From: a virus
Taxonomy: Duplodnaviria > Caudoviricetes
Length of the DNA stretch: 64,000 nt
IMG/VR virus record: IMGVR_UViG_3300033066_000802
Coordinates: 1-64,000 of that record
Reading direction: 5' to 3' (one strand)
Shown here: positions 1 through 64,000 of the stretch, piece by piece
Layout: each line of letters opens with the position of its first letter
Position numbering within the stretch: position 1 is the stretch's first letter
Notes under the pieces: model-generated
What the model saw: the letters and a program-made list of their open reading frames with translations, nothing else
Database searches by the model: none
What the model was told of the DNA's origin: nothing
Program-made: the position numbers and the translations under genes

Positions 1-1
1 T

Positions 2-598
2 GGTTCTTCTGGTTCATCAGGCGCTAACGGTACGTCAGGTTCATCAGGTGCAAATGGTGCTAACGGTGCTAACGGCTCAAGTGGTTCTTCTGGAGCTAAC
101 GGTGCTAATGGATCGAGCGGGTCATCAGGCGCAACTGGAGCAAATGGTTCAAGCGGAACTTCTGGAGCTAACGGTGCTAATGGTTCCAGTGGTACCAGTG
201 GTTCTGGGTCACCTGGTTCATCGGGTACAAGTGGTGCATCAGGCTCATCAGGTACCGCAGGTCAATCATTATCCAGAACACCATTATTAAACACAACAAC
301 ATCGTCATCATCTATTACGATTAATGCCGATACTACGGATATTTATACCGTTACCGCCTTAGCTACAGGTGTAACATTTAACGCACCAACTGGTACTATA
401 GCTGATGGTCAAACATTAGTTATTAGAATAAAAGATAATGGTACCGCCAGAGGCATTACATGGAATGCAATATTTAGAGCATCATCAGATCTTGCGTTAC
501 CAACGACAACAGTATTGGGTAAAACTATGTATCTTGGTTTTATTTATAACGTTGCGGATACAAAATGGGATTTTGTATCATTATTAAACAATATTTAA
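2..598 (+). CDS. Partial (5'-truncated) Gly-X-Ser/Asn triplet-repeat (collagen-like) fibre protein with C-terminal globular domain
   Basis: Not in ORF track; frame starting at nt 2 reads GSSGSSGANGTSGSS... then ...TLVIRIKDNGTARGITWNAIF...DTKWDFVSLLNNI-TAA(596-598). Confidence 0.8.
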   Translation, partial: GSSGSSGANGTSGSSGANGANGANGSSGSSGANGANGSSGSSGATGANGSSGTSGANGANGSSGTSGSGSPGSSGTSGASGSSGTAGQSLSRTPLLNTTTSSSSITINADTTDIYTVTALATGVTFNAPTGTIADGQTLVIRIKDNGTARGITWNAIFRASSDLALPTTTVLGKTMYLGFIYNVADTKWDFVSLLNNI

Positions 599-600
599 TT

Positions 601-1446
601 ATGAGGTTTTTTCCATTACCACTTAGATCACCAACACCTGTTGGATATTTGACTGAAACTAATACATTTTTAGCGGCTGATGCTGCATTGTCAGCTTTGT
701 CGACCACACATAAAGACGCAATTGATAGATGGTTTAGAGATTTAAAAGGTGAGAGCAACGGATCATATTCAACCTATAATGTCTTAAGTAAAATTGTTAC
801 TCTTTATCCATTTATTGGTGGTACATCAACCAGTATGGCTGTTAACGCTAAAAGTCCAGGAACATATAATTTAACACATACTGGTTCACCAACAATGAAC
901 GCAAATAGTATATCATATAATGGAACATCACAATATTCCAGAACCAATTTTACCCCAAATCAAAACTATACTGTAATTAGCGGATCAGATTTTACAGGAT
1001 TCTCAGTTCATAGAACTGATACTAATGTCGATACCAATGCAACATGTGGTGCACTTGGTTGGGGTAATACTTACTGTTATTTTCAGGGTGGTGCAAGCGG
1101 GCCTGGATATGTTGTATTAATTCTTTCGGGTAAAACAGCAATATCAGAATCAAAATCATATCCAACAAATTCTTGGTATATGGCATCGTGGGGTAGTTCA
1201 ACTTCTATGAATGCTTATGTAAATGGTACAAACGTTAAGGCAACAACCCAAACATACGACAACATACCATTACACCAATCATATATTGGGGCTTTTAACA
1301 TTAATAATTCATCTGTGGGTTATGGTGGAGCTAATACTTACGATTTCTATATGTCAGTAAAAGGTACATGGACAGATGCTGAAGCCGCTTCCATTTATAA
1401 CGCTACTAAAGCTCTTAAATCGGCTCTCGGTGTTACCTGGAACTAA
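601..1446 (+). CDS. Virion/fibre-associated protein, probable beta-sandwich (LamG/ConA-like) domain
   Basis: ATG at 601 directly after upstream stop; T/S/N/G/Y-rich; YVNG and IGA motifs typical of LamG-like folds. Confidence 0.5.
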   Translation: MRFFPLPLRSPTPVGYLTETNTFLAADAALSALSTTHKDAIDRWFRDLKGESNGSYSTYNVLSKIVTLYPFIGGTSTSMAVNAKSPGTYNLTHTGSPTMNANSISYNGTSQYSRTNFTPNQNYTVISGSDFTGFSVHRTDTNVDTNATCGALGWGNTYCYFQGGASGPGYVVLILSGKTAISESKSYPTNSWYMASWGSSTSMNAYVNGTNVKATTQTYDNIPLHQSYIGAFNINNSSVGYGGANTYDFYMSVKGTWTDAEAASIYNATKALKSALGVTWN

Positions 1447-2520
1447 TTACTTATTATAACGATTATAAGCATTATTAGTTATTAGATTATATTTAACTTT
1501 ACCAATAAAGTCAGATAAACTATAACAATCAGTATAACTCATAGCTGATCTAAGATAATGTTCGAAATTATCAACCCATCCAGATAAAGTATATTCAACT
1601 TTCTGATATTTACTTATACCCTCCGATGTTTTTAGTGTGGTATTACCCATCGCTCTTTGAGCATCTTTGGTTGACATTCCTCTGAATTTTTTATATAGGT
1701 GACCATGATCCATCATAGTTAATAATTCATCTTTAACAAGACTTTTCGGTGGGGTAACATATGAATAGACACTATAGTATGATTTAATATATTCATCAAC
1801 TGAAACAATATTCCCGTTATAATCAATAGCCATCTCACCAGCACTCTCAAACGATTTATTAAATATAGACCCAAGCATAACATAGTCGGCACCAAGAGCC
1901 AACGCTTTGATTACATCAGCATACTTTTTAAATCCACCATCAGCTACTATCTTTGCTGGATTAATCAGTTCACATGACACATCATAACACTCTTTTATAA
2001 GTGAACCCATTGGGTATCCAATACCCGTTTGTTGTGTTGTTAAACAACCCCCACCATTTCCGATACCAACTCTAACATAATCAGCACCAGCATTCGATAA
2101 TGCAACATATGTTCTTGGATGTGCTACATTACCAGCCATGATAATAATATTATTACCATGTTTATCTTTTAGATATTTTATTTTATCATACAACTTGGTC
2201 ATATGACCATTTGCTATATCTATAAGGAAATAGAATGGTGAGCGATTCATATCCCAATATTCGTCACTGATGTCTAAGCCACCAGAAGTGAATAATCGAT
2301 CATTAGTACTACCATACAGTTTTGCTGTCCTCGGTAATACAACACCTATTTTATTATCGTGAAAATCACGTATATTATCTACACTTACAACAGTATCCAT
2401 TGGTGCTGTAAATATCGGTAAAAATCCATTCTTATAATATACATCAATAACTGAACGAGTACTAATACTGGACTGTATAGCTGGTTCAATCAGTATATCG
2501 TCAAAATCAAACTTCATCAT
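1447..2520 (-). CDS. GMP reductase / IMP dehydrogenase family
   Basis: APMDTV, IDIANGH, GNVA, RVGIGNGGGCLT (catalytic Cys), ADGG, KALALGAD, FRGMS, SEG, LRSAMSY motifs; no CBS domains. Confidence 0.9.
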   Translation of the reverse strand: MMKFDFDDILIEPAIQSSISTRSVIDVYYKNGFLPIFTAPMDTVVSVDNIRDFHDNKIGVVLPRTAKLYGSTNDRLFTSGGLDISDEYWDMNRSPFYFLIDIANGHMTKLYDKIKYLKDKHGNNIIIMAGNVAHPRTYVALSNAGADYVRVGIGNGGGCLTTQQTGIGYPMGSLIKECYDVSCELINPAKIVADGGFKKYADVIKALALGADYVMLGSIFNKSFESAGEMAIDYNGNIVSVDEYIKSYYSVYSYVTPPKSLVKDELLTMMDHGHLYKKFRGMSTKDAQRAMGNTTLKTSEGISKYQKVEYTLSGWVDNFEHYLRSAMSYTDCYSLSDFIGKVKYNLITNNAYNRYNK

Positions 2521-2897
2521 ATTAAACCTAATTTCGTAAATGTTTCTATATTGAATTCAGCAAAAGCGCCTTCAAATAATAATTTTTTATCTATATAACC
2601 GATAAGATGTGGTTCATTCGTATTCATTTCACCAAACACATCACCAGTAAATATTGCACATGGTTTCTTAACACCATCTTTGTCAATACAATCTCTGGTC
2701 ATAATATGTTTGGCATTTTTAAGGTTTAAACCTGTTTCCTCAAATAATTCACGAATGATTACCTCAAGCGGGGTTTCACCAGGATCAATTTTACCACCTG
2801 GTAAACCCCACTTAGTATGGTCGGTTTTACGGGTTACACCCAGAACCAAACCATTGGTATCGAATGTAAGTAAACAAACAGAAAAAATCGTTTCCAT
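2517..2897 (-). CDS. NUDIX hydrolase
   Basis: Nudix box GGKIDPGETPLEVIIRELFEETGL. Confidence 0.92.
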   Translation of the reverse strand: METIFSVCLLTFDTNGLVLGVTRKTDHTKWGLPGGKIDPGETPLEVIIRELFEETGLNLKNAKHIMTRDCIDKDGVKKPCAIFTGDVFGEMNTNEPHLIGYIDKKLLFEGAFAEFNIETFTKLGLI

Positions 2898-2899
2898 AA

Positions 2900-3361
2900 T
2901 TAGATTAATATACGGTCAAGAATCTTTTTGAAAGTAGCCATGTCATACTGACCATTGTACTTCTGCTTAAACGCACCTGTTGTTTTACCTGGTAAAACAT
3001 TACTTGGTACACCACCTAATGTCGGTATTATGGCACGTATTCCAGCCTCAATTTCAGCTTCTGTCATCTGCGCTGGTAAGTATGATTGAAACACCAACAT
3101 TTCAGCTGTTTCAGCCGCTACAAGGTCAGCACGACCACCTTTTTCAAATTGAGCTATAGAGTCCTGACGCTGTTTAATAGCCTTTGTTATAACCTTTAAA
3201 ACATCATCATCGGTTAAAACGACCTTACCCTTATCGGTAAGTTCAGCTTTTGTTATTTCGTTCTTAAGACTATTTAACGCAGCCTTGGTAACTTTGGTGG
3301 CTTCACCACCCTTCCATGCGATAATATAATCCGCATTTATTTTATTCTGTAAAGTAGACAT
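2900..3361 (-). CDS. YqeY / GatB-domain protein
   Basis: KQRQDSIAQFEKGGRADLVAAETAEM...YLPAQMTEAEI signature. Confidence 0.88.
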   Translation of the reverse strand: MSTLQNKINADYIIAWKGGEATKVTKAALNSLKNEITKAELTDKGKVVLTDDDVLKVITKAIKQRQDSIAQFEKGGRADLVAAETAEMLVFQSYLPAQMTEAEIEAGIRAIIPTLGGVPSNVLPGKTTGAFKQKYNGQYDMATFKKILDRILI

Positions 3362-3366
3362 AGTTT

Positions 3367-3693
3367 TTATTTTTTCTTTTTAAATTCAAATGTTGCTGGA
3401 TAAGTTTCATTATACCCAGGCTTATCATAGATAACAACCCAACCCTCAGCACGATAGATATCCTCAACATCCAACCATTTGTTTTTGAATATCTCAGAAC
3501 GACTATAATTAGATTTTTTTTGGATTTCATCTATTATTTCATCCTGGGTTATCGTTGATGAATATCCGTTCCATTTACGTGGAATCATAACATTAAACGA
3601 CTCAATAACCACATCGGGTATTGTGTTGAGTTTAAGCTCAACAATATTATCTGGGCTAATTGGTTTTGCGTTCATATTTTTTTCTTTTACCAT
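3367..3693 (-). CDS. Hypothetical phage protein
   Basis: 108 aa ORF in tight gene run; WLDVEDIYRAEGW..YDKP.YNE motif. Confidence 0.7.
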   Translation of the reverse strand: MVKEKNMNAKPISPDNIVELKLNTIPDVVIESFNVMIPRKWNGYSSTITQDEIIDEIQKKSNYSRSEIFKNKWLDVEDIYRAEGWVVIYDKPGYNETYPATFEFKKKK

Positions 3694-3920
3694 TCAACTT
3701 GCCAATAATCACCATCTCTTTGGTCTGATACAAATAAACACTTATACCCCTGTTCTTTAAGCCTTTTTATTATAGCTTTTGTACCATTTTTATCCTCAAT
3801 TGATGTTGATGATTTACCCTTGAGTGATCTACTTTTAATTAATTCGTATATATGATTAAGTCTTACCTCATCTAAGATGCCACCGTCTTCAACGATTTTT
3901 CTTGCCTCAGTTGCGTTCAT
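3687..3920 (-). CDS. Hypothetical protein
   Basis: 77 aa ORF overlapping neighbours. Confidence 0.65.
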   Translation of the reverse strand: MNATEARKIVEDGGILDEVRLNHIYELIKSRSLKGKSSTSIEDKNGTKAIIKRLKEQGYKCLFVSDQRDGDYWQVEW

Positions 3921-4395
3921 TTTGTATTTCTTTTTTAACTGCTGTTAATATTTCACCTAACCAGTTCGTACCACGCCAGTTGGTTGGGTCTTCTATACCT
4001 GGTGCGTCTTCCGATAACCCAATACCCCAAATAATATCTTTAGGTGATGCTTCAACTAATAAACGATCTCCAGTACCTAACAATTCAGCTTTAAGTTTTG
4101 GGTTTTGTGTAAATTTAGCATAATTGGCATCGAATACAAATTGTTTACAATTAGCTTCCCATATCGCTTTATCAAAGTTTCTTACTTTACGACCCCAATC
4201 TTGTTGATCCCTTGGATGTTCTTCATCCATAATTAAATCAGCTGTTTCGTGATCACCAAATAACATGGCTTTCTTATACATCATGTACTGTTCAGCACAG
4301 TTGAATTTCATACCATCTATTACAAATGGGTAATGGCGTTTCCATTGGGAAAATGAACCATTCCAGAAGAATACATATTTATCTGTAACTTTCAT
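3907..4395 (-). CDS. NADAR (YbiA-like) ADP-ribosyl/N-glycosidase
   Basis: FSQW, AEQYMMYKKA.LFGD, KFTQNP.L...LL.TG...LVEASP.D.IWGIG, G.NWLG motifs. Confidence 0.92.
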   Translation of the reverse strand: MKVTDKYVFFWNGSFSQWKRHYPFVIDGMKFNCAEQYMMYKKAMLFGDHETADLIMDEEHPRDQQDWGRKVRNFDKAIWEANCKQFVFDANYAKFTQNPKLKAELLGTGDRLLVEASPKDIIWGIGLSEDAPGIEDPTNWRGTNWLGEILTAVKKEIQNERN

Positions 4396-4398
4396 ATA

Positions 4399-4725
4399 TT
4401 AATTTTTATAAATTGCGATTTGACTTTGACCTGAAGAATCTTTCCAGACCTTACCACAGATGTTTGGTTCTGGTTTTTCTTTTTTGGTTTTCACTTTTGA
4501 TTTTGGCTTATCATCCAACTCACACCATTCAGGTATTTCACATTCCTTTTTCACATTATATGGTCTACAAGCAACTGTAACATTTCGATTCGACTTTTTA
4601 CAAAATACCTTTACATCATCATGACAGAACCAATCATCTGGGTCAGGATCAACCTGAACCACGTGAAAAGGACAGTCTGTACAATTTTTTATTTCAAGTA
4701 CCTTCGTCCCCATATTCTTTTTCAT
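4399..4725 (-). CDS. Hypothetical Cys-rich protein
   Basis: CTDCPF...IPEWCEL; follows promoter at 4743-4774. Confidence 0.65.
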   Translation of the reverse strand: MKKNMGTKVLEIKNCTDCPFHVVQVDPDPDDWFCHDDVKVFCKKSNRNVTVACRPYNVKKECEIPEWCELDDKPKSKVKTKKEKPEPNICGKVWKDSSGQSQIAIYKN

Positions 4726-4742
4726 AAAATCAAATTAGACTA

Positions 4743-4774
4743 CAAATTTAAGGAGAAATTTTGATATAAACAAA
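4743..4774 (-). promoter_or_regulatory. Bacteroidota-type housekeeping promoter (-33 TTTG / -7 TAnnTTTG)
   Basis: Minus strand TTTG-N20-TAAATTTG. Confidence 0.75.
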
Positions 4775-4857
4775 TTTATTTCAAAAAATAATCTAAAAAA
4801 GAAAAACCAGAAATTGTACAATAAAGCTACTCACCTTATTATATAAAATCTGGTTTA

Positions 4858-4931
4858 TTGTGTTACAGTGGGTTTCGATCCCTTTCTAAGATGTCCACAA
4901 CATCTCGTGCTACCATTACACTACAGTAACC
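4858..4931 (-). tRNA. tRNA-His(GUG)
   Basis: Cloverleaf, AGATG-TT GTG GA-CATCT, G-1. Confidence 0.8.
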
Positions 4932-4944
4932 ATGTTAATTTTGT

Positions 4945-5018
4945 TGGGGTCAAGCACGGTATTGATCCGAGTTCTCTTGATTCACAGTCAAGCACATCAC
5001 CTTAATGCTTCAAGACCC
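4945..5018 (-). tRNA. tRNA-His(GUG)
   Basis: CTTGA-CT GTG AA-TCAAG; encoded CCA. Confidence 0.8.
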
Positions 5019-5027
5019 ATGTTATTC

Positions 5028-5102
5028 TGTAGCCCCTGGCAGAATCGAACTGCCGCTTCCACTTTGTAAGAGTGGCACACTTAACCACTATGTTAAGGGG
5101 CT
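5028..5102 (-). tRNA. tRNA-Val(UAC)
   Basis: CCACT-CT TAC AA-AGTGG; TTCGATT T-loop. Confidence 0.85.
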
Positions 5103-5105
5103 ATA

Positions 5106-5642
5106 TCACCAACCTTCAATTTGTGCGTGTCTAATTCTATGGCAATTGGCGCATAGTATCGCACATTTATCAAGTTCATTTGTTATTTTATCCCAAGATT
5201 GATATTTGATTTTATCAAAGTTTGGGTCTTTTTGTTTAGGTTCAAGATGATGAAATTCAAAAACAGAATAATGTGATTTTTCAAGTTTCAACTCACAATC
5301 TTCACACTGGTTGCCCTTATAACTAATCATTTTAAGTTTAACCTCTTTTACTCTATTAGTATGATATGCATTACTACATTTCTTACAATAACCACCAACA
5401 TCATTTCTATTTATCCTTTTGTAAAAATCAATTAATGGCTTAACCTTTTCACATTTTGGACAAAATTTATCAACTCTATCTTTTTTATTATATTGATTAG
5501 TTTTTGTTTTTAATTCAAAAGTATTTAACCAATATTTTACACTACCTTGTGAACATTTAAGTTCATCCGCAATTTTTCGTTGGGAATAACCCAGCTCTAT
5601 TAAATTCACCAATACATCTTTTTCCATGATAATAAATATCAC
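5106..5642 (-). CDS. HNH homing endonuclease (HTH + Zn-finger + HNH)
   Basis: CxxC pairs, FHHLEP..KD, LCANCHR; probable start MEKD at ~5627. Confidence 0.88.
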   Translation of the reverse strand: MIFIIMEKDVLVNLIELGYSQRKIADELKCSQGSVKYWLNTFELKTKTNQYNKKDRVDKFCPKCEKVKPLIDFYKRINRNDVGGYCKKCSNAYHTNRVKEVKLKMISYKGNQCEDCELKLEKSHYSVFEFHHLEPKQKDPNFDKIKYQSWDKITNELDKCAILCANCHRIRHAQIEGW

Positions 5643-5660
5643 TCACTTTAGAAAAAGATA

Positions 5661-5687
5661 ACTCTGAACCAACTGAGCTATACGGCT
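5661..5687 (-). pseudogene. Orphan tRNA 5' fragment (acceptor strand + D-arm), probably Val
   Basis: AGCCGTA-TA-GCTC-AGTTGGTTCA-GAGT ends abruptly at the HNH cassette. Confidence 0.75.
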
Positions 5688-5781
5688 AAATTTCTACCAG
5701 TTACGATTACCACAATTACGTAACGCCTCGCTCGCTAACGGAGCCGTTCTTTTTACGGGGTGGATTAAACTATGATATCCC

Positions 5782-5862
5782 TGTGCGCCTGGTTGGGTTC
5801 GAACCAACGACCCCCTGGTTAAAAGCCAGGTGCTTTAATCTACCAATCTGAGCTACAAGCGC
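5782..5862 (-). tRNA. tRNA-Lys(UUU), enlarged D-loop
   Basis: CCTGG-CT TTT AA-CCAGG. Confidence 0.88.
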
Positions 5863-5962
5863 ATTATTTAAATGTCTACTATAATATGCTTTTTGGGTAC
5901 CAGCGACCATTTTGCATAATTTAATATTCATTTCAACATAAAACAAAACGTCATATGTTGCT

Positions 5963-6037
5963 TGTGATCCCACAGGGATTCGAACCCTGAACCCGCTGGT
6001 TAAAAGCCAGCTACTCTACCAATTGAGCTATAAGATC
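5963..6037 (-). tRNA. tRNA-Lys(UUU)
   Basis: GCTGG-CT TTT AA-CCAGC. Confidence 0.9.
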
Positions 6038-6110
6038 GTGTGAGAGTATAGTTTGTTAAGCTATATGTTCACGCTGTTAGGCAGACATCCTACAATTTAG
6101 ATGAACTCTC

Positions 6111-6186
6111 TGGTGGTTCCACAGGGACTCGAACCCTGAACCCGCTGATTAAGAGTCAGCTGCGCTGCCAGTTGCGCCATGAAACC
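6111..6186 (-). tRNA. tRNA-Lys(CUU)
   Basis: GCTGA-CT CTT AA-TCAGC; encoded CCA. Confidence 0.92.
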
Positions 6187-6190
6187 AAAT

Positions 6191-6219
6191 AAAAAACCCC
6201 CGATTTTAGGTCAGGGGTT
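6191..6219 (-). terminator. Intrinsic terminator (attenuator 1) immediately before tRNA-Lys(CUU)
   Basis: AACCCCTGA-CCTAAAA-TCGGGGGTT-TTTT. Confidence 0.8.
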
Positions 6220-6245
6220 GTAAAGATCTTAGTTATAAGATATCC

Positions 6246-6326
6246 TTAGAAGTCATCAAAATACTCCCCCGTTAACACAAAGTGTTTCACATGTTTACTA
6301 TGTTTGACTATGACTATCTTTTTCAT
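6246..6326 (-). CDS. Putative attenuator leader peptide 1, MKKIVIVKHSKHVKHFVLTGEYFDDF
   Basis: 26 aa ORF between promoter and terminator; 12 of codons 2-17 are Lys/Val/His, the downstream tRNA isotypes. Confidence 0.75.
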   Translation of the reverse strand: MKKIVIVKHSKHVKHFVLTGEYFDDF

Positions 6327-6359
6327 CTTATTATATTTTTATTCGTTTTTTAAAATTAC

Positions 6360-6413
6360 AGGTTGTGCTTGTTTTTCGCTAAAAGAAAGTTTTTAATTTG
6401 CTGAATACAACCT
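6360..6413 (-). ncRNA. Stem + CAGCAA module RNA (stand-alone)
   Basis: AGGTTGT-ATTCAGCAA...TTTC TTTTAGC GAAA...AAGC-ACAACCT. Confidence 0.6.
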
Positions 6414-6428
6414 CATTAATAATTAGTA

Positions 6429-6460
6429 CAAATGTACGCAATGTTTTCGAAATAAACAAA
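6429..6460 (-). promoter_or_regulatory. Bacteroidota-type promoter of the Lys/Val/His tRNA block
   Basis: TTTG-N20-TACATTTG. Confidence 0.78.
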
Positions 6461-6535
6461 TTTATTTCAAAATTTATTTTTCTGGCTCAAAAAATCACTA
6501 ATTTGAGCTTCAAATCATACTGGGATTAAAAGAAT

Positions 6536-6609
6536 TGTGACTCCACAAGGAATCGAACCTTGATATGTTCTTTAGAAGAGAACCGCTCTATCCATTGAGC
6601 TATGGAGCC
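6536..6609 (-). tRNA. tRNA-Arg(UCU)
   Basis: GTTCT-CT TCT AA-AGAAC. Confidence 0.88.
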
Positions 6610-6698
6610 AAGTTTTGAAATTCACCAGCCACATCAGAAAAGCTGTCCATTCTGCGTAGTTTAAAGGATACCGTTACAGCCCTAACCTACTGGTTTTA

Positions 6699-6971
6699 TT
6701 ATTTACAAGCTGTTATTTTATTCCAAAGTTTTTTATCAGCTATACTTTTTTTACGACCATACCATCTAATACTACGCATAAAACCCATATTTTCACCTAT
6801 ATAATGAGCGAGGAAACTCTCAATAGATTGAGATTGATCCACACGACCATCCGATTTTCTACGCATAAATAATTTACCATCACAAAACTTATAATCCCAA
6901 TATTTTCGTATTTTTTTTAAAACCTTAATATTCATAACCATTAATTTTTTTACTCGTACTAATAAAATCAT
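6699..6971 (-). CDS. Hypothetical basic protein
   Basis: ORF track; likely start MNIK ~6935. Confidence 0.55.
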   Translation of the reverse strand: MILLVRVKKLMVMNIKVLKKIRKYWDYKFCDGKLFMRRKSDGRVDQSQSIESFLAHYIGENMGFMRSIRWYGRKKSIADKKLWNKITACK

Positions 6972-7236
6972 TTACAAACTTATCCACCACTGATAAATAT
7001 TCCCCATTAATTGAGTACTTCACAAATTTACCATCTTTAATAACTTTTATGATATTTGCCTTACGTAATATTGCAAGATGTTGTGACATTATTGACACTT
7101 CAAGATGCATTATTTTACTCAAATCAGTAATGTTCATATCTTTATTTTTAGATATGTTTTTTAATATCTCTTGCCTGGTTCTATGATTTAGAGAACGTAG
7201 GATCATTGACACCTCTTTTACTGACACATAATTCAT
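6925..7236 (-). CDS. ArsR/SmtB-family HTH transcription regulator
   Basis: LRSLNHRTRQEIL...SQHLAILRKANII...GKFVKYS; start moved to MNYV because 7254 lies inside a tRNA. Confidence 0.85.
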   Translation of the reverse strand: MNYVSVKEVSMILRSLNHRTRQEILKNISKNKDMNITDLSKIMHLEVSIMSQHLAILRKANIIKVIKDGKFVKYSINGEYLSVVDKFVNDFISTSKKINGYEY

Positions 7237-7238
7237 AA

Positions 7239-7313
7239 TGGTACCGATAAACAATTTTGAAATGTCGTCCTCACCCTTATGAGGGGTGCGCTCTGCCTCT
7301 GAGCTATATCGGT
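7239..7313 (-). tRNA. tRNA(CAU), probably Ile2 (lysidine type)
   Basis: CACCC-CT CAT AA-GGGTG (Ile-type anticodon arm); encoded CCA. Confidence 0.78.
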
Positions 7314-7556
7314 ATTAACTGGCATAGCTTTCATCACCAGTGTAGTAGTGCTTGTATAACTACTTTGATCGACTCGTCCCCTTAGCCATCGATCAATGCG
7401 CCATTTCAACCGTTAATTACTCGGCTTACTACAAGAGTTATAGGTAACACCTATCAGTTAAAAAATTGGTACGTTCTCAGATTCCTCTATCTAATCAGTA
7501 CCTGTCCCTAATGTTTGAGGTGAAGGAATTCCTCAAACCTGTCAGAGGGGACTTTC

Positions 7557-7631
7557 GAGCAGGTAATGAGATTCGAACTCACAACTTCCGACTTGGAAGG
7601 ACGGCACTCTAACCAATTGAGCTACACCTGC
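7557..7631 (-). tRNA. tRNA-Gly(UCC)
   Basis: CT TCC AA loop, U73; nt 8-10 (TAG) are the stop codon of the upstream HNH. Confidence 0.88.
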
Positions 7632-8050
7632 ATTGTTTTTTGTTGATAATGTAAATCCCTATGACAGTTAGAACATAATACAACACATTTATTTATTTCA
7701 TCTAATATTCGTTGTTTGTTAGCTGTTTTTACTAAACTTGAAACATCAATATCTTTTTCATTCGGATCAAGATGATGAAAATCTAAAACCCAATGTCTAT
7801 CCTCACCACATTTAGTACAAGACGAATTTTGTTTTATTTCTAAAACCCAATTAATAATATTTTGATTATAAATTTTAGCCTTATCAATATACTTTTGCTT
7901 ATTATTAATATAATGCTCACGTCTATAATTTTTTTGACATACCCGACACAAAGATTGATGATATTTTACTCTTCTATCTGTTCGACTCGCAAAATATTCA
8001 TCAGTCAATGGTATATCTTTTTTACAACCATTACAAAATTTTGTTACCAT
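7622..8050 (-). CDS. HNH homing endonuclease
   Basis: CxxC pairs, LDFHHLDPNEKD, LCSNCHR; start MVTK (8107 start lies in a tRNA). Confidence 0.88.
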   Translation of the reverse strand: MVTKFCNGCKKDIPLTDEYFASRTDRRVKYHQSLCRVCQKNYRREHYINNKQKYIDKAKIYNQNIINWVLEIKQNSSCTKCGEDRHWVLDFHHLDPNEKDIDVSSLVKTANKQRILDEINKCVVLCSNCHRDLHYQQKTMQV

Positions 8051-8060
8051 ATCAAAAAAT

Positions 8061-8133
8061 GAGCGGTAGAGTGGAGTCGAACCACCATTTTTGCCTTGGT
8101 AAGGCAATATAATAGCCTTTATACGACTACCGC
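8061..8133 (-). tRNA. tRNA-Gly(ACC), rare A34 anticodon
   Basis: TTGCC-TT ACC AA-GGCAA; acceptor GCGGTAG/CTACCGC, U73. Confidence 0.82.
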
Positions 8134-8472
8134 AATTGAGGCGATGCTTCGGTACGCCTCGATTCCCTATTCACCCATTTATAGTGACACCAGAAGCTTC
8201 TGTTTGTTCATTCCCTCGCTACTAATCGGTTGCCATACGACCAAGAATTCCAGATCCTGTTGGATCAACTCCTTTCGGAGAACGCCATGAGCAGCGCTAA
8301 TAATTGATTTTCATTTCGTTCAATTACTAAAACACGGTTGACTTTTAATGAGTTCCCCTCTCAATATTTTTAAAGTAGTCCCTGAGCAATAGACTCTGTA
8401 CCAGCGCTGATACCTATTGGGGACTCATGTTACGTTACATCTTATGATGTAAGAGGCTTTACACGCCACACT

Positions 8473-8546
8473 GAGCGGCAGACTGGATTCGAACCAGCGA
8501 CCTGGTACTTGGCAAGCACCTGCTCTACCAACTGAGCTACTACCGC
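8473..8546 (-). tRNA. tRNA-Gly(GCC)
   Basis: GCC anticodon, GCGGTAG/CTGCCGC acceptor, U73. Confidence 0.9.
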
Positions 8547-8823
8547 AAATAAAGTCAGAGGCTTGTGGGAATCCGATAACCTCGGCTGTACACACCTTTC
8601 GCTGATTGCTCAACTACACACGCTTGACTTTAAAGCTTACAAAAAACATCTTATCCCAATGTCATGAGGCTTGCGCCAGGGGAATCCGTTTACCATCCAA
8701 TCGTTTTTAATGAGGGATTGGAACCTCAGCCCAAAATAAAGTTACTAAGGAGAGTGTTCGCTCAAACAGGTAATGAACCTATATTCTCAACACTTAGAGG
8801 TGTTTTGCTACCCTTTTCACTTT

Positions 8824-8948
8824 GTCGCCCAGGATGGACTTGCACCACCGACCCACAGTTCCCATATTAAAATTTTAACTGCGGAACACATTCTCTAACA
8901 GAATGCTCTTTTTTTTTTACTGCTGCTCTGCTACTGAGCTACCAGGCG
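8824..8948 (-). ncRNA. tRNA-like RNA whose anticodon loop is replaced by a ~60 nt insert with hairpin + GTTCCGCA module
   Basis: Acceptor, D and T arms intact; GCAGT/ACTGT stem encloses A10-GAG-CATTCT gttag AGAATG-TGTTCCGCAG. Confidence 0.7.
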
Positions 8949-8962
8949 AATTTTCACTCATC

Positions 8963-9164
8963 GAGATACGATGAATTAGATTTTAACGGCTTTCTTTACT
9001 ATTCAAGAAGCATTCATTTTCATTAGTGTCTTACCACATACAAACCCGTCAAACTATTTGGAAGCTCTGTTACCTGCCCTTGACCCAAACCCCAGTATTT
9101 TAAAGTTACCACCTGGATATTAACTATAACTTTTTAAAGAAGTTACAAACTTGCTGAGTACCTC
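8963..9164 (-). ncRNA. ~200 nt RNA closed by stem + CAGCAA module
   Basis: GAGGTAC-TCAGCAA ... GTATCTC; no ORF. Confidence 0.5.
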
Positions 9165-9173
9165 TTACTCATT

Positions 9174-9194
9174 GCGGGGAGATCAGGATTCGAA
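9174..9194 (-). repeat. Displaced tRNA 3' end; 19 bp direct repeat of 9983-10001
   Basis: GGGGAGATCAGGATTCGAA at 9176-9194 and 9983-10001, flanking the nuclease gene. Confidence 0.85.
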
Positions 9195-9239
9195 AATCGA
9201 ATTTTGATCGAAATTAAACTATTTATTATTATTAATATT

Positions 9240-9926
9240 ATGATGCCACTTTACACTAAATACGAATTTAACTTAGCTAAACCAACAACTAAATTAACCT
9301 GTAAATGTTTATTTTGTAATAAAACTTTTTACTTAACAAAACATCGAATTCAAGCATGTTTAAATATTAATAACAAATCAAATACTGGTGATTTTTGTTC
9401 AATTAAATGCTCCAAATTATCAACAAGTAAAAAAGAAAATGTTAATTGTTTACAATGTAATAATATTTTTCTTAAATCAAAAGCTGAAATTAAAAAATCA
9501 CCTAACCATTTCTGTTCCAAGTCTTGCGCTGCCTCATATAATAACAAACACAAAACCACTGGTACCAGAAGATCCAAACTTGAACTCTACCTGGAAGAAC
9601 AATTAATATTGCTTTATCCAAACATTGAATTTCATTTTAACCGAAAAGACACTATTAATTCAGAACTCGATATCTATATACCATCCCTTAAACTTGCATT
9701 TGAGCTTAACGGTATCTTTCATTATGAACCAATATATGGTACAGATAAACTAAACCAAATACAGAACAATGACATATCCAAATCAAAAGCTTGCTTCGAT
9801 AATCAAATTGATCTTTGCACTATTGATGTGTCTGGTTTAAAATACTTCAAACCAAGCAACGCTCAAAAATACTTAGATATCATTGTAAATATCATAAATC
9901 AAAGAACTTCATTGTTAACCTCTTAG
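9240..9926 (+). CDS. Zn-finger + PD-(D/E)XK/Vsr(DUF559)-like putative homing endonuclease
   Basis: CxxC/FCS..C repeats, SKLE, ELDIYIPSLKLAFELNG.FHY; opposite strand to the tRNAs. Confidence 0.8.
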   Translation: MMPLYTKYEFNLAKPTTKLTCKCLFCNKTFYLTKHRIQACLNINNKSNTGDFCSIKCSKLSTSKKENVNCLQCNNIFLKSKAEIKKSPNHFCSKSCAASYNNKHKTTGTRRSKLELYLEEQLILLYPNIEFHFNRKDTINSELDIYIPSLKLAFELNGIFHYEPIYGTDKLNQIQNNDISKSKACFDNQIDLCTIDVSGLKYFKPSNAQKYLDIIVNIINQRTSLLTS

Positions 9927-9981
9927 CCAGCTTTACCTGTTTCTAACAACAACCACGTAGAGGTGGGTTAACTATGTTATC

Positions 9982-10104
9982 TGGGGAGATCAGGATTCGA
10001 ACCTGAACCTTTTTCTTAACAGGAAATTTTTGAGATAGTGATTTGCCGAACTTATCCACAACTGGATAACTCTTTTTTTAATGCTGCCGTTACACCATCT
10101 CCCC
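9982..10104 (-). tRNA. tRNA-Asn(GUU)-like with ~50 nt insert between D and anticodon arms
   Basis: GGGGAGA/TCTCCCC acceptor; insert A7-GAG-TTATCCA gttg TGGATAA-GTTCGGCAAAT; TTTC-CT GTT AA-GAAA. Confidence 0.72.
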
Positions 10105-10166
10105 GATTGTCTTACAATATTAAGAAATCATTTCGGTAAAACCAAGTGAATTTCAAAACTTTTTTG

Positions 10167-10284
10167 TTGTACACCAAGGAATTGAACCTTGCCCTTTCGA
10201 TTATGATTCGAAGTTTCTGTTGATTGCTGTATTAAACCCCTACGGGTTGTTTGAGATAACGTGCTACCGCTACACCAATGCGCA
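10167..10284 (-). tRNA. tRNA(CAU)-like with ~45 nt insert between D and anticodon arms
   Basis: Insert AACCC gtag GGGTT-TAATACAGCAATC; TTCGA-AT CAT AA-TCGAA; weak acceptor stem. Confidence 0.65.
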
Positions 10285-10378
10285 AGATAAAAAATATGAA
10301 GTAACTCTGTCAATCTAAAGTGTGCCGTTTACGCCAACGCTTGTTGGTTTCCATACTGACCCTTCTACTTCATATTTA

Positions 10379-10417
10379 GAGCCTCTGATAGGACTCGAAC
10401 CTACAACCATCTCCTTA
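10379..10417 (-). pseudogene. 3' half of a split tRNA (probably Thr)
   Basis: TAA-GGAGA-TGGTT-GTAGG TTCGAGT CCTAT-CAGAGGC; acceptor complementary to fragment at 10979-11010. Confidence 0.85.
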
Positions 10418-10427
10418 AAATTCTTTT

Positions 10428-10501
10428 GAGCCGCTAACAGGATTCGAACCTGCACACCCTGATTACAAGTCAGGAGTTCTACCAATTAAAACTATAGCGG
10501 C
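10428..10501 (-). tRNA. tRNA-Thr(UGU)
   Basis: CCTGA-CT TGT AA-TCAGG; nt 8-10 TAG is the HNH stop. Confidence 0.9.
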
Positions 10502-10920
10502 TTATTTAAATTGACCGTCTTTCTCCATTTTCTACCCTTACCTCTACTTTTATAGTAAGGTGTTAATGAATGACAATTAGGGCATAATAATTCCAAATTA
10601 TTTAAGTCATTATTTTCAGGATTACCATCAATATGATTTAATTCAATAGGAATCTTATTAGTAAATTTATTAATTTCGCACCAACCACATTTCATACATT
10701 TATTTCCATGTGTTTTAATTAAAAATCGTTTACCAACCCTTTCAATCGTATCTTTTCTACCCAAATCATCAAATTCACCAGACATAAATTTATCATATCG
10801 TAATTTATTTTGATATTCCGCTTGACACATATTATTACAATATGTATTTCTATTAGCGATTGTCTTTGAGCAATTCAAACACGTTTTTCCAATTTTTCTC
10901 TGTTTCTCATGGTCAACCAT
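10492..10920 (-). CDS. HNH homing endonuclease
   Basis: CMKCG, IELNHIDGNPENNDLNNLELLCPNCHS. Confidence 0.92.
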   Translation of the reverse strand: MVDHEKQRKIGKTCLNCSKTIANRNTYCNNMCQAEYQNKLRYDKFMSGEFDDLGRKDTIERVGKRFLIKTHGNKCMKCGWCEINKFTNKIPIELNHIDGNPENNDLNNLELLCPNCHSLTPYYKSRGKGRKWRKTVNLNKPL

Positions 10921-10978
10921 TTACTATTATAAATAGTGGTCAACCGATGAGAATTCAGATTCTAAGAACTTTTTTTCT

Positions 10979-11010
10979 GAGTTGCTCTACCAGTTAAGAG
11001 CTACAGAGGC
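10979..11010 (-). pseudogene. 5' half of the split tRNA (probably Thr)
   Basis: GCCTCTG-TA-GCTC-TTAACTGGTA-GAGC-A-ACTC. Confidence 0.85.
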
Positions 11011-11130
11011 ATTTCAACTTTTAGATTAACCCCAGAGTTGACAACTGTGCTGGCATACGATCCAGAGGCAAGGTTTCACCGTTCTTATGAGAGGTGTGCC
11101 ACATCTTCGCTCCCTTGCGCTTCGGGCTTT

Positions 11131-11217
11131 TGTAACGGCAGTGAGATTCGAACTCACGTTCTCTTTCGAGTTAGGGGTTATGAGCCCCCGCTGGTACCAT
11201 CTCCAGTCGACACCGCA
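11131..11217 (-). tRNA. Initiator-like tRNA(CAU) with long variable arm
   Basis: GGGGG-CT CAT AA-CCCCT; 1:72 mismatch; variable arm AACTCGAAAGAGAAC. Confidence 0.7.
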
Positions 11218-11304
11218 ATTTATCTTATAAATATACTCATCATTGATAAAGTTGTAAATACTTAGTAAAGTAATTCACTTTATTAATCAAAAATAAGTTT
11301 ATTA

Positions 11305-11381
11305 TGGCGGGAACAGAAAGACTCGAACTTTCAACCCTCTCGCTAACAACGAGCCGCTCTGACATTAGTAGCTATGTTCCC
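11305..11381 (-). tRNA. tRNA-Asn(GUU)
   Basis: TT GTT AG loop, G73, encoded CCA. Confidence 0.82.
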
Positions 11382-11468
11382 AATTTGTAAGGCTACCAAA
11401 TCCTTACGTGGAGGCTATTAGAAGGGTGTTTTCGACCTTGCCTCATTCTCCCCTTACGGTCACAGGTT

Positions 11469-11669
11469 TTAATATTTTAAACTACCACACAATATATCCA
11501 TTTCAACACCATTATCAAATCGTACCGCAACAAAGTCATCAAAACCACCCATACTACCGAATTTTGTATCTGGTACTGTTGTACCCATAACACCCTCAGT
11601 AAGTTGTTCATTATACTTAGTTAAATCCGTAATCAATTGTACTCTTTTTGGTGTACCTCCGTACTGCAT
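11469..11669 (-). CDS. Small hypothetical protein (SH3/KOW-like)
   Basis: 66 aa; RV.L...G..GTT...VAVRFDNG pattern. Confidence 0.55.
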   Translation of the reverse strand: MQYGGTPKRVQLITDLTKYNEQLTEGVMGTTVPDTKFGSMGGFDDFVAVRFDNGVEMDILCGSLKY

Positions 11670-11808
11670 AACAATAATTTAAAGATTAAAAAAATTGCTG
11701 TCTATTCCATGCCGCCAACCGTTTAATCTATTTGAAACGGTAAAAGTCAACTAAAGGTTACTTATCTTATTTTTACAGCATTAAGAACCAAGTTAAGAAT
11801 CAAGCTAT

Positions 11809-11881
11809 GTTGCGAGAGAAGGATTTGCACCCCCGACCTTCGGGTTATGAGCCCGACAAGCTACTACTGCTCTATCTCGCA
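11809..11881 (-). tRNA. tRNA-fMet(CAU)
   Basis: TCGGG-CT CAT AA-CCCGA (three G-C pairs); 5' end overlaps HNH C-terminus. Confidence 0.85.
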
Positions 11882-12439
11882 ATTTAATATTTTCAATATT
11901 CCATTATCGAACTCCCAATGATGATTTGGACATAACGCCATTAAATTATCGATATGGTTAATTTCTTCTATAGTACTATTATCACAAAAATCGGAAACCG
12001 CTTTAATGTGCGCCACTTCGTAGTGATTATGGTACCCACAATAACAACAAATTTTCAATTTATCAGACTCGTTGAAAACGTAGTTAGCATGTTTCCGTAT
12101 ACTCGTCCTGGCTGACTGCCAATTCTTATGTTTACTAAAAATCTCAGATTTGGTTAGTCCTGTTAAAAATTTAAACGGCATTTTAACTTTAACCGTTTTT
12201 GATTGCTCAATCTTTACTTTTTTAGAATTGTTGTATGATGCAGCACAACTACGATTACAAAACTTTCTAACTCTAACCTCTCTGGTTTTTTCGTGAGACC
12301 TTACCTCAATTATTTTTTCGCAATAATGGCATTTATTTGGATTCTGGTAATACCTTGCTAACGCTCGTTCACGTTGTTTTGCGTTACCAATGGCTGCGGC
12401 TTTTTGATGTTTATTCAGTTCCATACATATAAATAGCAT
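11864..12439 (-). CDS. HNH homing endonuclease
   Basis: FCNRSCAA Zn finger, EVAHIKAV...NHIDNLMALCPNHHWEFD; probable start MELN at 12424. Confidence 0.9.
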   Translation of the reverse strand: MLFICMELNKHQKAAAIGNAKQRERALARYYQNPNKCHYCEKIIEVRSHEKTREVRVRKFCNRSCAASYNNSKKVKIEQSKTVKVKMPFKFLTGLTKSEIFSKHKNWQSARTSIRKHANYVFNESDKLKICCYCGYHNHYEVAHIKAVSDFCDNSTIEEINHIDNLMALCPNHHWEFDNGILKILNCEIEQ

Positions 12440-12460
12440 AGAACTTTCGAAAATACCATC

Positions 12461-12484
12461 CGCTACACACTGCTCTACCCCGCT
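12461..12484 (-). pseudogene. Orphan 5' fragment of tRNA-fMet
   Basis: AGCGGGG-TA-GAGCAGTGTGTAGCG; can pair with the acceptor 3' strand at ~11811-11817 with a 1:72 mismatch. Confidence 0.78.
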
Positions 12485-12489
12485 ATATT

Positions 12490-12693
12490 TTAATTTATAT
12501 AAGCAACATTATCTTTTACTTCAACAGATGATGCATACCCCCTCATAACCAAATGAGGTTGTGTTTTACTCCATTTAGTTTCACACGGAACACCACATTT
12601 AATGTCCTGGGCAATTAAACATTGATTTCTGAAATGCACTGTCATTGCTTTATTAATTTTGTTGAAATGATAAAAAAACCTATATTTTTTCAT
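12490..12693 (-). CDS. Small hypothetical phage protein
   Basis: MKKYRFFYHFNK...CETKWSKTQPHLVMRG; 12762 start lies in a tRNA-like RNA. Confidence 0.65.
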   Translation of the reverse strand: MKKYRFFYHFNKINKAMTVHFRNQCLIAQDIKCGVPCETKWSKTQPHLVMRGYASSVEVKDNVAYIN

Positions 12694-12707
12694 TTGTTTA
12701 TTTTTAA

Positions 12708-12827
12708 TAGATGTGTACTGGATTCGAACCAATGTCTGAGGTGGCTTTACGCTATCGACCAAGATAAAAGGGATTTGAACCCTATCGCTACCTGACTCCC
12801 CAATTTTACCGTTAAACTAACACAACA
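12708..12827 (-). ncRNA. tRNA-like RNA with anticodon loop replaced by an insert containing a second T-arm
   Basis: GTTGTGT/ACACATC acceptor, D arm, ATTGG TTCGAAT CCAGT T arm; insert has AGGG TTCAAAT CCCT. Confidence 0.6.
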
Positions 12828-12829
12828 TG

Positions 12830-13012
12830 TTATGTCTTTGATGCTTCAATTGATATATCATTAAATACTGCTGATGTTGAGTTGTAACGTTCATGTGTTT
12901 CAATCGAAACGTTTACTTTAATTTCACCAGTTCCTTTGAAACCTATTGATTCCAAATGTTTTTTAATGATAGCATCGAGATCTTTCTTATCGAATTTAAT
13001 TGTTGTGGTCAT
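12830..13012 (-). CDS. Small hypothetical protein
   Basis: 60 aa ORF after promoter at 13029-13060. Confidence 0.6.
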   Translation of the reverse strand: MTTTIKFDKKDLDAIIKKHLESIGFKGTGEIKVNVSIETHERYNSTSAVFNDISIEASKT

Positions 13013-13028
13013 AAAATATTCCTTTCAG

Positions 13029-13060
13029 CAAAGTTACGAAAAGAATTTGAATTCACCAAA
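13029..13060 (-). promoter_or_regulatory. Bacteroidota-type promoter internal to the tRNA array
   Basis: TTTG-N20-TAACTTTG. Confidence 0.65.
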
Positions 13061-13081
13061 CAAAACCCAATATTTCTTTAA

Positions 13082-13158
13082 AGCGGATGTGACGGGACTC
13101 GAACCCGCACCACGCACCGTGACCAGGTGGCATTGTTATCCAATTCAACCACACATCC
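13082..13158 (-). tRNA. tRNA-Asp(GUC), atypical G33
   Basis: CACC-TG GTC AC-GGTG; G73. Confidence 0.8.
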
Positions 13159-13162
13159 ATTA

Positions 13163-13318
13163 GTGGCGACAATGGGAGTCGAACTCATAATCTCTGGGTT
13201 ATGCCCCCAGCGTGGTCATCCTCTCCGTTTAGTTACTTCTACCTTGTGTAATATTCCACTCAGCTTATTCATCTAAACATCCTTTTATCGAGGATTTTCC
13301 AAATTTCACTCTATCGCA
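13163..13318 (-). tRNA. Initiator-like tRNA(CAU) with ~80 nt insert in the D-loop
   Basis: TGCGATA/TGTCGCC acceptor (1:72 mismatch), GTG/CAC D stem, CTGGG-GG CAT AA-CCCAG. Confidence 0.65.
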
Positions 13319-13332
13319 TGATAAGTGTTTAT

Positions 13333-13770
13333 TTACTTTGTTAATTCTCGCATTTTATCGATACAACTATTAATCGAAAATCTTAAAAGAAGATCTGTTA
13401 ATATTTCAACAGTACCAATACCACCATAAGATTCAACCAGATTATTTCGCCATTTCCCACTTTTTTCATCTACACGATATAAATACCCATGTCCTTTATG
13501 AAAGGTAAATACAAAATCGGCTGATGCTGGTCTATCGTCATTATATGAACTCCTGATATCCAAGTGATAATTCAATTTTTCAAACAACGCCCAAATTTTT
13601 TCATTAGCAATATCACCTTCATTAGAATCCCTATTACCAGACATATCAAACCTTAAGTGTTCTGGTTGTTCATCTGGTAGATATTCTTTAGACAAATCTT
13701 GTCCGAGTGTCTTTCTAACAAAAGCCTCTACGATAGCTTTCATTTCTTCTGTAATACTTGTTAATAACAT
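13333..13770 (-). CDS. Hypothetical protein
   Basis: 145 aa ORF between tRNAs. Confidence 0.7.
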   Translation of the reverse strand: MLLTSITEEMKAIVEAFVRKTLGQDLSKEYLPDEQPEHLRFDMSGNRDSNEGDIANEKIWALFEKLNYHLDIRSSYNDDRPASADFVFTFHKGHGYLYRVDEKSGKWRNNLVESYGGIGTVEILTDLLLRFSINSCIDKMRELTK

Positions 13771-13786
13771 ATATTTTTTTTAATTA

Positions 13787-13861
13787 AGCGGGAAACAAGG
13801 GGGTCGAACCCTCAATCTCTACCGTGACAGGGTAGCATGTTACCATCAACACCTCGTTCCC
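13787..13861 (-). tRNA. tRNA-Asp(GUC)
   Basis: CTACC-CT GTC AC-GGTAG. Confidence 0.88.
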
Positions 13862-13869
13862 AATATTTT

Positions 13870-13945
13870 TGTAGCCACGACCAGATTCGAACTGGTATTT
13901 TAGGTTTAGGAAACCCACGTTCTGTCCAGTTGAACTACACAGCCA
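13870..13945 (-). tRNA. tRNA-Arg(CCU)
   Basis: TGGGT-TT CCT AA-ACCTA. Confidence 0.85.
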
Positions 13946-14150
13946 TTTTTTTGCCGCCATACCTATTTTTTAATATTTTAGTTGGTAACCCTGATTGGTG
14001 ATCATCAATGAATATAACCAATGATTCATGTTTTACTATTTGATAAGCTTCACCAGGGAAATCATTCAAACTAATTTCTTCAAACGGTTTATTCCTATCG
14101 TAACCAGGAAGATCTTCTCTAAAATAAACTAAACAAGTTGTTTTTAACAT
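13935..14150 (-). CDS. Small hypothetical protein
   Basis: 71 aa; stop codon is nt 8-10 of tRNA-Arg(CCU). Confidence 0.6.
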   Translation of the reverse strand: MLKTTCLVYFREDLPGYDRNKPFEEISLNDFPGEAYQIVKHESLVIFIDDHQSGLPTKILKNRYGGKKMAV

Positions 14151-14163
14151 AATTTAAAATTTT

Positions 14164-14239
14164 TGCGGAATAGAAGGGACTCGAACCCTCGACCTTCGCA
14201 GTGACAGTGCGATATTGTAACCAGCTCTACTACTACTCC
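14164..14239 (-). tRNA. tRNA-Asp(GUC)
   Basis: TCGCA-CT GTC AC-TGCGA. Confidence 0.88.
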
Positions 14240-14333
14240 GTTTTAAAAAATCTTTCAGACTCACTTTTTTGCTCCTTCTATGCGGAAACACATATGGATG
14301 AAGTGGTTGTCGTATAACATATTTTTTAGGGTC

Positions 14334-14536
14334 GAGATTCCAACCTCGTTTAACCAACCCACATTTATGCCACTGGACACGCAATGTATTCGTTTCGGTT
14401 TCCCGACTTTACCTACCACACAGTGACTCAGGTTTTTAAACCAAAAATATGTGATAACACTGCTCGTAACTTTCCCTTTCGGGTGCCAGACTACCTTAGA
14501 ACCGTTAGTTTGCAAATTGATGCTGTACTGAATCTC
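14334..14536 (-). ncRNA. ~200 nt RNA closed by stem + CAGCA module
   Basis: GAGATTC-AGTACAGCATC ... GAATCTC; internal GAAA-loop hairpins (CCC GAAA GGG). Confidence 0.55.
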
Positions 14537-14548
14537 ATAAAGATTTTT

Positions 14549-14622
14549 TGCTCTTGTGGAGAATTTCGAAATCTCGACTTAACGCTTAACAGGCGTTTAC
14601 TCTACCTCTGAGTTACACAAGA
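14549..14622 (-). tRNA. tRNA-Asn(GUU)
   Basis: AACGC-CT GTT AA-GCGTT; G73. Confidence 0.88.
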
Positions 14623-14626
14623 ATTT

Positions 14627-14776
14627 TTAAAGTTCACCCAAAGCTTGTTTGATAATTTTCTTATCTAACATCCTTCTTTTAGATGATGTTAATTTTTTAC
14701 TGAATGCTTTGACGTGTTTTGCCCATTCGCCATTCAGGATGGAGTTGATTTTACTCCCTGGTCTAATTTTTCCCAT
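14627..14776 (-). CDS. Small basic protein (49 aa) MGKIRPGSKINSILNGEWAKHVKAFSKK...
   Basis: Below ORF-track cutoff; clean ATG-TAA between RNA genes. Confidence 0.55.
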   Translation of the reverse strand: MGKIRPGSKINSILNGEWAKHVKAFSKKLTSSKRRMLDKKIIKQALGEL

Positions 14777-14973
14777 AGTTAATTAATGAAATTTGATTCA
14801 TTGGACAATGGTGCGTCACTATTATTACCCTCATAACGTCTTGCGCCACCTGAGATTTGCACTCGGAATCTGGGCTTGTCATGCCTCAGCGGGTTAACTT
14901 TTCTAATAGATCGTTCTGCAAACATGGTATAGTTCATGTAGACTTTTCGTTGTTAAAAATTATTTTTCAATTA

Positions 14974-15051
14974 TGTGTGCCTTTCTGGAGTCGAACCAGA
15001 CACCTAATGATTATGAGTCATTCGCTCTCACCTACCATGAGCTAAAGGCAC
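14974..15051 (-). tRNA. tRNA(CAU), probably Ile2
   Basis: AATGA-CT CAT AA-TCATT; paired 1:72. Confidence 0.8.
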
Positions 15052-15284
15052 AAGGATAATGTAGGTTGACTACCCGTTTCGGTCAACTATTGAGTGCTTC
15101 TTCAGTTTTACGAGCGCTCGGCACAGGGTTCTATTTTCTTTTAACCCACCTTGGTTGTCGACACCGACAGTGGAGAAAATCTACATTAAAAACTTTAATT
15201 TTTCGCCCCCTTTCCGTAGTAGTCCAACGGTCATGTGTTAGCCTCACACACTTCATCACTAAATGATAAGAGGCGAAAAATTGT

Positions 15285-15359
15285 TGTGGTAATGATCGGT
15301 TTCGAGCCGATTCCTCAAGATTTTCAGTCTTGCGCTTCTACCAAGTTAGCTTCATCACC
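15285..15359 (-). tRNA. tRNA-Phe(GAA)
   Basis: CAAGA-CT GAA AA-TCTTG. Confidence 0.88.
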
Positions 15360-15406
15360 TGTTTGAGAGTTCCATACATCCAGGAAGTATACTCACAACC
15401 GACCTA

Positions 15407-15482
15407 TGGTGGTAACGGATGGAATTGCGCCACCGACACGCTGCTGTTCAGGCAGCTGCTCTACTAACTGAGCTACATCACC
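15407..15482 (-). tRNA. tRNA-Phe(GAA), atypical C37
   Basis: GCTGC-CT GAA CA-GCAGC; encoded CCA. Confidence 0.82.
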
Positions 15483-15719
15483 AATTTATACTGTAGTCCC
15501 ATGATTAAAGACCTTTGGGTATTAGTATGCGGAACGGTCATGCGCCATACTACAGTATCATCTTCATTTCAGACTATTGAACGATGAACTCAATAATCTA
15601 TAAATACCGTAACGTTCTTTTACTGCTACTTGGATATTATTTTTCACAGACTCATCGTAGGTCAAGCCTACGAACAAAGGGAATTCTTATTGCTAAGTTG
15701 TCTTTGTAGTAATCTTTTA

Positions 15720-15751
15720 CAAAAGTAAGTCTTTATTTTTATTCTACCAAA
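15720..15751 (-). promoter_or_regulatory. Bacteroidota-type promoter (internal)
   Basis: TTTG-N20-TACTTTTG. Confidence 0.65.
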
Positions 15752-15768
15752 TATTTGGTGATATATTT

Positions 15769-15963
15769 TTATTTGTATGTAACACCTCTTTTTTTCTCAT
15801 CGTTCAAGAACTTAATTTCCTCAACAAGGTGATTGAATTCATCTTTACTTATAGAATTCTTTTCAACTTTTGTAAGTTTCGAATAATCGAAGTTAATGTC
15901 TGTCCAAGACGATTCCAGTAATTTTAATACTGAGTGCCATACACCTATGTTTACTTTTCTCAT
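15769..15963 (-). CDS. Small hypothetical protein
   Basis: 64 aa; own promoter-like motif at 15968-15999. Confidence 0.6.
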   Translation of the reverse strand: MRKVNIGVWHSVLKLLESSWTDINFDYSKLTKVEKNSISKDEFNHLVEEIKFLNDEKKRGVTYK

Positions 15964-16072
15964 TTTACAAAGGTAAACATAATTTCATTAATCACCAAAT
16001 ATCTGATAGATTTTTTTTCTTTTATCCCAATATGTCAAAGATCTTTAACTATAAAACCTATGTCTTATAATC

Positions 16073-16150
16073 TGTGGGACTACGAAGGGGTTTGAACCCT
16101 CGACCACCAGAACCACAATCTGGCGCTCTACCAACTGAGCTACGTAGTCC
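16073..16150 (-). tRNA. tRNA-His(GUG)
   Basis: CCAGA-TT GTG GT-TCTGG; G-1:C73; CCA. Confidence 0.92.
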
Positions 16151-16164
16151 ATTTTTAATCTCAT

Positions 16165-16192
16165 AAAAAAACCCCAGCTTGTGACTGAGGTT
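16165..16192 (-). terminator. Intrinsic terminator (attenuator 2) immediately before tRNA-His
   Basis: AACCTCAG-TCACAAG-CTGGGGTT-TTTTT. Confidence 0.8.
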
Positions 16193-16216
16193 CCTTCGTA
16201 ATCTGCTTTTTCTTCT

Positions 16217-16300
16217 TTATGAAAGCACATGAGGAACCCTGGTCGGGTGATCATTCACTCTACCAAACGTAAATCCTATATTTATCATATGCTTTTTCAT
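16217..16300 (-). CDS. Putative attenuator leader peptide 2, MKKHMINIGFTFGRVNDHPTRVPHVLS
   Basis: 27 aa ORF between promoter and terminator; codons match the 9 downstream tRNA isotypes. Confidence 0.78.
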   Translation of the reverse strand: MKKHMINIGFTFGRVNDHPTRVPHVLS

Positions 16301-16340
16301 CGAAGATGTTTAAAATTTTACTTGTTATTAATAATTAGTA

Positions 16341-16371
16341 CAAAAGTACGAAAAGTTTTCGAAAAAACAAA
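16341..16371 (-). promoter_or_regulatory. Bacteroidota-type promoter heading the main tRNA block
   Basis: TTTG-N19-TACTTTTG. Confidence 0.78.
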
Positions 16372-16407
16372 TCTTTTTTCAAATATTTTTTATTTTAATT
16401 TGTTTTA

Positions 16408-16860
16408 TTAACTTTTTACTATTTTGTCAGCAGCATAAGTTGCAGCCCAAGCATTTGGTTTACCAGCAGCTTGATATCCTTTTGATATCGCATAACCAAT
16501 ACCCGAATCATACAATTCATTTGATCTTTCGGAAATCTTTGAGTTGTAATCGCAGTGAATTGTTATTGGTATACCAAGATCTTTTATTTCATCAGCAACC
16601 TGTACAGCTTTTTCAACTTCTGCCCAAAGCCTCATATTATTTGTTGGTTTTATGGCTTCAGTTGAACGTCTGTCGATTATATGACCACCCTTACCTTGTT
16701 CATAAAGACAAACACTTACACCATAATCAATTTTTCTGTCATGTTGTTGCGAATCACATCCAATGAATATTTGGATATTTGGTTTATTCTTTACCCACAA
16801 TTTAACATATTCTTTAAGGTCAGGTATTACAACACCCTGCCTTGTTCTGAACTTAGCCAT
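16408..16860 (-). CDS. YkuK-like (DUF458) RNase H-fold protein
   Basis: IFIGCDSQ, GKGGH, RLWAEV, IHCDYN, KP.AWAA...AD. Confidence 0.8.
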   Translation of the reverse strand: MAKFRTRQGVVIPDLKEYVKLWVKNKPNIQIFIGCDSQQHDRKIDYGVSVCLYEQGKGGHIIDRRSTEAIKPTNNMRLWAEVEKAVQVADEIKDLGIPITIHCDYNSKISERSNELYDSGIGYAISKGYQAAGKPNAWAATYAADKIVKS

Positions 16861-16982
16861 AATTTATCATTTTTTACAAAGATAAGTAATGTTTTTGAAA
16901 AAACAAAATTTTTAATGATTTAACTCATCATACTTATTCAACTCAGCAATTAACTGAGATACTGTTAAATATTTTCGTTTAC

Positions 16983-18578
16983 TCATATATCAAACGTTGT
17001 AAAACCTAACTGATTATTTTTATCTTTAATAAAAGATATGTGTTGTGCCCTACCATCATTATGTATTATCACATGTGATTGTAACCATGTACTGGCACCA
17101 ACATTATAACCAATACTCATTTTGGTTGATGTACCGACAGCTAAAGCACCATCTTTTCTTCCTGGTGTATGATAGTGACCCACTACAATTTTAGTATTCA
17201 AAGTTCTGAATTGGTTCAATGTACCCCTCGAACCATTTGAACCCTGGTCACCATGTTGACCAAGCTCCCAATTTTTCACCTTATAGGATTGATCCCTACC
17301 AAGTGTTATGAAATTTGGATACCTCTCATTTATTAATTGTGGTATTATACCACGAATATTATCTGGAGTTTTCTCGTATTGCTCCATAAGCATCTGAGCA
17401 AACTGCATATATAATTTAGAATTTTTAGTTGTTGGTTGTTTCTTCCAATCCTCAGTTCTTAACCACCTATCCAAAAAATCATCATGATTACTTCTAACAA
17501 TAACAACATTATCGAAGTTACTGAATTTATCCAAACCATTCATAAGGTCATCAATTTCTCTCTGTAATGAGTTTTGATTATGTATTTCTTTTGAATATTG
17601 AACGAAAGGATCTTTTAATTCATGGTGGTTTATCGACATACCATCAAACACATCATGTAGTATAACGTGACCTGGCTTGATTTTACCCATTAAGTTAATT
17701 GTTTGGTTCACGACACCCTCTTCATGATTACCAAAATGTAAATCACCAAGTACAATAGCCGCCATACTATTTATCTTATTTACTTTAGTATCTTCAACTC
17801 TATAACAAAGATCTGTGAATGAACCTGTCTTATCATCAGCTGTTACTTGTCTAACATAAAAAATATCCTTATCTTTAATTTCGACAATAACAAAACCATA
17901 TGTGTGATGGAATTCACCTTTCTTACCAGCTTTAGAATCGGTATAGTTTGGAACTGATATAGCACCAGTGGTTAACATCATTTTTGGTTTATTACCTTTT
18001 AATACGGGTATCATCTCCAATTGTACCTTTGGCGCACCAAATACACATGAATTCACACCACTAACACCCTGCAACCCACTCATAGGATTGGTGGCTGTTG
18101 GTTGTATCTTAATGTCTGACATGATTGATACGTATTTATGTATATCATGTCTGTTTGCATCCAAATATGGTAAAACTGCGTTATCCCAATAATCATATTC
18201 ATTATCAGTAAATACTGATGTTGGGTTTTTATACCTACCAGCAATAACATGAATATCAGCATCAATATGTTCTGCGTAAGCTTTCATATTATTCAATAAT
18301 TTTGTATGTATTGCCGTATTATTTTGCGCCCACGTAATTAGAAAGCGTGATTTAGATTTATCATGCTCTTTTAGTTTTGCTGTTTCATATTGCTCAGATT
18401 CAATTTCAATCTTTTCCTTAAATCCTAATTTTTCGGAACACCATTTCCTAACAGTTCTTTCAGATCTATCAAAAAGATCCATAAGTAATTTCATCCTTTC
18501 ATCCCAAGATAATTCTTTATCTGTGTAAATTTGTCTTGCACTTTCTATTTGTGCGGCTGTTAATTCTTTAAATTTCAT
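16983..18578 (-). CDS. T5 A1-like metallophosphoesterase/nuclease with N-terminal HTH
   Basis: ITWAQNNT, GDLHFG, HDVFDG, SNHD, GQHGD.G.NGSRG, GHYH motifs. Confidence 0.7.
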   Translation of the reverse strand: MKFKELTAAQIESARQIYTDKELSWDERMKLLMDLFDRSERTVRKWCSEKLGFKEKIEIESEQYETAKLKEHDKSKSRFLITWAQNNTAIHTKLLNNMKAYAEHIDADIHVIAGRYKNPTSVFTDNEYDYWDNAVLPYLDANRHDIHKYVSIMSDIKIQPTATNPMSGLQGVSGVNSCVFGAPKVQLEMIPVLKGNKPKMMLTTGAISVPNYTDSKAGKKGEFHHTYGFVIVEIKDKDIFYVRQVTADDKTGSFTDLCYRVEDTKVNKINSMAAIVLGDLHFGNHEEGVVNQTINLMGKIKPGHVILHDVFDGMSINHHELKDPFVQYSKEIHNQNSLQREIDDLMNGLDKFSNFDNVVIVRSNHDDFLDRWLRTEDWKKQPTTKNSKLYMQFAQMLMEQYEKTPDNIRGIIPQLINERYPNFITLGRDQSYKVKNWELGQHGDQGSNGSRGTLNQFRTLNTKIVVGHYHTPGRKDGALAVGTSTKMSIGYNVGASTWLQSHVIIHNDGRAQHISFIKDKNNQLGFTTFDI

Positions 18579-18584
18579 ATGTAC

Positions 18585-19505
18585 TTAATTGTGTTTACCT
18601 CTTTCTTTAGGATATGGTAGATCAACCAATTTAGGGTTTAAAGATCTAAATTTTTCTCGTAATACGAGTGTTTCTTTTTTATTAGCTCCTTGTATATAAA
18701 GATATTTATGTTTTTTACTTAATTTTCTCTTCTCACAAGATAACATATAATCTTTGCTTAATGTTCTAACCCTATCCTCAATATCTTTTGGCATATTACC
18801 CCAAAGAATATTATCACCATCTTGCCATGTTTTATTCCAAATAATACCATCATCTACAGCCAATCTTTTATAGACACTACGACTTCTAAAATATCTATCA
18901 GATACCCATTTTCCAGATGGTATTTTATATTGACAAGCCGCACCAGATGATTGACCTAAATAGATAAAATTACACGCTTGGTATATCGTACCCAATTCTT
19001 TAGCTTCGGGGTCAGAATAGGCTGTAAACACCCTATAATCTGTATTTTTAACCATCCACTTGATAGAATACATTATCAATGATGATCCGAGGTTTTTAGG
19101 TGACCAAGAAATACAAGCCCCACGTGAAATCAATCTCTCAATCTTTCGTGTTTTTTCCCCCAATAATTTTGAAAATGAATTAGGCATATCCATTATTATC
19201 ACACCTGCCAAGATATCTTTATATTTAGCTATAAAGAAGTGTGTAGGGTAATTACTTATTGTACCTAACCATTCATGTCTTTTAATAAATTGCTTTATTC
19301 GTCCAACCATTTCCTTATCGGATTTTGGTACAAACTCAAATGTGAAATCGGTAACTTTTAAATTATCAACAATTTCCTGAGTTAAGTTAGATTGAATAAT
19401 ATCCTCAATTCTATTATCTTCACGGATTTGAAACTGCCAGCAATGATCTTTATCGTAATTTTTAAATCTATCCGTAATATCCAATACTTCCTTACCCATA
19501 TTCAT
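18585..19505 (-). CDS. Mom-like (GNAT-fold) DNA modification protein
   Basis: FIKRHEWLG, ISR...PKN..S.LI, YSDP....GTIYQACNF.Y.G. Confidence 0.72.
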   Translation of the reverse strand: MNMGKEVLDITDRFKNYDKDHCWQFQIREDNRIEDIIQSNLTQEIVDNLKVTDFTFEFVPKSDKEMVGRIKQFIKRHEWLGTISNYPTHFFIAKYKDILAGVIIMDMPNSFSKLLGEKTRKIERLISRGACISWSPKNLGSSLIMYSIKWMVKNTDYRVFTAYSDPEAKELGTIYQACNFIYLGQSSGAACQYKIPSGKWVSDRYFRSRSVYKRLAVDDGIIWNKTWQDGDNILWGNMPKDIEDRVRTLSKDYMLSCEKRKLSKKHKYLYIQGANKKETLVLREKFRSLNPKLVDLPYPKERGKHN

Positions 19506-19550
19506 TTCTAATTACTACAATAGTAATCAAAGAAACCCTAAAAAACAAGT

Positions 19551-20708
19551 TTATTGTAAAACACGCCTCACTTTTCCTTCAAGAAAGGCTTTATAGTTAG
19601 GTCCTCTTAAAATTACTATTTCATTACCCTCACGCTTAAACCTAAAAATACCAGCCGCTTCAGAGGAATCTAACAATGTTTGTAAATACCCCTGTTTATG
19701 TTTAAGGTTATTTTGCTCAAAAAAGTCATCAAGGATAGGTTTTTGAGCTGTATTAATAAACGATATTAGGTCGAGTATTATTTTATTTTTATTAGGTGAG
19801 CTAAAGGAATATGCATATGTTGGGTTATCGCTCTTCCAAAACACATATCTTGTATTAAATGGTTCGAGTAATATTACTTTAGTGTCGATGATCTTTTTTA
19901 ACAAATTAAAAAAAGTCTTTCTGAAAAACTTCTCAGCAACAAATTCATTTGTTGGTATTCTATATATCTCTAAAAAAGTCTTTATCAACATAGCTCCTTT
20001 ATTATCCTTAACAAATATTTCAATTTTATTAGAATCGTTAGGAAATAATATTGTTTCAATTTTTAAATTAGGTGCATCTTTATTCTCCCAAACAATAAAT
20101 AATTTACCGTTAGGTTCTGGCTTCTTTAATGGTTTCCAATTTTCAGCGTCAGTACGTAATGTATATTTATTGAATTTAGCCTCGAATGTTGTTTTCAACA
20201 CCAAATCCACTTTTTTAGGGTTCTGCGTTTTCCTTTGTTTAACACCAACTGGTAAATTTTGTGTTTGTTGGTGTCCTGGTTCCTTAGTTAGTGGAATATT
20301 TGATGCCGCATTCGGTTGTACAGGCGCTGGTGCTGGTTGTCCAGCTGGTGCTGGTGTACCCATTTGATTTAATTCCTCATCGACTTGTTTAAAAAAATCT
20401 TCAACAATATCTCTATGCGACTTTTTTATAGGTACTTTAATCTGATGACCATCGTACAAATCCGATGTTTCCAGAATTAAGTTGTCATAATCAACACATA
20501 ATCCATATTCCTCAAGTGTTAAATCCAGGTGATTATCTATGAAATCAGATATAAATAAATTTACATTACCATGTATTTCATTAATTGGTAATATTTCACT
20601 ATAAAACCCATTTTCCTCATTCATATCAATGGAAATCTTATCAGATTTCTTACCTTCTGATAACAAATTACCTATTGTAGTATATCTTAATATGTCGATT
20701 TTTCTCAC
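19551..20708 (-). CDS. Hypothetical protein with Pro/Gln linker
   Basis: 385 aa ORF preceded by TATTTAT motif. Confidence 0.7.
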   Translation of the reverse strand: MRKIDILRYTTIGNLLSEGKKSDKISIDMNEENGFYSEILPINEIHGNVNLFISDFIDNHLDLTLEEYGLCVDYDNLILETSDLYDGHQIKVPIKKSHRDIVEDFFKQVDEELNQMGTPAPAGQPAPAPVQPNAASNIPLTKEPGHQQTQNLPVGVKQRKTQNPKKVDLVLKTTFEAKFNKYTLRTDAENWKPLKKPEPNGKLFIVWENKDAPNLKIETILFPNDSNKIEIFVKDNKGAMLIKTFLEIYRIPTNEFVAEKFFRKTFFNLLKKIIDTKVILLEPFNTRYVFWKSDNPTYAYSFSSPNKNKIILDLISFINTAQKPILDDFFEQNNLKHKQGYLQTLLDSSEAAGIFRFKREGNEIVILRGPNYKAFLEGKVRRVLQ

Positions 20709-20749
20709 AAGAATTCTTTTTTATAAATAGTATGAAACACCATTAAATT

Positions 20750-22477
20750 CTAAAAATATGCCACAGCGCACTTTTGTGGTTTACTCTCAGCTTGTGTGAT
20801 TAATTGTTGAACTACATCTTCAGGTATATTTGTACCAACAAAATTACAAGCAACCAAATCTTCTAATTTTGTAAGATATTCTGGAACTTTTTTCAAATTC
20901 TTGTTAAAATGTACGTCAATCATATATAGATCCTTTAAAGACATTAAATAATCAGGTATTTCTTTAATATCACAATTTGATGCCGTAATTCTATATAATT
21001 TATTAATATTACCGATTGTTGGTAATGATTTTAATTTATTATTATCATCCAAAATCAAATGTTCCAAATTAACAAGTCCAGATATATCAAAATTATTTAA
21101 TATATTACAATTACTTAAATCTAACTCAATTAGTGATGTTAATTCGTTTATATAGTCAGGAACGACTGTTAATTTGTCATTATCACATATCTGTAAATGT
21201 CTTAATTTTTTTAATTTAGTGAATGACTCAGGAATATTATCAATATCACAACCAATTAAGATAAGTTTTTTTAAAGATACAATATCGCCAATTTCATTCA
21301 AAGCTTTGGGTGATAATTTAAAATCATCCAATTCAATACTTTCTGGCTGAACTCTTTTTAAGACAGAAATTAATTCATCACCGTAACCTAATGTCTTTAA
21401 AAAATTTATAACTTGCTCTGGTTTACCTGTTTGGAGTAATTTAAAAGCCGCCGCATCAACGTATTTACTAAAAAAACTTTTAACTTTTGGGTAATTTTTA
21501 AGAAACAAATTTATTTTTATAGGTGTATCTCTGGCATCCATATATTGACTCGATTCGAAATGAAACTGAAGTCTAACATTTGGTTTATTCCGTATATGAT
21601 ATACTGAACCGTAACCCTTTTTAATTAAAACTAAAAGAGGTCCTTGATCATGATAGCTACTAAACATGCTCATGTACCTGGTTCCAGCTGTACACCAAGA
21701 AGTATTCTTACCAAAAATAGCATTAGCCTCTTTATTATGCGTTTGTACAATTACCCATGTATCATCCTCATAAACCAATTCCGCTATAGGTTCCTCCGTT
21801 TCACTAAAAACTTTATCAGTTTTAACTGGAGCATTAACAAAATTTTGTATACACTTAATCTCGCTATGCGTTAATGTATGTACCTGCTCACTATCATCAT
21901 CACCTAACGCAGCATACGGTTTAATCGTATTAATGAATTCATTATATGTTTTATATTGATTTATATCTCTTTGTTGGTTAGACAACACTGATGTCTTTTT
22001 TAGAAAAATAAACACCTCAATAGCTTCCGCTATCTTTCCGAGATCCTCAAAAAATAAATTCTCAGCTGACACAGTTTTTTCACTAAACTGCTCATTTGTC
22101 TTATTTTGTTTTGTTATTTGTGGTCTATTACGGCACAGATCACCATATAGATTAATATACCACTGCATATACTCCTTATTTGGCGATGGGTCAAATTTAA
22201 GGAAATAGTTAAATAATGCGTCTTTGAATGTGTTACCAAGCGACTTAATATTGATACCCATGCGATTTACGAAACTCAGAAACGATACATCCACATAATT
22301 CTCTGGAATATCTTCAGTAAAAAGATTCTTTGTTTTCGATGCATCACCAATAATTAACATTACATCGGAATTCTCTCGATGATTAATTAATTTATCTTTT
22401 TTGATAGATTTCTCGTATTGTTTTGTAAACTGGTCGTAAACGAAACTTAACCGACTACTCAACTTATTATCGCTCAT
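20750..22477 (-). CDS. Phage protein with C-terminal leucine-rich repeats
   Basis: LxxLxxLxLxxC/N repeats in last ~200 aa; central G..T.WCT motif. Confidence 0.78.
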   Translation of the reverse strand: MSDNKLSSRLSFVYDQFTKQYEKSIKKDKLINHRENSDVMLIIGDASKTKNLFTEDIPENYVDVSFLSFVNRMGINIKSLGNTFKDALFNYFLKFDPSPNKEYMQWYINLYGDLCRNRPQITKQNKTNEQFSEKTVSAENLFFEDLGKIAEAIEVFIFLKKTSVLSNQQRDINQYKTYNEFINTIKPYAALGDDDSEQVHTLTHSEIKCIQNFVNAPVKTDKVFSETEEPIAELVYEDDTWVIVQTHNKEANAIFGKNTSWCTAGTRYMSMFSSYHDQGPLLVLIKKGYGSVYHIRNKPNVRLQFHFESSQYMDARDTPIKINLFLKNYPKVKSFFSKYVDAAAFKLLQTGKPEQVINFLKTLGYGDELISVLKRVQPESIELDDFKLSPKALNEIGDIVSLKKLILIGCDIDNIPESFTKLKKLRHLQICDNDKLTVVPDYINELTSLIELDLSNCNILNNFDISGLVNLEHLILDDNNKLKSLPTIGNINKLYRITASNCDIKEIPDYLMSLKDLYMIDVHFNKNLKKVPEYLTKLEDLVACNFVGTNIPEDVVQQLITQAESKPQKCAVAYF

Positions 22478-22528
22478 AATTAGGTATTATCTTCAAAATT
22501 AAGAAAAACAAACCTATAAACCAAATTT

Positions 22529-22957
22529 TTAGTAGAAAACTTTGGAACCGTCTTCATCATACTTGATGAATTTCTTTATTATGATACCAGCTTTAGCGTT
22601 AGCTTCATCCTCTATTTCACCACCAACGTCCTGGACAGGGTGTTTAACCCTATTTTCCTCATATTGTCTTTTATGTGTTAATTCATGTGCAATACTTCGC
22701 ATAACATCACCTAACATCCTACCTTTAGCGTAAACGATAAGAATCTTATTCTTTTCAAGATAAAATGCTGTTGTTTTAATACCATATTTCTCCCTATCAG
22801 CCACCAATTTAGCCTTAAAATTACCTTCAATTTTAAGTTCATTAATACAAAAATTAATGAATTTATTAGTTAAATATTTCTTTTCCTGATCATAACCAAG
22901 GTCTGGATCAAAAGAAATATCAAACTTACCCTTTAATACGGTTTCAACAAGTTTCAT
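22529..22957 (-). CDS. Zincin-like metallopeptidase domain protein
   Basis: RSIAHELTHKRQ (HExxH) and EDEANA. Confidence 0.72.
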   Translation of the reverse strand: MKLVETVLKGKFDISFDPDLGYDQEKKYLTNKFINFCINELKIEGNFKAKLVADREKYGIKTTAFYLEKNKILIVYAKGRMLGDVMRSIAHELTHKRQYEENRVKHPVQDVGGEIEDEANAKAGIIIKKFIKYDEDGSKVFY

Positions 22958-22978
22958 GTATATAAATATATAAAAATA

Positions 22979-25120
22979 TTATAAAAGAGCCTGATTCACA
23001 GCACTTATTACCTGTTGTGGTGATATCATTTTGGAACATTCAAACATTCGTGTAGTTCCTTTATGATCTGGACACCAATCCCAGTCCCCAGCGTTTAATT
23101 TATGCCTATTAAAACAACCAGTACACGCACGTGGATTATTATTAGAAATTCTAATACAATCAGAAAATTCAGTGTATGGTTCACTAAACCCTGAAATCAT
23201 AATTGTTTTAGTCCCCAGCGCCCAAGATACCCAACTTAAACCACTACCCAACCCAATAAATAAATCGGCGTTTAATATATCAGCCATTCTATCTTTCATT
23301 GGTAAATCACCTGTCTTGTCAATTACATTTTGTAATTTCTCACCTATTTTAACATCATGGAAAGGGTCACCTAACTTTTCTTGTGTTATCATAACAACCT
23401 TATAACCTAAACCATTTAAATGATCGATTACAGCTTGCCATCCACCAGGAGCATTCCAATATTTAGCATGTGCCGATGCGTGTGGTGCAATTACCACATA
23501 TTTACCTTTTATATTTGTTTCAGTCTTTGTAATATTTATTTTAGGTTTTATTTCCATATGTGGAAGACCTAATATAGATGTACATGTGTCTTGTAATGGT
23601 TTTTGTTTAAAATCAATAGGAACCATGTTATAATCAACCGCATCACCCTTATAAAACCAACCAATATAAAACATAGCATATATATTATGTGCTACTTGAC
23701 CTGGTTCTATAAATTTAATTTCTGGGTATGATTTCCTAAACCATTCATTATTAAATGTTGAAACTGTTACATTTGCATTATGTTTTTTCCTGAATTCTTC
23801 AATTGGTGCCATCCACGCTATGGTATCACCAATTGCCCTTGATTCCAATGAAACATAAACATTTCTACCTTCTGGGTTAAATTTATGTTCAGAAATTAAC
23901 ATATTATCACGATATACCTTTATATGCCAATTTATTAAATATTTCTTATCAGTTTCAGACCAACAATTGTTATTAATTGTTGTTGTATACTCACAAACAC
24001 CAGTATCCGTATTTATGAATTCAATAAAATATTGAGCTGGTTCGTCACCAAGTATCTCAACCTTAGCCCCTTTAATGAAAGTATAATTTATTGTATTTTG
24101 TATCTTATTATTTAATATTGGGTGATTACTTATAGGTGTTTCTTCGTAAATTTTTATTAATTGATCTTTCATGGATATTTCCCTATTTATTGTTGATTCG
24201 TAAAATCCTATTAATTTATTTGTTATATTTTTAAATGAATGATCATTAGCTGTTGATAAACATGTTTTAACATACATATCATAATTTTTTATAACTGTTG
24301 TTATACCATTTATAATTTGTCTAACATCTCTTTCTACCCTACAAAGACCTGGTAAATTACCAGCAGCCTCATAGGTACCCACAACAGGCAAACCACAAGC
24401 CATAGCCTCAAGTAATGTTAGATTCGGATGCCCAGCCTCAAGTATTGATGGGTGTAAAAAAATTGTATGTTCCCTATACACCTTTAATAATTCTTCCTCA
24501 TTAACATCAAATAAAATTGTTAATTTATCATATTCATTCCGATAATTTTCAAAGAAATTTTTATTATTAGAAGGACCTACTATTGTTAACGGTATATTCA
24601 TTATTTTAGCCGCTTGTATGGCATATGAAAAGCCTTTCCTGTCAAAACCCTGGTTATGTGCAAATCCATTATTTGCAACACATAATAATTTATGAAATTC
24701 AGGTTTTTCAGGTATTGGTTTAAAGAATTCAGTATTAACACCATGCTCCAAATAATGCAACTTAGGATGATAATTAAAGTATGGTATTAAAAATTTTGCT
24801 GGAACAAAACTCATTATAGACTTTTCTATAGCCTCTAAGTTTTCTTTATAGTTATGTGATTCCCTACCATGCACATATGCATGATGATCATGTAAAGTAA
24901 AAATATAGGGTATACCACGTTCATAAGCCTCTAACGCAAGATTAGCAACATGAATATGTATAATATCTGATGATTTATCAACATCATTCAAATACCGTAT
25001 CTCACTTTTATGACCAACACTAATTGAATTCAAGTGGTATTCCCAGATAATTTTTTCAACCGCACCCCAACCATTTGGTGGTATGGGTAATAAACCTGGC
25101 GTTACTTGTGTTATCTTCAT
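22979..25120 (-). CDS. GT4 glycosyltransferase fused to Aah/TibC-like (BAHT/GT9) heptosyltransferase domain
   Basis: PP.GWGAVE, LHPS..E....LLEAMACGLPVV; then SRAIGDTIAW, AKYWN.PGGWQ.V, FIGLGSGLSW.SWA, ISGFS.PYTEF, CTGCFN...WCP.H.....FECSK.I. Confidence 0.85.
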   Translation of the reverse strand: MKITQVTPGLLPIPPNGWGAVEKIIWEYHLNSISVGHKSEIRYLNDVDKSSDIIHIHVANLALEAYERGIPYIFTLHDHHAYVHGRESHNYKENLEAIEKSIMSFVPAKFLIPYFNYHPKLHYLEHGVNTEFFKPIPEKPEFHKLLCVANNGFAHNQGFDRKGFSYAIQAAKIMNIPLTIVGPSNNKNFFENYRNEYDKLTILFDVNEEELLKVYREHTIFLHPSILEAGHPNLTLLEAMACGLPVVGTYEAAGNLPGLCRVERDVRQIINGITTVIKNYDMYVKTCLSTANDHSFKNITNKLIGFYESTINREISMKDQLIKIYEETPISNHPILNNKIQNTINYTFIKGAKVEILGDEPAQYFIEFINTDTGVCEYTTTINNNCWSETDKKYLINWHIKVYRDNMLISEHKFNPEGRNVYVSLESRAIGDTIAWMAPIEEFRKKHNANVTVSTFNNEWFRKSYPEIKFIEPGQVAHNIYAMFYIGWFYKGDAVDYNMVPIDFKQKPLQDTCTSILGLPHMEIKPKINITKTETNIKGKYVVIAPHASAHAKYWNAPGGWQAVIDHLNGLGYKVVMITQEKLGDPFHDVKIGEKLQNVIDKTGDLPMKDRMADILNADLFIGLGSGLSWVSWALGTKTIMISGFSEPYTEFSDCIRISNNNPRACTGCFNRHKLNAGDWDWCPDHKGTTRMFECSKMISPQQVISAVNQALL

Positions 25121-25716
25121 TTGAAAAATATTTTGTTATAGATTGACACTATTTTACCATCTTCTGTAAAACCTCTAACATCAAGAATTGGTGCGTTTTT
25201 ATAGTATGTTTCAAATTCAGAAATCGGATCTTCACCGAGGTATAAATAATATGGTATTTTAGCCTGATTCATAAACATTGATAAAACTGAAGAATGTATA
25301 TGCCTTTCTTTAGCATTAGCAAGTAATCTTATAGCTTCTAAGTAATCCACCATTGTATCCACACACTCAAACGATGGATAATACGCACCCATTGCGTAAG
25401 AACATAAAATCTTATCAGATAGTGTATTAAATTGAAGATCAAGGTTTAAGATAAAATCAACATCATCAGGCGAGGTACTATCAACCTCACAATTGGTTGT
25501 AATATACGAACCTGGCTTAAAATTCTCAATATCATCAATTAACAGATAATCATCGGTAAATGATTGTAACTTTATTATTGATTCAGCTGCCGCAAATTTA
25601 ATCGTATCAGGAACCATAAAGCATATCTTATCTTTATGTTTTTTACTTATCAAAGAATACTTTGGTAAATTAGATACAAAATCTTTAAGACTTCCTGTGT
25701 GTTTTATTCCTATCAT
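25117..25716 (-). CDS. Hypothetical protein in glycosylation cluster (possible degenerate GT9-like)
   Basis: 199 aa, translationally coupled to the GT genes. Confidence 0.6.
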   Translation of the reverse strand: MIGIKHTGSLKDFVSNLPKYSLISKKHKDKICFMVPDTIKFAAAESIIKLQSFTDDYLLIDDIENFKPGSYITTNCEVDSTSPDDVDFILNLDLQFNTLSDKILCSYAMGAYYPSFECVDTMVDYLEAIRLLANAKERHIHSSVLSMFMNQAKIPYYLYLGEDPISEFETYYKNAPILDVRGFTEDGKIVSIYNKIFFK

Positions 25717-25720
25717 ATAT

Positions 25721-27673
25721 TTATTTAATTGTTATTTCACCATTATTTTTTAATGTGTTCATATAATCCCGATCAACCGATATTAATTTTTTCAGTATCC
25801 TGTTCTCAATCATCTTTACCTCAGTAGGTTGTTTATAATCAAATATCTTATAGAATACTTCCGAATTTTTAAGTTCAATTCGATTATAACTCCTTTCATC
25901 ACCCTGCCTTACATCAATTAAAACATCTCTTCCATCTACTTTATTTGAGGTGCTATACCAAACACAAAATTTATTTGGTTCACCTTTAACGGAAAGTATT
26001 GTAAAATACTCAACCTGGGAACAAATGTCAATATTAGATTCACCCAATAACGTATAAAATTCATTATCATTTAATATTTTGATATCAACTAAAGATGGTT
26101 TTAAATTATGGTAAAACATATTTTCCAATCCATTTGATTCAGACCCAATATCATCTTTCCATTTAGTATATTCAACTTCATTGTCAATGATTCTGAATTT
26201 ATCCAAAAAATAGTCTATTCTTGTAGCAAAAATAACAGTCCTTAGTATTTCACCCTCCTGAGCTTTAGAGTGGTTAAAAACAGCCTTTCTGTTCTTTAAA
26301 CCATCTATTAATACTGGTATTACCTTTTTATCTGTAATAACCATATCAAAATTCATACAAACAGCATTTGTGTAACCCAAACCCTTCGCTAATGATATAC
26401 CTGTGTAATAATTTGTATAAACAGCAGGTCCGTGATAGATATGATTACCCTCAGCTTTTATATTCATATCAACCGATACATCGGTGTTATTAAATGTGTA
26501 TCGGCTATAAAAATCATGGTAAGTTAATATGTTATTTTCATTATATATAACATAATCAGATATTTTTTGTAATTCTTCAGGTATTGGTGCATGTGAAGTT
26601 AGCATCACATCATATCCCTGTTCTTTTACTGCGACAATAGCTTTTTTGGTTACACTAATAGCACCAGTCGTTGTAGGATAACATGAAATTATAACAACAC
26701 TTTTATCATCATGATTATTTAGTATATTACGTATTTTCTTTACATTTGATTCAAACTTATCAAAATCAAGATAGTTTATTGATTCAAACTTATCAAAATA
26801 ATTCTCATATACTGGTAAGTTATATATTAACGTTGGTATACCACATGAAATGGCTTCACGTATTACCAGCGGCATAGTTTCTTTATCGTTAACCGTACCC
26901 CTTGACGTAAACAAAAATAAATCCATTGCTGAATAATAATCTTCAACATTAGATTTCTCGCCATGCCATATTAAATTACTTGGTGTACTATTAGCTAAAG
27001 GTTCCCAATAAGATTTAAAATTATCAGCTCGATTACCCAATGAATGAAATTGTATTTTTTCACCTTCGAACTTTTTAGCATATTCGAAAAACTCTTTTTG
27101 GTTTTTCCTGTTGGTATATAAACCAACGTGTAGGACATGTTTATATGTGGGGTCAAGACCCAATTTAATTAAAGCTTCCTCTCTATTCGGACGATCCTTA
27201 TATTCAATAGGGTATTCCACAACTTCAGATGGTATATTTAAAGATTTTAACATACCAACTTGGTAATTAGATACTAATATAAACTTATCAGGTTGATAAA
27301 CTTTTCTTTTCACATCAAAAGATGAATCATGACAAGTTTCAAATATTTTATATAATCTATTAGATTTATATATTTCTTTAGCTATATCTGATGCCATAAA
27401 ATACTCTGGCATCTCTTCAAGATGAATCACATCTGGTTTTATTATATTAATAACCTCTAATAAATGTTTTTTATTATTGTTAAGAGTTATTAATTTATCA
27501 CCCAATAATTTTAATATCTTATTCCTTTGAATTACTAAATGACCACCCGTTATATCATCATACTCAACGACATATATTTCATATGTGTCTTTTAATAATT
27601 CAATCTTTTTTGTTAAATATTGTGGTAACCCCCCAGTTGATAAATGGGGGGCTACGTATAAAATTGTCTTCAT
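25721..27673 (-). CDS. GT4-type glycosyltransferase with second uncharacterised domain
   Basis: PHLSTGGLPQY, VGLY..RKNQ, MDLFLFTS...E..PLVIREA. Confidence 0.82.
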   Translation of the reverse strand: MKTILYVAPHLSTGGLPQYLTKKIELLKDTYEIYVVEYDDITGGHLVIQRNKILKLLGDKLITLNNNKKHLLEVINIIKPDVIHLEEMPEYFMASDIAKEIYKSNRLYKIFETCHDSSFDVKRKVYQPDKFILVSNYQVGMLKSLNIPSEVVEYPIEYKDRPNREEALIKLGLDPTYKHVLHVGLYTNRKNQKEFFEYAKKFEGEKIQFHSLGNRADNFKSYWEPLANSTPSNLIWHGEKSNVEDYYSAMDLFLFTSRGTVNDKETMPLVIREAISCGIPTLIYNLPVYENYFDKFESINYLDFDKFESNVKKIRNILNNHDDKSVVIISCYPTTTGAISVTKKAIVAVKEQGYDVMLTSHAPIPEELQKISDYVIYNENNILTYHDFYSRYTFNNTDVSVDMNIKAEGNHIYHGPAVYTNYYTGISLAKGLGYTNAVCMNFDMVITDKKVIPVLIDGLKNRKAVFNHSKAQEGEILRTVIFATRIDYFLDKFRIIDNEVEYTKWKDDIGSESNGLENMFYHNLKPSLVDIKILNDNEFYTLLGESNIDICSQVEYFTILSVKGEPNKFCVWYSTSNKVDGRDVLIDVRQGDERSYNRIELKNSEVFYKIFDYKQPTEVKMIENRILKKLISVDRDYMNTLKNNGEITIK

Positions 27674-27720
27674 CGGCTCTTTTTAAACAAAAATAAGACA
27701 ACACAATAAAAAATAAAGAA

Positions 27721-30700
27721 TTAATATGGTCTTACAGTAACAAAATAATTTATCAATGAACTTGAAGCTGTTACCCAAGCTAATATGCCGTCTGGTGCTG
27801 CGCCACCTGTAGTACATGGAACACCAACATAATACCTATTAGGGTGCAATGCGCTATCATTCCATAATGTAAATGCCAAATTGGTGGTATTAGGATCGTG
27901 GAAATAATTACCATCTAACAACACACCACCACCAGATGGTACACCCGCTGGTGGGTTTGTACAAATGAATCCACCCCTATCTTCAAGAAATAATGTTGAT
28001 TTATGAACACCAATTTTGGAATCATGAGAATTCTCATCAAAAATTATAAATGACGTAGTACTTGCACCACCAATAAGAACATCAAACTCATCTTTCGAAA
28101 AAGTTATTGATGATTTCACTGATAACGTTGAATAATTAACACTAACTATTGAAGCTAATGACCATATACAATACTGTCGTTCTGTTGTTAGATTTTTAAA
28201 ATACAATATACTATTATCAACAAAACATTCAGAATTAATAGTTTTAATTATATAGTTTGGTGTTCCAGCCATATCAGACGAACTTATTAATGTTATATTA
28301 TCAACACTTAATATACCTTGATTAAGTAAACCATCACTTTGAAACTCGATACTGTTTTGTTTTTTACCCGTACCCGCAATATTACAACCAGCATTTACAC
28401 CAATACTTATCGCTGGACTACCATCAACAACCCACACAACATTCGCACCCGTTTCGAAATATATGTTTAATACCATAGAACTTGGTACAATTAAAGGATT
28501 CGTTTCAGAATATGTTCCTTCAAATACATGAACAGTATAATCATAACCACTCGTACCGAAAGCTGATATTGCGTCACTACATGCGCCAACCACAGTTTTA
28601 TATGGTAAACTAATATTACCTATGGTACCAGTACTATCGTTACCATTAACCTGATCAACAAATAATGTTTGTGCATATACAGTTAAACTCACTGAAGCAC
28701 CAGAAGATCCTGACGTACCAGTATTGCCCGAACTACCACTCGAACCACGTGTACCACTCGCACCTGATGAACCCGAACTACCACTTGAACCCGAAGTTCC
28801 AGTGGAACCTGAAGTGCCTGATGATCCACTCATACCAGAACTACCACTCGATCCACGTGAACCACTTGTACCACTTGAACCATTAGCCCCTGATGTACCA
28901 GATGATCCGTTTGCACCTGAAGTACCAGATGATCCGTTTGCACCAGAACTTCCTGAAGAACCATTTGCCCCGTTAGCACCAGAAGACCCACTCGACCCAC
29001 TTGATCCTGTTGCACCTGATGAGCCACTTGATCCTGTACTTCCTGATGTACCAGATGAACCCGAACTTCCTGAAGATCCAGCCATACCATTAGTACCTGA
29101 CGTACCGTTAGCACCAGATGAACCTGACGTACCGTTAGCGCCAGAACTTCCTGATGTACCAGAAGATCCATTTGCACCTGATGATCCTGACGATCCTGAT
29201 GATCCTGACGATCCTGAAGAGCCAGTGCTTCCAGATGTACCAGATGTACCAGATGAACCATTGGTACCTGGGTCACCATTTAAACCATTGGTACCAGATG
29301 TACCAGTTGCACCATTTGCACCAGATGAACCTGAACTTCCTGAACTTCCTGAAGTACCAGAGGTACCAGCTATACCAGTACCAGACGTACCTGATGTACC
29401 ACTTGAGAAACCAAGTGATGTTGTAATATATGAATAGTGTGCTGTGGTTTGTGATGCTATCGTTATATCATGTGGGGCGGCATCTATGTTATTACCAAAT
29501 AACCTTACAACTATCCTATCAGCTAATGATAAACCTGTACTCGGTACAAAACAATTTATAATATATTCGGTTGCTCCAGTATTAGTTATGTATGGTGTTA
29601 CAGCAGATGTTGATAATAAAGCCTCAACCCCACCATTATTTTGATAAATTTCAGCATATAAGTTTACATAATCATTTGTCGTATCAGAATACAAATATAA
29701 GTGCAAATTCCAAACACCGCCAGGTAATAAGGTTTCATTTGGTTGACCAGACGGTGTAACAAAATACGCCAATAAAACATCAGATGTTGAAGCACCGATT
29801 GTACCACCAGTAATTTGATCTGTTAATTCTAAATCTGCGACATTGCTTAACTCATTATAAAAATTTGAATAGCCGTCATCGGTAACAACAGCTGGGTTAA
29901 AATAATAAACCTGACCAGCCGATATACCTGTTAAACCAGCGGCACCAGATGAACCCGAACTACCTGAAGAACCGTTAGCACCATGAGTACCACTTGTACC
30001 TGATGTACCCGTTGTACCAGAAGATCCTGAAGTACCAGAAGATCCTGAAGAGCCACTGGCACCGTTAGTACCAGCTGTACCAGATGAACCTGAACTACCT
30101 GAAGAACCATTTCCACCATTATATACCCATGATAAAGTATATACACGGTCAGGTGTCATGGTACCAGACCCAATAATATTAGTTACTGTAATATATGAAC
30201 CAATCGGTGTTGATAGGGGGAATGGATCTGACACACCTGATAGTATATCTACACCAGTTATAACACTATATATACCGATAATATTATTTGAACCAACCTC
30301 AGTTAATTTAATTATTACTTCACTACTACCAGATAAATAACCAACTAATTGTAACCAATTTGAATAATCTGTACCGTTCTCATCAGTAAACATAACACTA
30401 AAACTTGTTATACCAGTAATAGCGTTAGTATCCGTTGTAAAAGTACCCCCAGAATATGTTGTGCCAGTATAATACGCCCATCTACCACTATTAGCACCAT
30501 CATTACCATCTTCACCCGCTGTTCCTGATGTACCCGCAGAGCCTGAAGAACCCGATGTACCACTTGAACCACCAGTACCCGATGTTCCTGATGTACCAGA
30601 AGATCCACTTGAGCCGTTAGCTCCTGATGTACCAGATGAACCATTAGCGCCAGCTGTTCCAGCTGTTCCTGATGTACCAGATGAGCCGTTTGCACCTGAA

Positions 30701-32031
30701 GATCCTGAAGAACCCGATGAACCAGATGATCCATTCGCACCTGATGAGCCACTTGAACCACCAGAACCTGAAGAACCTGAACTTCCTGAAGATCCGCTTG
30801 AACCTGAAGAACCATTTGCGCCATTAGCACCTGAAGAACCATTTGTACCGTTTGCGCCACTTGTACCGTTAGTACCAGGTAAACCTATACCACCAGATGA
30901 ACCAGAAGATCCATTTGCACCACTTGTACCACTGGTTGCTGTTAATAATAAGGAACTAATATCAATATTAATTGATACACCGTCATTTCTCGTTAAAACA
31001 ACTGTTGTTGCACCTGTTGTTGTACCACCTGTAATATATGTATCATTTATAGCACCACCATTAACTATTATTCTACCACCGTGTGTTGTATCACCAGTAG
31101 CGTAATAATAGTAAATATCCTGAGCGTCTTGTGGTACACTAAAAACAACATCCGTACCAGGTACAGCACCATTATTCATAACCCCAATCGATGTAGATGA
31201 TGGATCTTGGTCTATTTTTGTAATATATAAATTAAATCCACTACCAGGCGCATTTTTAAATATATAAATTTCACCTCTTGACACATATATATCTGGATTA
31301 ATATAATTTGTTGAGGTTTCATAATCCAAAGGTGAATTCACAGTAATACCCGTAAAATCAATAGGATCATTATCTATATGATATGTATGTGGTGTATCAG
31401 TTGTTGTACCTGATACAATTGAACCATCCGATAATGTTAATTTACTAATACCAGTAAATGAGTTATAATCATATGTACTTAATCTAACATCCTTAATTTC
31501 AACCCAAGGTGACGCATAATTACCAGTATAACCACTATATGTTGGGTCTATTATTGGTGCCGTACCAGTATAACCAGTTATTGTTGTTGTACCAGTTATA
31601 GGGCCTATTGTTGACCAACCATAACCCATAACAGGTGCGCCTGGTATTTGTAATACCGCTCTTGGATCTAAAGCTAATAATTTTTCTTCATTAGTCGCTG
31701 AAACCCAATCAGTAAAATTCTTTGAACCACCATTTCCAAAATAACCGTAAGGTATTAACCTGTATGTTTTATTTGTATCCACAACATAAGCTGTCATACC
31801 AATTCTACGTCTTCCAGAAGAAAAATTATCTTCATTCATATTACCAGCAAGTGTGGTAATATCGTAACTCAATGGTATGTTATCCCTCTCAGCTTCTGTT
31901 GCAAATTCCTGATAGCCACCTATTAACTCATGTGAATAAGCGATTCCCTGCGGATTCGCTGGATCATCTAAAGTTAATGCTACCGTCCAAGGTATACCAG
32001 TTAAATAAGGTATGTTTGCTATATTTGACAT
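27721..32031 (-). CDS. Long fibre protein with Gly-Ser-Ser/Gly-Thr-Ser/Gly-Ala-Asn triplet blocks and C-terminal beta-helix-like domain
   Basis: Three G-X-Y repeat blocks; LFVDQVNGNDSTG.....PYKTV motif near C-terminus. Confidence 0.8.
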   Translation of the reverse strand: MSNIANIPYLTGIPWTVALTLDDPANPQGIAYSHELIGGYQEFATEAERDNIPLSYDITTLAGNMNEDNFSSGRRRIGMTAYVVDTNKTYRLIPYGYFGNGGSKNFTDWVSATNEEKLLALDPRAVLQIPGAPVMGYGWSTIGPITGTTTITGYTGTAPIIDPTYSGYTGNYASPWVEIKDVRLSTYDYNSFTGISKLTLSDGSIVSGTTTDTPHTYHIDNDPIDFTGITVNSPLDYETSTNYINPDIYVSRGEIYIFKNAPGSGFNLYITKIDQDPSSTSIGVMNNGAVPGTDVVFSVPQDAQDIYYYYATGDTTHGGRIIVNGGAINDTYITGGTTTGATTVVLTRNDGVSINIDISSLLLTATSGTSGANGSSGSSGGIGLPGTNGTSGANGTNGSSGANGANGSSGSSGSSGSSGSSGSGGSSGSSGANGSSGSSGSSGSSGANGSSGTSGTAGTAGANGSSGTSGANGSSGSSGTSGTSGTGGSSGTSGSSGSAGTSGTAGEDGNDGANSGRWAYYTGTTYSGGTFTTDTNAITGITSFSVMFTDENGTDYSNWLQLVGYLSGSSEVIIKLTEVGSNNIIGIYSVITGVDILSGVSDPFPLSTPIGSYITVTNIIGSGTMTPDRVYTLSWVYNGGNGSSGSSGSSGTAGTNGASGSSGSSGTSGSSGTTGTSGTSGTHGANGSSGSSGSSGAAGLTGISAGQVYYFNPAVVTDDGYSNFYNELSNVADLELTDQITGGTIGASTSDVLLAYFVTPSGQPNETLLPGGVWNLHLYLYSDTTNDYVNLYAEIYQNNGGVEALLSTSAVTPYITNTGATEYIINCFVPSTGLSLADRIVVRLFGNNIDAAPHDITIASQTTAHYSYITTSLGFSSGTSGTSGTGIAGTSGTSGSSGSSGSSGANGATGTSGTNGLNGDPGTNGSSGTSGTSGSTGSSGSSGSSGSSGSSGANGSSGTSGSSGANGTSGSSGANGTSGTNGMAGSSGSSGSSGTSGSTGSSGSSGATGSSGSSGSSGANGANGSSGSSGANGSSGTSGANGSSGTSGANGSSGTSGSRGSSGSSGMSGSSGTSGSTGTSGSSGSSGSSGASGTRGSSGSSGNTGTSGSSGASVSLTVYAQTLFVDQVNGNDSTGTIGNISLPYKTVVGACSDAISAFGTSGYDYTVHVFEGTYSETNPLIVPSSMVLNIYFETGANVVWVVDGSPAISIGVNAGCNIAGTGKKQNSIEFQSDGLLNQGILSVDNITLISSSDMAGTPNYIIKTINSECFVDNSILYFKNLTTERQYCIWSLASIVSVNYSTLSVKSSITFSKDEFDVLIGGASTTSFIIFDENSHDSKIGVHKSTLFLEDRGGFICTNPPAGVPSGGGVLLDGNYFHDPNTTNLAFTLWNDSALHPNRYYVGVPCTTGGAAPDGILAWVTASSSLINYFVTVRPY

Positions 32032-32051
32032 ATTTTTCGTATATTTCTATT

Positions 32052-35000
32052 TTATATTATTCTAAATTTCTTTGTCGTTGCCGCTGTAACACTTGTAAAG
32101 TATATTTTATATAAATTATAAGTTAAACCACCTATTGTTATAGGTGTTGCGGGTGTAATACCAATTTGATTCGGGTATGCTGCGTATGGTGTTATTGCTG
32201 TTGGTGCCCCCGATATATCAAATAAATGTGCGTTTGTTAGTATTGGATATGATGATGGTACTAATAAACCTAATATACCATTAAACCCAACAACCCCACC
32301 ACTAAAATTAATATCTATTGGTATAGACGGATTCCATGTGCCAGTTAAACCTGATGCTGATAAATTTATTGAACCGCCACCAAATAATGTTGCTGCGTTA
32401 GTTTTATAGTAATTTATCACCGTACTAAAAGGTACTGACGCATATGTGTTATCTGTATATGTATATGCGGCATCACATAAATTCGAACCACCACTTGACG
32501 CATAAATATTTGGTGACGCATATGTGGATGGTGTTAAATATCTAAAATAATATAACATATCAACAACAGCACCCGCAAGAACAATTGCTGTTGTCGTTAT
32601 ATTACAACCAACGCCATCCGTTATTTTAACTGTGTATGTCGCTGGGTTTAAACCTGTTTGTGTGTAAGTTCCAGCGGAACCTGAAGTATATGTGTGTAAC
32701 GTTGTTGTACCCGTAATAACATTTATCGTATAACCAGTACCCAATGTACCACCACCAAAACTAATAGCTATAGTACCATCATTTGCCCCACCAGTTGATT
32801 CTGGTGTTGGGGTTGCAGATACTGTAACTGGGACAGGTGACCCAGAACCAACAACATTATATGTTTGAACACAGTTCGCATCATCCTTCACATAAAATAA
32901 ATGTGAACCAGTATACGCACCAATTGAAAACGTTGAACCTGTTACATATGTACTACCGTCAGACGAATATGTATACGGAGCTGTACCACCACCAGCAGTT
33001 AAAGCCACAGTTGCGTTATCACCACTACATGTTGGCGCTGTATAAGTACCACTTAATGTAGGTGTTGTTGGTGCTGACAACGTATGTGTAACAGTTGATG
33101 TTGCCATACAGTTTACACTATCTTTTACATATATTGTTATACTACCAGCTGTTAATCCAGTTACAGTTATTTGATCACCTATTGGTGCTATTAAACCAGA
33201 ATATGTTACACCACCATTTACACTATATCTATAATTAGGTGTACCACCACTTACATTTATAACAATTGATCCGTCAGTACCTGAACATGTTGTTGGGTTG
33301 GTTGCTGAATCATAAGATATTGTCACAGCAGCAGGTGCTGTAAGTGTTACACCTGTACCTAAAGTCACTGGCGTACATGTTGTACCAACTCTTCTAACAA
33401 GAACATTATATAAGATACCACCTGATAAACCACTAATCGTTGTTGGTAATGCAATCCATGTAGAACCAGTTACACCACCAGTAATTAATTTATATTCATA
33501 ATAATTTGTAACATCAACACGTCCACCCGTAACAGATAATGACATATTACCCGTACCACCATAACATGTTGGGTTTGTTGACCCTGTTGTTGTAACCGTT
33601 AATGCCGTAACTTGACTATTATTAACAATTGTTGTACCACTACAACTTATAACATTTGAATCCCTATACGAAATTGTTTCAGTTGAACCAGAAATTGAAC
33701 CGCTTTGTGGTATTGCTATTATCATACCTGACGTAACACCAGTCCACGAACCAACACCAACTTTAACATCATAAGACCCACTACCACCAAATAAACCAAT
33801 ATTATATTCCCAATCATCACCAACACAACTTGGTGCTGATGATAATGTTGGAGTCATACTCACAGTTGTATATTTATGAACATCATATGATGTTGTACCT
33901 GTGGTGCAATAATCTCTTATATATATTGTACCTGAATATGTACCAACGGAACCAAATGATTGTAAATATGTATATGTTCCAGGTGTAGCGGTTGGTGTCA
34001 TATTATACCATAAACCGCTACTACCGAACTTAACTTGTGGTGTTGTAAAACTCGGTGGATTTACAGTGGCACCCGTTATCATAAGCTGAACGGTAGCGTT
34101 ACCAGCAGCACCACAATTTTTTGATGTACCCGTAACTGGTAAGATATCCATACCACTTGGATCCACAATTGTTACAACACCACTTACAATGTCCGAAGTT
34201 ATTTGGTCTTCAGCGTATAAAGTGTATGACCCAGCTGTAATACCAGCGCCACTAAATGTTTGTGTTTGTGTTGTAGCGTACCCAACACTCGGTGTCCAAG
34301 GATTTGAGTTGTACTTATACCTGTATTGACCAGAACCACCACTAATCGTTATAGTAACCGAACCAGTACCACCAGGACAATATGGTGCAGCTGAAGAAAC
34401 TGAAACCAATGATAAACTTAAATCATCATAATTAACATTAACAGATGTTATTGGTGTTTCACAGTTATTAGCATCTTTAATTATACTATCATAAGAACCA
34501 CTATTTAACCCAGTAAAAATTGAACTGACAGCCCAATCACCGCCGCCATTTATACTATATTGGTATGGTAGTGTACCGCCGACACCGTATAATGTGATAG
34601 TACCATCTGATGTGACACCTGAAACAACTTCAGCTGTTGTGCTATATGTTAAAATTAAATCATCTGGTTGTGTAACAGTAATTGCAGGTAAAAGTACAGG
34701 ACCTATTAATTGGTCTTCTACATATATACCCGTATAAGTACCAGCGGTAATACCAGTAAATGTATATTCAGATAACGGGTCAAAGCCTGGGGATGACCAT
34801 ATTGATCCACCATCAATCGAAAATCTAAAAAAACCCGATCCACCAGAAACATTAATTGTTATTGAGCCGTTGTTTTCGTCATAACATGTTGGTGAAGTAA
34901 ATGTAACACTACCTATTACAGGGGTAGGTAGAGTAGAACCCGTACCACCCAAACCTATAGGTATAAACGATGAGTGATAATCTTTTTCGTAATCAAATGT

Positions 35001-35567
35001 ACCATTATTGATTAATAATGTACTATTTGAAGGTATGAGGAATCTATCTGAATCAAATGATGAACTACCGACTACATATATTTTTAAATTGTGAACATCG
35101 TCAGGATCAGAAAATTGGAATAGAAAACTTGAACCACTTAAATTAAGATTATTTAAATATGTAAAATAATCTGACCAATCAACACCACTATTATCTATTA
35201 AAGAATAGTAATAATAATCATTTACAAGACCTACTTCACCACTGGATACACTTTCCGATTCAATATAATTCCAAGTACCCGTAAATGGATTTCTTGAATC
35301 TGGACTACCCACAATTACCTTCCAAAGGTCAACTTCCACACTATTTACAGTACCTGTAACTGAAAATCCAGAAGTATAAGCGGTTTGATCGTGATCAACC
35401 AAACATTCATATAGAATGCCTGTTTTTGTTTCATTATCGTAATAATAAACTATCTCCCCTTGCAAATAAGTGGCTGTAGACCACTCAGTTATATGAAGGA
35501 ATTTGAAATTGTCATCAACTTCTTTTGCCGTTAACGGTCTATTTAAACTTTGCCTAAATACTAACAT
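32052..35567 (-). CDS. Large virion/fibre protein with SprB-like repeats
   Basis: PTC....G.I...SGGT.PY.YS..G....F.GL.AG.Y...VKD...C repeats; N-terminal RPLT..EVD.NF motif. Confidence 0.78.
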   Translation of the reverse strand: MLVFRQSLNRPLTAKEVDDNFKFLHITEWSTATYLQGEIVYYYDNETKTGILYECLVDHDQTAYTSGFSVTGTVNSVEVDLWKVIVGSPDSRNPFTGTWNYIESESVSSGEVGLVNDYYYYSLIDNSGVDWSDYFTYLNNLNLSGSSFLFQFSDPDDVHNLKIYVVGSSSFDSDRFLIPSNSTLLINNGTFDYEKDYHSSFIPIGLGGTGSTLPTPVIGSVTFTSPTCYDENNGSITINVSGGSGFFRFSIDGGSIWSSPGFDPLSEYTFTGITAGTYTGIYVEDQLIGPVLLPAITVTQPDDLILTYSTTAEVVSGVTSDGTITLYGVGGTLPYQYSINGGGDWAVSSIFTGLNSGSYDSIIKDANNCETPITSVNVNYDDLSLSLVSVSSAAPYCPGGTGSVTITISGGSGQYRYKYNSNPWTPSVGYATTQTQTFSGAGITAGSYTLYAEDQITSDIVSGVVTIVDPSGMDILPVTGTSKNCGAAGNATVQLMITGATVNPPSFTTPQVKFGSSGLWYNMTPTATPGTYTYLQSFGSVGTYSGTIYIRDYCTTGTTSYDVHKYTTVSMTPTLSSAPSCVGDDWEYNIGLFGGSGSYDVKVGVGSWTGVTSGMIIAIPQSGSISGSTETISYRDSNVISCSGTTIVNNSQVTALTVTTTGSTNPTCYGGTGNMSLSVTGGRVDVTNYYEYKLITGGVTGSTWIALPTTISGLSGGILYNVLVRRVGTTCTPVTLGTGVTLTAPAAVTISYDSATNPTTCSGTDGSIVINVSGGTPNYRYSVNGGVTYSGLIAPIGDQITVTGLTAGSITIYVKDSVNCMATSTVTHTLSAPTTPTLSGTYTAPTCSGDNATVALTAGGGTAPYTYSSDGSTYVTGSTFSIGAYTGSHLFYVKDDANCVQTYNVVGSGSPVPVTVSATPTPESTGGANDGTIAISFGGGTLGTGYTINVITGTTTLHTYTSGSAGTYTQTGLNPATYTVKITDGVGCNITTTAIVLAGAVVDMLYYFRYLTPSTYASPNIYASSGGSNLCDAAYTYTDNTYASVPFSTVINYYKTNAATLFGGGSINLSASGLTGTWNPSIPIDINFSGGVVGFNGILGLLVPSSYPILTNAHLFDISGAPTAITPYAAYPNQIGITPATPITIGGLTYNLYKIYFTSVTAATTKKFRII

Positions 35568-35639
35568 TTATCATCAGGTAATTTTATAGAATACCTAATG
35601 ATAAATAGTCAGTTTTTTAAGAATAAATCGTTAAAAAGT

Positions 35640-36305
35640 TTATTTTTTTCGTCTGCTCATTACCTGGTCAACCAACCCGTAATCTTTAGCCTCCTGTGCG
35701 ATCATCCAATAATCCCTCTCGCAATCACTATAAACTTTGTCATACTCCTGTCCCGAATGGTTTGAAATTATCTCATATAATTCTTTTTTTAATTTACCAA
35801 TTTCTCTGGCTGTAATCTCAATATCTGTAGCTTGACCCTCCGCACCGCCAAGTGGTTGGTGTATCATTACTCTTGAGTGTGGTAAAGCATACCTTTTACC
35901 TGTATTACCAGCGCAAAGTAAAACCGCAGCCATAGATGCCGCCAATCCGATGCACATAGTTGATACATCTGGTTTAATATATTGCATGGTATCATAAATA
36001 CCCATACCAGCATAAACACCACCACCAGGTGAATTTATGTATATTTGTATATCTGAATTAGGGTCTGTTGATTCGAGAAACAACAACTGAGCCTGTATGA
36101 TGTTTGAAACACTATCATTAATTCCAGTACCAAGGAAGATTAATCTCTCCATCATTAAACGTGAAAATACATCCATTTGGGTTACGTTTAATTGTCTTTC
36201 TTCAATAATATAAGGTGTTATTGAGCTTGTAAAATTATGCATTGACATGCTGCTGATACCATGATCTAATAATGCGTAGCGGCTAAATTCTTTTCCTAAA
36301 TTCAT
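35640..36305 (-). CDS. clpP: ATP-dependent Clp protease proteolytic subunit
   Basis: MDVFSRLMMERLIFLG, YINSPGG, GLAASMA, MIHQPLGG, ERDYWM. Confidence 0.96.
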   Translation of the reverse strand: MNLGKEFSRYALLDHGISSMSMHNFTSSITPYIIEERQLNVTQMDVFSRLMMERLIFLGTGINDSVSNIIQAQLLFLESTDPNSDIQIYINSPGGGVYAGMGIYDTMQYIKPDVSTMCIGLAASMAAVLLCAGNTGKRYALPHSRVMIHQPLGGAEGQATDIEITAREIGKLKKELYEIISNHSGQEYDKVYSDCERDYWMIAQEAKDYGLVDQVMSRRKK

Positions 36306-37834
36306 ATTTTCGTTAAATATTTATTATAATTAATTTTTTTATCTTCACACAAATCTATGAAAGATTTCTCAGAAAATACATACTTAAACTCAAAATTACT
36401 TTTAATATTTTTAGCGTTTGAATCAAAGTATTGTATAAATGATTTAATTCTCCTTTCAAGCGGTGTATTCTCTTTATGTTGTATATTTTGTGAAAATTTA
36501 TCTTTTTTGGGCGTAACCAAAGACCTCAAATTACATATTTTAAGTATATAACGATCAGACTTACTTTTTCGTTTATGTTTTAATTTTATATACGTATGAC
36601 TATAGTTCGATACATACGAACCTAAAGTCGGTTTCATGAAATTAGACATATCATTACATATATGGGGAGAGAATTCAACATCAGTTACCGTTGGGTCGAA
36701 TCCTGGTTGTACCGTATACTCATCACCAAAATACTTCTTTAATGATTTAATTGTACATGAGTCGATTATGTATGCACCTGTTTTGTTGAAAGCACTATAT
36801 AAACAACCAAATAATACAAGTAATGTACCATTTATACGGTCAATTGTTCTGAAATTTTCAATATTCAGTACGTAACCAAATCGTTGTAATGTTTTCAAAC
36901 ATAACAATTTGTGATAAGCACTTTCTCTTTTTTCAGAAATTAAATCAACAAATGAAAAATTATAATAACTATTAATTGAATTCAATAATATTATGAAATT
37001 TCGTATATTTGGTATTGAGGCATCGGTTTCTTCCACAGAAACACCTAAAGATTTTAAATTTGTAATATCAACATTATATACATCACATAATTTTAAATTA
37101 TATAAATTAATTGTTAGATATTTTTGATTTGGATCGGATTTATTTTCCCATTTTTTTAAATTTTGATAGAAATATTCAACGTATTCTGGGTTTTTAATAT
37201 CAAGAATTAAATTCGTAATTTGAAAAATATTCAAACCATTGTAATGATACCTATTTGGTTCAAAATATCTACAGAAAACGGAAAGATAAAATTCATCATT
37301 AAAATAATTAATATTTCTCTTGTTAAAATAATACCCCCGAACTATTTCACCTATATTATTAGATTCAGTTATTAACCCCAGCTCATCTTTTATTATTTGA
37401 TAAAATTCTAATGAGCGCTCTTTAGGTAATGTGTTTATTAATTCATTACTTAACCTGTATAGTTGTGAATTAAAATTATTTGTGCGACACCAATTACCAC
37501 CACGCTTTACATTACCTCTCGTATATGAAAAAACATTACATCTATTTAAATCTATTGTAACACCATAAAGTTGTTTGGTTATTTTTGCTCTTAATATATT
37601 TTTATTAGGGACGAGTACATATTCTTTCAGGTGGTAAAAACGTTTAATTGCGAGTTTAGTCCTATCCAGGTTATATGATATAACTAACGTATTACGACTA
37701 ACAAAAACTGGGGTTTTTGTTTCCAAACACTTAATAAACTCATCCCTTGTTAAGGGTCTTGCCCCTCTAACATATTTTTCATTACAATCCCTGAAAAGAG
37801 TTATTTCATTATCAACCTTGTATTCTTCGTGCAT
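36302..37834 (-). CDS. Hypothetical protein
   Basis: 510 aa ORF. Confidence 0.7.
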   Translation of the reverse strand: MHEEYKVDNEITLFRDCNEKYVRGARPLTRDEFIKCLETKTPVFVSRNTLVISYNLDRTKLAIKRFYHLKEYVLVPNKNILRAKITKQLYGVTIDLNRCNVFSYTRGNVKRGGNWCRTNNFNSQLYRLSNELINTLPKERSLEFYQIIKDELGLITESNNIGEIVRGYYFNKRNINYFNDEFYLSVFCRYFEPNRYHYNGLNIFQITNLILDIKNPEYVEYFYQNLKKWENKSDPNQKYLTINLYNLKLCDVYNVDITNLKSLGVSVEETDASIPNIRNFIILLNSINSYYNFSFVDLISEKRESAYHKLLCLKTLQRFGYVLNIENFRTIDRINGTLLVLFGCLYSAFNKTGAYIIDSCTIKSLKKYFGDEYTVQPGFDPTVTDVEFSPHICNDMSNFMKPTLGSYVSNYSHTYIKLKHKRKSKSDRYILKICNLRSLVTPKKDKFSQNIQHKENTPLERRIKSFIQYFDSNAKNIKSNFEFKYVFSEKSFIDLCEDKKINYNKYLTKI

Positions 37835-37853
37835 TTATATTAATTTAACATAT

Positions 37854-37893
37854 AAAAAAAGGGTTGACATATATGTTATATAATATCAACCCT
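37854..37893 (-). terminator. Intrinsic terminator closing the DUF2828 + ncRNA unit
   Basis: GGGTTGA...TCAACCC followed by T7. Confidence 0.7.
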
Positions 37894-37905
37894 GATGTAA
37901 AATAC

Positions 37906-37954
37906 TGAAAGGCTTTTTCTTATGTCCAAGGAAATAATATGCTGAACCCTTTCA
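37906..37954 (-). ncRNA. Stem + CAGCA module RNA downstream of DUF2828
   Basis: TGAAAGG-GTTCAGCA...TTTC CTTGGACATAA GAAA-AAG-CCTTTCA. Confidence 0.62.
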
Positions 37955-37976
37955 CATTTACAAAAACGTTTTTTTC

Positions 37977-38188
37977 GGAATAGTCGTTTTTTTAATAGTG
38001 AATGACTAAACTATAGGGTATTTTAATAGTTCGCCCAAAACTATAGATCTCTTGATTAGTATTATCTAAACTAAGGGTGTTTTTTTATTGCTGGTCACTC
38101 ACAAGGTGAGTGGATTGCAGCGCTTAAGAAAACAACCAAAAACTCTTCTATCGCATAATTGTTTTTAGGTTTTTGCGGCACCTATTCC
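37977..38188 (-). ncRNA. ~210 nt RNA closed by stem + CCGCAA module, with internal hairpin+CAGCAA and three repeated hairpins
   Basis: GGAATAG-GTGCCGCAA ... CTATTCC; CACTCAC ctt GTGAGTG-ACCAGCAA. Confidence 0.6.
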
Positions 38189-38204
38189 CAAACGTTAAAA
38201 TTTA

Positions 38205-39602
38205 TTAAACAGTTACTGCCTGATACCTTTCAGCATGTACAGTTTTATTCATTATTGCCACTGGTGACATATCTTCACCAGATAATACAGACTTCAAGAT
38301 CGCTGGAGAGAACCCGCTGATTAAAGCTGTTCCTTCATCAGTAACCTGTACTGGGAAGTTACCATCATGACGGCTCTCCATATTCCAGAATATGATCTTA
38401 GGCATAGTATAACCAGCCTGTGCATACCTGTGCTTGATCATGTCAAGCGCAGTTTGGTTACTACGACACGCAGAGTTAAACTCCATGTCTGACGCAATCA
38501 AAATTGCTGTTGGCATTTCCGATGGTGGTAGGTTAGCCGACTGAGCCTTATTCAGGATCAATGCAAACGTAGCTTCCAGGTTTGTTGAACCACCCCAAGG
38601 AGCAGACTGAAGCTGACGGAACCTCGATTCCAAGTTACCAGTAAGGTACTGTAACTGTGGGTTGTCATCGAATGTCAAGAATGCATTCTTGAAGATACCT
38701 TCATTCCTTTCAGAAATATAAAGACCGAGTGATATACACACGTCCATACATGTAAGGTTAGCGTTACCACCAGCCGAACACCCCATAGAACCTGATACGT
38801 CACAAACCATCAACAGACGCTCGTTGTTGTTTTCCAACCAATTTGGTAACGCATCCCACTGCTTAACAGCAAGTTGCTTATCACCCATCCTCAATGTCTT
38901 AACAACATCGTATGGATATACCGCACCAGCGTTTATTTTAGTATCACCATTCTTGTACTGATCGAACCTTGAGGTGTCGTTCTTAGCAAACGCCTTTGAA
39001 TAACGAGCCATAGCCAATGAAGGTATATGTTCGTATGTAATCGAACCCCAGTTCTTTGAACACATAAGTTGTTCTACCACCTTAGTGTTTTCAACTAACA
39101 GCTTACGGTAAGCCTTTGGTGTTAACTTCATATAACGCTCAAGAGCGATAGCTTCCTTACCCTTACGTGGCATCCACTTAGCACAAAGACCATCACCAGC
39201 CAATAACGCAGTTTGGATTAACTCCATAGCCTGAGTTTCAAGCGCTGTACCAAAAAGTACAAGCAAATCATCCCAACGACCATAGAAAGGAACCAATTCC
39301 AAGTTCTTAGACAGAACTTTTCTATTATGTTGAACAAGATAGGTTACAATATCCTTAAATATCTGACGCTCACCAGCACCCTGACGTGCATCACGTACCC
39401 AGAATAAAATTCTCATTGCTGTCAATGGATCTTCACCAAAAGCTTTAGAAAAGGTCGAAATCAACCTATTCTTATCTTGCCCTCTCATAGCACCAATAGT
39501 GAAAAATAAATCCACACATGCATTTAATGTAGATGAGTTTGTTACCATACCATTTTCGGTACGTGTGTTCCTTGTACGCAAAGCGTTAATTAATTGTGAC
39601 AT
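38205..39602 (-). CDS. DUF2828 family protein (TROVE/Ro60-like helical domain + vWA)
   Basis: TENG, RD.R.G.GER..F, YGRWDDL, AKWMPR, CDVSGSM MIDAS, STN, SDMEF, FWN, SGFSP. Confidence 0.85.
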   Translation of the reverse strand: MSQLINALRTRNTRTENGMVTNSSTLNACVDLFFTIGAMRGQDKNRLISTFSKAFGEDPLTAMRILFWVRDARQGAGERQIFKDIVTYLVQHNRKVLSKNLELVPFYGRWDDLLVLFGTALETQAMELIQTALLAGDGLCAKWMPRKGKEAIALERYMKLTPKAYRKLLVENTKVVEQLMCSKNWGSITYEHIPSLAMARYSKAFAKNDTSRFDQYKNGDTKINAGAVYPYDVVKTLRMGDKQLAVKQWDALPNWLENNNERLLMVCDVSGSMGCSAGGNANLTCMDVCISLGLYISERNEGIFKNAFLTFDDNPQLQYLTGNLESRFRQLQSAPWGGSTNLEATFALILNKAQSANLPPSEMPTAILIASDMEFNSACRSNQTALDMIKHRYAQAGYTMPKIIFWNMESRHDGNFPVQVTDEGTALISGFSPAILKSVLSGEDMSPVAIMNKTVHAERYQAVTV

Positions 39603-39623
39603 AAGTTGTTTTGATTTGTTTTA

Positions 39624-39655
39624 CAAAAGTAAGCAATGTTTTCACGAAAACCAAA
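39624..39655 (-). promoter_or_regulatory. Bacteroidota-type promoter of DUF2828
   Basis: TTTG-N20-TACTTTTG. Confidence 0.72.
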
Positions 39656-39673
39656 TTTTTTGGTTAAAATATA

Positions 39674-40045
39674 TTATATATTTTTTTTCTTAATGTTTTT
39701 TTCAGATATTTCAGCAACTTTCATGCCGATATCTGTAGCCTTATAGAGGCAGTTACCTTCATTGTCGATACCACAAATATCGACTAATCCCTTATCATAA
39801 AGGGAGTTTACAGTTATTAGTAAAACTTCTTTAGTTGTTTCCTGAATTATTGATATAAATTCATCTTCGTCAATTGACGGATCACCAGATGAAAGGATAT
39901 TTTCATTACATTTTTTTATTAAATATCGTTCAAAAATTTCTTTTTCAATCATTGGGTTCTCACTTGGAAGAAAAAAACCTTCTTTTTCCAAATTAACTAT
40001 CATGTTTTTTACATAAATCAGAACATCGATTTCTCCGTTACTCAT
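39674..40045 (-). CDS. Hypothetical protein (winged-helix-like C-terminus)
   Basis: SLYDKGLV...Y..T..G pattern. Confidence 0.6.
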   Translation of the reverse strand: MSNGEIDVLIYVKNMIVNLEKEGFFLPSENPMIEKEIFERYLIKKCNENILSSGDPSIDEDEFISIIQETTKEVLLITVNSLYDKGLVDICGIDNEGNCLYKATDIGMKVAEISEKNIKKKNI

Positions 40046-40078
40046 GTTTTTAATTTACACAAAACTAAACAATATATT

Positions 40079-40432
40079 TCAGATAATCAAATCAATTGTA
40101 GAAAAACTTTTTACAATAAATGGAATATCCCTATTATCCCATTTATTCTTTTTCTCATGATATTTTTGGTATTCACGCCTATTATCCTTGGTAAGATTAA
40201 AAATGCTTATCGGAGTATCCTCAAACACTTTATTGTTTATGAAGTGTAAATCACCTATTTCACACTCATAATCGTCCGAATTCAGATTACTCAATTCGAC
40301 ACTTATATACTGATGGCGCTGATCAGGCGAAATTAAATAGATCTTTAACTTATTATTAATTTTATCATATGTACCAAATTCATACATGAATAATGATTCA
40401 AATTTTTTTAATTTAGTTATGAAGTCCTTCAT
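40079..40432 (-). CDS. Hypothetical protein
   Basis: 117 aa ORF. Confidence 0.6.
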   Translation of the reverse strand: MKDFITKLKKFESLFMYEFGTYDKINNKLKIYLISPDQRHQYISVELSNLNSDDYECEIGDLHFINNKVFEDTPISIFNLTKDNRREYQKYHEKKNKWDNRDIPFIVKSFSTIDLII

Positions 40433-40503
40433 CTTTTTTAGTTTTAGAAACTATTTATTGATAGACAGTAAAATAAAAGACAACTATTATAAATATAAAG
40501 ATC

Positions 40504-40863
40504 ATGACTGAAAAGTTAACCATAAAGAAAAACGAGATACAAAATCTTATTGAAAACGAGATAAAACAATATAAACCCCAATTGGAAGATATGGGTGGTG
40601 GTCTTGGCGATGATACTGATCGTAAAATTGATTATACAAAGAAACCTGAAGAATCTGGTGTTAAAACCAAATTTAAACTAAAGGAACCAATTCCTGAACT
40701 TCTTGAGTATTTAAGTAAACTCGGAGAAGCCAGAGGTATACTTACTAAATGCGCTGCGGCACATAAGAACGAAGAAGTTCAAAAAAAATTATACTCACAT
40801 TACGAGAAAAACAATAAATTAGCCCTTGAAATGATCAGGGACTTCGGTATTATTGAACATTAA
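40504..40863 (+). CDS. Hypothetical protein
   Basis: 119 aa; TATTTAT motif at ~40452. Confidence 0.65.
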
Positions 40864-41788
40864 AATTCTCCTGGGTAGCTAATTTTGTTAATAATTCTTT
40901 CTCAGAATCATTTATTGTTAATGGCATTTTAGGTACTATTTCAACAAATAGATCACCTTTACCATAAGTTGTTTGTAAACCTTTTTTGGGTATTCTATAC
41001 TTCTGTGTTAATTTACCATCTGATTTATATTTCATTTTAATATCACCGTCAAAATGATTAATAACGATTTCATTACCCAATAAGTAATCAACTAAAGATA
41101 CCACTTTCTGCGTTAATAAATTTGATTTATCAATCATCATGAAATTTTCATCTTTCTTTACACTTAAAGTTATAAGAAGATCTGAATAAGCACCATTGCT
41201 ATGCTGATCACCCTGACCCCTTAATATAATCTGATCGGTTGTTAATTGAAATTCAACAGTTCTCTTTTCAGTCTTAACAACATTTGATCGTACTCTACCT
41301 GTACCGAAACAATCATCACACATAACCATATGTTCATAACCATCCTCAACATGCTTACCAAGGAAACCACTACCATTACATTTAGTACAAACCGTGTTAG
41401 GTGAATGTATATGTCTATCAAATGTTACCGTAACCCTCTTACCTTCATATAAATCCTTTAATGTACATTCATAATATAATGGTTGCATAGGGGCTGTTTG
41501 TTTCCTAACACTACTAAACAAATCATCCATATTGAAACCTCTGGTATTACGAAACGAACTAAACGGGTCTTTAGTAGTTGTTGGGTGATCATATTTAGCT
41601 CGTTTTGTAACATCCGACAAAACATCATTAGCTTCATTTATATCCTTAAATTTAGCCTCAGCATCTGGGTCACTGTTCTTATCTGGATGATATTGTAATG
41701 CAAGTTTGCGATAAGCTTTTTTTATATCATCTTTACTTGCCTTTTTATCAATTCCGAGTATCTTATAGTAATCTTTAGTAATATTCAT
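40850..41788 (-). CDS. dnaJ: DnaJ chaperone
   Basis: J-domain with HPD, two CxxCxGxG motifs, C-terminal substrate domain. Confidence 0.9.
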
Positions 41789-42415
41789 ATGTATAAAATT
41801 GTTTTATATAATTCTGGTAAACGCATCAAAACAATGGGTTCATTTAAAACCTATAGTGAAGCTTTGAATAAATATAATATTTTTTTAGCAGAAAACCAAG
41901 TTTTCTTTCCAAAAAAAAGTATGTGGGATGGTAAATCATCTGATTATGAACTAATTTTAACGGGACCTAAAAACACAAAAAAAATCGAATATATAAGAAA
42001 TGAATTCGGCGCCCTTGTTGAATTAAAGACTTCTGGTGATTTTGTTATAAAAAAAATTGCTGAGTATAGTGTGGAAGAGATTATAACCCATAAAAACACT
42101 AATAAGCGTTATGATTTTAGAGGTCTAATTAAATTTTTAATGAGTACTGACTCAACTAAAGTCATAACAACATTAAATAATAAATTAGCTGTGGAATATT
42201 ATGATAGCGATCATATTGACCTGTTCATATTGAAGAATAATGAAGATTCTATGCGTTTAAACGATCTAATTAAAGATTTCGCATATTCTAACGGTGTTGG
42301 TAATTTCCTATTTTTTAATAACCCAAGCAAAGAAAATAAGCAACTACTTTATGATAAAATTGTTGCTTACTTAAACGTTGACAGATGGTATTTGATCCGA
42401 CTATCAACCAGGTAA
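41789..42415 (+). CDS. Hypothetical protein
   Basis: 208 aa ORF exactly filling the gap. Confidence 0.68.
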
Positions 42416-42834
42416 ACGTTTGAATACAAATTTCACGTCAAAAAATGATATTTCAAACACATCTTGTGATTGGTAACCATTAATCGATTTATTTATTTTT
42501 GCGTAACATTCTTGTTGTAAAAATTCGTGTTCAACCCTATCCAAATAATAAACAACTTCCATCCCTTTCCGATAGAAATTTTCAATTTTTTTTAAATTCT
42601 TAGATATTAAGTATAAATTATCTAATTTCATAATACTTTAAACAATTTCTTAAAGAATTTTTTTATTTTTGATTCCTTATTTTCAGCTTCTTTAACCGCA
42701 TAAACCTTATCCATTTCCTTCTTGTAGTCGGTTTTTATATCGGCTATTAATTTCCTTTTCTGTATTAACAACTCATAATTATCCTTTAACCTTTCACGTT
42801 CAAAGGCGAGTCTTTCATATTCATTCGATGTCAT
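42404..42834 (-). CDS. Two small coupled hypothetical proteins (42404-42631, 42628-42834)
   Basis: ATGA overlaps. Confidence 0.6.
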
Positions 42835-43433
42835 ATTTTTAAAGGTTCTTTTGTAATGAATATAGTAAAATCATCATTTGTATATCCTTGTATTAAATAC
42901 ACATTTTGGTGTTGACTTTTAAGTTCGCTTAACATTTCATGAGGATCATAACAATTAAAACCCATCTCAATAAAAGCCTCAGATTTTAATAAGAAATTAA
43001 ATGCGAAACCTTTGCTAACTTTAGTAAGTATTTCACTTATTTTACCAAATATTTCTTCTTTAGTTAAACCGTAAGTAAACACACCAGATGCTAAAGCCCA
43101 GTCATACACACAATTCTCACCTTCAATATCACCAACCTTAAGATTACTATCTGTAAATATATCTTTAGCTATTTGTATATATTTTTCATTAATATCTATA
43201 CCTGTATAATCAACATCAATATTCTTTATTTGTAAAAAATTAATTAGATGACCAAGACCACAGCCGTAATCCAATATTTTATCACCTGGTTTAACACCTA
43301 TGGCTAATAATGCAGCGAATCTGGAATCTTGGGCGTATTTATTATTCCACCCAACTTTCTTTGGGTCGAACATATCATCATTATCCGAACACTCAATAAA
43401 AGTGTTATACATTTTAATTATTTTATCACTCAT
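42831..43433 (-). CDS. Class I SAM-dependent methyltransferase
   Basis: ILDYGCGLG, YTGIDIN, ASGVF. Confidence 0.88.
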   Translation of the reverse strand: MSDKIIKMYNTFIECSDNDDMFDPKKVGWNNKYAQDSRFAALLAIGVKPGDKILDYGCGLGHLINFLQIKNIDVDYTGIDINEKYIQIAKDIFTDSNLKVGDIEGENCVYDWALASGVFTYGLTKEEIFGKISEILTKVSKGFAFNFLLKSEAFIEMGFNCYDPHEMLSELKSQHQNVYLIQGYTNDDFTIFITKEPLKI

Positions 43434-43765
43434 AATTCCCTTTTTAAATTGTCCTCAAATAAGGACTGTATGATATACAATAGCCAAACAAAACTAACAA
43501 CGGAAAAAGCATCGAAAAGTATGCTATAAATAAATCGTATATTCCCAGGATTCTCTAATTGTATTAATAGATTATTCGTTGGTGAGTAACCCAATAATAA
43601 TACGCTGAATAATCCAACCCAAAAACCAGTACACATCATACAATTAAGTAATTTATGTATAAAACCCTTTTTAAAAAAATTTCTAATAGGTCTAAAGATC
43701 ACACTTTGCACTATTAGTGTTGTTAACCCATAACAACCGAGATAAAATAGTAATAAGTTAAGCAT
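43430..43765 (-). CDS. DUF1360-like membrane protein
   Basis: Hydrophobic helices, LLNCMMCTGFWVG. Confidence 0.65.
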   Translation of the reverse strand: MLNLLLFYLGCYGLTTLIVQSVIFRPIRNFFKKGFIHKLLNCMMCTGFWVGLFSVLLLGYSPTNNLLIQLENPGNIRFIYSILFDAFSVVSFVWLLYIIQSLFEDNLKREL

Positions 43766-44927
43766 TATGTGTCATATTGTTTTCTTCAGGTGTTGCTATT
43801 CTCTCCGCACTCATATCAAATTGTAACGTTTTTAAATCATCATAATTTGTTTCCATGAATATACGCTTAAGTTCATTCATTTTCTGTTCAAATAAGCCTC
43901 TTTTTTTCTCAACCTCAAGATTGTATTCAATTATGTTACTAACGATGTTAAATAGGTTTAAAAACGTGGTTGTTGCTGAATATAGTATGTAGTAATTCAT
44001 AGCCCCATCACCAGAAGCCTTTTGTTTCTGCACCTTAGTTTCTGTTGAAATAGTATCCTCTGGTATAACCCAATCATTTTTAATCCAAAAATCAATAACT
44101 TTTTGATTATTTGGTGTTATCCTACAACCGAAAATATTCTCAGGATATTTTTTAAATAAATCATCTACATTCATAGTCCGATACCTTTTACAATTGATGC
44201 CAATAACACAGCTAATGATATACAAACATAGATTAATTCTCTATTTGTTAGTTTGTATTTTTTTGGTTGTTCACTTCTGAAATTCATCGTAAATAAATAC
44301 GCATGTCGTAATATAACGAGTAGTGAAACAAAAAACCCAATATATAATATTTTATTAATAAGTTCAATTAACATAATTTAGTTTTTACAAAGGTAAGAAA
44401 TTTTTACACAAATATCAACGTTTATTCGAAAAAGATTTATTCATTGTCTTGTACATTTCAATGAATAGATCATATTCAGATCTCGTCTTAACTTTATCAA
44501 TTGATATGATCTCTGACCAGAAATTATATATGAAGTTGAATAAGTATTCTTCTTTATTATCAGCATTATAAAATTTATCATTAAAATAATTCCAATAATA
44601 ATAGTAATGTTCACCTTTTTCAGCTATATGTATGTTTTCCTCTTTAAGGTTTTTTATTGTTTTATTCCAACACCAATTAAAATGTGTTGTTACATTTTCA
44701 TCACTAACAATTATATCATCACCTAAATATGTGTCATATATATAAAATGCTAATGTCAATGTAAAATCTCTAAATAAATCAACTTTTTCAATCGTAACAC
44801 AGTTTAATGTGTTTAAATAATTTAATTGATCAAATGTTAATGGTTTAGAAAAATAATCAATAAACTTAGTCCCAGGTTTATATTTCTCCATATAAATAAA
44901 TATGGACTTCTTTAATAGGAAGTCCAT
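43758..44927 (-). CDS. Three hypothetical proteins (43758-~44173, 44171-44374 membrane, 44415-44927)
   Basis: ORF track, tight packing. Confidence 0.6.
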
Positions 44928-44953
44928 ATTTAAAAATATTATTTATGTTTTAT

Positions 44954-47028
44954 TTAGAATAATTTTTTCATTCTCGCAAGTTGCTCATTAACCCTCTTCG
45001 ATTTATCTAAAGCGTAATTATTATTCTTAGCAGCTTTATTACCTGTAACACTCGTTCTTTTGTATTGTTTATCAGGTTCCGTAACTTGTATTGGGTTTGG
45101 TTGGAAATCATTATCCGCAAACTCCTGATTTTCTTGTGATGCTTTGATCATTCTCTCACCAACTTTACTTTCAGTATCTATGTTAGCCTCTTTACCAACA
45201 ATTTTTTCATCACGTTTTCTTGAATGACCTGTTGTAACTTCCATCTCAACCCTATCCTTGTAATCATCCGAAACTTCATTTGTATAATCCAAGTTTAAAG
45301 CATTTTTATACCCCAAATGAAAATCTTTAAGATCTTTTTGATATCCATTCTCCATATTTGGGGCAAATTTCTGATTCGTTAAATTATCGGCTTTTTGTTC
45401 AATTGTCTTCTGACTATCCTCAGCATCTTTTAAGCCATCAACAACCGATTCTTTAGCGTTCTTATTATTCTCGGTGTCATAACCCTTACTCTTTACTGCT
45501 TGAAATTTAGGCAACTCATTTTCCTGTAAACCCAATTCCTCAATACCTTCTTCATCCTCTTCGTCACCACCTAAACTATGCATTAATGACATACCTGGAA
45601 TTTTGACATCCATATCATTAGTTTCAGGTGTATTTGTACCTGATGTTTCTTCTGAACCAAGATGTAAAACAACATCTTCAAGATTTTGGAAACTAACCGA
45701 TATTTTATCCTGAATCCACGATTCAAGTTCCTGATCTGGATTTACCTTATTCACAATTGTTTCAATGAATTCCATCATCCAATGTAATTTTTCAACATAT
45801 GTGGATCCGTTTGGTTCTTCATTTACTATCGGATCAACTGGGGCTTCTTGATCAGGAATCGATTGATCAACATCATCATTGATGTTTTCAACACCACCTT
45901 GTAAATTATTTTCCAAATCTTCAACACCAGCCTCTTCCATTGACCCATAATTTTCAGAAATCCACTCCCTTACATAGTCCCCACACTCATTTTGAGCGCT
46001 ATTCATACTCTCAAACATTTCATTACAAAGATCATCATCTTCCATCATAGCGTGGTAATGATTATCAATAGAATCACCCTCATCTATTGTTTCAGGTAAA
46101 AAACCTTCCATTTGTAATATTTCGTTCATGCACTTCGATGCGTTTTCGTAAGTCATCATCTCATTCATGCATTCTCTTATTTGATCTAAATTCATATTAA
46201 TTTTTTTTATTTGTTGTTATTGTTTCTTAGATAAATACCCACCTCTTATTGTTTTTACTATATAATTTGGCGTTTTATTTGTCATTTTAGCAATCTCGCA
46301 CACATATTCATAACAATTTGGGCACATTTCATCTTTAGATTCACCAATTAATTTAATTGGGTTGTCTACCGCACCTTGATTGCAATATGGGAATGTTTGA
46401 CATTTCGGCTTAACCTCAACGAACTTACCCCCGTCATATGCTGGTGTTTTCGCTACAGGTGTTTTTTGTCGACTAAACCATTCTTTAATATCTTTCTTAA
46501 GTATAGTTTCTTCTTCAAATGTACCCTGTGGTGCTGTAACCATCTTATTACCAGGAACCAGGCGTTTATTAAATTTTCTTTTAGAGATACCCATAAGCGG
46601 CACTTCAATAGCCCCACCAACAGAACTTATAGTTGTCCCACCAGCAAAACCACCAGCAGCGCCAGCATCTTCCAAAACCTGTTCCTTAGTCTTTATCATT
46701 AATTAGACGAATTTTTTAAATCGTTACTCCAAAAACCACGTTTCATCCAAAGATTTTTATACATTTGGATAAGCACATTTCTTGATATTTCTACCATATG
46801 TTTTTCAAGATCTTTATCAGAATTTATAGCTTCCTTAACCATTTTTTGAATTTTAACCTCCAAATCACCTGTTTTGGTCATATTCAAAAATTCTTTAATC
46901 TCTCTTTTAACGATATTTTTTACATCGTCTTTACTAATAGAAGTATCACCCTCATTTAGGGTTTCTTTACCATCCAAAACCTCTTTTATCCACTCAGTTA
47001 ATTGTTTATCAGATACTTTTACTTTCAT
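44954..47028 (-). CDS. Three co-oriented hypothetical proteins, possibly virion-associated (44954-46195 very acidic, 46217-46699, 46699-47028)
   Basis: Unit preceded by TATTTAT motif at ~47044. Confidence 0.6.
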
Positions 47029-47051
47029 AATGTCATATTTACTATAAATAT

Positions 47052-47870
47052 TTATTTTTTTCGCAAAGTGATGTAATAACCAAAACTAATATTTGGCGTA
47101 TATATAATTTTGTTGTTACTATATCCAACACCTAATGGTGCTAAAAATAAACCCCAACCTGATTGTAGTTTATATTTACCCTTCCCTTGACTTGGTGTTA
47201 CATTTTCTTGCCAAGGTTTATCCAATATTTCAACATTTCTAAAGTCGAATCTTATCTGTTTTTCTGATATTTGATTACCCATTTTACCAAAACTATCCAC
47301 ATAAAATGGTGTTATTTTAGTTCTTGTAAATTTAGTTACTTTATCTTCATATTGACTAACAACAAATGTAAAATTAAACTTAAAATCCTTAATTAAGGTG
47401 GAATCTGGTAATATATTAATATTATTACCATCTTTATTAACCATAAACCAAGACGTTCCACCTATAGTTCTAACACTATCAATAGATTTGAAGTCCAGTC
47501 CGTATTTTTTGGTTATACTATCATACCTCAACTTATTGATTACAGATACGTCAACAGGTACATAAACTGGTTTAACCACTGTAATTTCTTTAGATTTTGC
47601 ACCCTGCAAACTATCCACCTTATTTAAAGTACGATATAGTTGAGAATCTAAAGATTGTAATTGTTTTTTTGTTAATTTAAGTTGAATTGAACTGTCAGTT
47701 ATAGCAGCTAAATTTTGATCAGCTATATGTGTAGCTATCTTAAACTTATCTTTATATTCTTTAGTTTTATTACACTGATGTAGTGAAAATGCTGCTAACA
47801 AAATTATTAGTCCAAACATTATTAATTTAATATTCTTTAATATTAAATTAAAGAAACCCATGATACCCAT
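47052..47870 (-). CDS. Membrane-anchored coiled-coil protein (spanin-like candidate)
   Basis: N-terminal TM helix ending ..HQC, coiled coil, C-terminal beta-strands; near amidase. Confidence 0.45.
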   Translation of the reverse strand: MGIMGFFNLILKNIKLIMFGLIILLAAFSLHQCNKTKEYKDKFKIATHIADQNLAAITDSSIQLKLTKKQLQSLDSQLYRTLNKVDSLQGAKSKEITVVKPVYVPVDVSVINKLRYDSITKKYGLDFKSIDSVRTIGGTSWFMVNKDGNNINILPDSTLIKDFKFNFTFVVSQYEDKVTKFTRTKITPFYVDSFGKMGNQISEKQIRFDFRNVEILDKPWQENVTPSQGKGKYKLQSGWGLFLAPLGVGYSNNKIIYTPNISFGYYITLRKK

Positions 47871-47873
47871 ATG

Positions 47874-48371
47874 TTATATATTTACTTGTGCGATCTGAGC
47901 CAGGTGATCTCTACCTATCTTCGGATCATTATAAGTTCTCGTAAGAGTACCAATCAAGTTCATATAATCACTATTAATATTAGCATCACCAGACACTAAC
48001 TCAAACTTAGGGTTATCTTCTTTTGTATCAATTAAAATATTCTTTATGAAGTCAACCCCAGGATTATTAACTGTATTAGATCCCATTACAATTCTACCAT
48101 TATATAATTCAATATTAACAACACTCAGAATTAATCCACTTTCTTTTAAAAAAGCACCGATGGCACCAATTACTTGATTACGATAATCATCTGTAAATGG
48201 TGAACCAGTATTATTCTTCAAGAAACCAACGGTTTTAATGTCATTAAAACTAACCCTTTCACCACTATCAGTAGTTTGTGGATTCTGCTGACCCATCGTT
48301 ACCCCCTCATTTAATTTGTTCTTTCTCACAATATTGAGGAAGTGTTTCATTGAATCGTATTCGTTATTCAT
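47874..48371 (-). CDS. Hypothetical protein
   Basis: 165 aa ORF. Confidence 0.65.
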   Translation of the reverse strand: MNNEYDSMKHFLNIVRKNKLNEGVTMGQQNPQTTDSGERVSFNDIKTVGFLKNNTGSPFTDDYRNQVIGAIGAFLKESGLILSVVNIELYNGRIVMGSNTVNNPGVDFIKNILIDTKEDNPKFELVSGDANINSDYMNLIGTLTRTYNDPKIGRDHLAQIAQVNI

Positions 48372-48372
48372 A

Positions 48373-48966
48373 TTATATTAAATTATTTGTTATGTATTCA
48401 AAATCCATCGCTGGACTTAAATCATAATAATTTTTATTATAGTTACTTCTATTTAAAATACCTTTAAAATTTCTTGGTTTCGTAATTGTTACATTATTCC
48501 CAGTGAATTGTTTTTCAATAGAACACCTATTACATAAATAGTTTAATAATTGGGATAAAACCACAATTTGCTCTTTTTCATACGCAGCCCAGAATTTCTT
48601 ATTTTTCCATGATCTATCCACAACAGAACCCAAATACGGGTCACCCTTCCAATCAAAAAATTCATTTTGTTTAATCGTATAATCTAACCAACCGACATTT
48701 TCTAATGAAACAATAATAGCCTGGTTATCCACCGATTCAAAAGAAATAAAATTAGTTACATATTCGGGTTCAACGTGTTGATATATTACACCCTCTAATG
48801 AAATCGTATAATGAGGCACCCTATCATATTTCCCATTATACTGGGTTAATAATTTATGAAAATGATGCTCTAATGATGCTGTAGTGTTACAAAGAATAAT
48901 TTGTTTTTTCTTATGTGTGGTACCGAACCTTTCCGAAAAATCATAATCCTTGTTTAAATCAATCAT
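48373..48966 (-). CDS. Amidase_2 (N-acetylmuramoyl-L-alanine amidase/PGRP)-like protein, Zn ligands apparently degenerate
   Basis: PHYTI...G.IYQ, LENVG, Y..EQ...L..L, DLSPA; IILCNT and ILNRSN where His is expected. Confidence 0.7.
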   Translation of the reverse strand: MIDLNKDYDFSERFGTTHKKKQIILCNTTASLEHHFHKLLTQYNGKYDRVPHYTISLEGVIYQHVEPEYVTNFISFESVDNQAIIVSLENVGWLDYTIKQNEFFDWKGDPYLGSVVDRSWKNKKFWAAYEKEQIVVLSQLLNYLCNRCSIEKQFTGNNVTITKPRNFKGILNRSNYNKNYYDLSPAMDFEYITNNLI

Positions 48967-50107
48967 TTAAAAACCTTGATTTTATCTAATATTTTATTTT
49001 TTTCAACAACATATGGGTCTGGTTGTTCTTCAATGACTGGCTCAACAACATCATTTACACCCTCATTTGTTTCGGTTTCAGGTAATTCACTGATATCAAC
49101 AATCTCACCATCAGATGAAAACCTTGTTGGTGGGAAGTAAATATCTTGGGGGATTTCAACTGGTTTAGCTTCCACACGTTCCCTATAACCTGAATTAGCT
49201 AAAGCGGTTGGTTCATCCTCAAAAGTTTCACCGCTTTCTACACGCTCGTTATGCTTTTCCTGTACACGCTTCATAACCTTAGCAACTTGAGCATTCTGAC
49301 CCGCTTTAATAATAGCGTCAAGATCTGGCTCTGGTTCAATAGTCGGTTCCACAGCTGGAGCTGGTTCTGGTATAGCTTCATTATCGGTGTCTGGTTTCAA
49401 ATAATCAACCAATGACTTGATAAAGCCCAGGGCAACAATTGGTAATATTGCACCACTTACCAATGATAGTATTCTCTTTTGTGTAATAACATCATCATCA
49501 ACCAGGTTGAATAGTTCAATCCAACTCTGATAATCGTTAAGGTGTGTATAGGCATAGAATGTATTACCCATCGCTTGCATTAACGTCAAAATAATGAATA
49601 GTGACCAGATCATCATTTTATTCATCTTCCTTAACGCTATGATTGACGCTAACGATGCTGCCGCACCAACTTCAAAAGCTATAGCCAATGTGACCGCTAA
49701 CCAATTCGGGTTAGATAGTTTAAAGAAATCAATAACGTGAATTGTGGATATTGTACTCACTAATAAGTACAACACCACAAACACACTAATTATAAAATTC
49801 CTGGTTACTTTATTCTCCATTATTTCGATATTTGTTTAATCTCTTTGTCTATCTCAGACATACGATTAACATCCATTATTTTTCTATCTGTTGATTGGAT
49901 CATCCTCTTTTCAGATTTTAAACCCTCAAGTTCAATAGCCTTTATTAATAGATTATTCAAGCTATCATTTTTAATCTCAAGCCTAATAACCTCTTTTTTA
50001 ACCGCCTTTATAGCTGATTTGGTACCGCAGGTATTAACCATGATAACCATTAAAACACCCAATATGATCATATTAGTGTTTTTTAAATAAGTTTGTAAAT
50101 TCTTCAT
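48963..50107 (-). CDS. Two membrane proteins (48963-49820 four TM + acidic tail; 49820-50107 one TM + coiled coil)
   Basis: Hydrophobic segments; adjacent to amidase-like gene. Confidence 0.6.
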
Positions 50108-50118
50108 AATTATAAATA

Positions 50119-50904
50119 TTACATTAACTCAAAAAGTTTATATGAGTTAAATCTCAATTTTTTTATTGCTTTTTCTTTTATTTGTCTTACACGCTCCTTT
50201 GTGAGATCTAAATCATTAGCAATTTCCTCAAGTGTGTTTTCTTCACCAAATAAACCAAAATAACGTTTGATAACTTGTTTTTCAACATCACTTAATGAAT
50301 CTAACAATGATATTAACGCATGATTTAGATTTTCTTTTTCAATATCCATTGTACTATCTGGTGATGTAGCGTCAACATCAGCTATAATATCATGTAATGC
50401 GTGACCCTCTTCATCGGAAGGTCTATCCAGGGTTTCAACCATCGGTACGTGTATTGTATTACCCTCATGAAATTCTCCGAATTTATCAGCCTCTCTATCC
50501 AATTTAAACATATCGTTTATTACGTTAACGGGTAAACGAATTGGACGTGCGTGTTCATTTAAGGCTTGCCTAATACTTTGTGTGATCCAATGTACGGCAT
50601 ATGAGATGAATTTAACATCTGTCTGATTTGTGTCAAATCTATCAAAGGCTTTTACTAAACCATAATTACCTTCCGATATTAAGTCCTGTAAATCCAATCC
50701 TTTGTGTAGATATTGTTTCGCAATCTTGATTACGAATCTTAGATTTGAGTTAATGATGGTGTCTTTCACCCTTTCATCACCCTCACGGTACTGTCTGATC
50801 AGTTCAAACTCTTCTTCCCTTGTAAGAAGATTATACCTTTTAATGTCTGTTAAATAATTTGCAATTTCCTTCTGGTTAATCCAATGTGCTGTGTCCAATC
50901 TCAT
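50119..50904 (-). CDS. RNA polymerase sigma-70 family factor (RpoD/RpoS-like)
   Basis: LLTREEE, NLRFV, DLISEGNYGL, FISYAVHWI, IRLP, TLEEIA...LTKERVRQI. Confidence 0.93.
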   Translation of the reverse strand: MRLDTAHWINQKEIANYLTDIKRYNLLTREEEFELIRQYREGDERVKDTIINSNLRFVIKIAKQYLHKGLDLQDLISEGNYGLVKAFDRFDTNQTDVKFISYAVHWITQSIRQALNEHARPIRLPVNVINDMFKLDREADKFGEFHEGNTIHVPMVETLDRPSDEEGHALHDIIADVDATSPDSTMDIEKENLNHALISLLDSLSDVEKQVIKRYFGLFGEENTLEEIANDLDLTKERVRQIKEKAIKKLRFNSYKLFELM

Positions 50905-51515
50905 TTTTTGAATATTTTGTTATATAAATTTTGCTCTTGCGGTGTTAGTTTTTCGTATCCAACGTCTTTTATTTTATCAATTATTTCATCGATTTGGTTC
51001 ATATCGACCTGATCATTCTCAGTAGTCGGTAATTCCTCTTCTGGTATTATCTCTGCTTCAGTATATTGACCCGTCCTGAAACCCTCACGCATCATTATGA
51101 TGGCTTCAATCAAATACTGTATTTTACTTAACTTCTCATCATTACTTAACTTAAGTTCACTCGGAATAAACAAATTTTTGTTTATTATATCAATACAATG
51201 CTTACCGTAATTATTTTTAGATATATCAAATAAGAATAAAGCATCACTGTATTCCGAATATACTTTATTAAATGTAATATTTAACTCCTTCATTTTCACC
51301 TTGGAATTAAAAACAATTATTAAAGATGCAGGGCCGAAAGTAAATCTAAGGTCATGATCGTTATCAATAATTGGTTTAATACCATGTTTTAGGTTCGTTG
51401 GGAACCTTCCAAGGAATATCAATATATACTTATTTGATTTTTTAGTAAAAATCTTTTTAAGCCCAGTATAAATATGATACCTTATGTAAAAAATACCTAA
51501 ATTAATCATTTTCAT
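50901..51515 (-). CDS. Hypothetical protein with DUF6576-like C-terminus
   Basis: IDEIIDKIKDVGYEKLT..E. Confidence 0.6.
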   Translation of the reverse strand: MKMINLGIFYIRYHIYTGLKKIFTKKSNKYILIFLGRFPTNLKHGIKPIIDNDHDLRFTFGPASLIIVFNSKVKMKELNITFNKVYSEYSDALFLFDISKNNYGKHCIDIINKNLFIPSELKLSNDEKLSKIQYLIEAIIMMREGFRTGQYTEAEIIPEEELPTTENDQVDMNQIDEIIDKIKDVGYEKLTPQEQNLYNKIFKK

Positions 51516-53874
51516 TTAAAATTCTTGAAACATTATTTTCTTTAGCAACCTTTATTGTATTATCTGCCCAATCTTGAACTAATGGATTGTGACTTATCAG
51601 CCAAATATGTTCAAAATATAATTTAATTTTATCGAAAAATAAACCTAATTTCTCAAGATTCTCATTGGCAACTTTACCTGTTACCTCATCAAATATAATA
51701 ATATTTGGTTTTGGTAACGAACAAACCTTCCTCAATACACACCTAAGTGCTAACGAACTAACAGTTTTCTCATAACCCGACCCAGCGTATAAAGGTTTTT
51801 CAATTTCGGTTATAGTGTCAACCATCCAGAACTCCACATCACCCTTTTCATCCATTCTAAGCTCAAGTACGAACTCAGCCGTATCTATAAGTAACATTCT
51901 CAGATAGGTATTAATCAATGGTATCATTGTACTCAAAATCATTTTTGATATACCATTTTTACCATATATATCAAGATAAGTCTTATAGATTTTATCTATA
52001 ACCTCTTCCTTCTTTAGTTCCTTGATAACTGAATTAAAATCCTGGATTTTCTTGTGTGAAGATTCGATATCTTTTTCAATGCTCCTTATTTGTAACATGC
52101 ATAAATCACGTTCACTATTCGCATTTGTAATCTTGATTTTTAAACCCTCAAGATCCGTATCTATTTTTTTATTCTTCTCTATATTTTGAACACTATCCCT
52201 ATAACTCTTAAGTTTATCTTTCCCACGATTCAGACTCTCATTATATGTTGATAATTCAGCCTTTGCTTTACCGATAATAAGTTCATTTTTATTGTACTCA
52301 TCCCATTGTGTCTTTGTATTGTCAAAGATACTGATTTTTTCTTGAAAATCAAAAACTTCTTTGTTTAAAACATCAATTTCTTTTTTTAGAATATCTATCT
52401 CAGCTGTTAACGCATTTATCTTTGGTTTATTGTCCACACCATCCAATGGTCGCATACATGTCGCACATATTTCACCATCTTTTAATAACTCAATAGTACC
52501 CGTCTTACTTCTGATTTCAAAATTTTTACTTAGTATTAAGGTTTCACTTTCTTTTTTTTGTGTGCATAAAACCTGATAAGCATCAACATCAAAAACATCC
52601 GAAGGTTGCTTAACAGCCTCACCCATTGACTTGATTGCTTGTGTTTTATCAGCTATTAATTTTTCTAACTTACTTATACCCTCAAGAACAGATGATTCAT
52701 CTATTTTATACAATTCCGTATCCAGATTATTAACACGTTGTTTCAATAACGTATCCTTAAGCTGTTCTAATGTTTCAAGATTCTCATTAACACTTTTTAA
52801 AGTTAACGCATTAGATATATTTAGATTTGTATTTTCCTTAATCCTACCCTCTTCAAACGCTATTTTAGTTAATATATCAACAACACTGGTACTACCAAGG
52901 TTTGATTTTTCACGCCATTCTGAATATAATTTCTTAGCTATTTTCTCCTTCTCACGATAGAATTCAAGACCAATAAATCTGGTCAATAATCTACCCCTTT
53001 CTGTTGGTTTAGTTTTAATTAAATCATCAAGATTATCACCAGTAGTTAATATTGTAATTAAAAAATCCTCGTAGGTACCAACATAATTTTTAATGAGGTC
53101 ATCAGTGAACTTTCTTTGTTCACCGTTTAATTGCTTGATACCTCCTTTGGGTAGAACTTGATAAAAATCAACCTCCGATTTACATGTATATTTACCTTTA
53201 CTTTCTTTTCTGGATAGAACTCGTTTGATAATGTATTCATCACCTTCAATCTCAACCTTACCTTTTACAACAACAAGATCCTTATCTGTAAATTTATTAA
53301 AAATACCTTCCATTTTATCTGTTTTCGATGTTACACCGAAAAATAAAAATGATAACAAATCAACTGTAAGGGTACTTTTACCAGAGAAATTAGCTGGTTG
53401 CGATGTAATTGAGGTAATACCTGGCTTATCAATTTTAATAATATTCCCCTCACCATATGATAAGAAATTAGAAAACTCTATCTCCTTTATCTTAAAACTT
53501 TTGTAACGGTTAGTTTGATCTTTGAAATCAATCAATTCAGCCGATACTGTTTTATCCAATTTATTAAGATATTCTACGTTAATATCAATACCATTTTCAG
53601 TTAAATATTTACCAATTAATTTTTCTTGGTATTCACTATCAAGTACTAATTCAGATGCGTCAGCCTGAACATCCATACCCATATCGGATTTCTTATTAGC
53701 TATAGCCCTGAAAACTACCTTAACCTTATTTGTTTTATATTTATCCTGAAAATATTTTTCGATACGCTTCTCATTACTTTTAGTGTAGTTATCTAACGTA
53801 TCCTCCCAATAAACCCTTATGTGATTATTTTCACTATATAATGCAGCTTCTTTATCAGTCATATAATTTGTCAT
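51502..53874 (-). CDS. SbcC/Rad50/gp46-like SMC ATPase
   Basis: FSNFLSYG, NFSGKST Walker A, CATC hook, SGYEK signature, IIIFDE, ISH. Confidence 0.92.
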   Translation of the reverse strand: MTNYMTDKEAALYSENNHIRVYWEDTLDNYTKSNEKRIEKYFQDKYKTNKVKVVFRAIANKKSDMGMDVQADASELVLDSEYQEKLIGKYLTENGIDINVEYLNKLDKTVSAELIDFKDQTNRYKSFKIKEIEFSNFLSYGEGNIIKIDKPGITSITSQPANFSGKSTLTVDLLSFLFFGVTSKTDKMEGIFNKFTDKDLVVVKGKVEIEGDEYIIKRVLSRKESKGKYTCKSEVDFYQVLPKGGIKQLNGEQRKFTDDLIKNYVGTYEDFLITILTTGDNLDDLIKTKPTERGRLLTRFIGLEFYREKEKIAKKLYSEWREKSNLGSTSVVDILTKIAFEEGRIKENTNLNISNALTLKSVNENLETLEQLKDTLLKQRVNNLDTELYKIDESSVLEGISKLEKLIADKTQAIKSMGEAVKQPSDVFDVDAYQVLCTQKKESETLILSKNFEIRSKTGTIELLKDGEICATCMRPLDGVDNKPKINALTAEIDILKKEIDVLNKEVFDFQEKISIFDNTKTQWDEYNKNELIIGKAKAELSTYNESLNRGKDKLKSYRDSVQNIEKNKKIDTDLEGLKIKITNANSERDLCMLQIRSIEKDIESSHKKIQDFNSVIKELKKEEVIDKIYKTYLDIYGKNGISKMILSTMIPLINTYLRMLLIDTAEFVLELRMDEKGDVEFWMVDTITEIEKPLYAGSGYEKTVSSLALRCVLRKVCSLPKPNIIIFDEVTGKVANENLEKLGLFFDKIKLYFEHIWLISHNPLVQDWADNTIKVAKENNVSRILNEND

Positions 53875-54076
53875 CCGATACTTCTTTTTGTTTTGTTGGT
53901 GATATTACTTCGTTATTTACTTTATTTTGTTTTATACTTGGTTGGTACATACCGTATTTATCAATATTAAAGCCAGTTTGTAGAATCTTATTTAGATACC
54001 CATCCAAATCATCTATATTATTAAACCTACAATACTCTACTATTTCAGATAGTAATTTATTATCTATGTTAACCAT
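53855..54076 (-). CDS. Small hypothetical protein
   Basis: 73 aa between sbcD and sbcC. Confidence 0.6.
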   Translation of the reverse strand: MVNIDNKLLSEIVEYCRFNNIDDLDGYLNKILQTGFNIDKYGMYQPSIKQNKVNNEVISPTKQKEVSDDKLYD

Positions 54077-54863
54077 TTATTAAAATTTCTTTATCATCTT
54101 CAATATCCTCAATATCAGATACTTTAAATGTTAAATACTTAACAGAATTCTCAATATCATGGAAATTAATGTCCATAGTTTCTAAATTTATTAGTGCATA
54201 ACCATGTTCATTAATGTTCTCACCATAATTCTGTTGTATAAGACTACCAACCATGACAATTGGTTTGTTATTTTTATTTTTAAATATTTGGCGCTTATGT
54301 ATATCGCCACATAATGTTAAATCACATTCATCAAACTTATCAATTTCAGCGCCATGCGCAAATGTAAAACCATTATCATTTACAGCACCAACAATCACGC
54401 CATGATATAAACCAATGTATTTACCTGGGTATGGTTTAAGATGCAAATTTAAAGGCGTTGCGTTATTATTATATATACTAAACACAGTCCATATAACATT
54501 CTCATCTTGATATAACCCACTCTCACGGTAATATTTGATATTTTCAAGCCCAAGATTATAAATAATGGGGGTTAAAGCATCCATTCTTTCCTTATTTTGT
54601 TCAACAATATCATGATTACCTGGAATAATAATCACTTTACCACAATTTTTAGAGCAAGCTTCGAGAAACCAAGATACTTCTTTCACCAATTCTGGTGTTA
54701 ATACGTTCCTGGAATGAACAATATCACCCGCTATGACTAATCTATCGGGTTTTAAGCTCTTCATTTTATCTATGAAGTACTCACACACAGACCTAAACTC
54801 TAAATGCCTCTGATACGTCCTAAACTGGATATCAGCTATATGTACAATAGTTTTAATACTCAT
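54069..54863 (-). CDS. SbcD/Mre11/gp47-like nuclease
   Basis: HIADIQ, AGDIVH, PGNHD, YHG, GDIHKRQ, GSLIQQNYGE. Confidence 0.9.
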   Translation of the reverse strand: MSIKTIVHIADIQFRTYQRHLEFRSVCEYFIDKMKSLKPDRLVIAGDIVHSRNVLTPELVKEVSWFLEACSKNCGKVIIIPGNHDIVEQNKERMDALTPIIYNLGLENIKYYRESGLYQDENVIWTVFSIYNNNATPLNLHLKPYPGKYIGLYHGVIVGAVNDNGFTFAHGAEIDKFDECDLTLCGDIHKRQIFKNKNNKPIVMVGSLIQQNYGENINEHGYALINLETMDINFHDIENSVKYLTFKVSDIEDIEDDKEILING

Positions 54864-54864
54864 A

Positions 54865-55602
54865 TTATAAACCTAATTTTAATTTGTAGTGTTGTATTAT
54901 TAATTCAGCTTCTTTCTTCATATAAGGTACAGGAATCATTTTAAACATACTTATATTTCTATCCCAATAAAATAACCCACCTCGGTTAAACCTTTTACCC
55001 GTTTCTTTCTCATACATCAAACCATATATTGAAATTTGTAAACAATATGTTGTATATTGTGAATATACTAAATGATCCACAGGAAAATACAAATATTGTG
55101 AATACTCGTTATCGTAGTTAAATTTCTTGTTTGTTTTAAAATCCCACACATTAAACCTATCTTTATCAATATCTTCAATAATATCTGATGTACCAGCAAT
55201 ACCTAAAAGATCTGTAAAATCATATGACATCACTCGCTCAGGGTATAACGTCTTCGACCCAATTATCGATAACTTTTCATCACCACAACACTCTTTAAAC
55301 GCTCTAATCACCGTCTTTTCAAAATTATCCCTTGGTACATATAGATGTTGAGGTGATAATAGAAATCTTTCTAATATTTCATGTAAAGCGGTTCCATATT
55401 CATTAGCTACTCTATTTATTTCTTTCCATTCAGCAAGTACCTCTTCAGCTGTTACACCCCTTCTTTCCGCAACTCTTTGGGCGTGAAAAACCTCATCAAA
55501 CTTCTCTTTATATTCACCCAGTAATGTAGTTACCGATATAAATTTTTGGTCAGGTTTATTATCATTTACATATGTATGCGTTTCATGTATTAATTTAATC
55601 AT
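54865..55602 (-). CDS. PD-(D/E)XK exonuclease
   Basis: SVTTLL, GTALHE, AGTSDII, WDFKTNK, YCLQISIY. Confidence 0.85.
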   Translation of the reverse strand: MIKLIHETHTYVNDNKPDQKFISVTTLLGEYKEKFDEVFHAQRVAERRGVTAEEVLAEWKEINRVANEYGTALHEILERFLLSPQHLYVPRDNFEKTVIRAFKECCGDEKLSIIGSKTLYPERVMSYDFTDLLGIAGTSDIIEDIDKDRFNVWDFKTNKKFNYDNEYSQYLYFPVDHLVYSQYTTYCLQISIYGLMYEKETGKRFNRGGLFYWDRNISMFKMIPVPYMKKEAELIIQHYKLKLGL

Positions 55603-55604
55603 TA

Positions 55605-56582
55605 TTAATCTTTTAATCTCGTACTCTTTATTATTAATTTTTTTAATTCCTCCTTACCAAAATGTTGGTTATACAATGATAAATCATACCCATCAGGTAA
55701 TTTATTTATTAAAACTTTCTTAAATAACCTACCAGAATTTAGTTTATGATATATTTTTTTAGCATCCTCCCACGCATCAGGATCTAATATAATAATAACG
55801 TAATTATTAGCACGTTTATATATCATATCATATATTAAATTATATAACTTTTTACCCAATAATGGTATACTATTACCGACAGGTATATGATCAAAACAAC
55901 CCTCAACAAGAAATACAGGTTTATCCCAATCAATTAATTTCTCATTAAAAATTATACTTGTTTTATCAGTGGCTGAATTTAAATATTTAAATTTCTTAAC
56001 TTTTGATGATATGGCTCTGGTAACAAAATAGTTTAACTCACCATTTGCATCATATGATGGTATAACCACCCTATACTGGTATAAACCTTCCAAACAATAA
56101 CCTATGTTATATTTTTTAATATCTTCATCGGTAATTCCACGATTATAAAGATATTGGAATGCATATTTAAAAATACGCATATTTTGTCTACCACTTAATG
56201 GTATAAATTCAGGCGGTAATGTAAGTTTTTCTTTTATTGTAAATTCATTAGCCTCAGAATAATATTCTGATTCACCAAAACTTAAATCAAGATTTTTGAA
56301 TCTTTTTAAAGTATCTCTATCTGAAAAATCTCTAAAAAGCTTATATAGAAATCCGTGTGTATCATGTGTTTCGCTACATGACCAACACTTAAAAACACCC
56401 AACTCATAATTTATCTCAAGGTTACCCTTACCATCGTATTGCACACCTTTTTCAGCTGAACAAACAGGACAATCAAATGAAATTTGAGCTTTACTTGAAT
56501 AATGGTGACTTGGATCACCTAAAAAACTTTCAAGTAATTCAATTAAAGTATCGATTTTTTCTTGTAAAAGATAACTTAGCAT
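55605..56582 (-). CDS. DNA primase (Zn-binding + TOPRIM)
   Basis: CPVC/CWSC, YL..RGI, LVEGCFD, ILDPDA. Confidence 0.88.
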   Translation of the reverse strand: MLSYLLQEKIDTLIELLESFLGDPSHHYSSKAQISFDCPVCSAEKGVQYDGKGNLEINYELGVFKCWSCSETHDTHGFLYKLFRDFSDRDTLKRFKNLDLSFGESEYYSEANEFTIKEKLTLPPEFIPLSGRQNMRIFKYAFQYLYNRGITDEDIKKYNIGYCLEGLYQYRVVIPSYDANGELNYFVTRAISSKVKKFKYLNSATDKTSIIFNEKLIDWDKPVFLVEGCFDHIPVGNSIPLLGKKLYNLIYDMIYKRANNYVIIILDPDAWEDAKKIYHKLNSGRLFKKVLINKLPDGYDLSLYNQHFGKEELKKLIIKSTRLKD

Positions 56583-56633
56583 GGTTATTAACCAAAACTA
56601 AGAAAAAAAAACAAGAAAACCAAATTAACAACC

Positions 56634-57236
56634 TTATTTAGTGTAATTATTTATTCGCATAAATGCCAAAGCAACACAATAAGCATCACTCGCATCAAAC
56701 ATTTCCTTTTTTAATTGATCTTTCTTATCTCTCAACCACTTAATATTAGGTTCCCTGGCAGCTACTTTTTCCCAAATAACCGTCTTTTTATCCACATCTT
56801 TAGGATACCCACCAAATAAGACAACCTTATCACCCTTGGCATTTGGTTGCATTAATTCAGGAAATGCATTTTTTCTGGCTTCATAAGTACTAATATACTC
56901 AGGGACAATACCTAATTTATCATAACATATTTTAGTAACCATGCCATTAAAACGTAAAAGAGTTCCAACCGTGTTTACGTTATTTGAACGTAAAAGAGGT
57001 TCCTCAATTACAATATGTTTAATATTCATGCCCACATATTTATCAATGAAGACCCCAAAAATATCAGCTTTCTTCATTAATTCTTCTGTCTTACTCTTTG
57101 GCTGTGGCATAGCTTTAGGTGATATATGCGTTAATTCTAATAGCTCACCACCAATCTCAATCAGTGATACACCAATGGTCTTCGTGGATACGTCCAATCC
57201 AAGTACTAAATCCTTCTTTGCAATATTTTTATTCAT
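56634..57236 (-). CDS. RuvC-like Holliday junction resolvase
   Basis: LGLDVSTKTIG, IVIEEP, DASDAY. Confidence 0.82.
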   Translation of the reverse strand: MNKNIAKKDLVLGLDVSTKTIGVSLIEIGGELLELTHISPKAMPQPKSKTEELMKKADIFGVFIDKYVGMNIKHIVIEEPLLRSNNVNTVGTLLRFNGMVTKICYDKLGIVPEYISTYEARKNAFPELMQPNAKGDKVVLFGGYPKDVDKKTVIWEKVAAREPNIKWLRDKKDQLKKEMFDASDAYCVALAFMRINNYTK

Positions 57237-57241
57237 ATAAA

Positions 57242-59161
57242 TTATAAACGTATTTTAACGTTAAACGACACAACATCATACCAATATTTTGAAATTGGTT
57301 GTGTTGGTTTACATATAGCCAATAAATTACCATCAGCATCATGTATACCCAATTGCGTTATTATCACTGGGTTTAAATTTTGATTATTTGTTTTAAAAGA
57401 TACATAATCAGCCGATGGATCAACATTCATAAGATCTTTAGCTGTATCATTTGTTGTTGTAAAAAACTCATCAGATGATGCTAAACACACAATATTCAAT
57501 GACTTTTCGGAGTTATAACTCAAAAACTCAATATTTGGGTAATATGGGTGTGGTACACCTGTAGTACCAGTATAAACAAATTGCGTACTATCCCACTCAA
57601 CCTGGTTAGAATCATTTCTCGTTATTAAGAAATTTGTTGTATTACCTGTATATGCTCTAACACCCGCACCTGAGCTGGTACTATGTCTATATAAATTAGT
57701 ATTTAATGCAGCAACACCATAATTATCATATACTTTAACTGGTGCTGATAATGTACCACCTGTAGTAATGTGACCATTAAACGCATTTACATAAAATGAA
57801 TCCACAATTTTAGGGTGTGTTATCACAACAAATCCCTTATCGAGAAACGCAACCCCAACACACCTATCATTTGTATTATTATATAAATTTTTAGACCTAC
57901 TTGATGGATTAAAAGCTTTAATACCATCTATTACGTCAGCATGTCCATCATTCCAACTACCAGTTGGGTTTTCGCTCGGTTTACCGAACATATCACTAAA
58001 TAATAACACCACGTTACTCTCATAATTCGATAATGCGGTACTTAAATCAGCTTTAGCTCCAAGATCCTTCATTGTTAAATCCTTCTCCGATAAAACAGCA
58101 TCAAGATCATATACATTTAAACCCGACTTGTTATATGTACCATATAACTCAATTATTTGTGGCGCTACAGTATATGTTGGATATATACCCAAATACTGTT
58201 TAATTGTTGAAGCAGGTGTTGCACCTGTCCAATAAGGCATAAGTATCTTAATTGATTTACCATCGATTATTTCACCATATGTCTTTGGTGGTATTTCCAT
58301 AATAAGGAACATATCATTAGGAACTGGTGTTTTGCTATAATCGGTAATAAATTCATATGAACCAATACTTTGCATAGCTGTATTATAATGTTCCCCAGTT
58401 GTACCTGTAACAGGATGTGTTAAGATATCATTTACTGATACACCACCAGGTAGGGTGGATGTGGTAATCTCATTCCAATAAAATGGAACACCATTTTTAT
58501 AATATGTTGGGGTTTGTGACGAAGTTGGTGTAGTCGGGTAACCCCATTTAGTTCTTGAATATTTTAACAACTCAAGATCCGATACAGGTAAATTTAAACC
58601 CTTCAACGTATTTGCAAATATTGTATTTGTTGCTTTTCTTTCAACGAAACACATTGGTGCGCAGTTTTCTGTTGATCCCGTTAAACCATTTCTTGATGCA
58701 AATAAAAAATTATAACCTTCCTGTAAATCATATGGCACCATATCATTTACCACAACAGCAGCTTCAATCGGTTTCAATGTACTCAACGTTGATACTGGAT
58801 TAACGTCATATTCTATGTAACCATAACAATCACCGCCAGCGTAAATATCTAATGAGAATTTATTATCTATATACTTTAAAGTAAAGAAATTACTATAATA
58901 ATCGGTTTGTGAAATAGTTGTGGTATCACTATTATTTGTATAAGCCTGAAATAAAGCGCCGACAGTGTTAGTTGATAGTGTTGTAAGTTTAGTTGCTAAA
59001 TTACTTCCACTTGGAACCTGAGTATGTGATACTAATACTGTCTGATTTAATGTTGGTAAGTATGTTGGCTGAGATTTTAAATAGAATGTAGCTAACCCAT
59101 CACTTGTGTTATTTGTTACCCTTCTATAAAATGGAACCCTTACTTTTAATATATTATTCAT
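57242..59161 (-). CDS. Structural (baseplate/tail-collar-like) protein
   Basis: C-terminal ITQLGIHDADGNLLAICK..PI.K motif. Confidence 0.62.
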   Translation of the reverse strand: MNNILKVRVPFYRRVTNNTSDGLATFYLKSQPTYLPTLNQTVLVSHTQVPSGSNLATKLTTLSTNTVGALFQAYTNNSDTTTISQTDYYSNFFTLKYIDNKFSLDIYAGGDCYGYIEYDVNPVSTLSTLKPIEAAVVVNDMVPYDLQEGYNFLFASRNGLTGSTENCAPMCFVERKATNTIFANTLKGLNLPVSDLELLKYSRTKWGYPTTPTSSQTPTYYKNGVPFYWNEITTSTLPGGVSVNDILTHPVTGTTGEHYNTAMQSIGSYEFITDYSKTPVPNDMFLIMEIPPKTYGEIIDGKSIKILMPYWTGATPASTIKQYLGIYPTYTVAPQIIELYGTYNKSGLNVYDLDAVLSEKDLTMKDLGAKADLSTALSNYESNVVLLFSDMFGKPSENPTGSWNDGHADVIDGIKAFNPSSRSKNLYNNTNDRCVGVAFLDKGFVVITHPKIVDSFYVNAFNGHITTGGTLSAPVKVYDNYGVAALNTNLYRHSTSSGAGVRAYTGNTTNFLITRNDSNQVEWDSTQFVYTGTTGVPHPYYPNIEFLSYNSEKSLNIVCLASSDEFFTTTNDTAKDLMNVDPSADYVSFKTNNQNLNPVIITQLGIHDADGNLLAICKPTQPISKYWYDVVSFNVKIRL

Positions 59162-59182
59162 ATTTCGTTTTTTTATATTTAA

Positions 59183-61577
59183 TTATCTTATAATTTCACT
59201 TGTAATTGTGACGTTTTTAGATAGTGAATAAACTGTATCGTTATAATCCCCAGTCAAATCATTCGTTACTTGTGTAAGTGATTGATTACCAAGATAATTA
59301 ATATCTGCGTCAGATATTGAAAATAACGCAGGTACAAAACCTTGTTGTAATAACATCGTTCTACCAAGATCGGTTAAATAAACCGTCATTTCCCCGCCTG
59401 GGGATGGTGTGACACCAGGTAAATTATCTTGATTTATAAATCCCATTTTATTTAAATTTAATTATTTTATATTTTAATTAAAGCATTTTTATATAAATAT
59501 CATCATTTTCGTTTTAGTTATGAAACGAAAGATAAAACAGTATATGGTGGCACAAAAGTACTACCACCCATACTCGGCGGTGTCAATAATTGGTTATATA
59601 CGCTTGGTACATACCCCGTATTCACAACATTTACACTTATAACCAGATCAGTTTTAAGTAAATTAGGTATAATATTATCATTATTTGGATTACTATCGTA
59701 TGTTTCCACTGAAAAATTGAAATCAAGTGTTCCAACATTCTTATTCGGAGCTACCAATGTCTTACCATAATATTGATTTACCAATTTACCTACGTTTGTA
59801 ACAGAATATGAGGCGGCAAAAGGAATACTCTCAAATGGAGAAATTAATTTCCCTGTATTATTATAATACTCATTTAAATACCTAATAGTTAGATAACCAA
59901 TTACTAACGATTTAGTTGCGGTGCCCCTGGTTACAGTTCTTTCAACGATTGACGAAGTTAATACAGGTGTTGTTGGTATATTATATGTCACCATATATAC
60001 ATCATACGTATATGAAGAATCTGAATTTGTTTCAATTTTGGTTACACCCAACTCTTTACTATCACTTTTTATATATGATGACCTAATAAACGCATTATTA
60101 AACTTTATGTTATTATAATAAACAATTTTACTGCTTTTATTCATTACATGGAAAACCCCTTCTTTAAAGTTAGTCCTCGATTTATCAACAGAAGCTATAC
60201 TTACAGCTGGAATATTCATATAAAATTCTCCATTTGGTATATAGAAATCCAGCTGAGGTTCGATCACCTCAGTTTGGATTGTTGTTGTCATCGTATATGT
60301 TGGTGGTAATGTTGATGATGGTGGTAAAACTCCACCGCCACCCCCAAATGATATTCTTCTTGCCATTAGTATGTATATGTTGTTGTTACATAATCGTTAT
60401 GGATAAATTTATTAGCTAACTTAGAATATTCAACTAATATTGTAAAATCCTTATTATTTAAACACCTATTCTGTGTAAAAAACTCACTTAAATCAAGACT
60501 CGCTTTAACCTTAAAATTATAACCATTTGGGCTGTTATTATAGGAATCAAAATCATCAACTATATTAAACACATAACGCGACCCACCATCACGAGCCGTA
60601 TATTCTTTTTTAGAATAATTAATATTTACCTGAGTATCACCACTCGTTAAATAAACTAATTGAGCCTGTGGTAATAACGAACTACCAAACACACCAAAAT
60701 CATCTAAACGTCTAAATATAATATCACTTGTAAATTGACTTGTGGCACCAGTTGTCCTGTATTGTTGTAAATCCGATAATGTCATTTTAAGTTTATTAGA
60801 ACCTAACATAACATAAATTGAAAAATTTAAATTTTCAGATGTACCTGTTGGGTTATAATCAAGATTTTTACCCCCAACAAATCTAAAATAATACTCAAAA
60901 CTAACATGATAATTTTCACCTAACACAAGTTCATCTTTTTTTATAATTTTACTATAGTTTACGTTATTAGTTGATTTTGTTTTAGCGTTTGACCCAACAA
61001 AACCCAAATCAGTTGTTAATGTCTTTTTCTGTATTTTTGAGTTTATTAACTGATACTTATTTAAATCCAAATTATCGATAGGAAATAAATCAAAATTTCT
61101 TATAAGATCATTCAAAGTTATCGTTAACGGATATTCAGTTCTCAAATAAAGACCATTTAAACCATTTAAATTAAATTGACGATACTCACCAATTTCCTTA
61201 TAATTTGTTGTATCTAAACCAGTTATCGTATTTAAATCTGGATTATATAATATATAATCCCTCTGCGCAGCATCATTAATGCTGAATAAACCATGATTAT
61301 GGTACTTATTATCCACAATACTACCACGATTACTTAATTGTGTGAAGACTTCCTTCAACCCATTAGTTGTTTTATTCGTATTAGTTATTGTTATAATGTT
61401 TTGATTGGTAAGATGCGGGTTAAACGTATCATCATTTAACACATTATAATTACTTTCAGTGTCAGATAAAGAAAAGTAATAAGCCTTGTCCTGTAAACCG
61501 CCATTAAAAAACGTTTCTCTCCCCTTATCGGTTAAATAAACGACAAACTCATTAGTATTTCCTGTAATTAGTCCCAT
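59183..61577 (-). CDS. Three putative structural proteins (59183-59446, 59518-60366, 60366-61577)
   Basis: Shared N-terminal MG.I...VYLTD.GR....G.....FS.SD...NY motif in first and third; T/S/N-rich. Confidence 0.6.
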
Positions 61578-61578
61578 T

Positions 61579-64000
61579 TTAAAAATCTATTGTTGCTTGC
61601 AACGATAATATATCCGAATTATATTTTCTCGTTATTGGTTGACTGAATTTACCTATTGCCACCATATCATCATCAGCATCGTAAATACCTACCTCAGTAA
61701 ACGCAACCTTATCCTGGTTTACATTAAAAGTTGGGTTACTTGTTGATATAAATGTATTAGGTATTACATTAAAAGTAAATAAAGTTTTATATATAGTTGC
61801 CTTAATATCCGTATTAACATTTCCAAAGAAAAACACCTCATCACCAAAACTAAACTCTTCATTCGTAGCTATTGGTAGATCGACAATATCCCCTATATCA
61901 TAATAATCCGTCAAACTACTATCAATCAAATCCTGATCAACATATACCTTTAAATTATTTATATTATTAGCAGTCATTAAATTTACGTTTGGTGTGCCAC
62001 CGTAACCACTATTATCCAAATATAATAATGTTATTAACGCACCCCCAGCTGGTGCAAATGTTAATTGCACCCTTCTGTCAGCTGTTGTACCTGTCGTAAA
62101 CACACCATAATTACTACTACTAACTAACATACCATTATAAAACACATAAACCGTATTGTTATTTGGTTGTTGTTCGAGTGTTAAACAAAAATTACCAGAA
62201 CCATCTAAATATATACCATCAAGATATGTATTTGTTGGCGGTACTGAAACAGGTACGGTTAGTATTTGCTTAACAGTACTTGATGTATTTGTTTCACCGT
62301 ACAAATAAGCAAATTGTATAATGTTTGATCCACCAACATATAATGGATTTATTTTAATTATTGGTGTCCCAAGGGTTGAACCAGTAACGTCAAGAGGGTA
62401 AACATAGTAATCACCGTCAACACCTATAGTCGCATCTGATGATGCTTCCTTAAGTAATAAACCGCTTGTAGAAGTTGTTGACCTGAAAACCAATATTTCA
62501 CCTATAGGTAACTTATTTGTTGATAATACCGCTGTTGATGGCGATATATTAGTTTCCGTTTGTAGATAAAATCTATCCATAACCTCTGGTATTGGTGAAA
62601 TACAGCCAGAACCGCCAACATATGGACTTATATTATATTTCTTCCAATCAGCTGGATCTGGGATACCACCGATTTCTGTTTTCTGCCATAATAAAAATAC
62701 ATTATCAAGACAAAACCCAAAACCATCAGTACCGTTAAAATCTCTTAAATAACCAAATTCACTATATGTTGGATCTGATGCTTTTTTAGGGAATTGAAAT
62801 AGAATATCTTTAGCTTTCGTGAAATTATTAACAATTGTTTGATAACTCTCACATTGGATACCATTAATACCTTTAGTATTCATAAATTGATAGGTTATAT
62901 GAATACATTCATTTGGTTGTAGCGAACCACCGAGATTAGCACCAGGACAATGCCCAATATCTACAAGTGAAATATCTGGTTTTGGTAACGTCCAATTCCT
63001 ATTAGATTTGTATGATAGAGCTGTAATTAATTCAGCATCCTCTATAATTATAACCTTTTGATCAACCAAAACTTTACCAACCACCGTTGCCTCTGATTCC
63101 TGGTCAATTAAATCATAGTAAGCCACAGTTTCATCAATATATTTAAGTGTGGTATCACATACAAATGTATAACCGATTGAATCAGCTAAAGCTGTACCGC
63201 CAAATTGTTTTTTATGCCACATTAAATATGGTATCGTTAGCGTCAATGTGGTATCATAAAAACCTTCACCATAGAAGTTCTCAATAGTGTTATTGGTATA
63301 ATGTATTATACCTATTTTATTTATTGTTTGTGTGTATCCAGTGGTTTCAATATTAGTTGTCAAACCCGTAACTATTGTATTAGGATTGACTGTGGTATAA
63401 ACATTTGATAAATATTTATAATTTATTGCGGTACCTAAATAGTTCTTACCAACACTCTTGTTTTTATCTTTGTATTTTGTCAGATCCAACCCTACAATAT
63501 CTCTTATATTAATAATATTCATATTCCAAACAGGAACATCAATAATATCCTTTTGACCAGGTATTGGTGTAAAATCAACTGAAGAATTTGACCAGTACGC
63601 TATTGGTGTTTCTTTATCATAATAATCAGCAATCGTGTTAGCACCTGGGTATATAAAACCTTTCACCAAACAATCTTCAGTGAAATTAGGTAATTTTCTA
63701 TCTAAACCAAACGTTATTACCTGATTATTTGTTATATCCGACACATCCAAGCTTACAATACCATCAACAGATGTTATTATATACATTAAATACTGTATTG
63801 GGTATTCACCATCAATCTTCGGTGTCATATTTGTTGTATGACCCGTATAAAATCCATTCTGGAGTATCTTTAAAAATAAATAATCACCTATTTTTACATT
63901 AGTGGTGTAACCAGTACCAATCCTCGAACTGGTATATCCAGTACCACCAACAACATCCACATATTCTGTAGATCCTGTTGTTTCTACGTATTTAAGGTCA
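61579..64000 (-). CDS. Large structural (baseplate-like) protein, probably continuing past the window end
   Basis: C-terminal SNPTF...FTEVGIYDADDDMVAIGK.SQPI, paralogous to 57242-59161; frame open to window edge. Confidence 0.65.
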   Translation of the reverse strand, partial: DLKYVETTGSTEYVDVVGGTGYTSSRIGTGYTTNVKIGDYLFLKILQNGFYTGHTTNMTPKIDGEYPIQYLMYIITSVDGIVSLDVSDITNNQVITFGLDRKLPNFTEDCLVKGFIYPGANTIADYYDKETPIAYWSNSSVDFTPIPGQKDIIDVPVWNMNIINIRDIVGLDLTKYKDKNKSVGKNYLGTAINYKYLSNVYTTVNPNTIVTGLTTNIETTGYTQTINKIGIIHYTNNTIENFYGEGFYDTTLTLTIPYLMWHKKQFGGTALADSIGYTFVCDTTLKYIDETVAYYDLIDQESEATVVGKVLVDQKVIIIEDAELITALSYKSNRNWTLPKPDISLVDIGHCPGANLGGSLQPNECIHITYQFMNTKGINGIQCESYQTIVNNFTKAKDILFQFPKKASDPTYSEFGYLRDFNGTDGFGFCLDNVFLLWQKTEIGGIPDPADWKKYNISPYVGGSGCISPIPEVMDRFYLQTETNISPSTAVLSTNKLPIGEILVFRSTTSTSGLLLKEASSDATIGVDGDYYVYPLDVTGSTLGTPIIKINPLYVGGSNIIQFAYLYGETNTSSTVKQILTVPVSVPPTNTYLDGIYLDGSGNFCLTLEQQPNNNTVYVFYNGMLVSSSNYGVFTTGTTADRRVQLTFAPAGGALITLLYLDNSGYGGTPNVNLMTANNINNLKVYVDQDLIDSSLTDYYDIGDIVDLPIATNEEFSFGDEVFFFGNVNTDIKATIYKTLFTFNVIPNTFISTSNPTFNVNQDKVAFTEVGIYDADDDMVAIGKFSQPITRKYNSDILSLQATIDF

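Follow-up and report, generated by a model that had tools for sequence, protein, structure and literature searches.

Phage tRNA genes are commonly regarded as constitutive supplements to codon usage or as spares against tRNA-cutting defenses. To our knowledge, their regulation is almost unexplored, and a full-text literature search did not find leader-peptide control of tRNA genes described. The window analyzed here, which is the whole stretch of 64,000 nucleotides from a viral record, contains a tRNA operon preceded by a short ORF and a terminator-like hairpin, and this raises the question of whether the transcription of phage tRNAs can be governed by the translation of a leader. The first-pass annotation read the locus as an attenuator, and this interpretation is supported by a conserved ORF, a codon match, and competing RNA pairings. 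The locus is likely to be a ribosome-mediated (leader-peptide) transcription attenuator that gates the phage tRNA operon, with the supply of the encoded tRNAs as the signal most likely sensed.

Layout of the tRNA operon

The phage is a giant phage of Bacteroidota, and the locus forms one minus-strand unit comprising a promoter, a leader ORF, a terminator, seven tRNAs (three Lys, one Val, two His, and one 5' fragment), and an end terminator. The first-pass annotation had described a promoter, an ORF, a terminator, and tRNAs in this order, and every main element lies on the minus strand where it had been placed. The features outside the terminator region are as follows.

6429..6460, minus strand: Bacteroidota-type promoter from the motif scan (-33 element TTTG at 6460-6457, -7 element TAcaTTTG at 6436-6429)
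6360..6413, minus strand: hairpin in the 5' untranslated leader, predicted by folding, in this phage only
6246..6326, minus strand: leader ORF from the ORF list, 26 codons with an ATG start, the stop codon included in the coordinates; also 26 codons in three relatives
6276..6323, minus strand: putative sensor codons 2-17 (5 Lys, 4 Val, 3 His, 2 Ile, 1 Ser, 1 Phe)
6111..6186, minus strand: tRNA-Lys(CUU), beginning 1 nt past the T-run of the terminator
5964..6037, minus strand: tRNA-Lys(UUU)
5784..5862, minus strand: second tRNA-Lys(UUU), with an enlarged D arm (Rfam tRNA match only, 58.5 bits)
5106..5686, minus strand: tRNA 5' half (about 5686-5655) and HNH homing-endonuclease ORF (5642/5627-5106)
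5029..5102, minus strand: tRNA-Val(UAC)
4947..5017, minus strand: unusual tRNA-His(GUG) (Rfam match only, 38.3 bits)
4860..4930, minus strand: tRNA-His(GUG)
4804..4856, minus strand: operon-end terminator, a long hairpin followed by a T-run (fold compared with shuffles)

The promoter at 6460-6429 fits the Bacteroidota motif used for scanning (TTTG, 20 nt, TAnnTTTG); the 154.6-kb record carries 19 copies of this motif on the gene strand and 4 on the opposite strand. The promoter region has a twin at 16391-16327 with 88% identity and a weaker copy at 4786-4733. The motif scan detected no internal promoter from 6429 to 4774, in agreement with the first-pass annotation on both the promoter and the lack of another one before 4774, and the next promoter downstream of the operon is at 4774-4743. 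No clear terminator was seen between the upstream tRNA-Arg and the promoter, and thus upstream transcripts may also enter the leader. The leader ORF starts about 97 nt downstream of 6429, where the -7 element ends; the transcription start is inferred from the promoter. The 5' untranslated leader is shorter in three relatives (G001, L022, and L025), in which the hairpin at 6360-6413 is absent. An Rfam match to the Dictyostelium class I RNA at 6412-6359 is below the family threshold and was taken as chance. In the Rfam search of positions 1-20000 at E <= 1, neither a T-box nor any other cis-regulatory family was detected; a T-box riboswitch was considered and rejected, as the covariance model did not recognize a specifier loop or T-box motif. 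At the other end of the operon, the terminator hairpin has a predicted energy of -20.6 kcal/mol (z = -5.85), and none of 200 shuffled sequences folds as well.

The tRNA set had been given as Lys(CUU), two Lys(UUU), a Val fragment, Val(UAC), and two His. All six complete tRNAs of this set are present, with no ARAGORN call for the second tRNA-Lys(UUU) at 5862-5784, but the typing of the fragment as Val does not stand. The fragment at about 5686-5655 consists of an acceptor and a D arm without an anticodon, so no isotype can be assigned to it. The core of the unusual tRNA-His is found without change in several other large phages, with pattern matches in five viral contigs.

Codon content and conservation of the leader

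Direct counting bears out the claim that 12 of the 16 codons at positions 2-17 of the leader encode Lys, Val, or His. The Lys codons are four AAA and one AAG, the Val codons are two GTC and two GTG, and the His codons are two CAT and one CAC. In a comparison with all ATG ORFs of 20 to 45 codons in the six frames of the record (681 in total), the leader ranks first for these three amino acids in codons 2-17, with a runner-up that has 9, and it is the only ORF with at least 10. Lys, Val, and His account for 12 of the 25 residues past the start, compared with 14.9% in the phage proteome (binomial tail, 9e-5). Both AAA and AAG occur in the leader, and both Lys anticodons are encoded downstream. 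The two GTC codons are not standard partners of the anticodon UAC, and the operon encodes no tRNA for the two ATA Ile codons. No Shine-Dalgarno-like sequence was found for the leader.

The codon content also tracks the tRNA set of the same unit, as had been proposed. Scored against its own tRNA set, the leader reaches a z-score of 4.7, and none of seven other operon sets gives more than 1.0. In addition, eight more units of leader, terminator, and tRNAs were found in relatives and in unrelated phages, each with a leader that mirrors the tRNA set of its unit, and in a comparison of nine units from five phage lineages, the true assignment of leaders to operons is the best of 40,320 permutations. 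In one unit of G001, codons 8-19 are solely Leu, Arg, and Gln ahead of Arg, Leu, Leu, Gln, Gln, and Leu tRNAs, and the six downstream anticodons match 11 of the 12 codons. Another unit of this phage has a leader rich in Ser, Trp, Tyr, Glu, and Pro ahead of Tyr, Pro, Pro, Ser, Trp, Ser, and Glu tRNAs. Of two unrelated phages, L018 carries a His/Pro/Gln leader ahead of three Pro, one His, and two Gln tRNAs, and L020 carries an Asn/His/Ser/Trp/Ile leader ahead of one Asn, two Trp, two Ser, and one His tRNA. The first-pass annotation had argued from two matched leader/operon pairs in this phage that coincidence was unlikely, and this argument is weaker than stated for its second pair. The leader at 16.2 kb is only weakly specific for its tRNA set (binomial, 0.048). 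In two relatives, L005 and L006, homologs of this small ORF come with a promoter and a terminator, but what lies directly downstream is further promoters and protein genes and not a tRNA. The 16.2-kb pair was therefore set aside as independent support.

The codon match also bears on what such a leader would sense. Classical attenuators such as those of trp and his answer to the level of charged tRNA whatever its cause, and low tRNA and low charging are indistinguishable from sequence. The device could then respond to amino acid starvation or to general translation speed rather than to tRNA abundance and couple tRNA synthesis to host physiology or the stage of infection. This explanation is considered quite improbable: extra tRNA gives no relief from amino acid starvation, and the codon-by-anticodon correspondence, both in the pairing of AAA and AAG with their anticodons here and in the Leu/Arg/Gln unit of G001, fits a sensor of tRNA supply better.

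Homologs of the leader were found by a pattern search of metagenomes, which returned 14 matches, 3 of them true homologs and 1 of these the G001 record again. The remaining matches are ORFs unrelated to the leader or in-frame segments of genes, and the only two matches in prokaryote genomes are both chance. A search of viral contigs with the 108-aa downstream protein and the exact pattern of the shared promoter found no close relatives, and GenBank phages matched the region through single tRNAs only. The unusual tRNA-His, used as a synteny anchor, detected no syntenic relatives and led instead to unrelated phages with codon-matched leaders of their own. The homologous set comprises this locus and those of G001 (a complete record of 320.9 kb), L022, and L025, four in all, three of which are close to one another.

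Loss or frameshift of the ORF where the terminator is kept, which the first-pass annotation had named as a finding that would count against an attenuator, was not seen in these relatives, and the idea withstood this check. All three relatives retain a 26-codon ORF, a terminator 20-26 nt past the stop codon, and tRNA-Lys(CUU) within about 10 nt, in the same order. Between L022 and L025, codons 1-13 show four synonymous and no nonsynonymous changes, and between G001 and L025, they show four synonymous and one nonsynonymous change. The comparison of this phage with each relative is even, with three or four synonymous and four nonsynonymous changes. In codons 14-27, the changes among the homologs are mostly nonsynonymous. 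The conservation of codons 1-13 together with the variability of codons 14-27 is the pattern expected of sensor codons and not of a functional peptide, and the synonymous excess in codons 1-13 supports translation of the leader indirectly. Furthermore, Ile(UAU) and Ile(GAU) are additional members of the operons of the relatives, whose leaders contain four Ile codons compared with two here; leader content thus follows operon content between relatives.

The conservation of the N-terminal half at the amino acid level would also fit a separate micro-protein gene that has a promoter of its own and a leaky terminator, in which case the tRNAs would be transcribed by constitutive readthrough and the match in composition would have no regulatory meaning. 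The tRNA-distant homologs of the 16.2-kb ORF are consistent with such a gene, as is the arrangement in L025, where the leader ORF comes after an 84-codon gene in the same transcript. However, this explanation is judged very improbable, as the peptides of the nine units compared above are unrelated and each mirrors its own tRNA set. In addition, conservation is lost in the C-terminal half of the peptide, yet the RNA encoding it stays complementary to the terminator arm of the same unit, and all four homologs have the terminator directly next to the first tRNA.

A predicted terminator-antiterminator switch

The region between the leader codons and the first tRNA can be divided into four segments, given here with their predicted pairings.

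6289..6319, minus strand: segment 1, ORF nt 8-38 (codons 3-13), paired with segment 2 in minimum-energy folds without a ribosome
6261..6272, minus strand: segment 2, codons 19-22 with the G-run at 6270-6266, complementary to segment 3
6211..6223, minus strand: segment 3, the 5' arm of the terminator (6219-6211, with the C-run at 6217-6214) and 4 nt of flank
6187..6203, minus strand: segment 4, the 3' arm (6203-6195) and the T-run (6196-6187)

A terminator had been proposed ahead of tRNA-Lys, and it is present at 6219-6187 as a stem of 9 pairs (five of them G-C) with a loop of 7 nt at 6210-6204 and a T-run. The hairpin has a predicted energy of -12.8 kcal/mol and begins 26 nt past the stop codon of the leader, and its T-run is separated by 1 nt from tRNA-Lys. 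Its T-run is interrupted, with six T, one A, and three T. In the alignment of the homologs, the paired columns of the stem are kept, with four double (compensatory) changes between this phage and G001.

The proposed pairing of GGGG-A-GTA in the leader with TAC-AA-CCCC in the terminator arm, which forms the segment 2/segment 3 duplex, is recovered with -11.7 kcal/mol (P = 0.026 against shuffles) and recurs with different sequences in every unit. It consists here of six plus three pairs with a 2-nt bulge and is the weakest antiterminator of the units compared; in ten other units, the pairing ranges from -12.6 to -18.8 kcal/mol and always involves the last third of the ORF, from codon 17 onwards. 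When leaders were permuted against terminators across units, the true assignment was the best of 362,880 permutations. The whole leader folds no better than shuffled sequences (z = -1.0).

Folding with the nucleotides under a ribosome masked gives the logic of the trp operon both here and in G001. With the A site at codons 5-13, 6 or 7 of the 9 nt of the terminator 5' arm are held upstream in the antiterminator. Without a ribosome, none of the 9 nt is held upstream and the arm is free, and with the ribosome at the stop codon, the terminator state is predicted. At equilibrium, every masked state folds most stably into the terminator as soon as segment 4 has been made, and the switch must therefore be kinetic, as in classical attenuators. 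The elements of a leader-peptide attenuator found in silico thus include the leader ORF, the enrichment in cognate codons, the intrinsic terminator, the antiterminator, and the sequestering by segment 1.

From these elements, the following mechanism is proposed, with transcription-translation coupling in the Bacteroidota host taken as an assumption. The host RNA polymerase would initiate at 6460-6429, and a ribosome would translate the 26-codon ORF. If Lys, Val, or His codons were decoded slowly, the ribosome would remain on segment 1 and leave segment 2 free. The G-run of codons 19-22 could then base-pair with the C-run in segment 3 ahead of synthesis of the 3' arm, which would block the terminator and allow transcription into the Lys, Lys, Lys, Val, His, and His tRNAs. 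If decoding were fast, the ribosome at the stop codon would cover segment 2, the terminator would form, and the transcript would end 1-5 nt before the first tRNA. In the absence of translation, segment 1 would pair with segment 2, and the terminator would form as well. A Lys/Val/His leader and a switchable stop ahead of the matching tRNAs imply that the tRNAs are probably made only when decoding is slow. The net effect would be negative feedback, in which low decoding capacity for these codons raises the output of the matching tRNAs, and it would be enough for any one of the three amino acid classes to run short.

The weak antiterminator of this unit and the equilibrium advantage of its terminator are also consistent with leader translation controlling the tRNAs without a hairpin switch, for example, by exposure of the transcript to Rho or nucleases when the ribosome stalls or is absent, or with a hairpin that is mainly a precursor processing or stability element. 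The interrupted T-run and the distance of 1 nt between the hairpin and the RNase P site of the first tRNA would fit this explanation as well. Against this stands the retention of a G+C-rich stem and a T-run, with compensatory changes, in an AT-rich genome, and the unit-specific complementarity between segments 2 and 3 is hard to explain without a structural switch. Control without a switch is considered unlikely.

Significance and comparison with known attenuators

With a leader that reads the codons served by the tRNAs downstream of it, decoding capacity would be under direct feedback. Such a leader would carry classical attenuation beyond amino acid metabolism into the translation apparatus, and this in a phylum whose attenuators have received little study. 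The arrangement gives a sequence rule for locating tRNA transcription units in uncultured phages and offers compact, programmable sensors of codon-specific translation speed, and the attenuator idea makes sharp predictions that can be tested cheaply. More tentatively, large phages may split their tRNA genes into sub-operons, each with its own codon-matched sensor, that together act as a modular homeostat of decoding capacity. Anticodon nucleases deplete or cut tRNA-Lys, and this unit would watch Lys codons above all, so it could double as a counter-defense alarm. If this were true, cutting or depletion of the host tRNA-Lys would stall the leader ribosome, and the phage would at once transcribe replacement Lys, Val, and His tRNAs.

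The trpL, hisL, leuL, and pheL leaders of Escherichia coli are leader-peptide attenuators of amino acid biosynthesis operons. The locus resembles them, in silico, in its short leader with sensor codons, in its four segments with 1:2, 2:3, and 3:4 pairings, in the intrinsic terminator just before the first regulated gene, and in the predicted preference for the antiterminator when the ribosome stalls. In contrast to these leaders, the regulated genes here are tRNAs and not enzymes, and the sensed molecule and the product would therefore belong to the same class, which amounts to direct feedback. The locus also differs in being phage encoded, in its Bacteroidota promoter, and in having neither a Shine-Dalgarno-like sequence nor sequence similarity to known leaders. 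Multivalent attenuators are represented by the ilvGMEDA leader, with Ile, Leu, and Val codons, and the thr leader, with Thr and Ile codons. As in these leaders, codons for several amino acids are mixed here, and any one of them could stall the ribosome. However, the mixture in the ilvGMEDA and thr leaders reflects one shared biosynthetic pathway, whereas the mixture here corresponds to the tRNA genes grouped downstream and changes with this grouping between relatives, as with the Ile added in G001. Genes of the translation apparatus are controlled by tRNA status in the pheST attenuator, with its pheM leader, and in T-box riboswitches. The proposed device would likewise use transcription termination to make the expression of decoding machinery depend on the state of the cognate tRNA, but pheM controls a synthetase with a single-amino-acid leader, and the T-box binds uncharged tRNA directly and needs no ORF.

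Layout and codon content of the leader unit

The unit lies on the minus strand of the window, and each element expected from the first-pass annotation (promoter, ORF, terminator, and tRNA genes) was found there, arranged as follows.

Features of the unit
6460-6429 (-): promoter motif, with an 88%-identical twin at 16391-16327
6326-6246 (-): leader ORF, ATG start, 26 codons
6219-6211 with 6203-6195 (-): terminator hairpin of 9 pairs with a loop of 7, then a T-run ending 1 nt before the first tRNA
Downstream (-), in order: tRNA-Lys(CUU), Lys(UUU), second Lys(UUU) with an enlarged D arm, tRNA 5' half, HNH endonuclease ORF, Val(UAC), unusual His(GUG), His(GUG)
4856-4804 (-): strong unit-end hairpin with T-run (-20.6 kcal/mol, z = -5.85)
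4774-4743: next promoter, beyond the unit

A motif scan of the unit found no internal promoter motif, as had been claimed, and Rfam detected no T-box or other cis-regulatory element at the unit. The tRNA 5' half had been labeled Val, which is unjustified because the fragment carries no anticodon. The untranslated leader also forms a further hairpin, ~54 nt long (6360-6413, minus strand), which the homologous leaders of the three relatives lack.

Codons 2 to 17 of the leader include 5 Lys, 4 Val, and 3 His codons, bearing out the richness noticed in the first-pass annotation. Among 681 ATG ORFs of 20 to 45 codons in the six frames of the record, this leader is the sole one with at least 10 Lys, Val, or His codons in that region, and the excess has a binomial tail of 9e-5 against the phage proteome. 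Weak points of the match are the GTC codons, which are not a standard partner of anticodon UAC, and two ATA codons, which have no tRNA in the window operon.

The viral record (154.6 kb, ~52% complete, 32% G+C), of which the window covers the first 64 kb, has genes mainly on the minus strand, and its 21 ARAGORN tRNAs all fall within 4860-16149, with a few others added by Rfam. The Bacteroidota promoter motif (TTTG, 17 to 23 nt, TAnnTTTG) occurs 19 times on the minus strand versus 4 on the other in a scan of the record, and the top cultured matches of the A1-like DNA-transfer protein (16983-18578) are from Maribacter and Flavobacterium phages; together, these indicate that the host most likely belongs to Bacteroidota, plausibly to Flavobacteriia.

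Conservation of the leader and its competing pairings

A complete 320.9-kb relative, G001, was reached via its A1-like protein (75% amino acid identity), and a DNA search of G001 matched the leader itself at 79% identity; two further relatives, L022 and L025, were added by a degenerate leader-pattern scan of metagenomes. All four homologs have a 26-codon ORF, stop, terminator, T-run, and tRNA-Lys(CUU) in the same layout, with 20 to 26 nt between stop and terminator and the tRNA within ~10 nt. Since this layout is shared, ORF loss with terminator retention, which the first-pass annotation had named as evidence against attenuation, was not seen, and G001, L022, and L025 keep both. In codons 1 to 13, changes within the G001 clade are nearly all synonymous (4 synonymous and 0 nonsynonymous for L022 versus L025, and 4 and 1 for G001 versus L025), and those between the window and each relative are even (3 to 4 synonymous, 4 nonsynonymous), with third-position differences being the commonest. 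Codons 14 to 27 show mostly nonsynonymous changes between homologs. This substitution pattern agrees better with sensor codons than with a functional peptide. Leader Lys codons alternate between AAA and AAG among homologs, and both anticodons are encoded downstream. In addition, the relatives' operons carry Ile(UAU) and Ile(GAU), and their leaders have four Ile codons versus two in the window leader, which indicates that leader content tracks operon content.

The terminator stems of the window and G001 align column for column, and four double (compensatory) changes separate them. In the window, the G-run of codons 19 to 22 (6272-6261; segment 2) pairs with the 5'-arm C-run and its flank (6223-6211), confirming the pairing proposed earlier; the duplex of -11.7 kcal/mol (P = 0.026 versus shuffles) is near the terminator's -12.8 kcal/mol and is the weakest antiterminator among the units compared, which is a weak point. 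The terminator of the G001 clade is based on CCAGG/CCTGG, and codons 19 to 22 there have the sequence CCTGG, so segment 2 and the terminator arm changed together.

In masked folding, the RNA up to the ribosome's leading edge was hidden and the remainder was folded. With no ribosome, segment 1 (codons 3 to 13) holds segment 2, and the 5' arm is free for the terminator. An A site at codons 5 to 13 lets segment 2 hold 6 to 7 of the arm's 9 nucleotides (11 of 12 in G001) before the 3' arm exists, whereas segment 2 holds 0 when the A site is at codon 17 or the stop codon. This layout of competing pairings is that of the trp attenuator. The complete terminator always wins at equilibrium, which requires the switch to act kinetically, as known attenuators do.

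Leader units and tRNA genes in other phages

Further units were sought by locating terminators adjoining the first tRNA of a cluster and reading the preceding ORF. L017, L018, and L020/L019, from unrelated phages, were found solely through the tRNA-His shared with the window.

Leaders and downstream tRNAs of further units
G001, first unit: codons 8-19 only Leu, Arg, and Gln; then Arg(ACG), Leu(AAG), Leu(UAG), Gln(CUG), Gln(UUG), Leu(UAA)
G001, second unit: Ser, Trp, Tyr, Glu, and Pro-rich; then Tyr, Pro, Pro, Ser, Trp, Ser, Glu
L018 (364.7 kb): His, Pro, Gln; then Pro x3, His, Gln x2
L020/L019: Asn, His, Ser, Trp, Ile; then Asn, Trp x2, Ser x2, His, later Ile x2
L017: two further units

The six tRNAs of the first G001 unit provide anticodons that match 11 of the 12 codons at positions 8 to 19. 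Over eight independent units, with operon sets defined after the data were seen (every tRNA on the strand of the unit until another unit or a long gap is reached), the true leader-to-operon assignment had the top enrichment score of 40,320 permutations, upholding the codon tracking first proposed for the window; the result for the window locus is independent of the set definition. A distal stretch of each unit's ORF, located within codons 17 to 29, is complementary to the 5' arm of that unit's terminator (-11.7 to -18.8 kcal/mol), and the true pairing assignment was the best of 362,880 permutations. This recurrence is the strongest sequence evidence for reading the unit as a putative attenuator.

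Other features of these tRNA regions were also observed. In the window, ARAGORN misses the unusual tRNA-His(GUG) (4947-5017, minus strand), and its 37-nt core is identical in five viral contigs save for a compensating anticodon-stem pair; because the tRNA neighborhoods of these contigs are quite different, the gene may be mobile between large phages. HNH homing-endonuclease ORFs lie within tRNA operons (window 5106-5686 and 7622-8107, minus strand; L015, the G001 sequence, 5390-5960, minus strand; L018, oriented copy, 4943-5581) and often adjoin a truncated tRNA half plus a complete tRNA of that isotype; in L018, one such ORF separates the attenuator from the first tRNA. The 16.2-kb small ORF of the window (16217-16300, minus strand) has homologs in the relatives L006 (12399-12473, plus strand) and L005 (2890-2967, plus strand), each with a promoter and terminator of its own. 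In these relatives, more promoters and protein genes (one 335 codons long) come between this terminator and the Phe/Asn/Asp/Arg/Met/Thr/Gly tRNAs, apparently through insertion of cassettes downstream of the attenuator. A structured RNA (L015 12160-12275, minus strand; L006 13905-14005, plus strand; L005 3443-3544, plus strand; z = -1.4 to -2.3), whose conserved 5' CAATTCGGGA and 3' TCCGATGAATTG ends pair around a variable interior, directly follows promoters in the relatives, ahead of tRNA-Phe and the Leu/Arg/Gln leader; no copy with at most one mismatch was found in the window. In G001 (L015 8063-8136, minus strand) and L022 (oriented copy, 393-466), tRNA-Cys lies beside a CUA-anticodon tRNA, an amber suppressor labeled "Pyl" by ARAGORN. 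No leader/terminator unit precedes this pair, and the CUA tRNA may be a sign of TAG recoding in this phage group. In the L006 tRNA array, ARAGORN predicted a tRNA with a four-base anticodon (tgta; 15241-15325, plus strand).

Proposed regulation and relation to known attenuators

The sequence shows a conserved set of parts, a match between codons and tRNAs, and pairings that compete, and the window unit is quite probably a leader-peptide attenuator. Slow decoding of Lys, Val, and His codons would increase transcription of the matching tRNA genes, and the net effect would be negative feedback on decoding capacity. We infer that the ORF is translated and that the hairpin terminates transcription, as well as the direction and physiological trigger of the response; upstream transcripts may enter the leader, which is a weak point. 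A literature search found no description of leader-peptide control of tRNA genes. The device would work like the trp, his, and ilv attenuators and has every sequence-level hallmark of that class, but it shares no sequence kinship with them, and whereas they regulate enzymes, it would regulate tRNA genes.

What the first reader, a model, noticed from the sequence alone, without database searches (positions are those of the whole stretch)
8824..10284. Three tRNAs carry the same module as an internal, circularly permuted insert
Seen: 8824-8948, 9982-10104 (Asn GUU) and 10167-10284 (CAU) keep acceptor, D and T arms but have 45-60 nt inserts: A-rich linker, hairpin (CATTCT/AGAATG; TTATCCA/TGGATAA; AACCC/GGGTT), then GTTCCGCA, GTTCGGCAA or ATACAGCAA. 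In stand-alone copies the stem is formed by the RNA ends; here the strands are in reverse order and closed by a 4-5 nt loop. The inserts are far too short for group I introns and show no obvious bulge-helix-bulge. Inference: tRNA/Y-RNA chimeras, the topological mirror of YrlA, likely missed or called pseudogenes by tRNA scanners.
Basis: partly seen in the sequence, partly recalled or inferred. Interest (0 to 1): 0.82.

Follow-up and report, generated by a model that had tools for sequence, protein, structure and literature searches.

The report
Phage tRNAs carrying a Ro60-partner handle
Three tRNA genes of a large freshwater phage carry, next to the anticodon arm, the same short RNA "handle" found on small RNAs encoded beside the phage's Ro60-like protein gene, so they are probably tRNA-shaped partners of that protein, a fusion I did not find in the literature.

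Summary
Window 8825-8948, 9982-10104 and 10167-10284 (minus strand) are tRNA-shaped genes with 47-59 nt inserts: an A-run, a 5-7 bp hairpin, 3-5 nt, then CNGCA(A/G). Standard scanners miss them.

In t2 (Asn GUU) and t3 (CAU) the insert lies between position 26 and an intact anticodon arm. In t1 it fills the anticodon loop, and t1 has no canonical anticodon.

The inserts are conserved. I found at least 14 distinct insert-bearing tRNAs in other large-phage contigs. All five helices covary, the CNGCAA block is nearly invariant, and insert sites differ (26/27, 29/30, anticodon loop). The discriminator base tracks the anticodon.

The same handle starts the small RNAs just downstream of DUF2828/DUF7788 genes (27 of 57 loci; 4.7 expected). 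That protein's predicted structure matches Ro60 over its full length. In one complete 258-kb phage, the Ro60-like gene is followed directly by seven handle RNAs, four of them built into tRNA bodies.

Whether the handle stays in the mature RNA or is cut out remains untested; no RNA data were available. This scan has noted the same theme in other phage genomes, mostly with the anticodon loop replaced. Here two of the three are complete tRNAs plus handle.

The parts
8825..8948 (-). t1: tRNA-like RNA. Acceptor, D and T stems are kept. The handle (A-run 8918-8909, hairpin 8906-8888, CCGCAG 8884-8879) sits inside the anticodon stem GCAGT/ACTGT. There is no canonical anticodon loop, and the D and T loops are degenerate.
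   Evidence: The ortholog in L006 (about 3513-3627) has a covarying acceptor and stem.
9982..10104 (-). t2: complete tRNA-Asn(GUU) body with a 52-nt handle insert at 10079-10028, between position 26 and the anticodon stem. Hairpin 10069-10052; CGGCAA 10048-10043; anticodon 10020-10018.
   Evidence: Homologs are L002:14462-14586, L004:2376-2499, L005:1291-1409, L006:3173-3293, L131, L141, L129 and L140.
10167..10284 (-). t3: complete tRNA(CAU) body with a 47-nt handle insert at 10259-10213, between position 26 and the anticodon stem. Hairpin 10248-10235; CAGCAA 10229-10224; anticodon 10205-10203.
   Evidence: In the homolog L002:15830-15950 there are compensatory changes in the hairpin, anticodon stem and acceptor.
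9914..9981 (-). HDV-like ribozyme candidate. Its first base directly follows the discriminator A9982 of t2, so self-cleavage would make the tRNA 3' end.
   Evidence: Rfam RF02682, 35.3 bits against a gathering score of 44, E 5e-5 in the local search, with the core blocks conserved.
9169..9981 (.). Homing-nuclease cassette inserted into the 3' end of t2. It consists of the plus-strand HNH-type ORF 9204-9926, the ribozyme above, and a leftover copy of the t2 T-arm/acceptor 3' end at 9195-9169 that keeps the ancestral discriminator G.
   Evidence: PHROG HNH hits. L006 has t2 followed directly by the sequence that here follows the leftover copy.
38205..39602 (-). DUF2828/DUF7788 protein gene with a Ro60-like fold (helical-repeat ring plus vWA domain); the proposed partner of the handle.
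   Evidence: Pfam. AlphaFold2 model with pLDDT 82; the top Foldseek hits are Ro60/TROVE structures over the full length.
37906..38188 (-). Two stand-alone handle RNAs downstream of the Ro60-like gene. The stem is formed by the RNA ends (GGAATAG/CTATTCC and TGAAAGG/CCTTTCA) and is followed by CCGCAA or CAGCAT.
   Evidence: The same layout occurs in L013, L015, L016, L018 and others and in G001.

Best explanation
t1, t2 and t3 belong to a conserved family of phage tRNA-shaped RNAs. Each has a docking handle grafted next to or into the anticodon arm. The handle is a short helix flanked on one side by an A-run and on the other by CNGCAA. The same handle marks the Y-RNA-like small RNAs encoded directly downstream of the phage's Ro60-fold protein (DUF2828/DUF7788).

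Proposed mechanism (inferred):
- The Ro60-like ring protein binds the handle, as Ro60 binds the conserved 5' strand of the Y RNA stem.
- The tRNA body is the effector end of the RNA.
- In t2 and t3 that body is a complete tRNA with an anticodon loop and synthetase identity marks. It can still be recognised by tRNA-handling proteins such as synthetases, modification and repair enzymes, or host anticodon nucleases.
- The RNA therefore couples the Ro60-like protein to them.

Shown: module homology, covariation, genomic linkage to the protein gene, and the Ro60 fold.

Inferred: binding, retention of the handle in the mature RNA, and the identity of the partner.
For: 1. Conservation.
- Homologs of t2 and t3 occur in a relative whose A1-like protein is 75% identical, with compensatory changes in the insert hairpin.
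- A pattern search and covariance model R1 find further members in IMG/VR and metagenome contigs.
- On 10 distinct members, 94% of cells are paired and 20 of 27 pairs change on both sides.
- No shuffle out of 500 reached the observed values.
- In the insert hairpin, 5 of 6 pairs covary.
- The CNGCAA block is constant except for N.

2. The same handle lies beside the protein gene.
- CNGCAA occurs within 90 nt downstream of DUF2828 in 27 of 57 non-identical loci, against 4.7 expected (p = 6e-15).
- It is always a few nt after a purine-rich stem strand (GGAAT-like) whose partner lies at the RNA 3' end behind an A-run.
- The similarity between a t2-type insert (L006) and a DUF2828-adjacent RNA (L013) runs on for about 20 nt past the motif.

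3. Direct linkage. In G002 (258 kb, complete) the DUF2828 gene at 55528-56964 is followed on the same strand, at 55442-54802, by seven handle RNAs:
- three with the stem formed by the RNA ends;
- three inside tRNAs: Asn GUU, a tRNA with an AAU-like loop, and Gly GCC;
- one replacing the anticodon arm of a tRNA-like body.

4. The protein has a Ro60 fold. The top 13 PDB hits are Ro60/TROVE structures, with E from 2.5e-9 to 5.5e-5 and TM 0.42-0.58.

5. A 97%-complete record (G006) that lacks DUF2828 has a tRNA with the same D arm but an unrelated insert without CNGCAA.

6. The tRNA bodies are under selection.
- After in-silico removal of the insert, ARAGORN of 12 as tRNAs.
- The discriminator follows the anticodon: U73 with both Gly, G73 with three Asn, A73 with Pro, Leu and CAU.

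7. Precedent. YrlA Y RNAs pair a Ro60 site near the 5' end with a tRNA-like domain (PMC4201824).
Against: - No expression, processing or binding data exist; no RNA run was listed.
- In this window the three genes lie 28 kb from the DUF2828 gene.
- The handle is short. Inside a single genome it is not statistically distinctive.
- A fixed-register weight matrix built from DUF2828-adjacent RNAs does not rank t1-t3 among the top sites of the genome. The spacer between stem and motif is 3-5 nt in the inserts and mostly 5 nt in the stand-alone RNAs.
- Many DUF2828 phage records showed no insert-bearing tRNA, though most are fragments.
- The canonical anticodon loops and synthetase identity marks would fit decoding tRNAs. 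A 50-nt arm at 29/30 inside the anticodon stem, as in some relatives, is hard to reconcile with ribosome use. This favours removal of the insert.
Confidence: 0.5

Rival explanations
1. The inserts are a new kind of small intervening sequence. The precursor carries the handle, which is cut out (by host or phage nucleases plus a ligase, perhaps guided by the Ro60-like protein). This would yield ordinary decoding tRNAs and possibly a mini Y-like RNA.
For: - The exons form perfect cloverleaves with 7-nt U33 loops and are called as tRNAs once the insert is removed.
- The discriminator matches the anticodon.
- Anticodons diversify among homologs: GUU, AUU, UAA, UUA, CGG, GCC, UGG, UCC, CAU.
- The same element sits at different positions (26/27, 29/30, anticodon loop), as mobile archaeal tRNA introns do.
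- An arm at 29/30 should clash with the ribosome (inference).
Against: - No bulge-helix-bulge motif is present: 2-5 of 8 pairs at the true borders, no better than elsewhere.
- No splicing endonuclease or RtcB was found in this 52%-complete contig.
- The insert is far too small for group I or II introns, and no Rfam intron or ribozyme hit lies in it.
- No insert-free close counterpart of any member was found (74% identity or less).
- The same handle is a stable feature of stand-alone RNAs, and of tRNA-like bodies without any anticodon arm, where splicing makes no sense.
- No tRNA splicing other than self-splicing introns is known in bacteria (established knowledge).
Confidence: 0.27
2. These are decaying or neutral tRNA genes that were hit by a recombining or mobile handle sequence. 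The array is full of homing-nuclease scars. On this view the chimeras have no function of their own.
For: - The array holds several HNH cassettes and tRNA fragments.
- 5' halves (acceptor, D arm, A-run) occur fused to unrelated sequence in L003/L009, L012, L128 and L139.
- t1 in this window has degenerate D and T loops and no anticodon loop.
- Normal tRNA-Asn and CAU tRNAs exist in the same array.
Against: - All five helices covary over divergent phages with 94% pairing.
- Nearly all members have 7/7 acceptor stems; t3 in this window has 6/7 and t1 two G-U pairs.
- Identity marks are kept.
- The t2 3' end was rebuilt rather than lost when the nuclease cassette entered.
- The handle motif is invariant.
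Confidence: 0.1
3. The hairpins act on the opposite strand or at the DNA level. Read on the plus strand, each hairpin is followed by a T-run and could stop antisense transcription, for example from the plus-strand HNH gene.
For: On the plus strand the t1 and t2 hairpins are followed by T-rich runs. The t2 hairpin lies about 120 nt downstream of the plus-strand ORF 9204-9926.
Against: - The terminator scan calls neither hairpin.
- The A-run is also conserved in the stand-alone topology. There the two stem strands are 40-200 nt apart, so the opposite strand cannot form a terminator.
- G-U pairs occur on the tRNA strand.
- t1 has no plus-strand gene upstream.
- CNGCAA conservation has no role in a terminator.
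Confidence: 0.03

Closest known systems
YrlA-type bacterial and phage Y RNAs bound by Ro60/Rsr (Chen et al. 2014, PMC4201824; Rfam YrlA)
   Same: - A small RNA combines a protein-docking stem, with a short conserved single-strand motif next to one stem strand, and a tRNA-like domain with D and T arms.
- The gene lies close to a Ro60-fold protein gene on the same strand (seen in G002, G001 and beside DUF2828 in this window).
- These RNAs also occur in phages.
   Different: - In YrlA the RNA ends form the docking stem and the acceptor-like stem is closed. Here the acceptor ends are free and the docking stem is closed by a loop.
- t2 and t3 keep a full anticodon arm and identity marks, so they are complete tRNAs and not mimics.
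- The motif is CNGCAA, not GNCGAA(N)G.
- The protein is DUF2828/DUF7788, with no Pfam TROVE match.
- No Rfam YrlA hit was found.
Dictyostelid Class I RNAs (Rfam RF01414; Kjellin et al. 2021, PMC7919456)
   Same: [quoted passage not shown] Per the paper, its near-invariant positions are T3, C6, C9, A10 and A11.
- From my recollection the motif ends in CAGCAA, which would be the same core as the handle.
- The rest of the RNA is variable.
- One stand-alone handle RNA in this window (6359-6412) gets 32.2 bits with that model.
   Different: - That family is eukaryotic and reported as unique to Dictyostelia.
- Its known direct binder is an RRM protein.
- The match is below the gathering score of 41.5.
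- The embedded tRNA copies and the G002 RNAs do not hit the model.
- This is a resemblance only.
Archaeal tRNA introns at non-canonical positions (bulge-helix-bulge type)
   Same: Short inserts (tens of nt) of related sequence lie at various positions of tRNA genes, including 26/27 and 29/30, with intact exons.
   Different: No bulge-helix-bulge motif was found and no splicing endonuclease was detected. The host is bacterial. The insert shares a motif with stand-alone RNAs.
tRNA-linked HDV-like theta ribozymes of gut phages (Kienbeck et al. 2024, PMC10879173)
   Same: An HDV-like ribozyme candidate sits directly 3' of t2, placed to cut off the 3' trailer.
   Different: This concerns only the 3' end of t2, not the inserts. 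The score is below the Rfam gathering score. The phage is freshwater, and the paper reports such ribozymes only from mammalian gut phages.

Membership tests
tRNA (Rfam RF00005 / cloverleaf) | 7-bp acceptor stem plus discriminator; D arm and T arm with G18G19 and the T-loop consensus | tested here: met
   t2 has 7/7 and t3 6/7 acceptor pairs, 4-bp D stems with GG, and 5/5 T stems. t1 keeps the stems, but its D loop lacks GG and its T loop is TGC.
tRNA (Rfam RF00005 / cloverleaf) | 5-bp anticodon stem with a 7-nt loop, U33 and a purine at 37 | tested here: met
   Met for t2 (loop CTGTTAA) and t3 (loop ATCATAA); the stem covaries in homologs. Not met for t1.
tRNA (Rfam RF00005 / cloverleaf) | Contiguous 70-95 nt gene that scores above the family threshold | tested here: not met
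   The genes are 118-124 nt. Rfam gives 25.8 and 18.2 bits, below 29, and no hit for t1. ARAGORN default is negative. Once the insert is removed in silico, t2, t3 and ten homologs (12 of 12) are called as tRNAs.
YrlA / Y RNA of Ro60 | Ro60 (TROVE) ortholog encoded in the genome | tested here: inconclusive
   No Pfam TROVE match; the protein matches DUF2828 and DUF7788. phmmer to PDB TROVE chains gives E 1.3. The predicted fold matches Ro60 structures over the full length.
YrlA / Y RNA of Ro60 | RNA gene within about 4 kb of the Ro60 gene on the same strand | tested here: not met
   t1-t3 lie 28 kb from the DUF2828 gene, on the same strand. The criterion is met for homologous handle-bearing tRNAs in G002, within 0.1-0.7 kb.
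YrlA / Y RNA of Ro60 | Stem formed by the RNA ends, with GNCGAA(N)G near the 5' end; match to the Rfam model | tested here: not met
   The stem is closed by a 4-5 nt loop, the motif is CNGCA(A/G), and no YrlA hit appeared at E up to 10.
YrlA / Y RNA of Ro60 | Physical binding to the Ro60 protein | not testable with these tools
   Needs pull-down or gel-shift experiments.
Bulge-helix-bulge tRNA intron | 3-nt bulge, 4-bp helix, 3-nt bulge at the exon borders, and a splicing endonuclease | tested here: not met
   Only 2-5 of 8 required pairs at the true borders in 12 members. PF01974 is absent from the contig, which is only 52% complete.
Group I intron in tRNA | Catalytic core of about 200 nt or more, inserted in the anticodon loop | tested here: not met
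   The inserts are 47-59 nt. Those of t2 and t3 are not in the loop. No Rfam intron hit was found.
Dictyostelid Class I RNA (RF01414) | End-paired short stem plus the 11-nt motif; score above the gathering score | tested here: not met
   The embedded copies give no hit. Only the stand-alone RNA at 6359-6412 scores, at 32.2 bits below 41.5.
HDV-like (theta) ribozyme, for 9914-9981 only | Nested double-pseudoknot core; cleavage site directly 3' of a tRNA | tested here: inconclusive
   RF02682 gives 35.3 bits, below 44. The core blocks are conserved and the first base abuts the discriminator. Cleavage was not tested.

The most novel reading that the evidence does not exclude
t2 and t3 are genuine tRNAs that can be charged with an amino acid and that keep the handle when mature. 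A Ro60-like ring would then ride on a real tRNA. Such a particle could act as bait or shield against host anticodon nucleases, or as a device that brings the ring to damaged tRNAs, synthetases or the ribosome. That would be a natural tRNA-ribonucleoprotein adaptor with no described counterpart.
Probability: 0.3. Interest if true: 0.9.

Novelty: new variant of a known kind. Interest (0 to 1): 0.74.

Why it matters
Ro60 and its Y RNAs are conserved from bacteria to humans, yet what the tRNA-like part of bacterial Y RNAs is for remains open.

Here a phage branch of that system uses a different docking motif and a protein family with no assigned function (DUF2828/DUF7788). It grafts the docking handle onto complete tRNAs that keep anticodon loops and synthetase identity marks.

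If the handle is retained, this would be the first natural case I know of where a real tRNA serves as the effector arm of a Ro-type particle. It would point the function of such particles toward tRNA handling during infection, such as repair, protection or decoy roles against tRNA-cutting defences.

If the handle is removed, it would be a new kind of bacterial-virus tRNA intervening sequence.

Either way, these genes are missed by tRNA scanners, so phage tRNA inventories are undercounted. The system can be tested directly with a few cloned RNAs and one protein.

Tried and rejected
- **Single-genome motif tests.** Hairpin plus CNGCA gave 30 and 42 sites on the two strands. The 8-mer GTTCNGCA gave 14 sites against about 9 expected by my estimate. 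The stricter A-run version gave 18 sites against 8.6 in shuffles and missed t3. None is distinctive alone.
- **Fixed-register weight matrix.** Built from 15 DUF2828-adjacent RNAs. It ranks the window's own Y-like RNA third and the RNA at 6403 fifth, but t1-t3 are not in the top 25. The variable spacer defeats it.
- **First regex on DUF2828 loci** (G[TG][TG]CNGCA). It was too strict and found almost nothing. Reading the sequences showed the real consensus.
- **ARAGORN with introns allowed.** It finds t2 and t3 only by forcing wrong anticodon-loop introns (Val-CAC, Leu-CAA). I rejected these calls because the GUU and CAU arms covary in homologs.
- **Rfam.** No YrlA, intron or self-cleaving ribozyme lies inside the inserts.
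- **Bulge-helix-bulge test.** Negative.
- **RtcB and splicing endonuclease.** Not found in the contig, which is 52% complete, so this is weak evidence.
- **Insert-free alleles.** None among tRNAs of the fetched loci.
- **RNA evidence.** No RNA holder was listed.
- **Laying DNA contigs.** This showed only that the same sequence, with one base change in the t2 D loop, occurs in a second riverine sample. No deletion variant was seen.
- **Phage GenBank search of the region.** Only generic tRNA and HNH matches.
- **Literature.** No paper on DUF2828 in phages or on insert-bearing phage tRNAs of this kind was found.
- **Antisense terminator idea.** Rejected (plus the topology argument).
Full report
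**Setting**

The window is the first 64 kb of a 154.6-kb virus record that is 52% complete. Genes are densely packed on the minus strand and include tail fibre, an A1-like DNA transfer protein and ClpP. A tRNA array lies on the minus strand from 4860 to 16149, interspersed with HNH-type homing nuclease genes. The three loci of the finding lie inside this array.

**Observation**

Reading the minus strand and mapping each RNA onto the cloverleaf by script gives the following.

- **t2 (10104 to 9982)** has a perfect acceptor stem, a D arm with GG, a canonical T arm, and an anticodon arm with loop CTGTTAA. A 52-nt insert lies between position 26 and the anticodon stem.
- **t3 (10284 to 10167)** has the same layout, with a perfect TTCGA/TCGAA anticodon stem, loop ATCATAA and a 47-nt insert.
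- **t1 (8948 to 8825)** keeps the acceptor, D and T stems. Its five-pair stem GCAGT/ACTGT encloses 59 nt and no seven-base anticodon loop, and its D and T loops have lost the elbow consensus.

ARAGORN with default settings misses all three, and Rfam's tRNA model stays below threshold. With introns allowed, ARAGORN finds t2 and t3 only by forcing an intron into a false anticodon loop. Comparative data reject those readings.

**Is it more than chance?**

Within this genome alone, no.

- The loose pattern occurs 18 times against 8.6 in shuffles.
- The eight-base word is at about chance level.
- A fixed-register weight matrix from the Ro60-gene-adjacent RNAs does not single out the inserts.

The case is comparative.

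- A 321-kb IMG/VR phage (L002; A1-like protein 75% identical) has homologs of t2 and t3. They show compensatory changes in the insert hairpin, the anticodon stem and the acceptor stem.
- A pattern taken from the t2 D arm plus A-run found ten IMG/VR stretches and sixteen metagenome stretches.
- Those with a complete tRNA all carry the same insert architecture, although only the D arm and A-run were specified.
- A covariance model built from seven sequences then found further members with different D arms.

On ten distinct members:

- 94% of cells are paired.
- 20 of 27 pairs change on both sides.
- No shuffle out of 500 reaches the observed values.
- Sliding the partners collapses pairing to about 47%.
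- In the insert hairpin itself, 5 of 6 pairs covary.
- The CNGCAA block is constant except for the second base and one final C.

**Where the insert sits**

The site is not fixed.

- It is at 26/27 in the t2 and t3 types.
- It is at 29/30, inside the 5' strand of the anticodon stem, in L006:2300-2420 (Gly UCC), L004:4005-4120 (Pro CGG) and L007:4011-4130 (Asn GUU). The split stem covaries there: CTG+GC, CAG+GC, CTT+CC.
- It is within the anticodon stem-loop in L005:1472-1583 and in the t1 type.

After removing the insert in silico, ARAGORN with default settings calls twelve of twelve as tRNAs.

The discriminator base follows the anticodon as in bacterial identity rules (established knowledge):

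- U73 with both Gly tRNAs.
- G73 with three Asn tRNAs.
- A73 with the Pro, Leu and CAU tRNAs.

The one exception is t2 itself, which has A73. Its 3' end was rebuilt by a nuclease cassette, and the leftover original end at 9195-9169 keeps G.

No member has a close insert-free counterpart among the tRNAs of the fetched loci.

**Link to the Ro60-like protein**

The window encodes a DUF2828/DUF7788 protein at 38205-39602. Sequence searches barely touch TROVE proteins. An AlphaFold2 model from a 30-sequence alignment (pLDDT 82) matches Ro60 structures over its whole length. The hits include a Thermus phage Ro60, Deinococcus Rsr and Xenopus and human Ro60, with E from 2.5e-9 to 5.5e-5.

I fetched 80 related loci. 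In 27 of 57 non-identical loci, CNGCAA occurs within 90 nt after the gene, against 4.7 expected (p = 6e-15). This includes most loci above about 53% protein identity.

The layout in these loci is constant:

- a purine-rich stem strand (GGAAT-like);
- a few bases, then CNGCAA;
- an A/U-rich stretch and a variable middle;
- an A-run and the complementary strand at the 3' end.

The tRNA inserts contain the same elements in the order A-run, strand, loop, strand, spacer, CNGCAA. That is the same junction with the helix capped by a loop instead of by the RNA ends.

The decisive locus is G002, a complete 258-kb phage with terminal repeats. Its DUF2828 gene (48% identical) is followed on the same strand, after a TTGACA...TAAAAT promoter-like site, by seven handle RNAs within 640 nt:

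- three small end-paired RNAs;
- tRNA-Asn, a tRNA with an AAU-like loop, and tRNA-Gly, each with the embedded handle;
- a tRNA-like body whose anticodon arm is replaced by the handle.

A 97%-complete record without DUF2828 (G006) has a tRNA with the same D arm and A-run but an unrelated insert lacking CNGCAA.

**Interpretation**

The handle is a functional RNA element shared by stand-alone and tRNA-embedded forms, and it is genomically tied to a Ro60-fold protein.

By analogy with Ro60, the simplest reading is that the handle docks the DUF2828 protein and the tRNA body is the effector end. Ro60 contacts mainly the conserved 5' strand of the Y RNA stem. YrlA pairs such a site with a tRNA-like domain (PMC4201824).

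It holds with three amendments:

- The motif and the protein family differ from YrlA and Rsr.
- t1 is a mimic rather than a tRNA.
- t2 and t3 are complete tRNAs with the handle beside, not instead of, the anticodon arm.

**What I cannot decide**

I cannot tell whether the handle stays in the mature RNA.

For retention:

- The handle occurs in RNAs where splicing is meaningless.
- There is a continuum from end-paired RNAs through tRNA-like bodies to full tRNAs.
- There is no bulge-helix-bulge motif.
- No splicing endonuclease or RtcB was found in the partial contig.
- No insert-free alleles were found.

For removal:

- Anticodon loops and identity marks are preserved.
- Anticodons diversify among homologs.
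- The 29/30 site should be incompatible with ribosome use (inference).

I put retention with protein docking at about 0.5, excision at about 0.27, neutral decay at about 0.1 and an antisense or DNA-level role at about 0.03.

The last is disfavoured for two reasons. The A-run is conserved in the end-paired topology, where the opposite strand cannot form a terminator. The terminator scan also calls nothing at the hairpins.

**Comparison with what is known**

- TROVE proteins with tRNA-like partner RNAs are known in bacteria and in some jumbo phages (PMC4201824; PMC7824862).
- I found no paper on DUF2828 in phages or on such tRNAs.
- The handle's architecture and its C..CAA core resemble the eleven-base motif of dictyostelid Class I RNAs (PMC7919456). 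One stand-alone copy in the window scores 32.2 bits with that Rfam model, below threshold. This is a lead, not membership.
- Earlier notes of this scan describe the same DUF2828-handle theme in other phage genomes, mostly with the anticodon loop replaced. Those notes are unchecked by me. Here I tested the anticodon arms of t2 and t3 and find them intact and covarying.

**Side finding**

An HDV-like ribozyme candidate at 9981-9914 abuts the discriminator of t2. It belongs to a plus-strand HNH cassette that entered the t2 3' end and duplicated part of it. In L006 the uninterrupted arrangement is preserved. This fits the proposed role of theta ribozymes in trimming tRNA 3' trailers (PMC10879173), but in a freshwater phage.

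Noticed in passing
window 9914-9981 (-), with 9169-9195 and 9204-9926 (+): An HDV-like ribozyme candidate (RF02682, 35.3 bits, below the gathering score) starts exactly after the t2 discriminator. It travels with a plus-strand HNH gene that was inserted into the t2 3' end. The leftover original end keeps discriminator G, while the rebuilt tRNA has A.
   Followed up: partly
L123/L126 (G001:46799-47788 and 48817-49227, minus strand): In the 321-kb relative, the DUF2828 gene matches in two pieces (residues 1-137 and 137-465) about 1 kb apart. This suggests an intervening element such as an intron, intein or nuclease gene inside the Ro60-like gene.
   Followed up: no
L059, L061, L062, L070, L073, L075-L077, L080, L084, L086, L087: In the more distant DUF2828 clade (46-50% identity), 12 of the 13 loci with a tRNA within 800 nt downstream have tRNA-Gly (GCC or UCC) as the first one, on the same strand. 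This may be conserved synteny of one phage group or a specific link to tRNA-Gly.
   Followed up: partly
L002:14690-14800: A stand-alone handle RNA lies inside the relative's tRNA array. It has an end-paired stem, then GTTCCGCAA, then an acceptor-like stem with D and T arms but no anticodon arm (Rfam tRNA 39.6 bits at 14712-14770), then a long A-rich linker. It is intermediate between Y-like RNAs and the tRNA chimeras.
   Followed up: partly
L003/L009, L012, L128, L139 (and L130, L137, L142): The 5' half of the t2 type (acceptor strand, D arm, A-run) occurs fused to unrelated downstream sequence in several contigs. In L128 the handle hairpin loop is expanded by a wcaG-like segment. These look like recombination products or scars.
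   Followed up: no
L131:4691-4816 versus L002:14462-14586: Two close homologs of one handle-bearing tRNA differ in the anticodon loop. One reads UAA (Leu-type) and the other UUA, which ARAGORN calls a stop-codon (ochre) reader.
   Followed up: no
L002:16698-16794; window about 8677-8726: A near-threshold wcaG RNA match (39 bits against a gathering score of 42) lies in the relative's tRNA array. The window has a similar stretch just downstream of t1.
   Followed up: no
window 6359-6412 (-): A stand-alone handle RNA upstream of the Lys tRNAs gives a sub-threshold match to the Dictyostelium Class I RNA model (RF01414, 32.2 bits against 41.5).
   Followed up: partly

Follow-up and report, generated by a model that had tools for sequence, protein, structure and literature searches.

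The window analysed here (the whole stretch of 64 kb) is the start of a single virus record of 154,611 bp with a G+C content of 31.7%, which is estimated by CheckV to be ∼52% complete. Because relatives encoding the same DNA-transfer protein (75–76% identity) measure 321–359 kb, we take the record to be a fragment of a jumbo phage. The tRNA genes of the record are all encoded by the minus strand and fall within the interval from 4.8 to 16.2 kb. Five endonuclease-like open reading frames (ORFs) are scattered through this cluster, in which tRNA fragments are also plentiful.

Within the cluster, the two halves of one tRNA gene are found on either side of an insert that contains an HNH endonuclease gene and a complete tRNA-Thr(UGU) gene (Table 1). 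The acceptor strands of the two halves are complementary in 7/7 positions. The 3′ half runs from a TAA triplet through the 3′ strand of the anticodon stem, the variable loop and the T arm to the acceptor strand and the discriminator base. Both halves had been recognized in the first-pass annotation and they are borne out by our analysis, with their limits refined to 11010–10978 and 10417–10380. Everything that had been placed between them (a TATTTAT motif, an HNH ORF and an intact tRNA-Thr of which nucleotides 8–10 are the HNH stop codon) is likewise present. The 32 nt filler that follows the 5′ half is absent from other copies of the HNH–tRNA-Thr module described below, and its weak hairpin is not kept in the related locus L018. 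The 10 nt linker in front of the 3′ half is likewise no part of the module elsewhere.

Table 1. Features of the split tRNA-Thr locus, with positions in the window.
Feature	Positions	Strand	Basis
Conserved leader, directly upstream of the tRNA-Thr slot	11011..11068	-	Comparison with L016, L018 and L052
5′ half of the resident tRNA-Thr(UGU), canonical nt 1–31	10978..11010	-	Acceptor strand GCCTCTG, D arm, 5′ strand of the anticodon stem
Insert between the halves	10977-10418, 560 nt	-	Direct reading
Filler from 5′ half to module: G, seven A, weak AT-rich hairpin	10946..10977	-	Direct reading
Start-codon-sequestering hairpin	10905..10951; arms 10945-10938 + 10918-10911	-	RNA fold, -17 kcal/mol
TATTTAT in the hairpin loop	10935-10929	-	Direct reading
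TATAAT, -10-like hexamer in the hairpin loop	10931-10926	-	Promoter-like match
Free-standing HNH endonuclease gene, 142 aa from ATG 10920	10492..10920	-	PHROG HNH families
TAG stop of the HNH ORF = nt 8–10 of the carried tRNA	10494-10492	-	Direct reading
Carried intact tRNA-Thr(UGU)	10428..10501	-	ARAGORN; Rfam 63.9 bits
A/T-rich 10 nt linker from carried tRNA to 3′ half	10418..10427	-	Direct reading
3′ half of the resident tRNA-Thr(UGU), loop TAA to discriminator, acceptor CAGAGGC	10380..10417	-	nhmmer, L002 match

The identity of the interrupted gene was established for each half separately. A tRNA profile built from the tRNAs of the window itself matches the 3′ half on its own (nhmmer, E = 4.8e-5, profile positions 34–75). 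Starting at the variable loop, the remainder of this half, up to its 3′ end, is identical in 30/30 positions to the intact tRNA-Thr(tgt) of L002, and its sequence pattern matched only L001 and L002. The 20 nt D arm of the 5′ half is carried by only four metagenome contigs, three times in an intact tRNA-Thr(tgt) (L023, L025 and L026) and once in a tRNA-Lys(ctt) (L024). In alignments, the 5′ half follows the intact tRNA-Thr(tgt) genes of L026, L023, L015 and L002 up to the anticodon stem, and the 3′ half tracks intact tRNA-Thr genes from TAA (nt 36–38) onward. As both halves follow intact tRNA-Thr genes up to the loop, the split gene is a tRNA-Thr(UGU) that is broken in its anticodon loop. Some 5–9 nt of this loop have been lost or altered at the break. 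Given this loss, and since the filler and the linker are foreign to the module elsewhere, the founding insertion was not a simple homologous repair event.

The arrangement is beyond chance, since the 3′ half is found alone by the profile and matches L002 without a mismatch, the D arm of the 5′ half is rare and the acceptor strands pair over their full length. An artefact of assembly was also considered. Pieces of this region of a freshwater phage recur identically in contigs from two riverine metagenome runs. A contig of X3 is identical to the window over 10852–11002, which covers one junction of the insert, and a contig of X2 is identical over 10407–10575, which covers the other. The whole nested layout is retained in a 91–95% identical relative in the aquatic run X4, and also in L018. 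With independent contigs matching both junctions and the same layout in a relative from another sample, the artefact was rejected. In the contigs of four runs no joint that skips the insert was seen, at a contig level where rare variants do not show, and megablast returned no match to the region among deposited phage genomes. A 296 nt contig of run X4 matches the window only over the leader (11011–11068) and differs from it from the first tRNA base on.

The HNH ORF matches eleven PHROG HNH families (best E = 3.4e-15), and the Pfam families HNH_3 and HNH match it only below their cut-offs. An alignment of eight sequences shows no variation at the catalytic His, Asn and His or at Cys75, Cys78, Cys113 and Cys116, which form two Cys pairs that would coordinate zinc near the active site. 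By sequence, the protein falls in the HNH (beta-beta-alpha-metal) endonuclease superfamily. A further Cys cluster lies at the N-terminus, where a treble-clef-like match to DUF2116 is obtained. At E ≤ 1e-10, 3,458 homologs of the protein were found, and a search of the PDB gave no sequence relative. Compared with L018, the gene has a dN/dS of 0.10 at a dS of 0.44, which shows that purifying selection has acted on the protein. At position 10910 of the window, the canonical ATG has been put out of frame by a 1 nt deletion relative to L018 and its reading frame stops after 11 codons. An ATG located 10 nt upstream (10920) in another frame restores the HNH ORF from residue 11 onward. The same frameshifted sequence is present in the independent X3 contig. 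Because the N-terminal frameshift is rescued in this way by an upstream ATG, the present activity of the predicted HNH nuclease of the window is uncertain.

The start codon is enclosed in a hairpin that is found in ten loci (the window, L018, L020, L027, L028, L038, L043, L047, L035 and L003). The arms of this hairpin change from one locus to another yet still pair, i.e. they covary. The sigma-70-like match in its loop does not exceed what is expected by chance. I-TevI to I-TevIII, segB and mobE are described as having their start codon hidden in a hairpin, combined with a possible promoter in the loop (PMC2988022), and by analogy the hairpin may control late expression of the HNH gene. At the other end of the gene, the stop codon coincides with nucleotides 8–10 of the tRNA not only in the window but also in L018, L019–L021 and L048–L050. 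Since the stop lies inside the tRNA, cleavage by RNase P would strip it from the nuclease mRNA, and such trimming could limit expression of the nuclease. The carried tRNA-Thr(tgt) at 10501–10428 is the sole tRNA-Thr that ARAGORN detects in the 154.6 kb record. A near-identical tRNA-Thr, with compensatory changes in the acceptor stem, lies behind a 69% identical HNH in L019–L021.

Conservation differs along the locus when the window is compared with L018. The 5′ half is identical in 30/31 positions (11010–10980), the leader in 54/58 and the filler together with the hairpin in 62/69, whereas 33% of the synonymous sites of the HNH gene differ; the flanks are thus better conserved than these sites. 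Three explanations are possible: constraint on the flanks, their renewal through repeated homing into intact genes, or a history of the module that is separate from theirs. Because of this difference in conservation, a functional role of the halves retains a small probability.

The HNH gene and the tRNA-Thr gene behind it also travel as a unit in other genomes. We surveyed the DNA around twelve protein clusters with 58–88% identity to the HNH of the window. In ten of the eleven clusters at 59–88% identity, the HNH gene ends 0–6 nt before a tRNA-Thr(tgt) or overlaps with it. In the eleventh (L035), a whole tRNA-Thr is located just upstream of the HNH gene and the 3′ half of a tRNA-Thr follows its stop codon. 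The cluster at 58% (L036 and L037) is found between Gly tRNAs instead, and HNH homologs of at most 51% identity (L004–L012) sit beside other tRNAs, where no flanking halves are seen. The module occurs in at least eight kinds of neighbourhood, among them after Glu, after Pro plus an ORF, after Phe, after Cys and between reverse-strand ORFs. Its right edge can be placed at the end of the tRNA, since L031 and L032 encode an identical HNH protein (P0016) and their DNA diverges just after the tRNA-Thr. The hairpin forms its left edge. In most of its copies the module is located between genes, with no tRNA halves on its flanks, so that destruction of a target gene is occasional and not obligatory.

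Two further cases bear on the interrupted gene. In L019–L021, nucleotides 1–21 of a tRNA-Thr of the resident type are stranded directly upstream of the module; the same type is intact in L015. The latter was considered as a clean empty site for L019–L021 and was rejected, as the tRNA-Phe genes upstream are arranged in a different order. In L035, a phage contig unrelated to the window and with an HNH that is 63% identical, a different tRNA-Thr is split, again with acceptor strands that pair in 7/7 positions. Here the 5′ half (1819–1848) is followed by the whole tRNA-Thr (1866–1949), the hairpin, the HNH gene (2001–2411) and then the 3′ half, which starts at TAA, three nucleotides past the HNH stop. 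Compared with the window, L035 has another split tRNA, another carried tRNA and another order of the genes in the insert, but the break is at the same position of the anticodon loop. It is mainly because this break recurs independently in L035 that the HNH family is likely to act on the anticodon region of tRNA-Thr(UGU).

Relatives in which the slot is empty were identified through the 58 nt leader. The leader (11068–11011) is 92% identical to positions 15690–15744 of L016, and L018 and L052 have it as well. In L016, where the DNA-transfer protein is 75% identical, the leader is followed at once by an intact tRNA-Thr(tgt) and there is no HNH gene; 12 nt past this tRNA-Thr lies a homolog of the next gene of the window, that at 10284–10166. 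L016 belongs to G001, a complete relative of 321 kb in which no homolog of this HNH was found. In L052, from another record of 158 kb, the same leader precedes a different intact tRNA-Thr(tgt), again with no HNH gene. L018 represents the filled form of the slot, and presence and absence of the module are thus polymorphic among related genomes. By this comparison of sequences, the split gene occupies a conserved tRNA-Thr slot. Relatives with an uninterrupted tRNA, which the first-pass annotation had proposed to look for, are in this way found as far as the slot is concerned: L016 and L052 have an intact tRNA-Thr(UGU) there, in each case with a sequence other than that of the split gene. The exact uninterrupted allele was not recovered from viral contigs with patterns for the whole tRNA or for the 5′ half.

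The insert was also searched for signs that it is removed from the RNA. Rfam models of group I introns, group II introns and small ribozymes gave no match in 4000–17000 at E ≤ 1, none in 10350–11080 at E ≤ 10 and none at the gathering threshold in 19 loci with HNH homologs. Only 68 nt of the insert (58 + 10 nt) lie outside both the ORF and the carried tRNA; together with the lack of a match to Intron_gpI, this confirms the earlier statement that there is no room for a group I core. When the two halves are joined, their anticodon stem (conserved numbering) pairs only through C28–G42, U29–A41 and C30–G40, followed by an A31–G39 mismatch, and the loop no longer reads UGU. ARAGORN does assign Lys(UUU), stop(UUA) or undetermined anticodons to some artificial joins, but these calls were rejected since they follow from a lenient rule and a poor stem. 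On either side of the break, the adjoining insert sequence is rich in A and the two sides lack complementarity, so that no guiding or splicing motif of the Nanoarchaeum type is formed.

These observations weigh heavily on the reading in which the insert is an intron of a functional discontinuous tRNA, the nested tRNA being cut out by RNase P and 3′ processing and the halves being joined or held together by the acceptor helix. The halves are indeed well preserved, the 3′ half in 30/30 positions relative to L002 and the 5′ half in 30/31 relative to L018 at an HNH dS of 0.44, and the complete relative G001 encodes an RNA ligase of the Rnl2 family. Yet neither a self-splicing core nor a ribozyme is seen in the insert or in the 19 homolog loci, any join leaves three Watson–Crick pairs and a mismatch below a loop that is not UGU, the flanks of the break form neither a bulge-helix-bulge nor a guiding helix, and the RtcB and Rnl2 families have no match in the 154.6 kb of a record that is ∼52% complete. 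We judge this reading to be very improbable. A variant in which the halves are live, pairing through the perfect 7 bp acceptor helix once ordinary processing has released the nested tRNA-Thr from the transcript and being sealed or held by a phage RNA ligase to give a second tRNA with an altered anticodon loop, is likewise very improbable; if true, a split tRNA gene would for the first time be known from a virus of bacteria. The insertion could also be a scar of recombination, in which short-homology or illegitimate recombination between tRNA genes placed an HNH–tRNA-Thr segment in the resident tRNA-Thr of a hot-spot tRNA cluster, with the HNH as a passenger that has its real target elsewhere. 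The cluster with its many tRNA fragments and five endonuclease-like ORFs is a suitable setting for such an event, the filler and the small deletion at the junctions would fit it, and enzymes of the SegB type are known to cut many tRNA genes with relaxed specificity and to drive rearrangements (PMC2330249, PMC13096335). This is nevertheless rather unlikely, as the association of the HNH family with tRNA-Thr(UGU) is specific and holds in at least eight contexts, an independent tRNA-Thr in L035 is broken at the same position of the anticodon loop around a member of the same family, and a 5′ fragment of a resident-type tRNA-Thr lies directly upstream of the module in L019–L021. A further alternative is that the module landed in an older internal insert of the resident tRNA-Thr, so that the A-run and the hairpin behind the 5′ half predate it. 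Three tRNA-like neighbours (8948–8824, 10104–9982 and 10284–10166) do hold inserts of 45–60 nt, of which 2/3 begin with an A-run and a hairpin; 2/3 of these neighbouring genes are kept in L016 with compensatory changes in the acceptor stem, and an A-rich stretch is also present behind the 5′ half of L035. On the other hand, the hairpin after the 5′ half is not kept in L018, which is 91% identical, and no such insert is present in the syntenic tRNA-Thr genes of L016 and L052 or in the close relatives L002, L015, L023 and L026, which makes an older insert quite improbable.

We consider it probable that the locus contains a module of intronless homing, which interrupts the tRNA gene that it targets and brings a spare along. 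The module would be mobile and consist of three parts: the hairpin that hides the start codon, the free-standing HNH gene and the tRNA-Thr(UGU) that begins where the ORF ends. It lies within the resident tRNA-Thr(UGU), in the region of the anticodon loop, and the two halves of this gene would stay behind as non-functional flanks. During co-infection, the nuclease would cut or nick, close to the anticodon loop, tRNA-Thr(UGU) genes that are intact in related phages, and in the repair that follows both the nuclease gene and the spare tRNA would be copied from the donor. With a nested allele in place, the halves and the outer flanks can in principle act as homology arms. The interrupted allele would be immune, its site being broken, and the function of tRNA-Thr would be provided by the carried tRNA, which presumably resists cleavage. 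The cleavage site and homing itself are what we infer from this arrangement. A homing cassette that destroys its target had been proposed in the first-pass annotation; the conserved slot, the module, the carried tRNA as the sole tRNA-Thr of the record, the lack of an intron core and the split tRNA of L035 all agree with this proposal, except that the destruction is not obligatory.

Homing endonucleases usually remain harmless to their host genome by sitting between genes or within a self-splicing intron or intein. The arrangement described here would be a third solution, available to an RNA gene, in which the target is interrupted and a complete spare copy is brought along. We found no description in the literature of a module of endonuclease and spare tRNA that is nested in a split tRNA gene, and we regard the present case as a variant of intronless homing. 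There are also integrative elements that use tRNA genes as targets and bring with them a copy of the tRNA end they displace. They resemble the module in that they land in a tRNA gene and bring sequence that preserves its function, but they rely on an integrase and restore the 3′ end only, whereas here the HNH is the sole mobility gene and a whole tRNA is carried. For protein genes, Friedrich and colleagues reportedly described in 2007 that mobE, an HNH gene in nrdA of the Aeromonas phage Aeh1, creates a gene in pieces. As in the window, mobE is a free-standing HNH gene inside an interrupted gene, neither an intron nor an intein is involved and a hairpin regulates its translation (PMC2988022). 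The halves of the Aeh1 protein, however, reassemble and work, while the RNA halves in the window cannot rebuild an anticodon arm and the carried gene would serve instead.

That phage homing endonucleases can target tRNA genes has been shown for SegB (PMC2330249, PMC13096335). Like the HNH gene of the window, segB of T4 and T6 is a free-standing endonuclease gene within a phage tRNA cluster (PMC2330249; PMC13096335). SegB cuts the tRNA genes of relatives that lack it and is co-inherited with neighbouring tRNA genes (PMC2330249; PMC13096335), and its expression is controlled by a hairpin and late promoter of the same type (PMC2988022). It differs in being a GIY-YIG enzyme that recognizes a conserved T-loop motif of many tRNAs, whereas the HNH is linked to a single isoacceptor. 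The segB gene furthermore lies between genes, with neither a split tRNA nor a coupling to one tRNA through an overlapping stop codon, both of which are present in the window. SegF and SegG of T4 offer another parallel, as their genes reportedly lie beside a resistant allele of the gene that is cut, and nuclease gene and allele are co-converted into a sensitive genome (cited in PMC2330249 and PMC2988022). In these cases the target is replaced cleanly by gene conversion, while the window and L035 keep both halves of the target. Mobile group I introns with homing endonuclease ORFs occupy the anticodon loops of bacterial and phage tRNAs (PMC3984707). They share with the window the insertion in the anticodon loop, the endonuclease ORF inside the insert and the immunity of the interrupted allele through disruption of the site. 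These introns splice out, in contrast to the present insert, which has no ribozyme core and exons that cannot be restored, so that it is the spare tRNA that would buy neutrality.

The broken halves mark the most likely position of the DNA break, i.e. the anticodon-loop region, and this position provides a testable target for an uncharacterized and very large HNH family. If the nuclease is specific for one tRNA gene, the module would be a compact natural cut-and-replace system. Elements of this type may also drive a fast turnover of tRNA alleles in phage tRNA clusters, as is suggested by the slot itself: behind one and the same leader, three relatives have three different tRNA-Thr(UGU) sequences.

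Beyond the HNH ORF that interrupts the tRNA-Thr(UGU) gene, three further endonuclease ORFs lie within the tRNA cluster of the window. A stranded 5′ tRNA fragment precedes two of them, and each ORF abuts or enters a tRNA gene: two have their stop codon inside it (tRNA-Met in one case and tRNA-Gly(UCC) in the other), while the remaining one (fragment at 5686-5662) stops 3 nt ahead of a tRNA-Val. The layout of 5′ fragment, HNH gene and intact tRNA is therefore recurrent within this cluster. Another endonuclease-like ORF runs antisense to the cluster, between two perfect 19-nt copies of a tRNA 3′ end. It looks like another insertion with a piece of tRNA left behind.

Four tRNA-like genes (a-d in the table) carry internal inserts, which in a and c open with an A-run and a hairpin. 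Since a and b have conserved counterparts in L016, a locus of a 321 kb relative, where the changes in the acceptor stem and hairpin are compensatory, these two probably act as functional RNAs rather than being debris. Exactly one base past the discriminator of gene a begins a match to an HDV-like ribozyme, which at 35.3 bits falls short of the gathering threshold of 44 (E = 3e-5 with 241 nt searched). HDV-like ribozymes linked to tRNAs in phages have been described as cutting out the 3′ end of an RNA, and the match would likewise cut out the 3′ end of the RNA from gene a.

Ahead of the tRNA-Thr slot lies a conserved leader, shared with L016 and L052, which lack the HNH gene there, and with L018, which is filled. 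In these relatives it contains short hairpins that differ in sequence with the pairing kept, and it may serve as a processing signal or form a small structured RNA. ARAGORN made no call for the tRNA-like sequence with a long variable arm at 11215-11135. The tRNA-Thr(UGU) genes of L003 and L035, 84-86 nt in length, have a long variable arm that is unusual among threonine tRNAs; their linkage is to the same HNH family as the ORF in the tRNA-Thr slot.

A 15-nt motif is intergenic in phage tRNA clusters, being exact in the window, in L015 (an intact tRNA-Thr of the resident type) and in L019-L021, and near-identical in L003; it may represent an early promoter common to them. The freshwater-1 RNA match of L027 falls inside a tRNA cluster, on a phage contig bearing the same HNH-tRNA-Thr module.

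Features of the window's tRNA cluster and of related loci
Feature	Position	Strand	Remark
5′ tRNA fragment; endonuclease ORF; tRNA	12484-12456; 12439-11864; 11881-11809	-	
5′ tRNA fragment; endonuclease ORF; tRNA	5686-5662; 5642-5106; 5102-5029	-	
Endonuclease ORF; tRNA	8050-7622; 7631-7557	-	
Endonuclease-like ORF	9204-9926	+	PHROG HNH and homing endonuclease families; repeats 9176-9194, 9983-10001
tRNA-like genes a; b; c; d	10104-9982; 10284-10166; 8948-8824; 12826-12709	-	45-60-nt inserts
Counterparts of a; b	L016 14465-14576; 15826-15953		
HDV-like ribozyme match	9914-9981	-	RF02682
Leader	~11130-11011	-	
Leader, relatives	L016 15610-15746; L018 480-608; L052 ~11250-11400		L052: reverse strand
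tRNA-like sequence	11215-11135	-	CAU anticodon loop
Separate 3′ tRNA fragment	13202-13163	-	begins in CAU anticodon loop
Long-armed tRNA-Thr(UGU)	L003 3418-3503; L035 1692-1775, 1866-1949		
15-nt motif	16027-16041	-	contains TTGACA
Freshwater-1 RNA match	L027 3006-3068		RF02979, at gathering score

Follow-up and report, generated by a model that had tools for sequence, protein, structure and literature searches.

Free-standing endonucleases in phage tRNA clusters, an endonuclease specific to tRNA-fMet and partial duplications of neighbouring genes beside free-standing homing endonuclease genes (HEGs) are already known. SegB of phages T4 and T6, as presented in passages of two reports, is a free-standing GIY-YIG homing endonuclease encoded in a tRNA gene cluster, which targets the tRNA genes of related phages and drives the inheritance or amplification of neighbouring tRNA genes (PMC2330249; PMC13096335). 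According to a passage of the first report, the stop codon of T4 segB lies at the junction with tRNA-Arg, where, in the authors' proposal, the message is cut during tRNA maturation (PMC2330249). A further passage cites work from 2004 on T5, in which the ORFs of the F-Tfl free-standing endonucleases are interspersed among tRNA genes (PMC2330249), and part of the second report describes how homing endonucleases were recently shown to amplify phage tRNA genes as a counter-defence (PMC13096335). The PD-(D/E)XK endonuclease I-Ssp6803I is encoded in a self-splicing group I intron of the Synechocystis tRNA-fMet gene (PMC1995217). In fungal mitochondria, free-standing HEGs occur with partial duplications of atp6, atp9 or cox1, and in one case the N-terminus of atp9 is duplicated (PMC7487136). 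The passages of the SegB papers considered here describe neither a tRNA stub nor a nested tRNA arrangement (PMC2330249; PMC13096335), and the literature searched gave no description of a layout of tRNA stub, nuclease and tRNA, nor of a clade of HNH enzymes linked to initiator tRNAs.

Such a layout was analysed in a 64,000-nucleotide stretch of viral DNA (hereafter the window), which makes up the first 64 kb of one virus contig (154,611 bp, 31.7% GC). The best explanation, to which we assign a probability of roughly 0.7, is that a free-standing HNH homing-endonuclease cassette resides at a tRNA-Met gene, that the orphan tRNA 5' fragment (stub) in front of it is the scar of entry into a tRNA-fMet gene and marks the left boundary of the mobile cassette, and that the tRNA behind it is an ordinary whole gene.

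Anatomy of the nuclease loci in the tRNA array

The minus-strand tRNA array (16149-4860) adjoins a gene for a T5-type DNA-transfer protein (PHROG 1745, E 1.5e-149), by which the phage is predicted to be T5-like. ARAGORN found 21 tRNAs in the array, and Rfam added a few odd ones. Among them lie four HNH genes, which belong to at least three families; three of the four have a same-strand tRNA stub within 100 nt upstream. No integrase gene was found among the array ORFs scanned, and the repeated tRNA segment is the 5' end, not the 3' end that an att repeat would duplicate. Rfam scans of the window returned no intron family, and the HNH gene of the fMet locus lies between a stub and a whole tRNA.

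All features of the fMet locus lie on the minus strand. It begins with a 24-nt stub, AGCGGGGTAGAGCAGTGTGTAGCG (12484-12461), of which nt 1 to ~23 correspond to the acceptor 5' strand and the D stem and loop. The stub is identical to independent initiator tRNAs at 20 of 23 positions, and a match of this quality anywhere in 64 kb on both strands has an estimated chance of ~1e-4. In a comparison with 681 tRNAs of all isotypes, the seven sequences nearest to it were without exception tRNA-Met(CAT), and it also has A11. By its sequence, the stub is thus a genuine initiator-tRNA 5' end; nt 1-15 are certain as tRNA, and nt 16-24 are at the same time similar to the left end of the leader in related cassettes. 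Pairing of its AGCGGGG with the 3' acceptor strand TCTCGCA of the downstream tRNA yields four Watson-Crick and two G-U pairs with A x A at 1:72. The sequence-only reading had described this pairing and its initiator-type mismatch; the pairing is there, but the mismatch is functionally meaningless, as 600 nt separate the stub from that 3' strand.

A conserved leader of 36 nt (12460-12425) separates the stub from the HNH gene and can be aligned with the leaders of the related loci L001, L004, L005, L007, L041, L051, L087 and L104. It contains the palindrome TTTCGAAA (12452-12445) and the motif TATTTAT (12435-12429) ahead of the HNH start at 12424. This motif stands within 25 nt upstream of 20 of the 131 genome ORFs of at least 100 aa, two array HNH genes included, against ~1% by chance, and is therefore probably a phage promoter or initiation signal. 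As a motif of start regions it is common to the window phage and the relatives L001, L041 and L127. Its presence in the leader, together with its use throughout the genome, therefore indicates that the cassette uses the phage's own start signal. A search for a sigma-70-like promoter in this leader found none. The leader was also considered as the decayed rest of the stub's tRNA and rejected, since its local alignment to the 5' and 3' parts of tRNAs was no better than that of shuffled sequences.

The HNH gene (12424-11864) encodes 186 aa beginning with MELNK; the first-listed ORF start at 12439 is too early, as all relatives start at MELN or MEEL, corresponding to ATG 12424. The predicted nuclease combines an N-terminal CxxC...CxxxC zinc finger (zf-FCS-like; zf-FCS 3.6e-05) with a C-terminal HNH_2 domain (PF13391, 37 bits against a cut-off of 21, E 3e-09, residues 131-181 of the 191-aa listed ORF). 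The catalytic and zinc residues C126, C129, H139, N160, C165 and H169 are invariant in a ten-sequence family alignment. The end of the gene, TGC GAG ATA GAG CAG TAG (C-E-I-E-Q-stop, 11881-11864), is at the same time nt 1-18 of a complete tRNA-Met(CAU) (11881-11809; ARAGORN, and 61.8 bits with the Rfam tRNA model). This tRNA has the anticodon stem-loop TCGGG CTCATAA CCCGA with a GGG:CCC stem and, as read from the D stem GAGC/GCTT, the pair A11:U24 (A11:T24 in the DNA), so that it is of the initiator type. Its 1:72 pair is T:A, a weak Watson-Crick pair in place of the classical C x A mismatch, which makes it initiator-like, not a textbook member. The order of stub, TATTTAT, HNH gene and codon overlap given in the sequence-only reading was recovered at every position.

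The Thr locus, a third one of this layout that the sequence-only reading did not mention, is the clearest case of a nuclease with its own tRNA nested between the halves of a resident tRNA. The cassette (11010-10379) lies within a resident tRNA-Thr whose 34-nt 5' half (11010-10977) is followed by a leader, an HNH_3 gene (10920-10492), the cassette's own whole tRNA-Thr (10501-10428), a 14-nt spacer and the resident 3' half, consisting of the T-arm and CAGAGGC (about 10414-10380). This acceptor strand is the exact complement of the stub's GCCTCTG; the order of the parts and the complementary halves therefore define the cassette as a nuclease accompanied by its own tRNA and set within a resident one. 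At the Val locus, a stub (5687-5661) of ambiguous isotype, which has AGCC in common with the downstream tRNA-Val, precedes an HNH gene of another family (PHROG 2255, 5627-5106), and tRNA-Val (5102-5029) begins 3 nt after its stop; the likeness in layout to the fMet locus that had been pointed out before is thus borne out. The fourth HNH gene (8050-7622) runs 10 nt into tRNA-Gly(UCC) (7631-7557); it has no stub, and a whole tRNA-Gly(ACC) stands just upstream. When a tRNA-5' profile was run over the whole 154-kb genome, the better matches outside tRNA genes included only the Thr and Val stubs. For the fMet and Val stubs, no 3' half (T-arm plus CCCCGCT or TACGGCT) was found in the array; only the Thr stub has a partner.

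Further unusual sequences were observed in the array. A tRNA-like sequence at 12826-12709 (minus strand; Rfam 33.8 bits) carries, in place of the anticodon stem-loop, 56 nt that include the T-arm-like GGGTTCAAATCCC. Directly 3' of a weak tRNA-like sequence (10059-9982) begins a sub-threshold match to the HDV-like ribozyme family RF02682 (9981-9914, minus strand; 35.3 bits), and L041:1570-1638 gives a second one (42.6 bits; gathering score 44).

An HNH family at tRNA-Met genes

Searching with the HNH protein of the fMet locus revealed 601 homologues, of which the best is encoded on L041, a 2.6-kb Logan contig (77-78% protein identity). Loci with relatives were retrieved from 125 sites, giving 91 non-redundant sequences. 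The Met anticodon loop CTCATAA occurs within 80 nt after the stop in at least 27 of these 91, against 1.5 expected, and ARAGORN places a tRNA-Met at -47 to +8 nt from the HNH stop in ~25 loci. Members that are similar over their full length, with the zinc-finger N-terminus, mostly lie immediately 5' of a tRNA-Met. Within phage tRNA arrays, the family is thus at home at tRNA-Met genes. Compared with unlinked tRNA-Met genes, the nuclease-linked tRNAs did not show consistently greater divergence from the initiator consensus in their 5' regions, and no consistent 'immune' change was seen. In a separate observation, the tRNA-Met beside the nuclease often measures 84-89 nt and has an extra arm between the anticodon and T arms, unusual for tRNA-Met (L001:3599-3685, L042:4547-4630, L051:2048-2132, L142:1249-1332).

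Other routes to close relatives were less productive. The exact 44-nt tRNA pattern and the HNH gene of the Val locus gave no match. In a megablast search against GenBank phages only the tRNA itself matched, in Lak phages, which have no HNH gene upstream of it, and the 50,697 phage records searched with tblastn contained no more than five weak matches, none of them in T5.

In order to assess how closely stubs are associated with the family, matches to the initiator 5'-end 14-mer with at most three mismatches were counted outside annotated tRNAs. The 250-nt windows upstream of HNH starts (18.4 kb) contain seven such stubs against 0.25 expected (P ~1e-8), and the other 294 kb contain four. Together with the stubs at three of the four array HNH genes, this enrichment upholds the earlier claim that the stub is tied to the cassette. 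At the left edge of the conserved leader, stubs beginning with AGCGGGGT occur in the window, L041, L047 and L051 in four different upstream contexts; other Met-type stubs were found in L142, L005, L019 and L100. When the window is compared with L041, homology sets in at the stub, spans the leader and the gene and fades within the tRNA, and the flanks are unrelated. Since the stub is common to L041, L047 and L051 at the left edge of a conserved cassette, it may have arrived with the cassette and need not be the locus's own former 5' end. A homology boundary at tRNA position 1 in four contexts would fit break repair with the tRNA as the left arm. In L075, a distant relative, a stub is followed by a whole tRNA-Met with no HNH gene between them.

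A sister group with an HTH N-terminus was observed inside the anticodon loop of tRNA-fMet, with both tRNA halves intact (L087:1138-1960, L090:937-1758, L104:1007-1818). The nucleases of L087 and L104 are 53% identical. The tRNA of L104, when spliced in silico, is 91% identical to the tRNA-Met gene MetB of the nuclease-free relative L140 (see below), and the tRNAs of L087 and L090 differ by a compensatory D-stem change (G10:C25 to T10:A25). A hairpin at the 5' end of the insert co-varies among these relatives. A group I intron in L087 and L104 was considered and rejected, as there was no Rfam group I match and the insert does not end in G in any of the four junction registers that are possible. 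The intron mode of ARAGORN mostly joins halves of neighbouring tRNAs, and its calls were credible only for L087, L090 and L104. The inserts reflect either recent homing or an unrecognised form of insert removal. In L100, three different tRNAs (333-445, 615-728, 934-1045) share the same anticodon-loop insert of ~40 nt with two hairpins (ACAACACTATTGTGTTG...GTTTG..CAAAC).

Origin of the stub, the tRNA and the codon overlap

The most informative comparison is between L041 and L140, an IMG/VR sequence whose DNA-transfer protein is 75% identical to that of the window and which has much of the array order in common with it, although it is only partly syntenic. L140 has the order MetA, 28-nt spacer, MetB, 140-nt element, tRNA-Thr, with neither an HNH gene nor a stub. 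In L041, nt 1-31 of MetA are followed by unrelated sequence, the AGCGGGGT stub, leader, HNH gene, tRNA-Met, the same ~140-nt element and a near-identical tRNA-Thr. The two layouts therefore imply that, when the cassette entered L041, the resident tRNA-Met (MetA) was truncated where its anticodon loop starts and all sequence from there to the end of MetB was replaced; the incoming cassette thereby appears to contain a whole tRNA. Presence versus absence between syntenic genomes, a criterion for free-standing HEGs, was observed twice, for L140 versus L041 and for the window versus L140 at the Thr locus, where the ~140-nt element ends at 11011, exactly where the uninterrupted tRNA-Thr of L140 starts. 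A relative that lacks the HNH gene and keeps both fragment and full tRNA had been named as the finding that would refute the sequence-only reading; the syntenic L140 has whole tRNAs and no stub and is therefore not such a relative. A nuclease-free allele of the exact fMet locus was not found, and the 67-aa and 66-aa ORFs that flank the cassette have no relatives in IMG/VR.

At the position syntenic to MetB of L140, just before the 140-nt element, the window has an odd Met-like tRNA (11226-11135, minus strand) that neither ARAGORN nor Rfam detected. It combines a CTCATAA loop and a GGGG/CCCC stem with a long extra arm whose loop is CGAAAG, and there is no pairing between its 5' and 3' acceptor strands. 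The ~140-nt element itself lies between tRNA-Met and tRNA-Thr in all three sequences (window 11134-11011, minus strand; L140:15606-15746; L041:786-922). The window and L140 are 91% identical in the 3' half of this element, which may be a structured RNA.

On the preferred reading, the unit consists of an initiator-tRNA stub, a conserved leader with a phage-type start signal and an HNH gene, and sits flush against a complete initiator tRNA. During mixed infection the nuclease would cut a nuclease-free tRNA-Met gene at a putative site, and the break would be repaired from the cassette-bearing genome. Homology would be provided by tRNA sequence on both sides, the stub on the left and the whole tRNA on the right, so that the recipient would end with stub, HNH gene and tRNA whatever its former flanks. 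As proposed for T4 segB, an RNase P cut at the tRNA 5' end would strip the stop codon from the HNH message and could limit nuclease output. As no 3' half of the stub's tRNA lies nearby, we infer insertion into a resident tRNA gene at the fMet locus by analogy.

A more far-reaching version joins several of these points. The stub would be a selected, portable left homology arm; stub, HNH gene and tRNA would form a self-contained 'cut-and-replace' cassette that enters any initiator-tRNA gene regardless of its flanks and is a main driver of tRNA turnover in phage arrays; and the inserts of L087, L090 and L104 would be removed from the RNA without a recognisable group I intron. As a whole, this combination is a tentative proposal and rather improbable.

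The stub might alternatively have been kept for a job in the cassette, either as a putative target-like operator for self-repression of the nuclease or as a promoter or RNA-processing signal, which would be compatible with an origin as a scar. I-TevI represses its own promoter through a target-like operator. AAAT-AGCGGGGT is kept in place 37-60 nt upstream of the start, beside the conserved palindrome, across lineages whose HNH proteins are only 47-77% identical, which speaks for a function. The stub length, however, varies (8, 10, 15-24, 31 nt), many members have a tandem 21-nt motif instead of a stub (L001, L007, L049, L056), and no sigma-70-like promoter was found at the site. We consider such a retained function unlikely.

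The sequence-only reading had gone further and proposed that the HNH gene rebuilds the tRNA 5' end from its own last codons. Taken literally, the cassette would have landed after ~nt 24 of a resident tRNA-fMet, and the working tRNA would be a chimera of a 5' end supplied by the cassette and the resident 3' two-thirds. Formally, the layout does correspond to an insertion in which 24 nt of the tRNA 5' end were duplicated. Moreover, TGCGAG, with G6, is common to the tRNAs of the window and L041, whereas the nuclease-free MetB of L140 has TGCGAA, and in L051 the stub can form all seven pairs (7/7) with the 3' acceptor strand, which the contiguous 5' strand does not match. In the window, by contrast, it is the contiguous 5' strand, TGCGAGA, that forms all seven (7/7), G6:C67 included, and thus pairs better than the stub with its two G-U pairs and one mismatch. 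Over the whole length, the tRNA is 79% identical to MetB of the HNH-free L140 and 64% identical to the tRNA behind the HNH gene of L041; in nt 1-18, the agreement is 15/18 and 12/18, respectively. The incoming segment contains a whole tRNA both in L041, as compared with L140, and at the Thr locus. The perfect pairing, the greater identity to L140 and the lack of a nearby 3' half therefore point to a tRNA-Met that is, judged by its sequence, a whole and coherent gene and not one repaired with nuclease codons. A chimeric origin is accordingly quite unlikely.

The codon overlap has a simpler origin. The HNH gene of L041 ends with AAA ATA TAA, followed by CAT and then the tRNA, whereas the window reads AAA ATA TTA AAT TGC GAG, and the ORF runs on to the first in-frame stop, which lies inside the D loop of the tRNA. 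The resulting seven-residue tail LNCEIEQ is confined to the window protein; none of nine aligned relatives has it, and the others end near FDNG-x-LK-I/L. It is thus only because the ancestral stop was lost that the ORF reads 18 nt into the tRNA. In other family members the stop is found either 0-8 nt ahead of the tRNA or, in different frames, 2-47 nt within it, and two other HNH genes of the window stop at T8-A9-G10 of the next tRNA. The overlap is a lineage-specific accident of stop-codon loss (TAA to TTA) and not a rebuilding device.

That the stub is an unrelated, decaying tRNA pseudogene which lies upstream of the HNH gene by chance is very improbable; other broken or odd tRNA-like sequences do occur in the array (12826-12709, 11226-11135, 10059-9982), but the stubs close upstream of three of its four HNH genes, the family-wide enrichment and the stub position common to L041, L047 and L051 all argue against coincidence.

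Comparison with known systems

Phage tRNA arrays are fluid, and the fMet locus and related loci point to a way in which nuclease genes could carry tRNA genes from one phage to an unrelated one. A cassette with conserved tRNA sequence as its homology would leave short tRNA stubs behind, and annotators should be aware that a tRNA fragment in a phage array can mark a cassette boundary and need not be noise. With the HNH clade specialised on initiator-tRNA genes identified here, the predicted cut site is directly mappable.

The cassette resembles SegB, as the latter is presented in the passages considered here, in being a free-standing nuclease within a phage tRNA array, and its stop at the junction with the next tRNA is comparable. 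However, SegB is a GIY-YIG enzyme that recognises a T-loop motif of many tRNAs, whereas the family of the fMet locus is of the HNH type and tied to tRNA-Met. With the F-Tfl endonucleases of T5 it has in common nuclease ORFs among tRNA genes, in a phage that is itself predicted to be T5-like from PHROG 1745, but its HNH protein has no detectable T5 match in the tblastn search of the 50,697 phage records. Like I-Ssp6803I, the family is specialised on initiator-tRNA genes, and the sister members in L087, L090 and L104 also lie in the anticodon loop of tRNA-fMet. I-Ssp6803I is intron-borne, whereas the predicted enzyme of the fMet locus is of the HNH type, free-standing and encoded upstream of the tRNA, and even the anticodon-loop cases have no group I signature. 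The fungal HEGs are similar in that an endonuclease gene stands beside a partial duplicate of its neighbour gene, left as a pseudogene piece; they differ in having protein-coding organelle hosts and LAGLIDADG or GIY-YIG enzymes, the host here being a phage tRNA gene. Finally, integrase-borne islands and prophages likewise enter tRNA genes as mobile elements and keep one copy whole by means of a duplicated segment. Those elements restore the 3' end of the tRNA, whereas the fMet locus duplicates the 5' end, with neither an integrase nor att-type recombination, and its cassette presumably entered by break repair and not by site-specific recombination.
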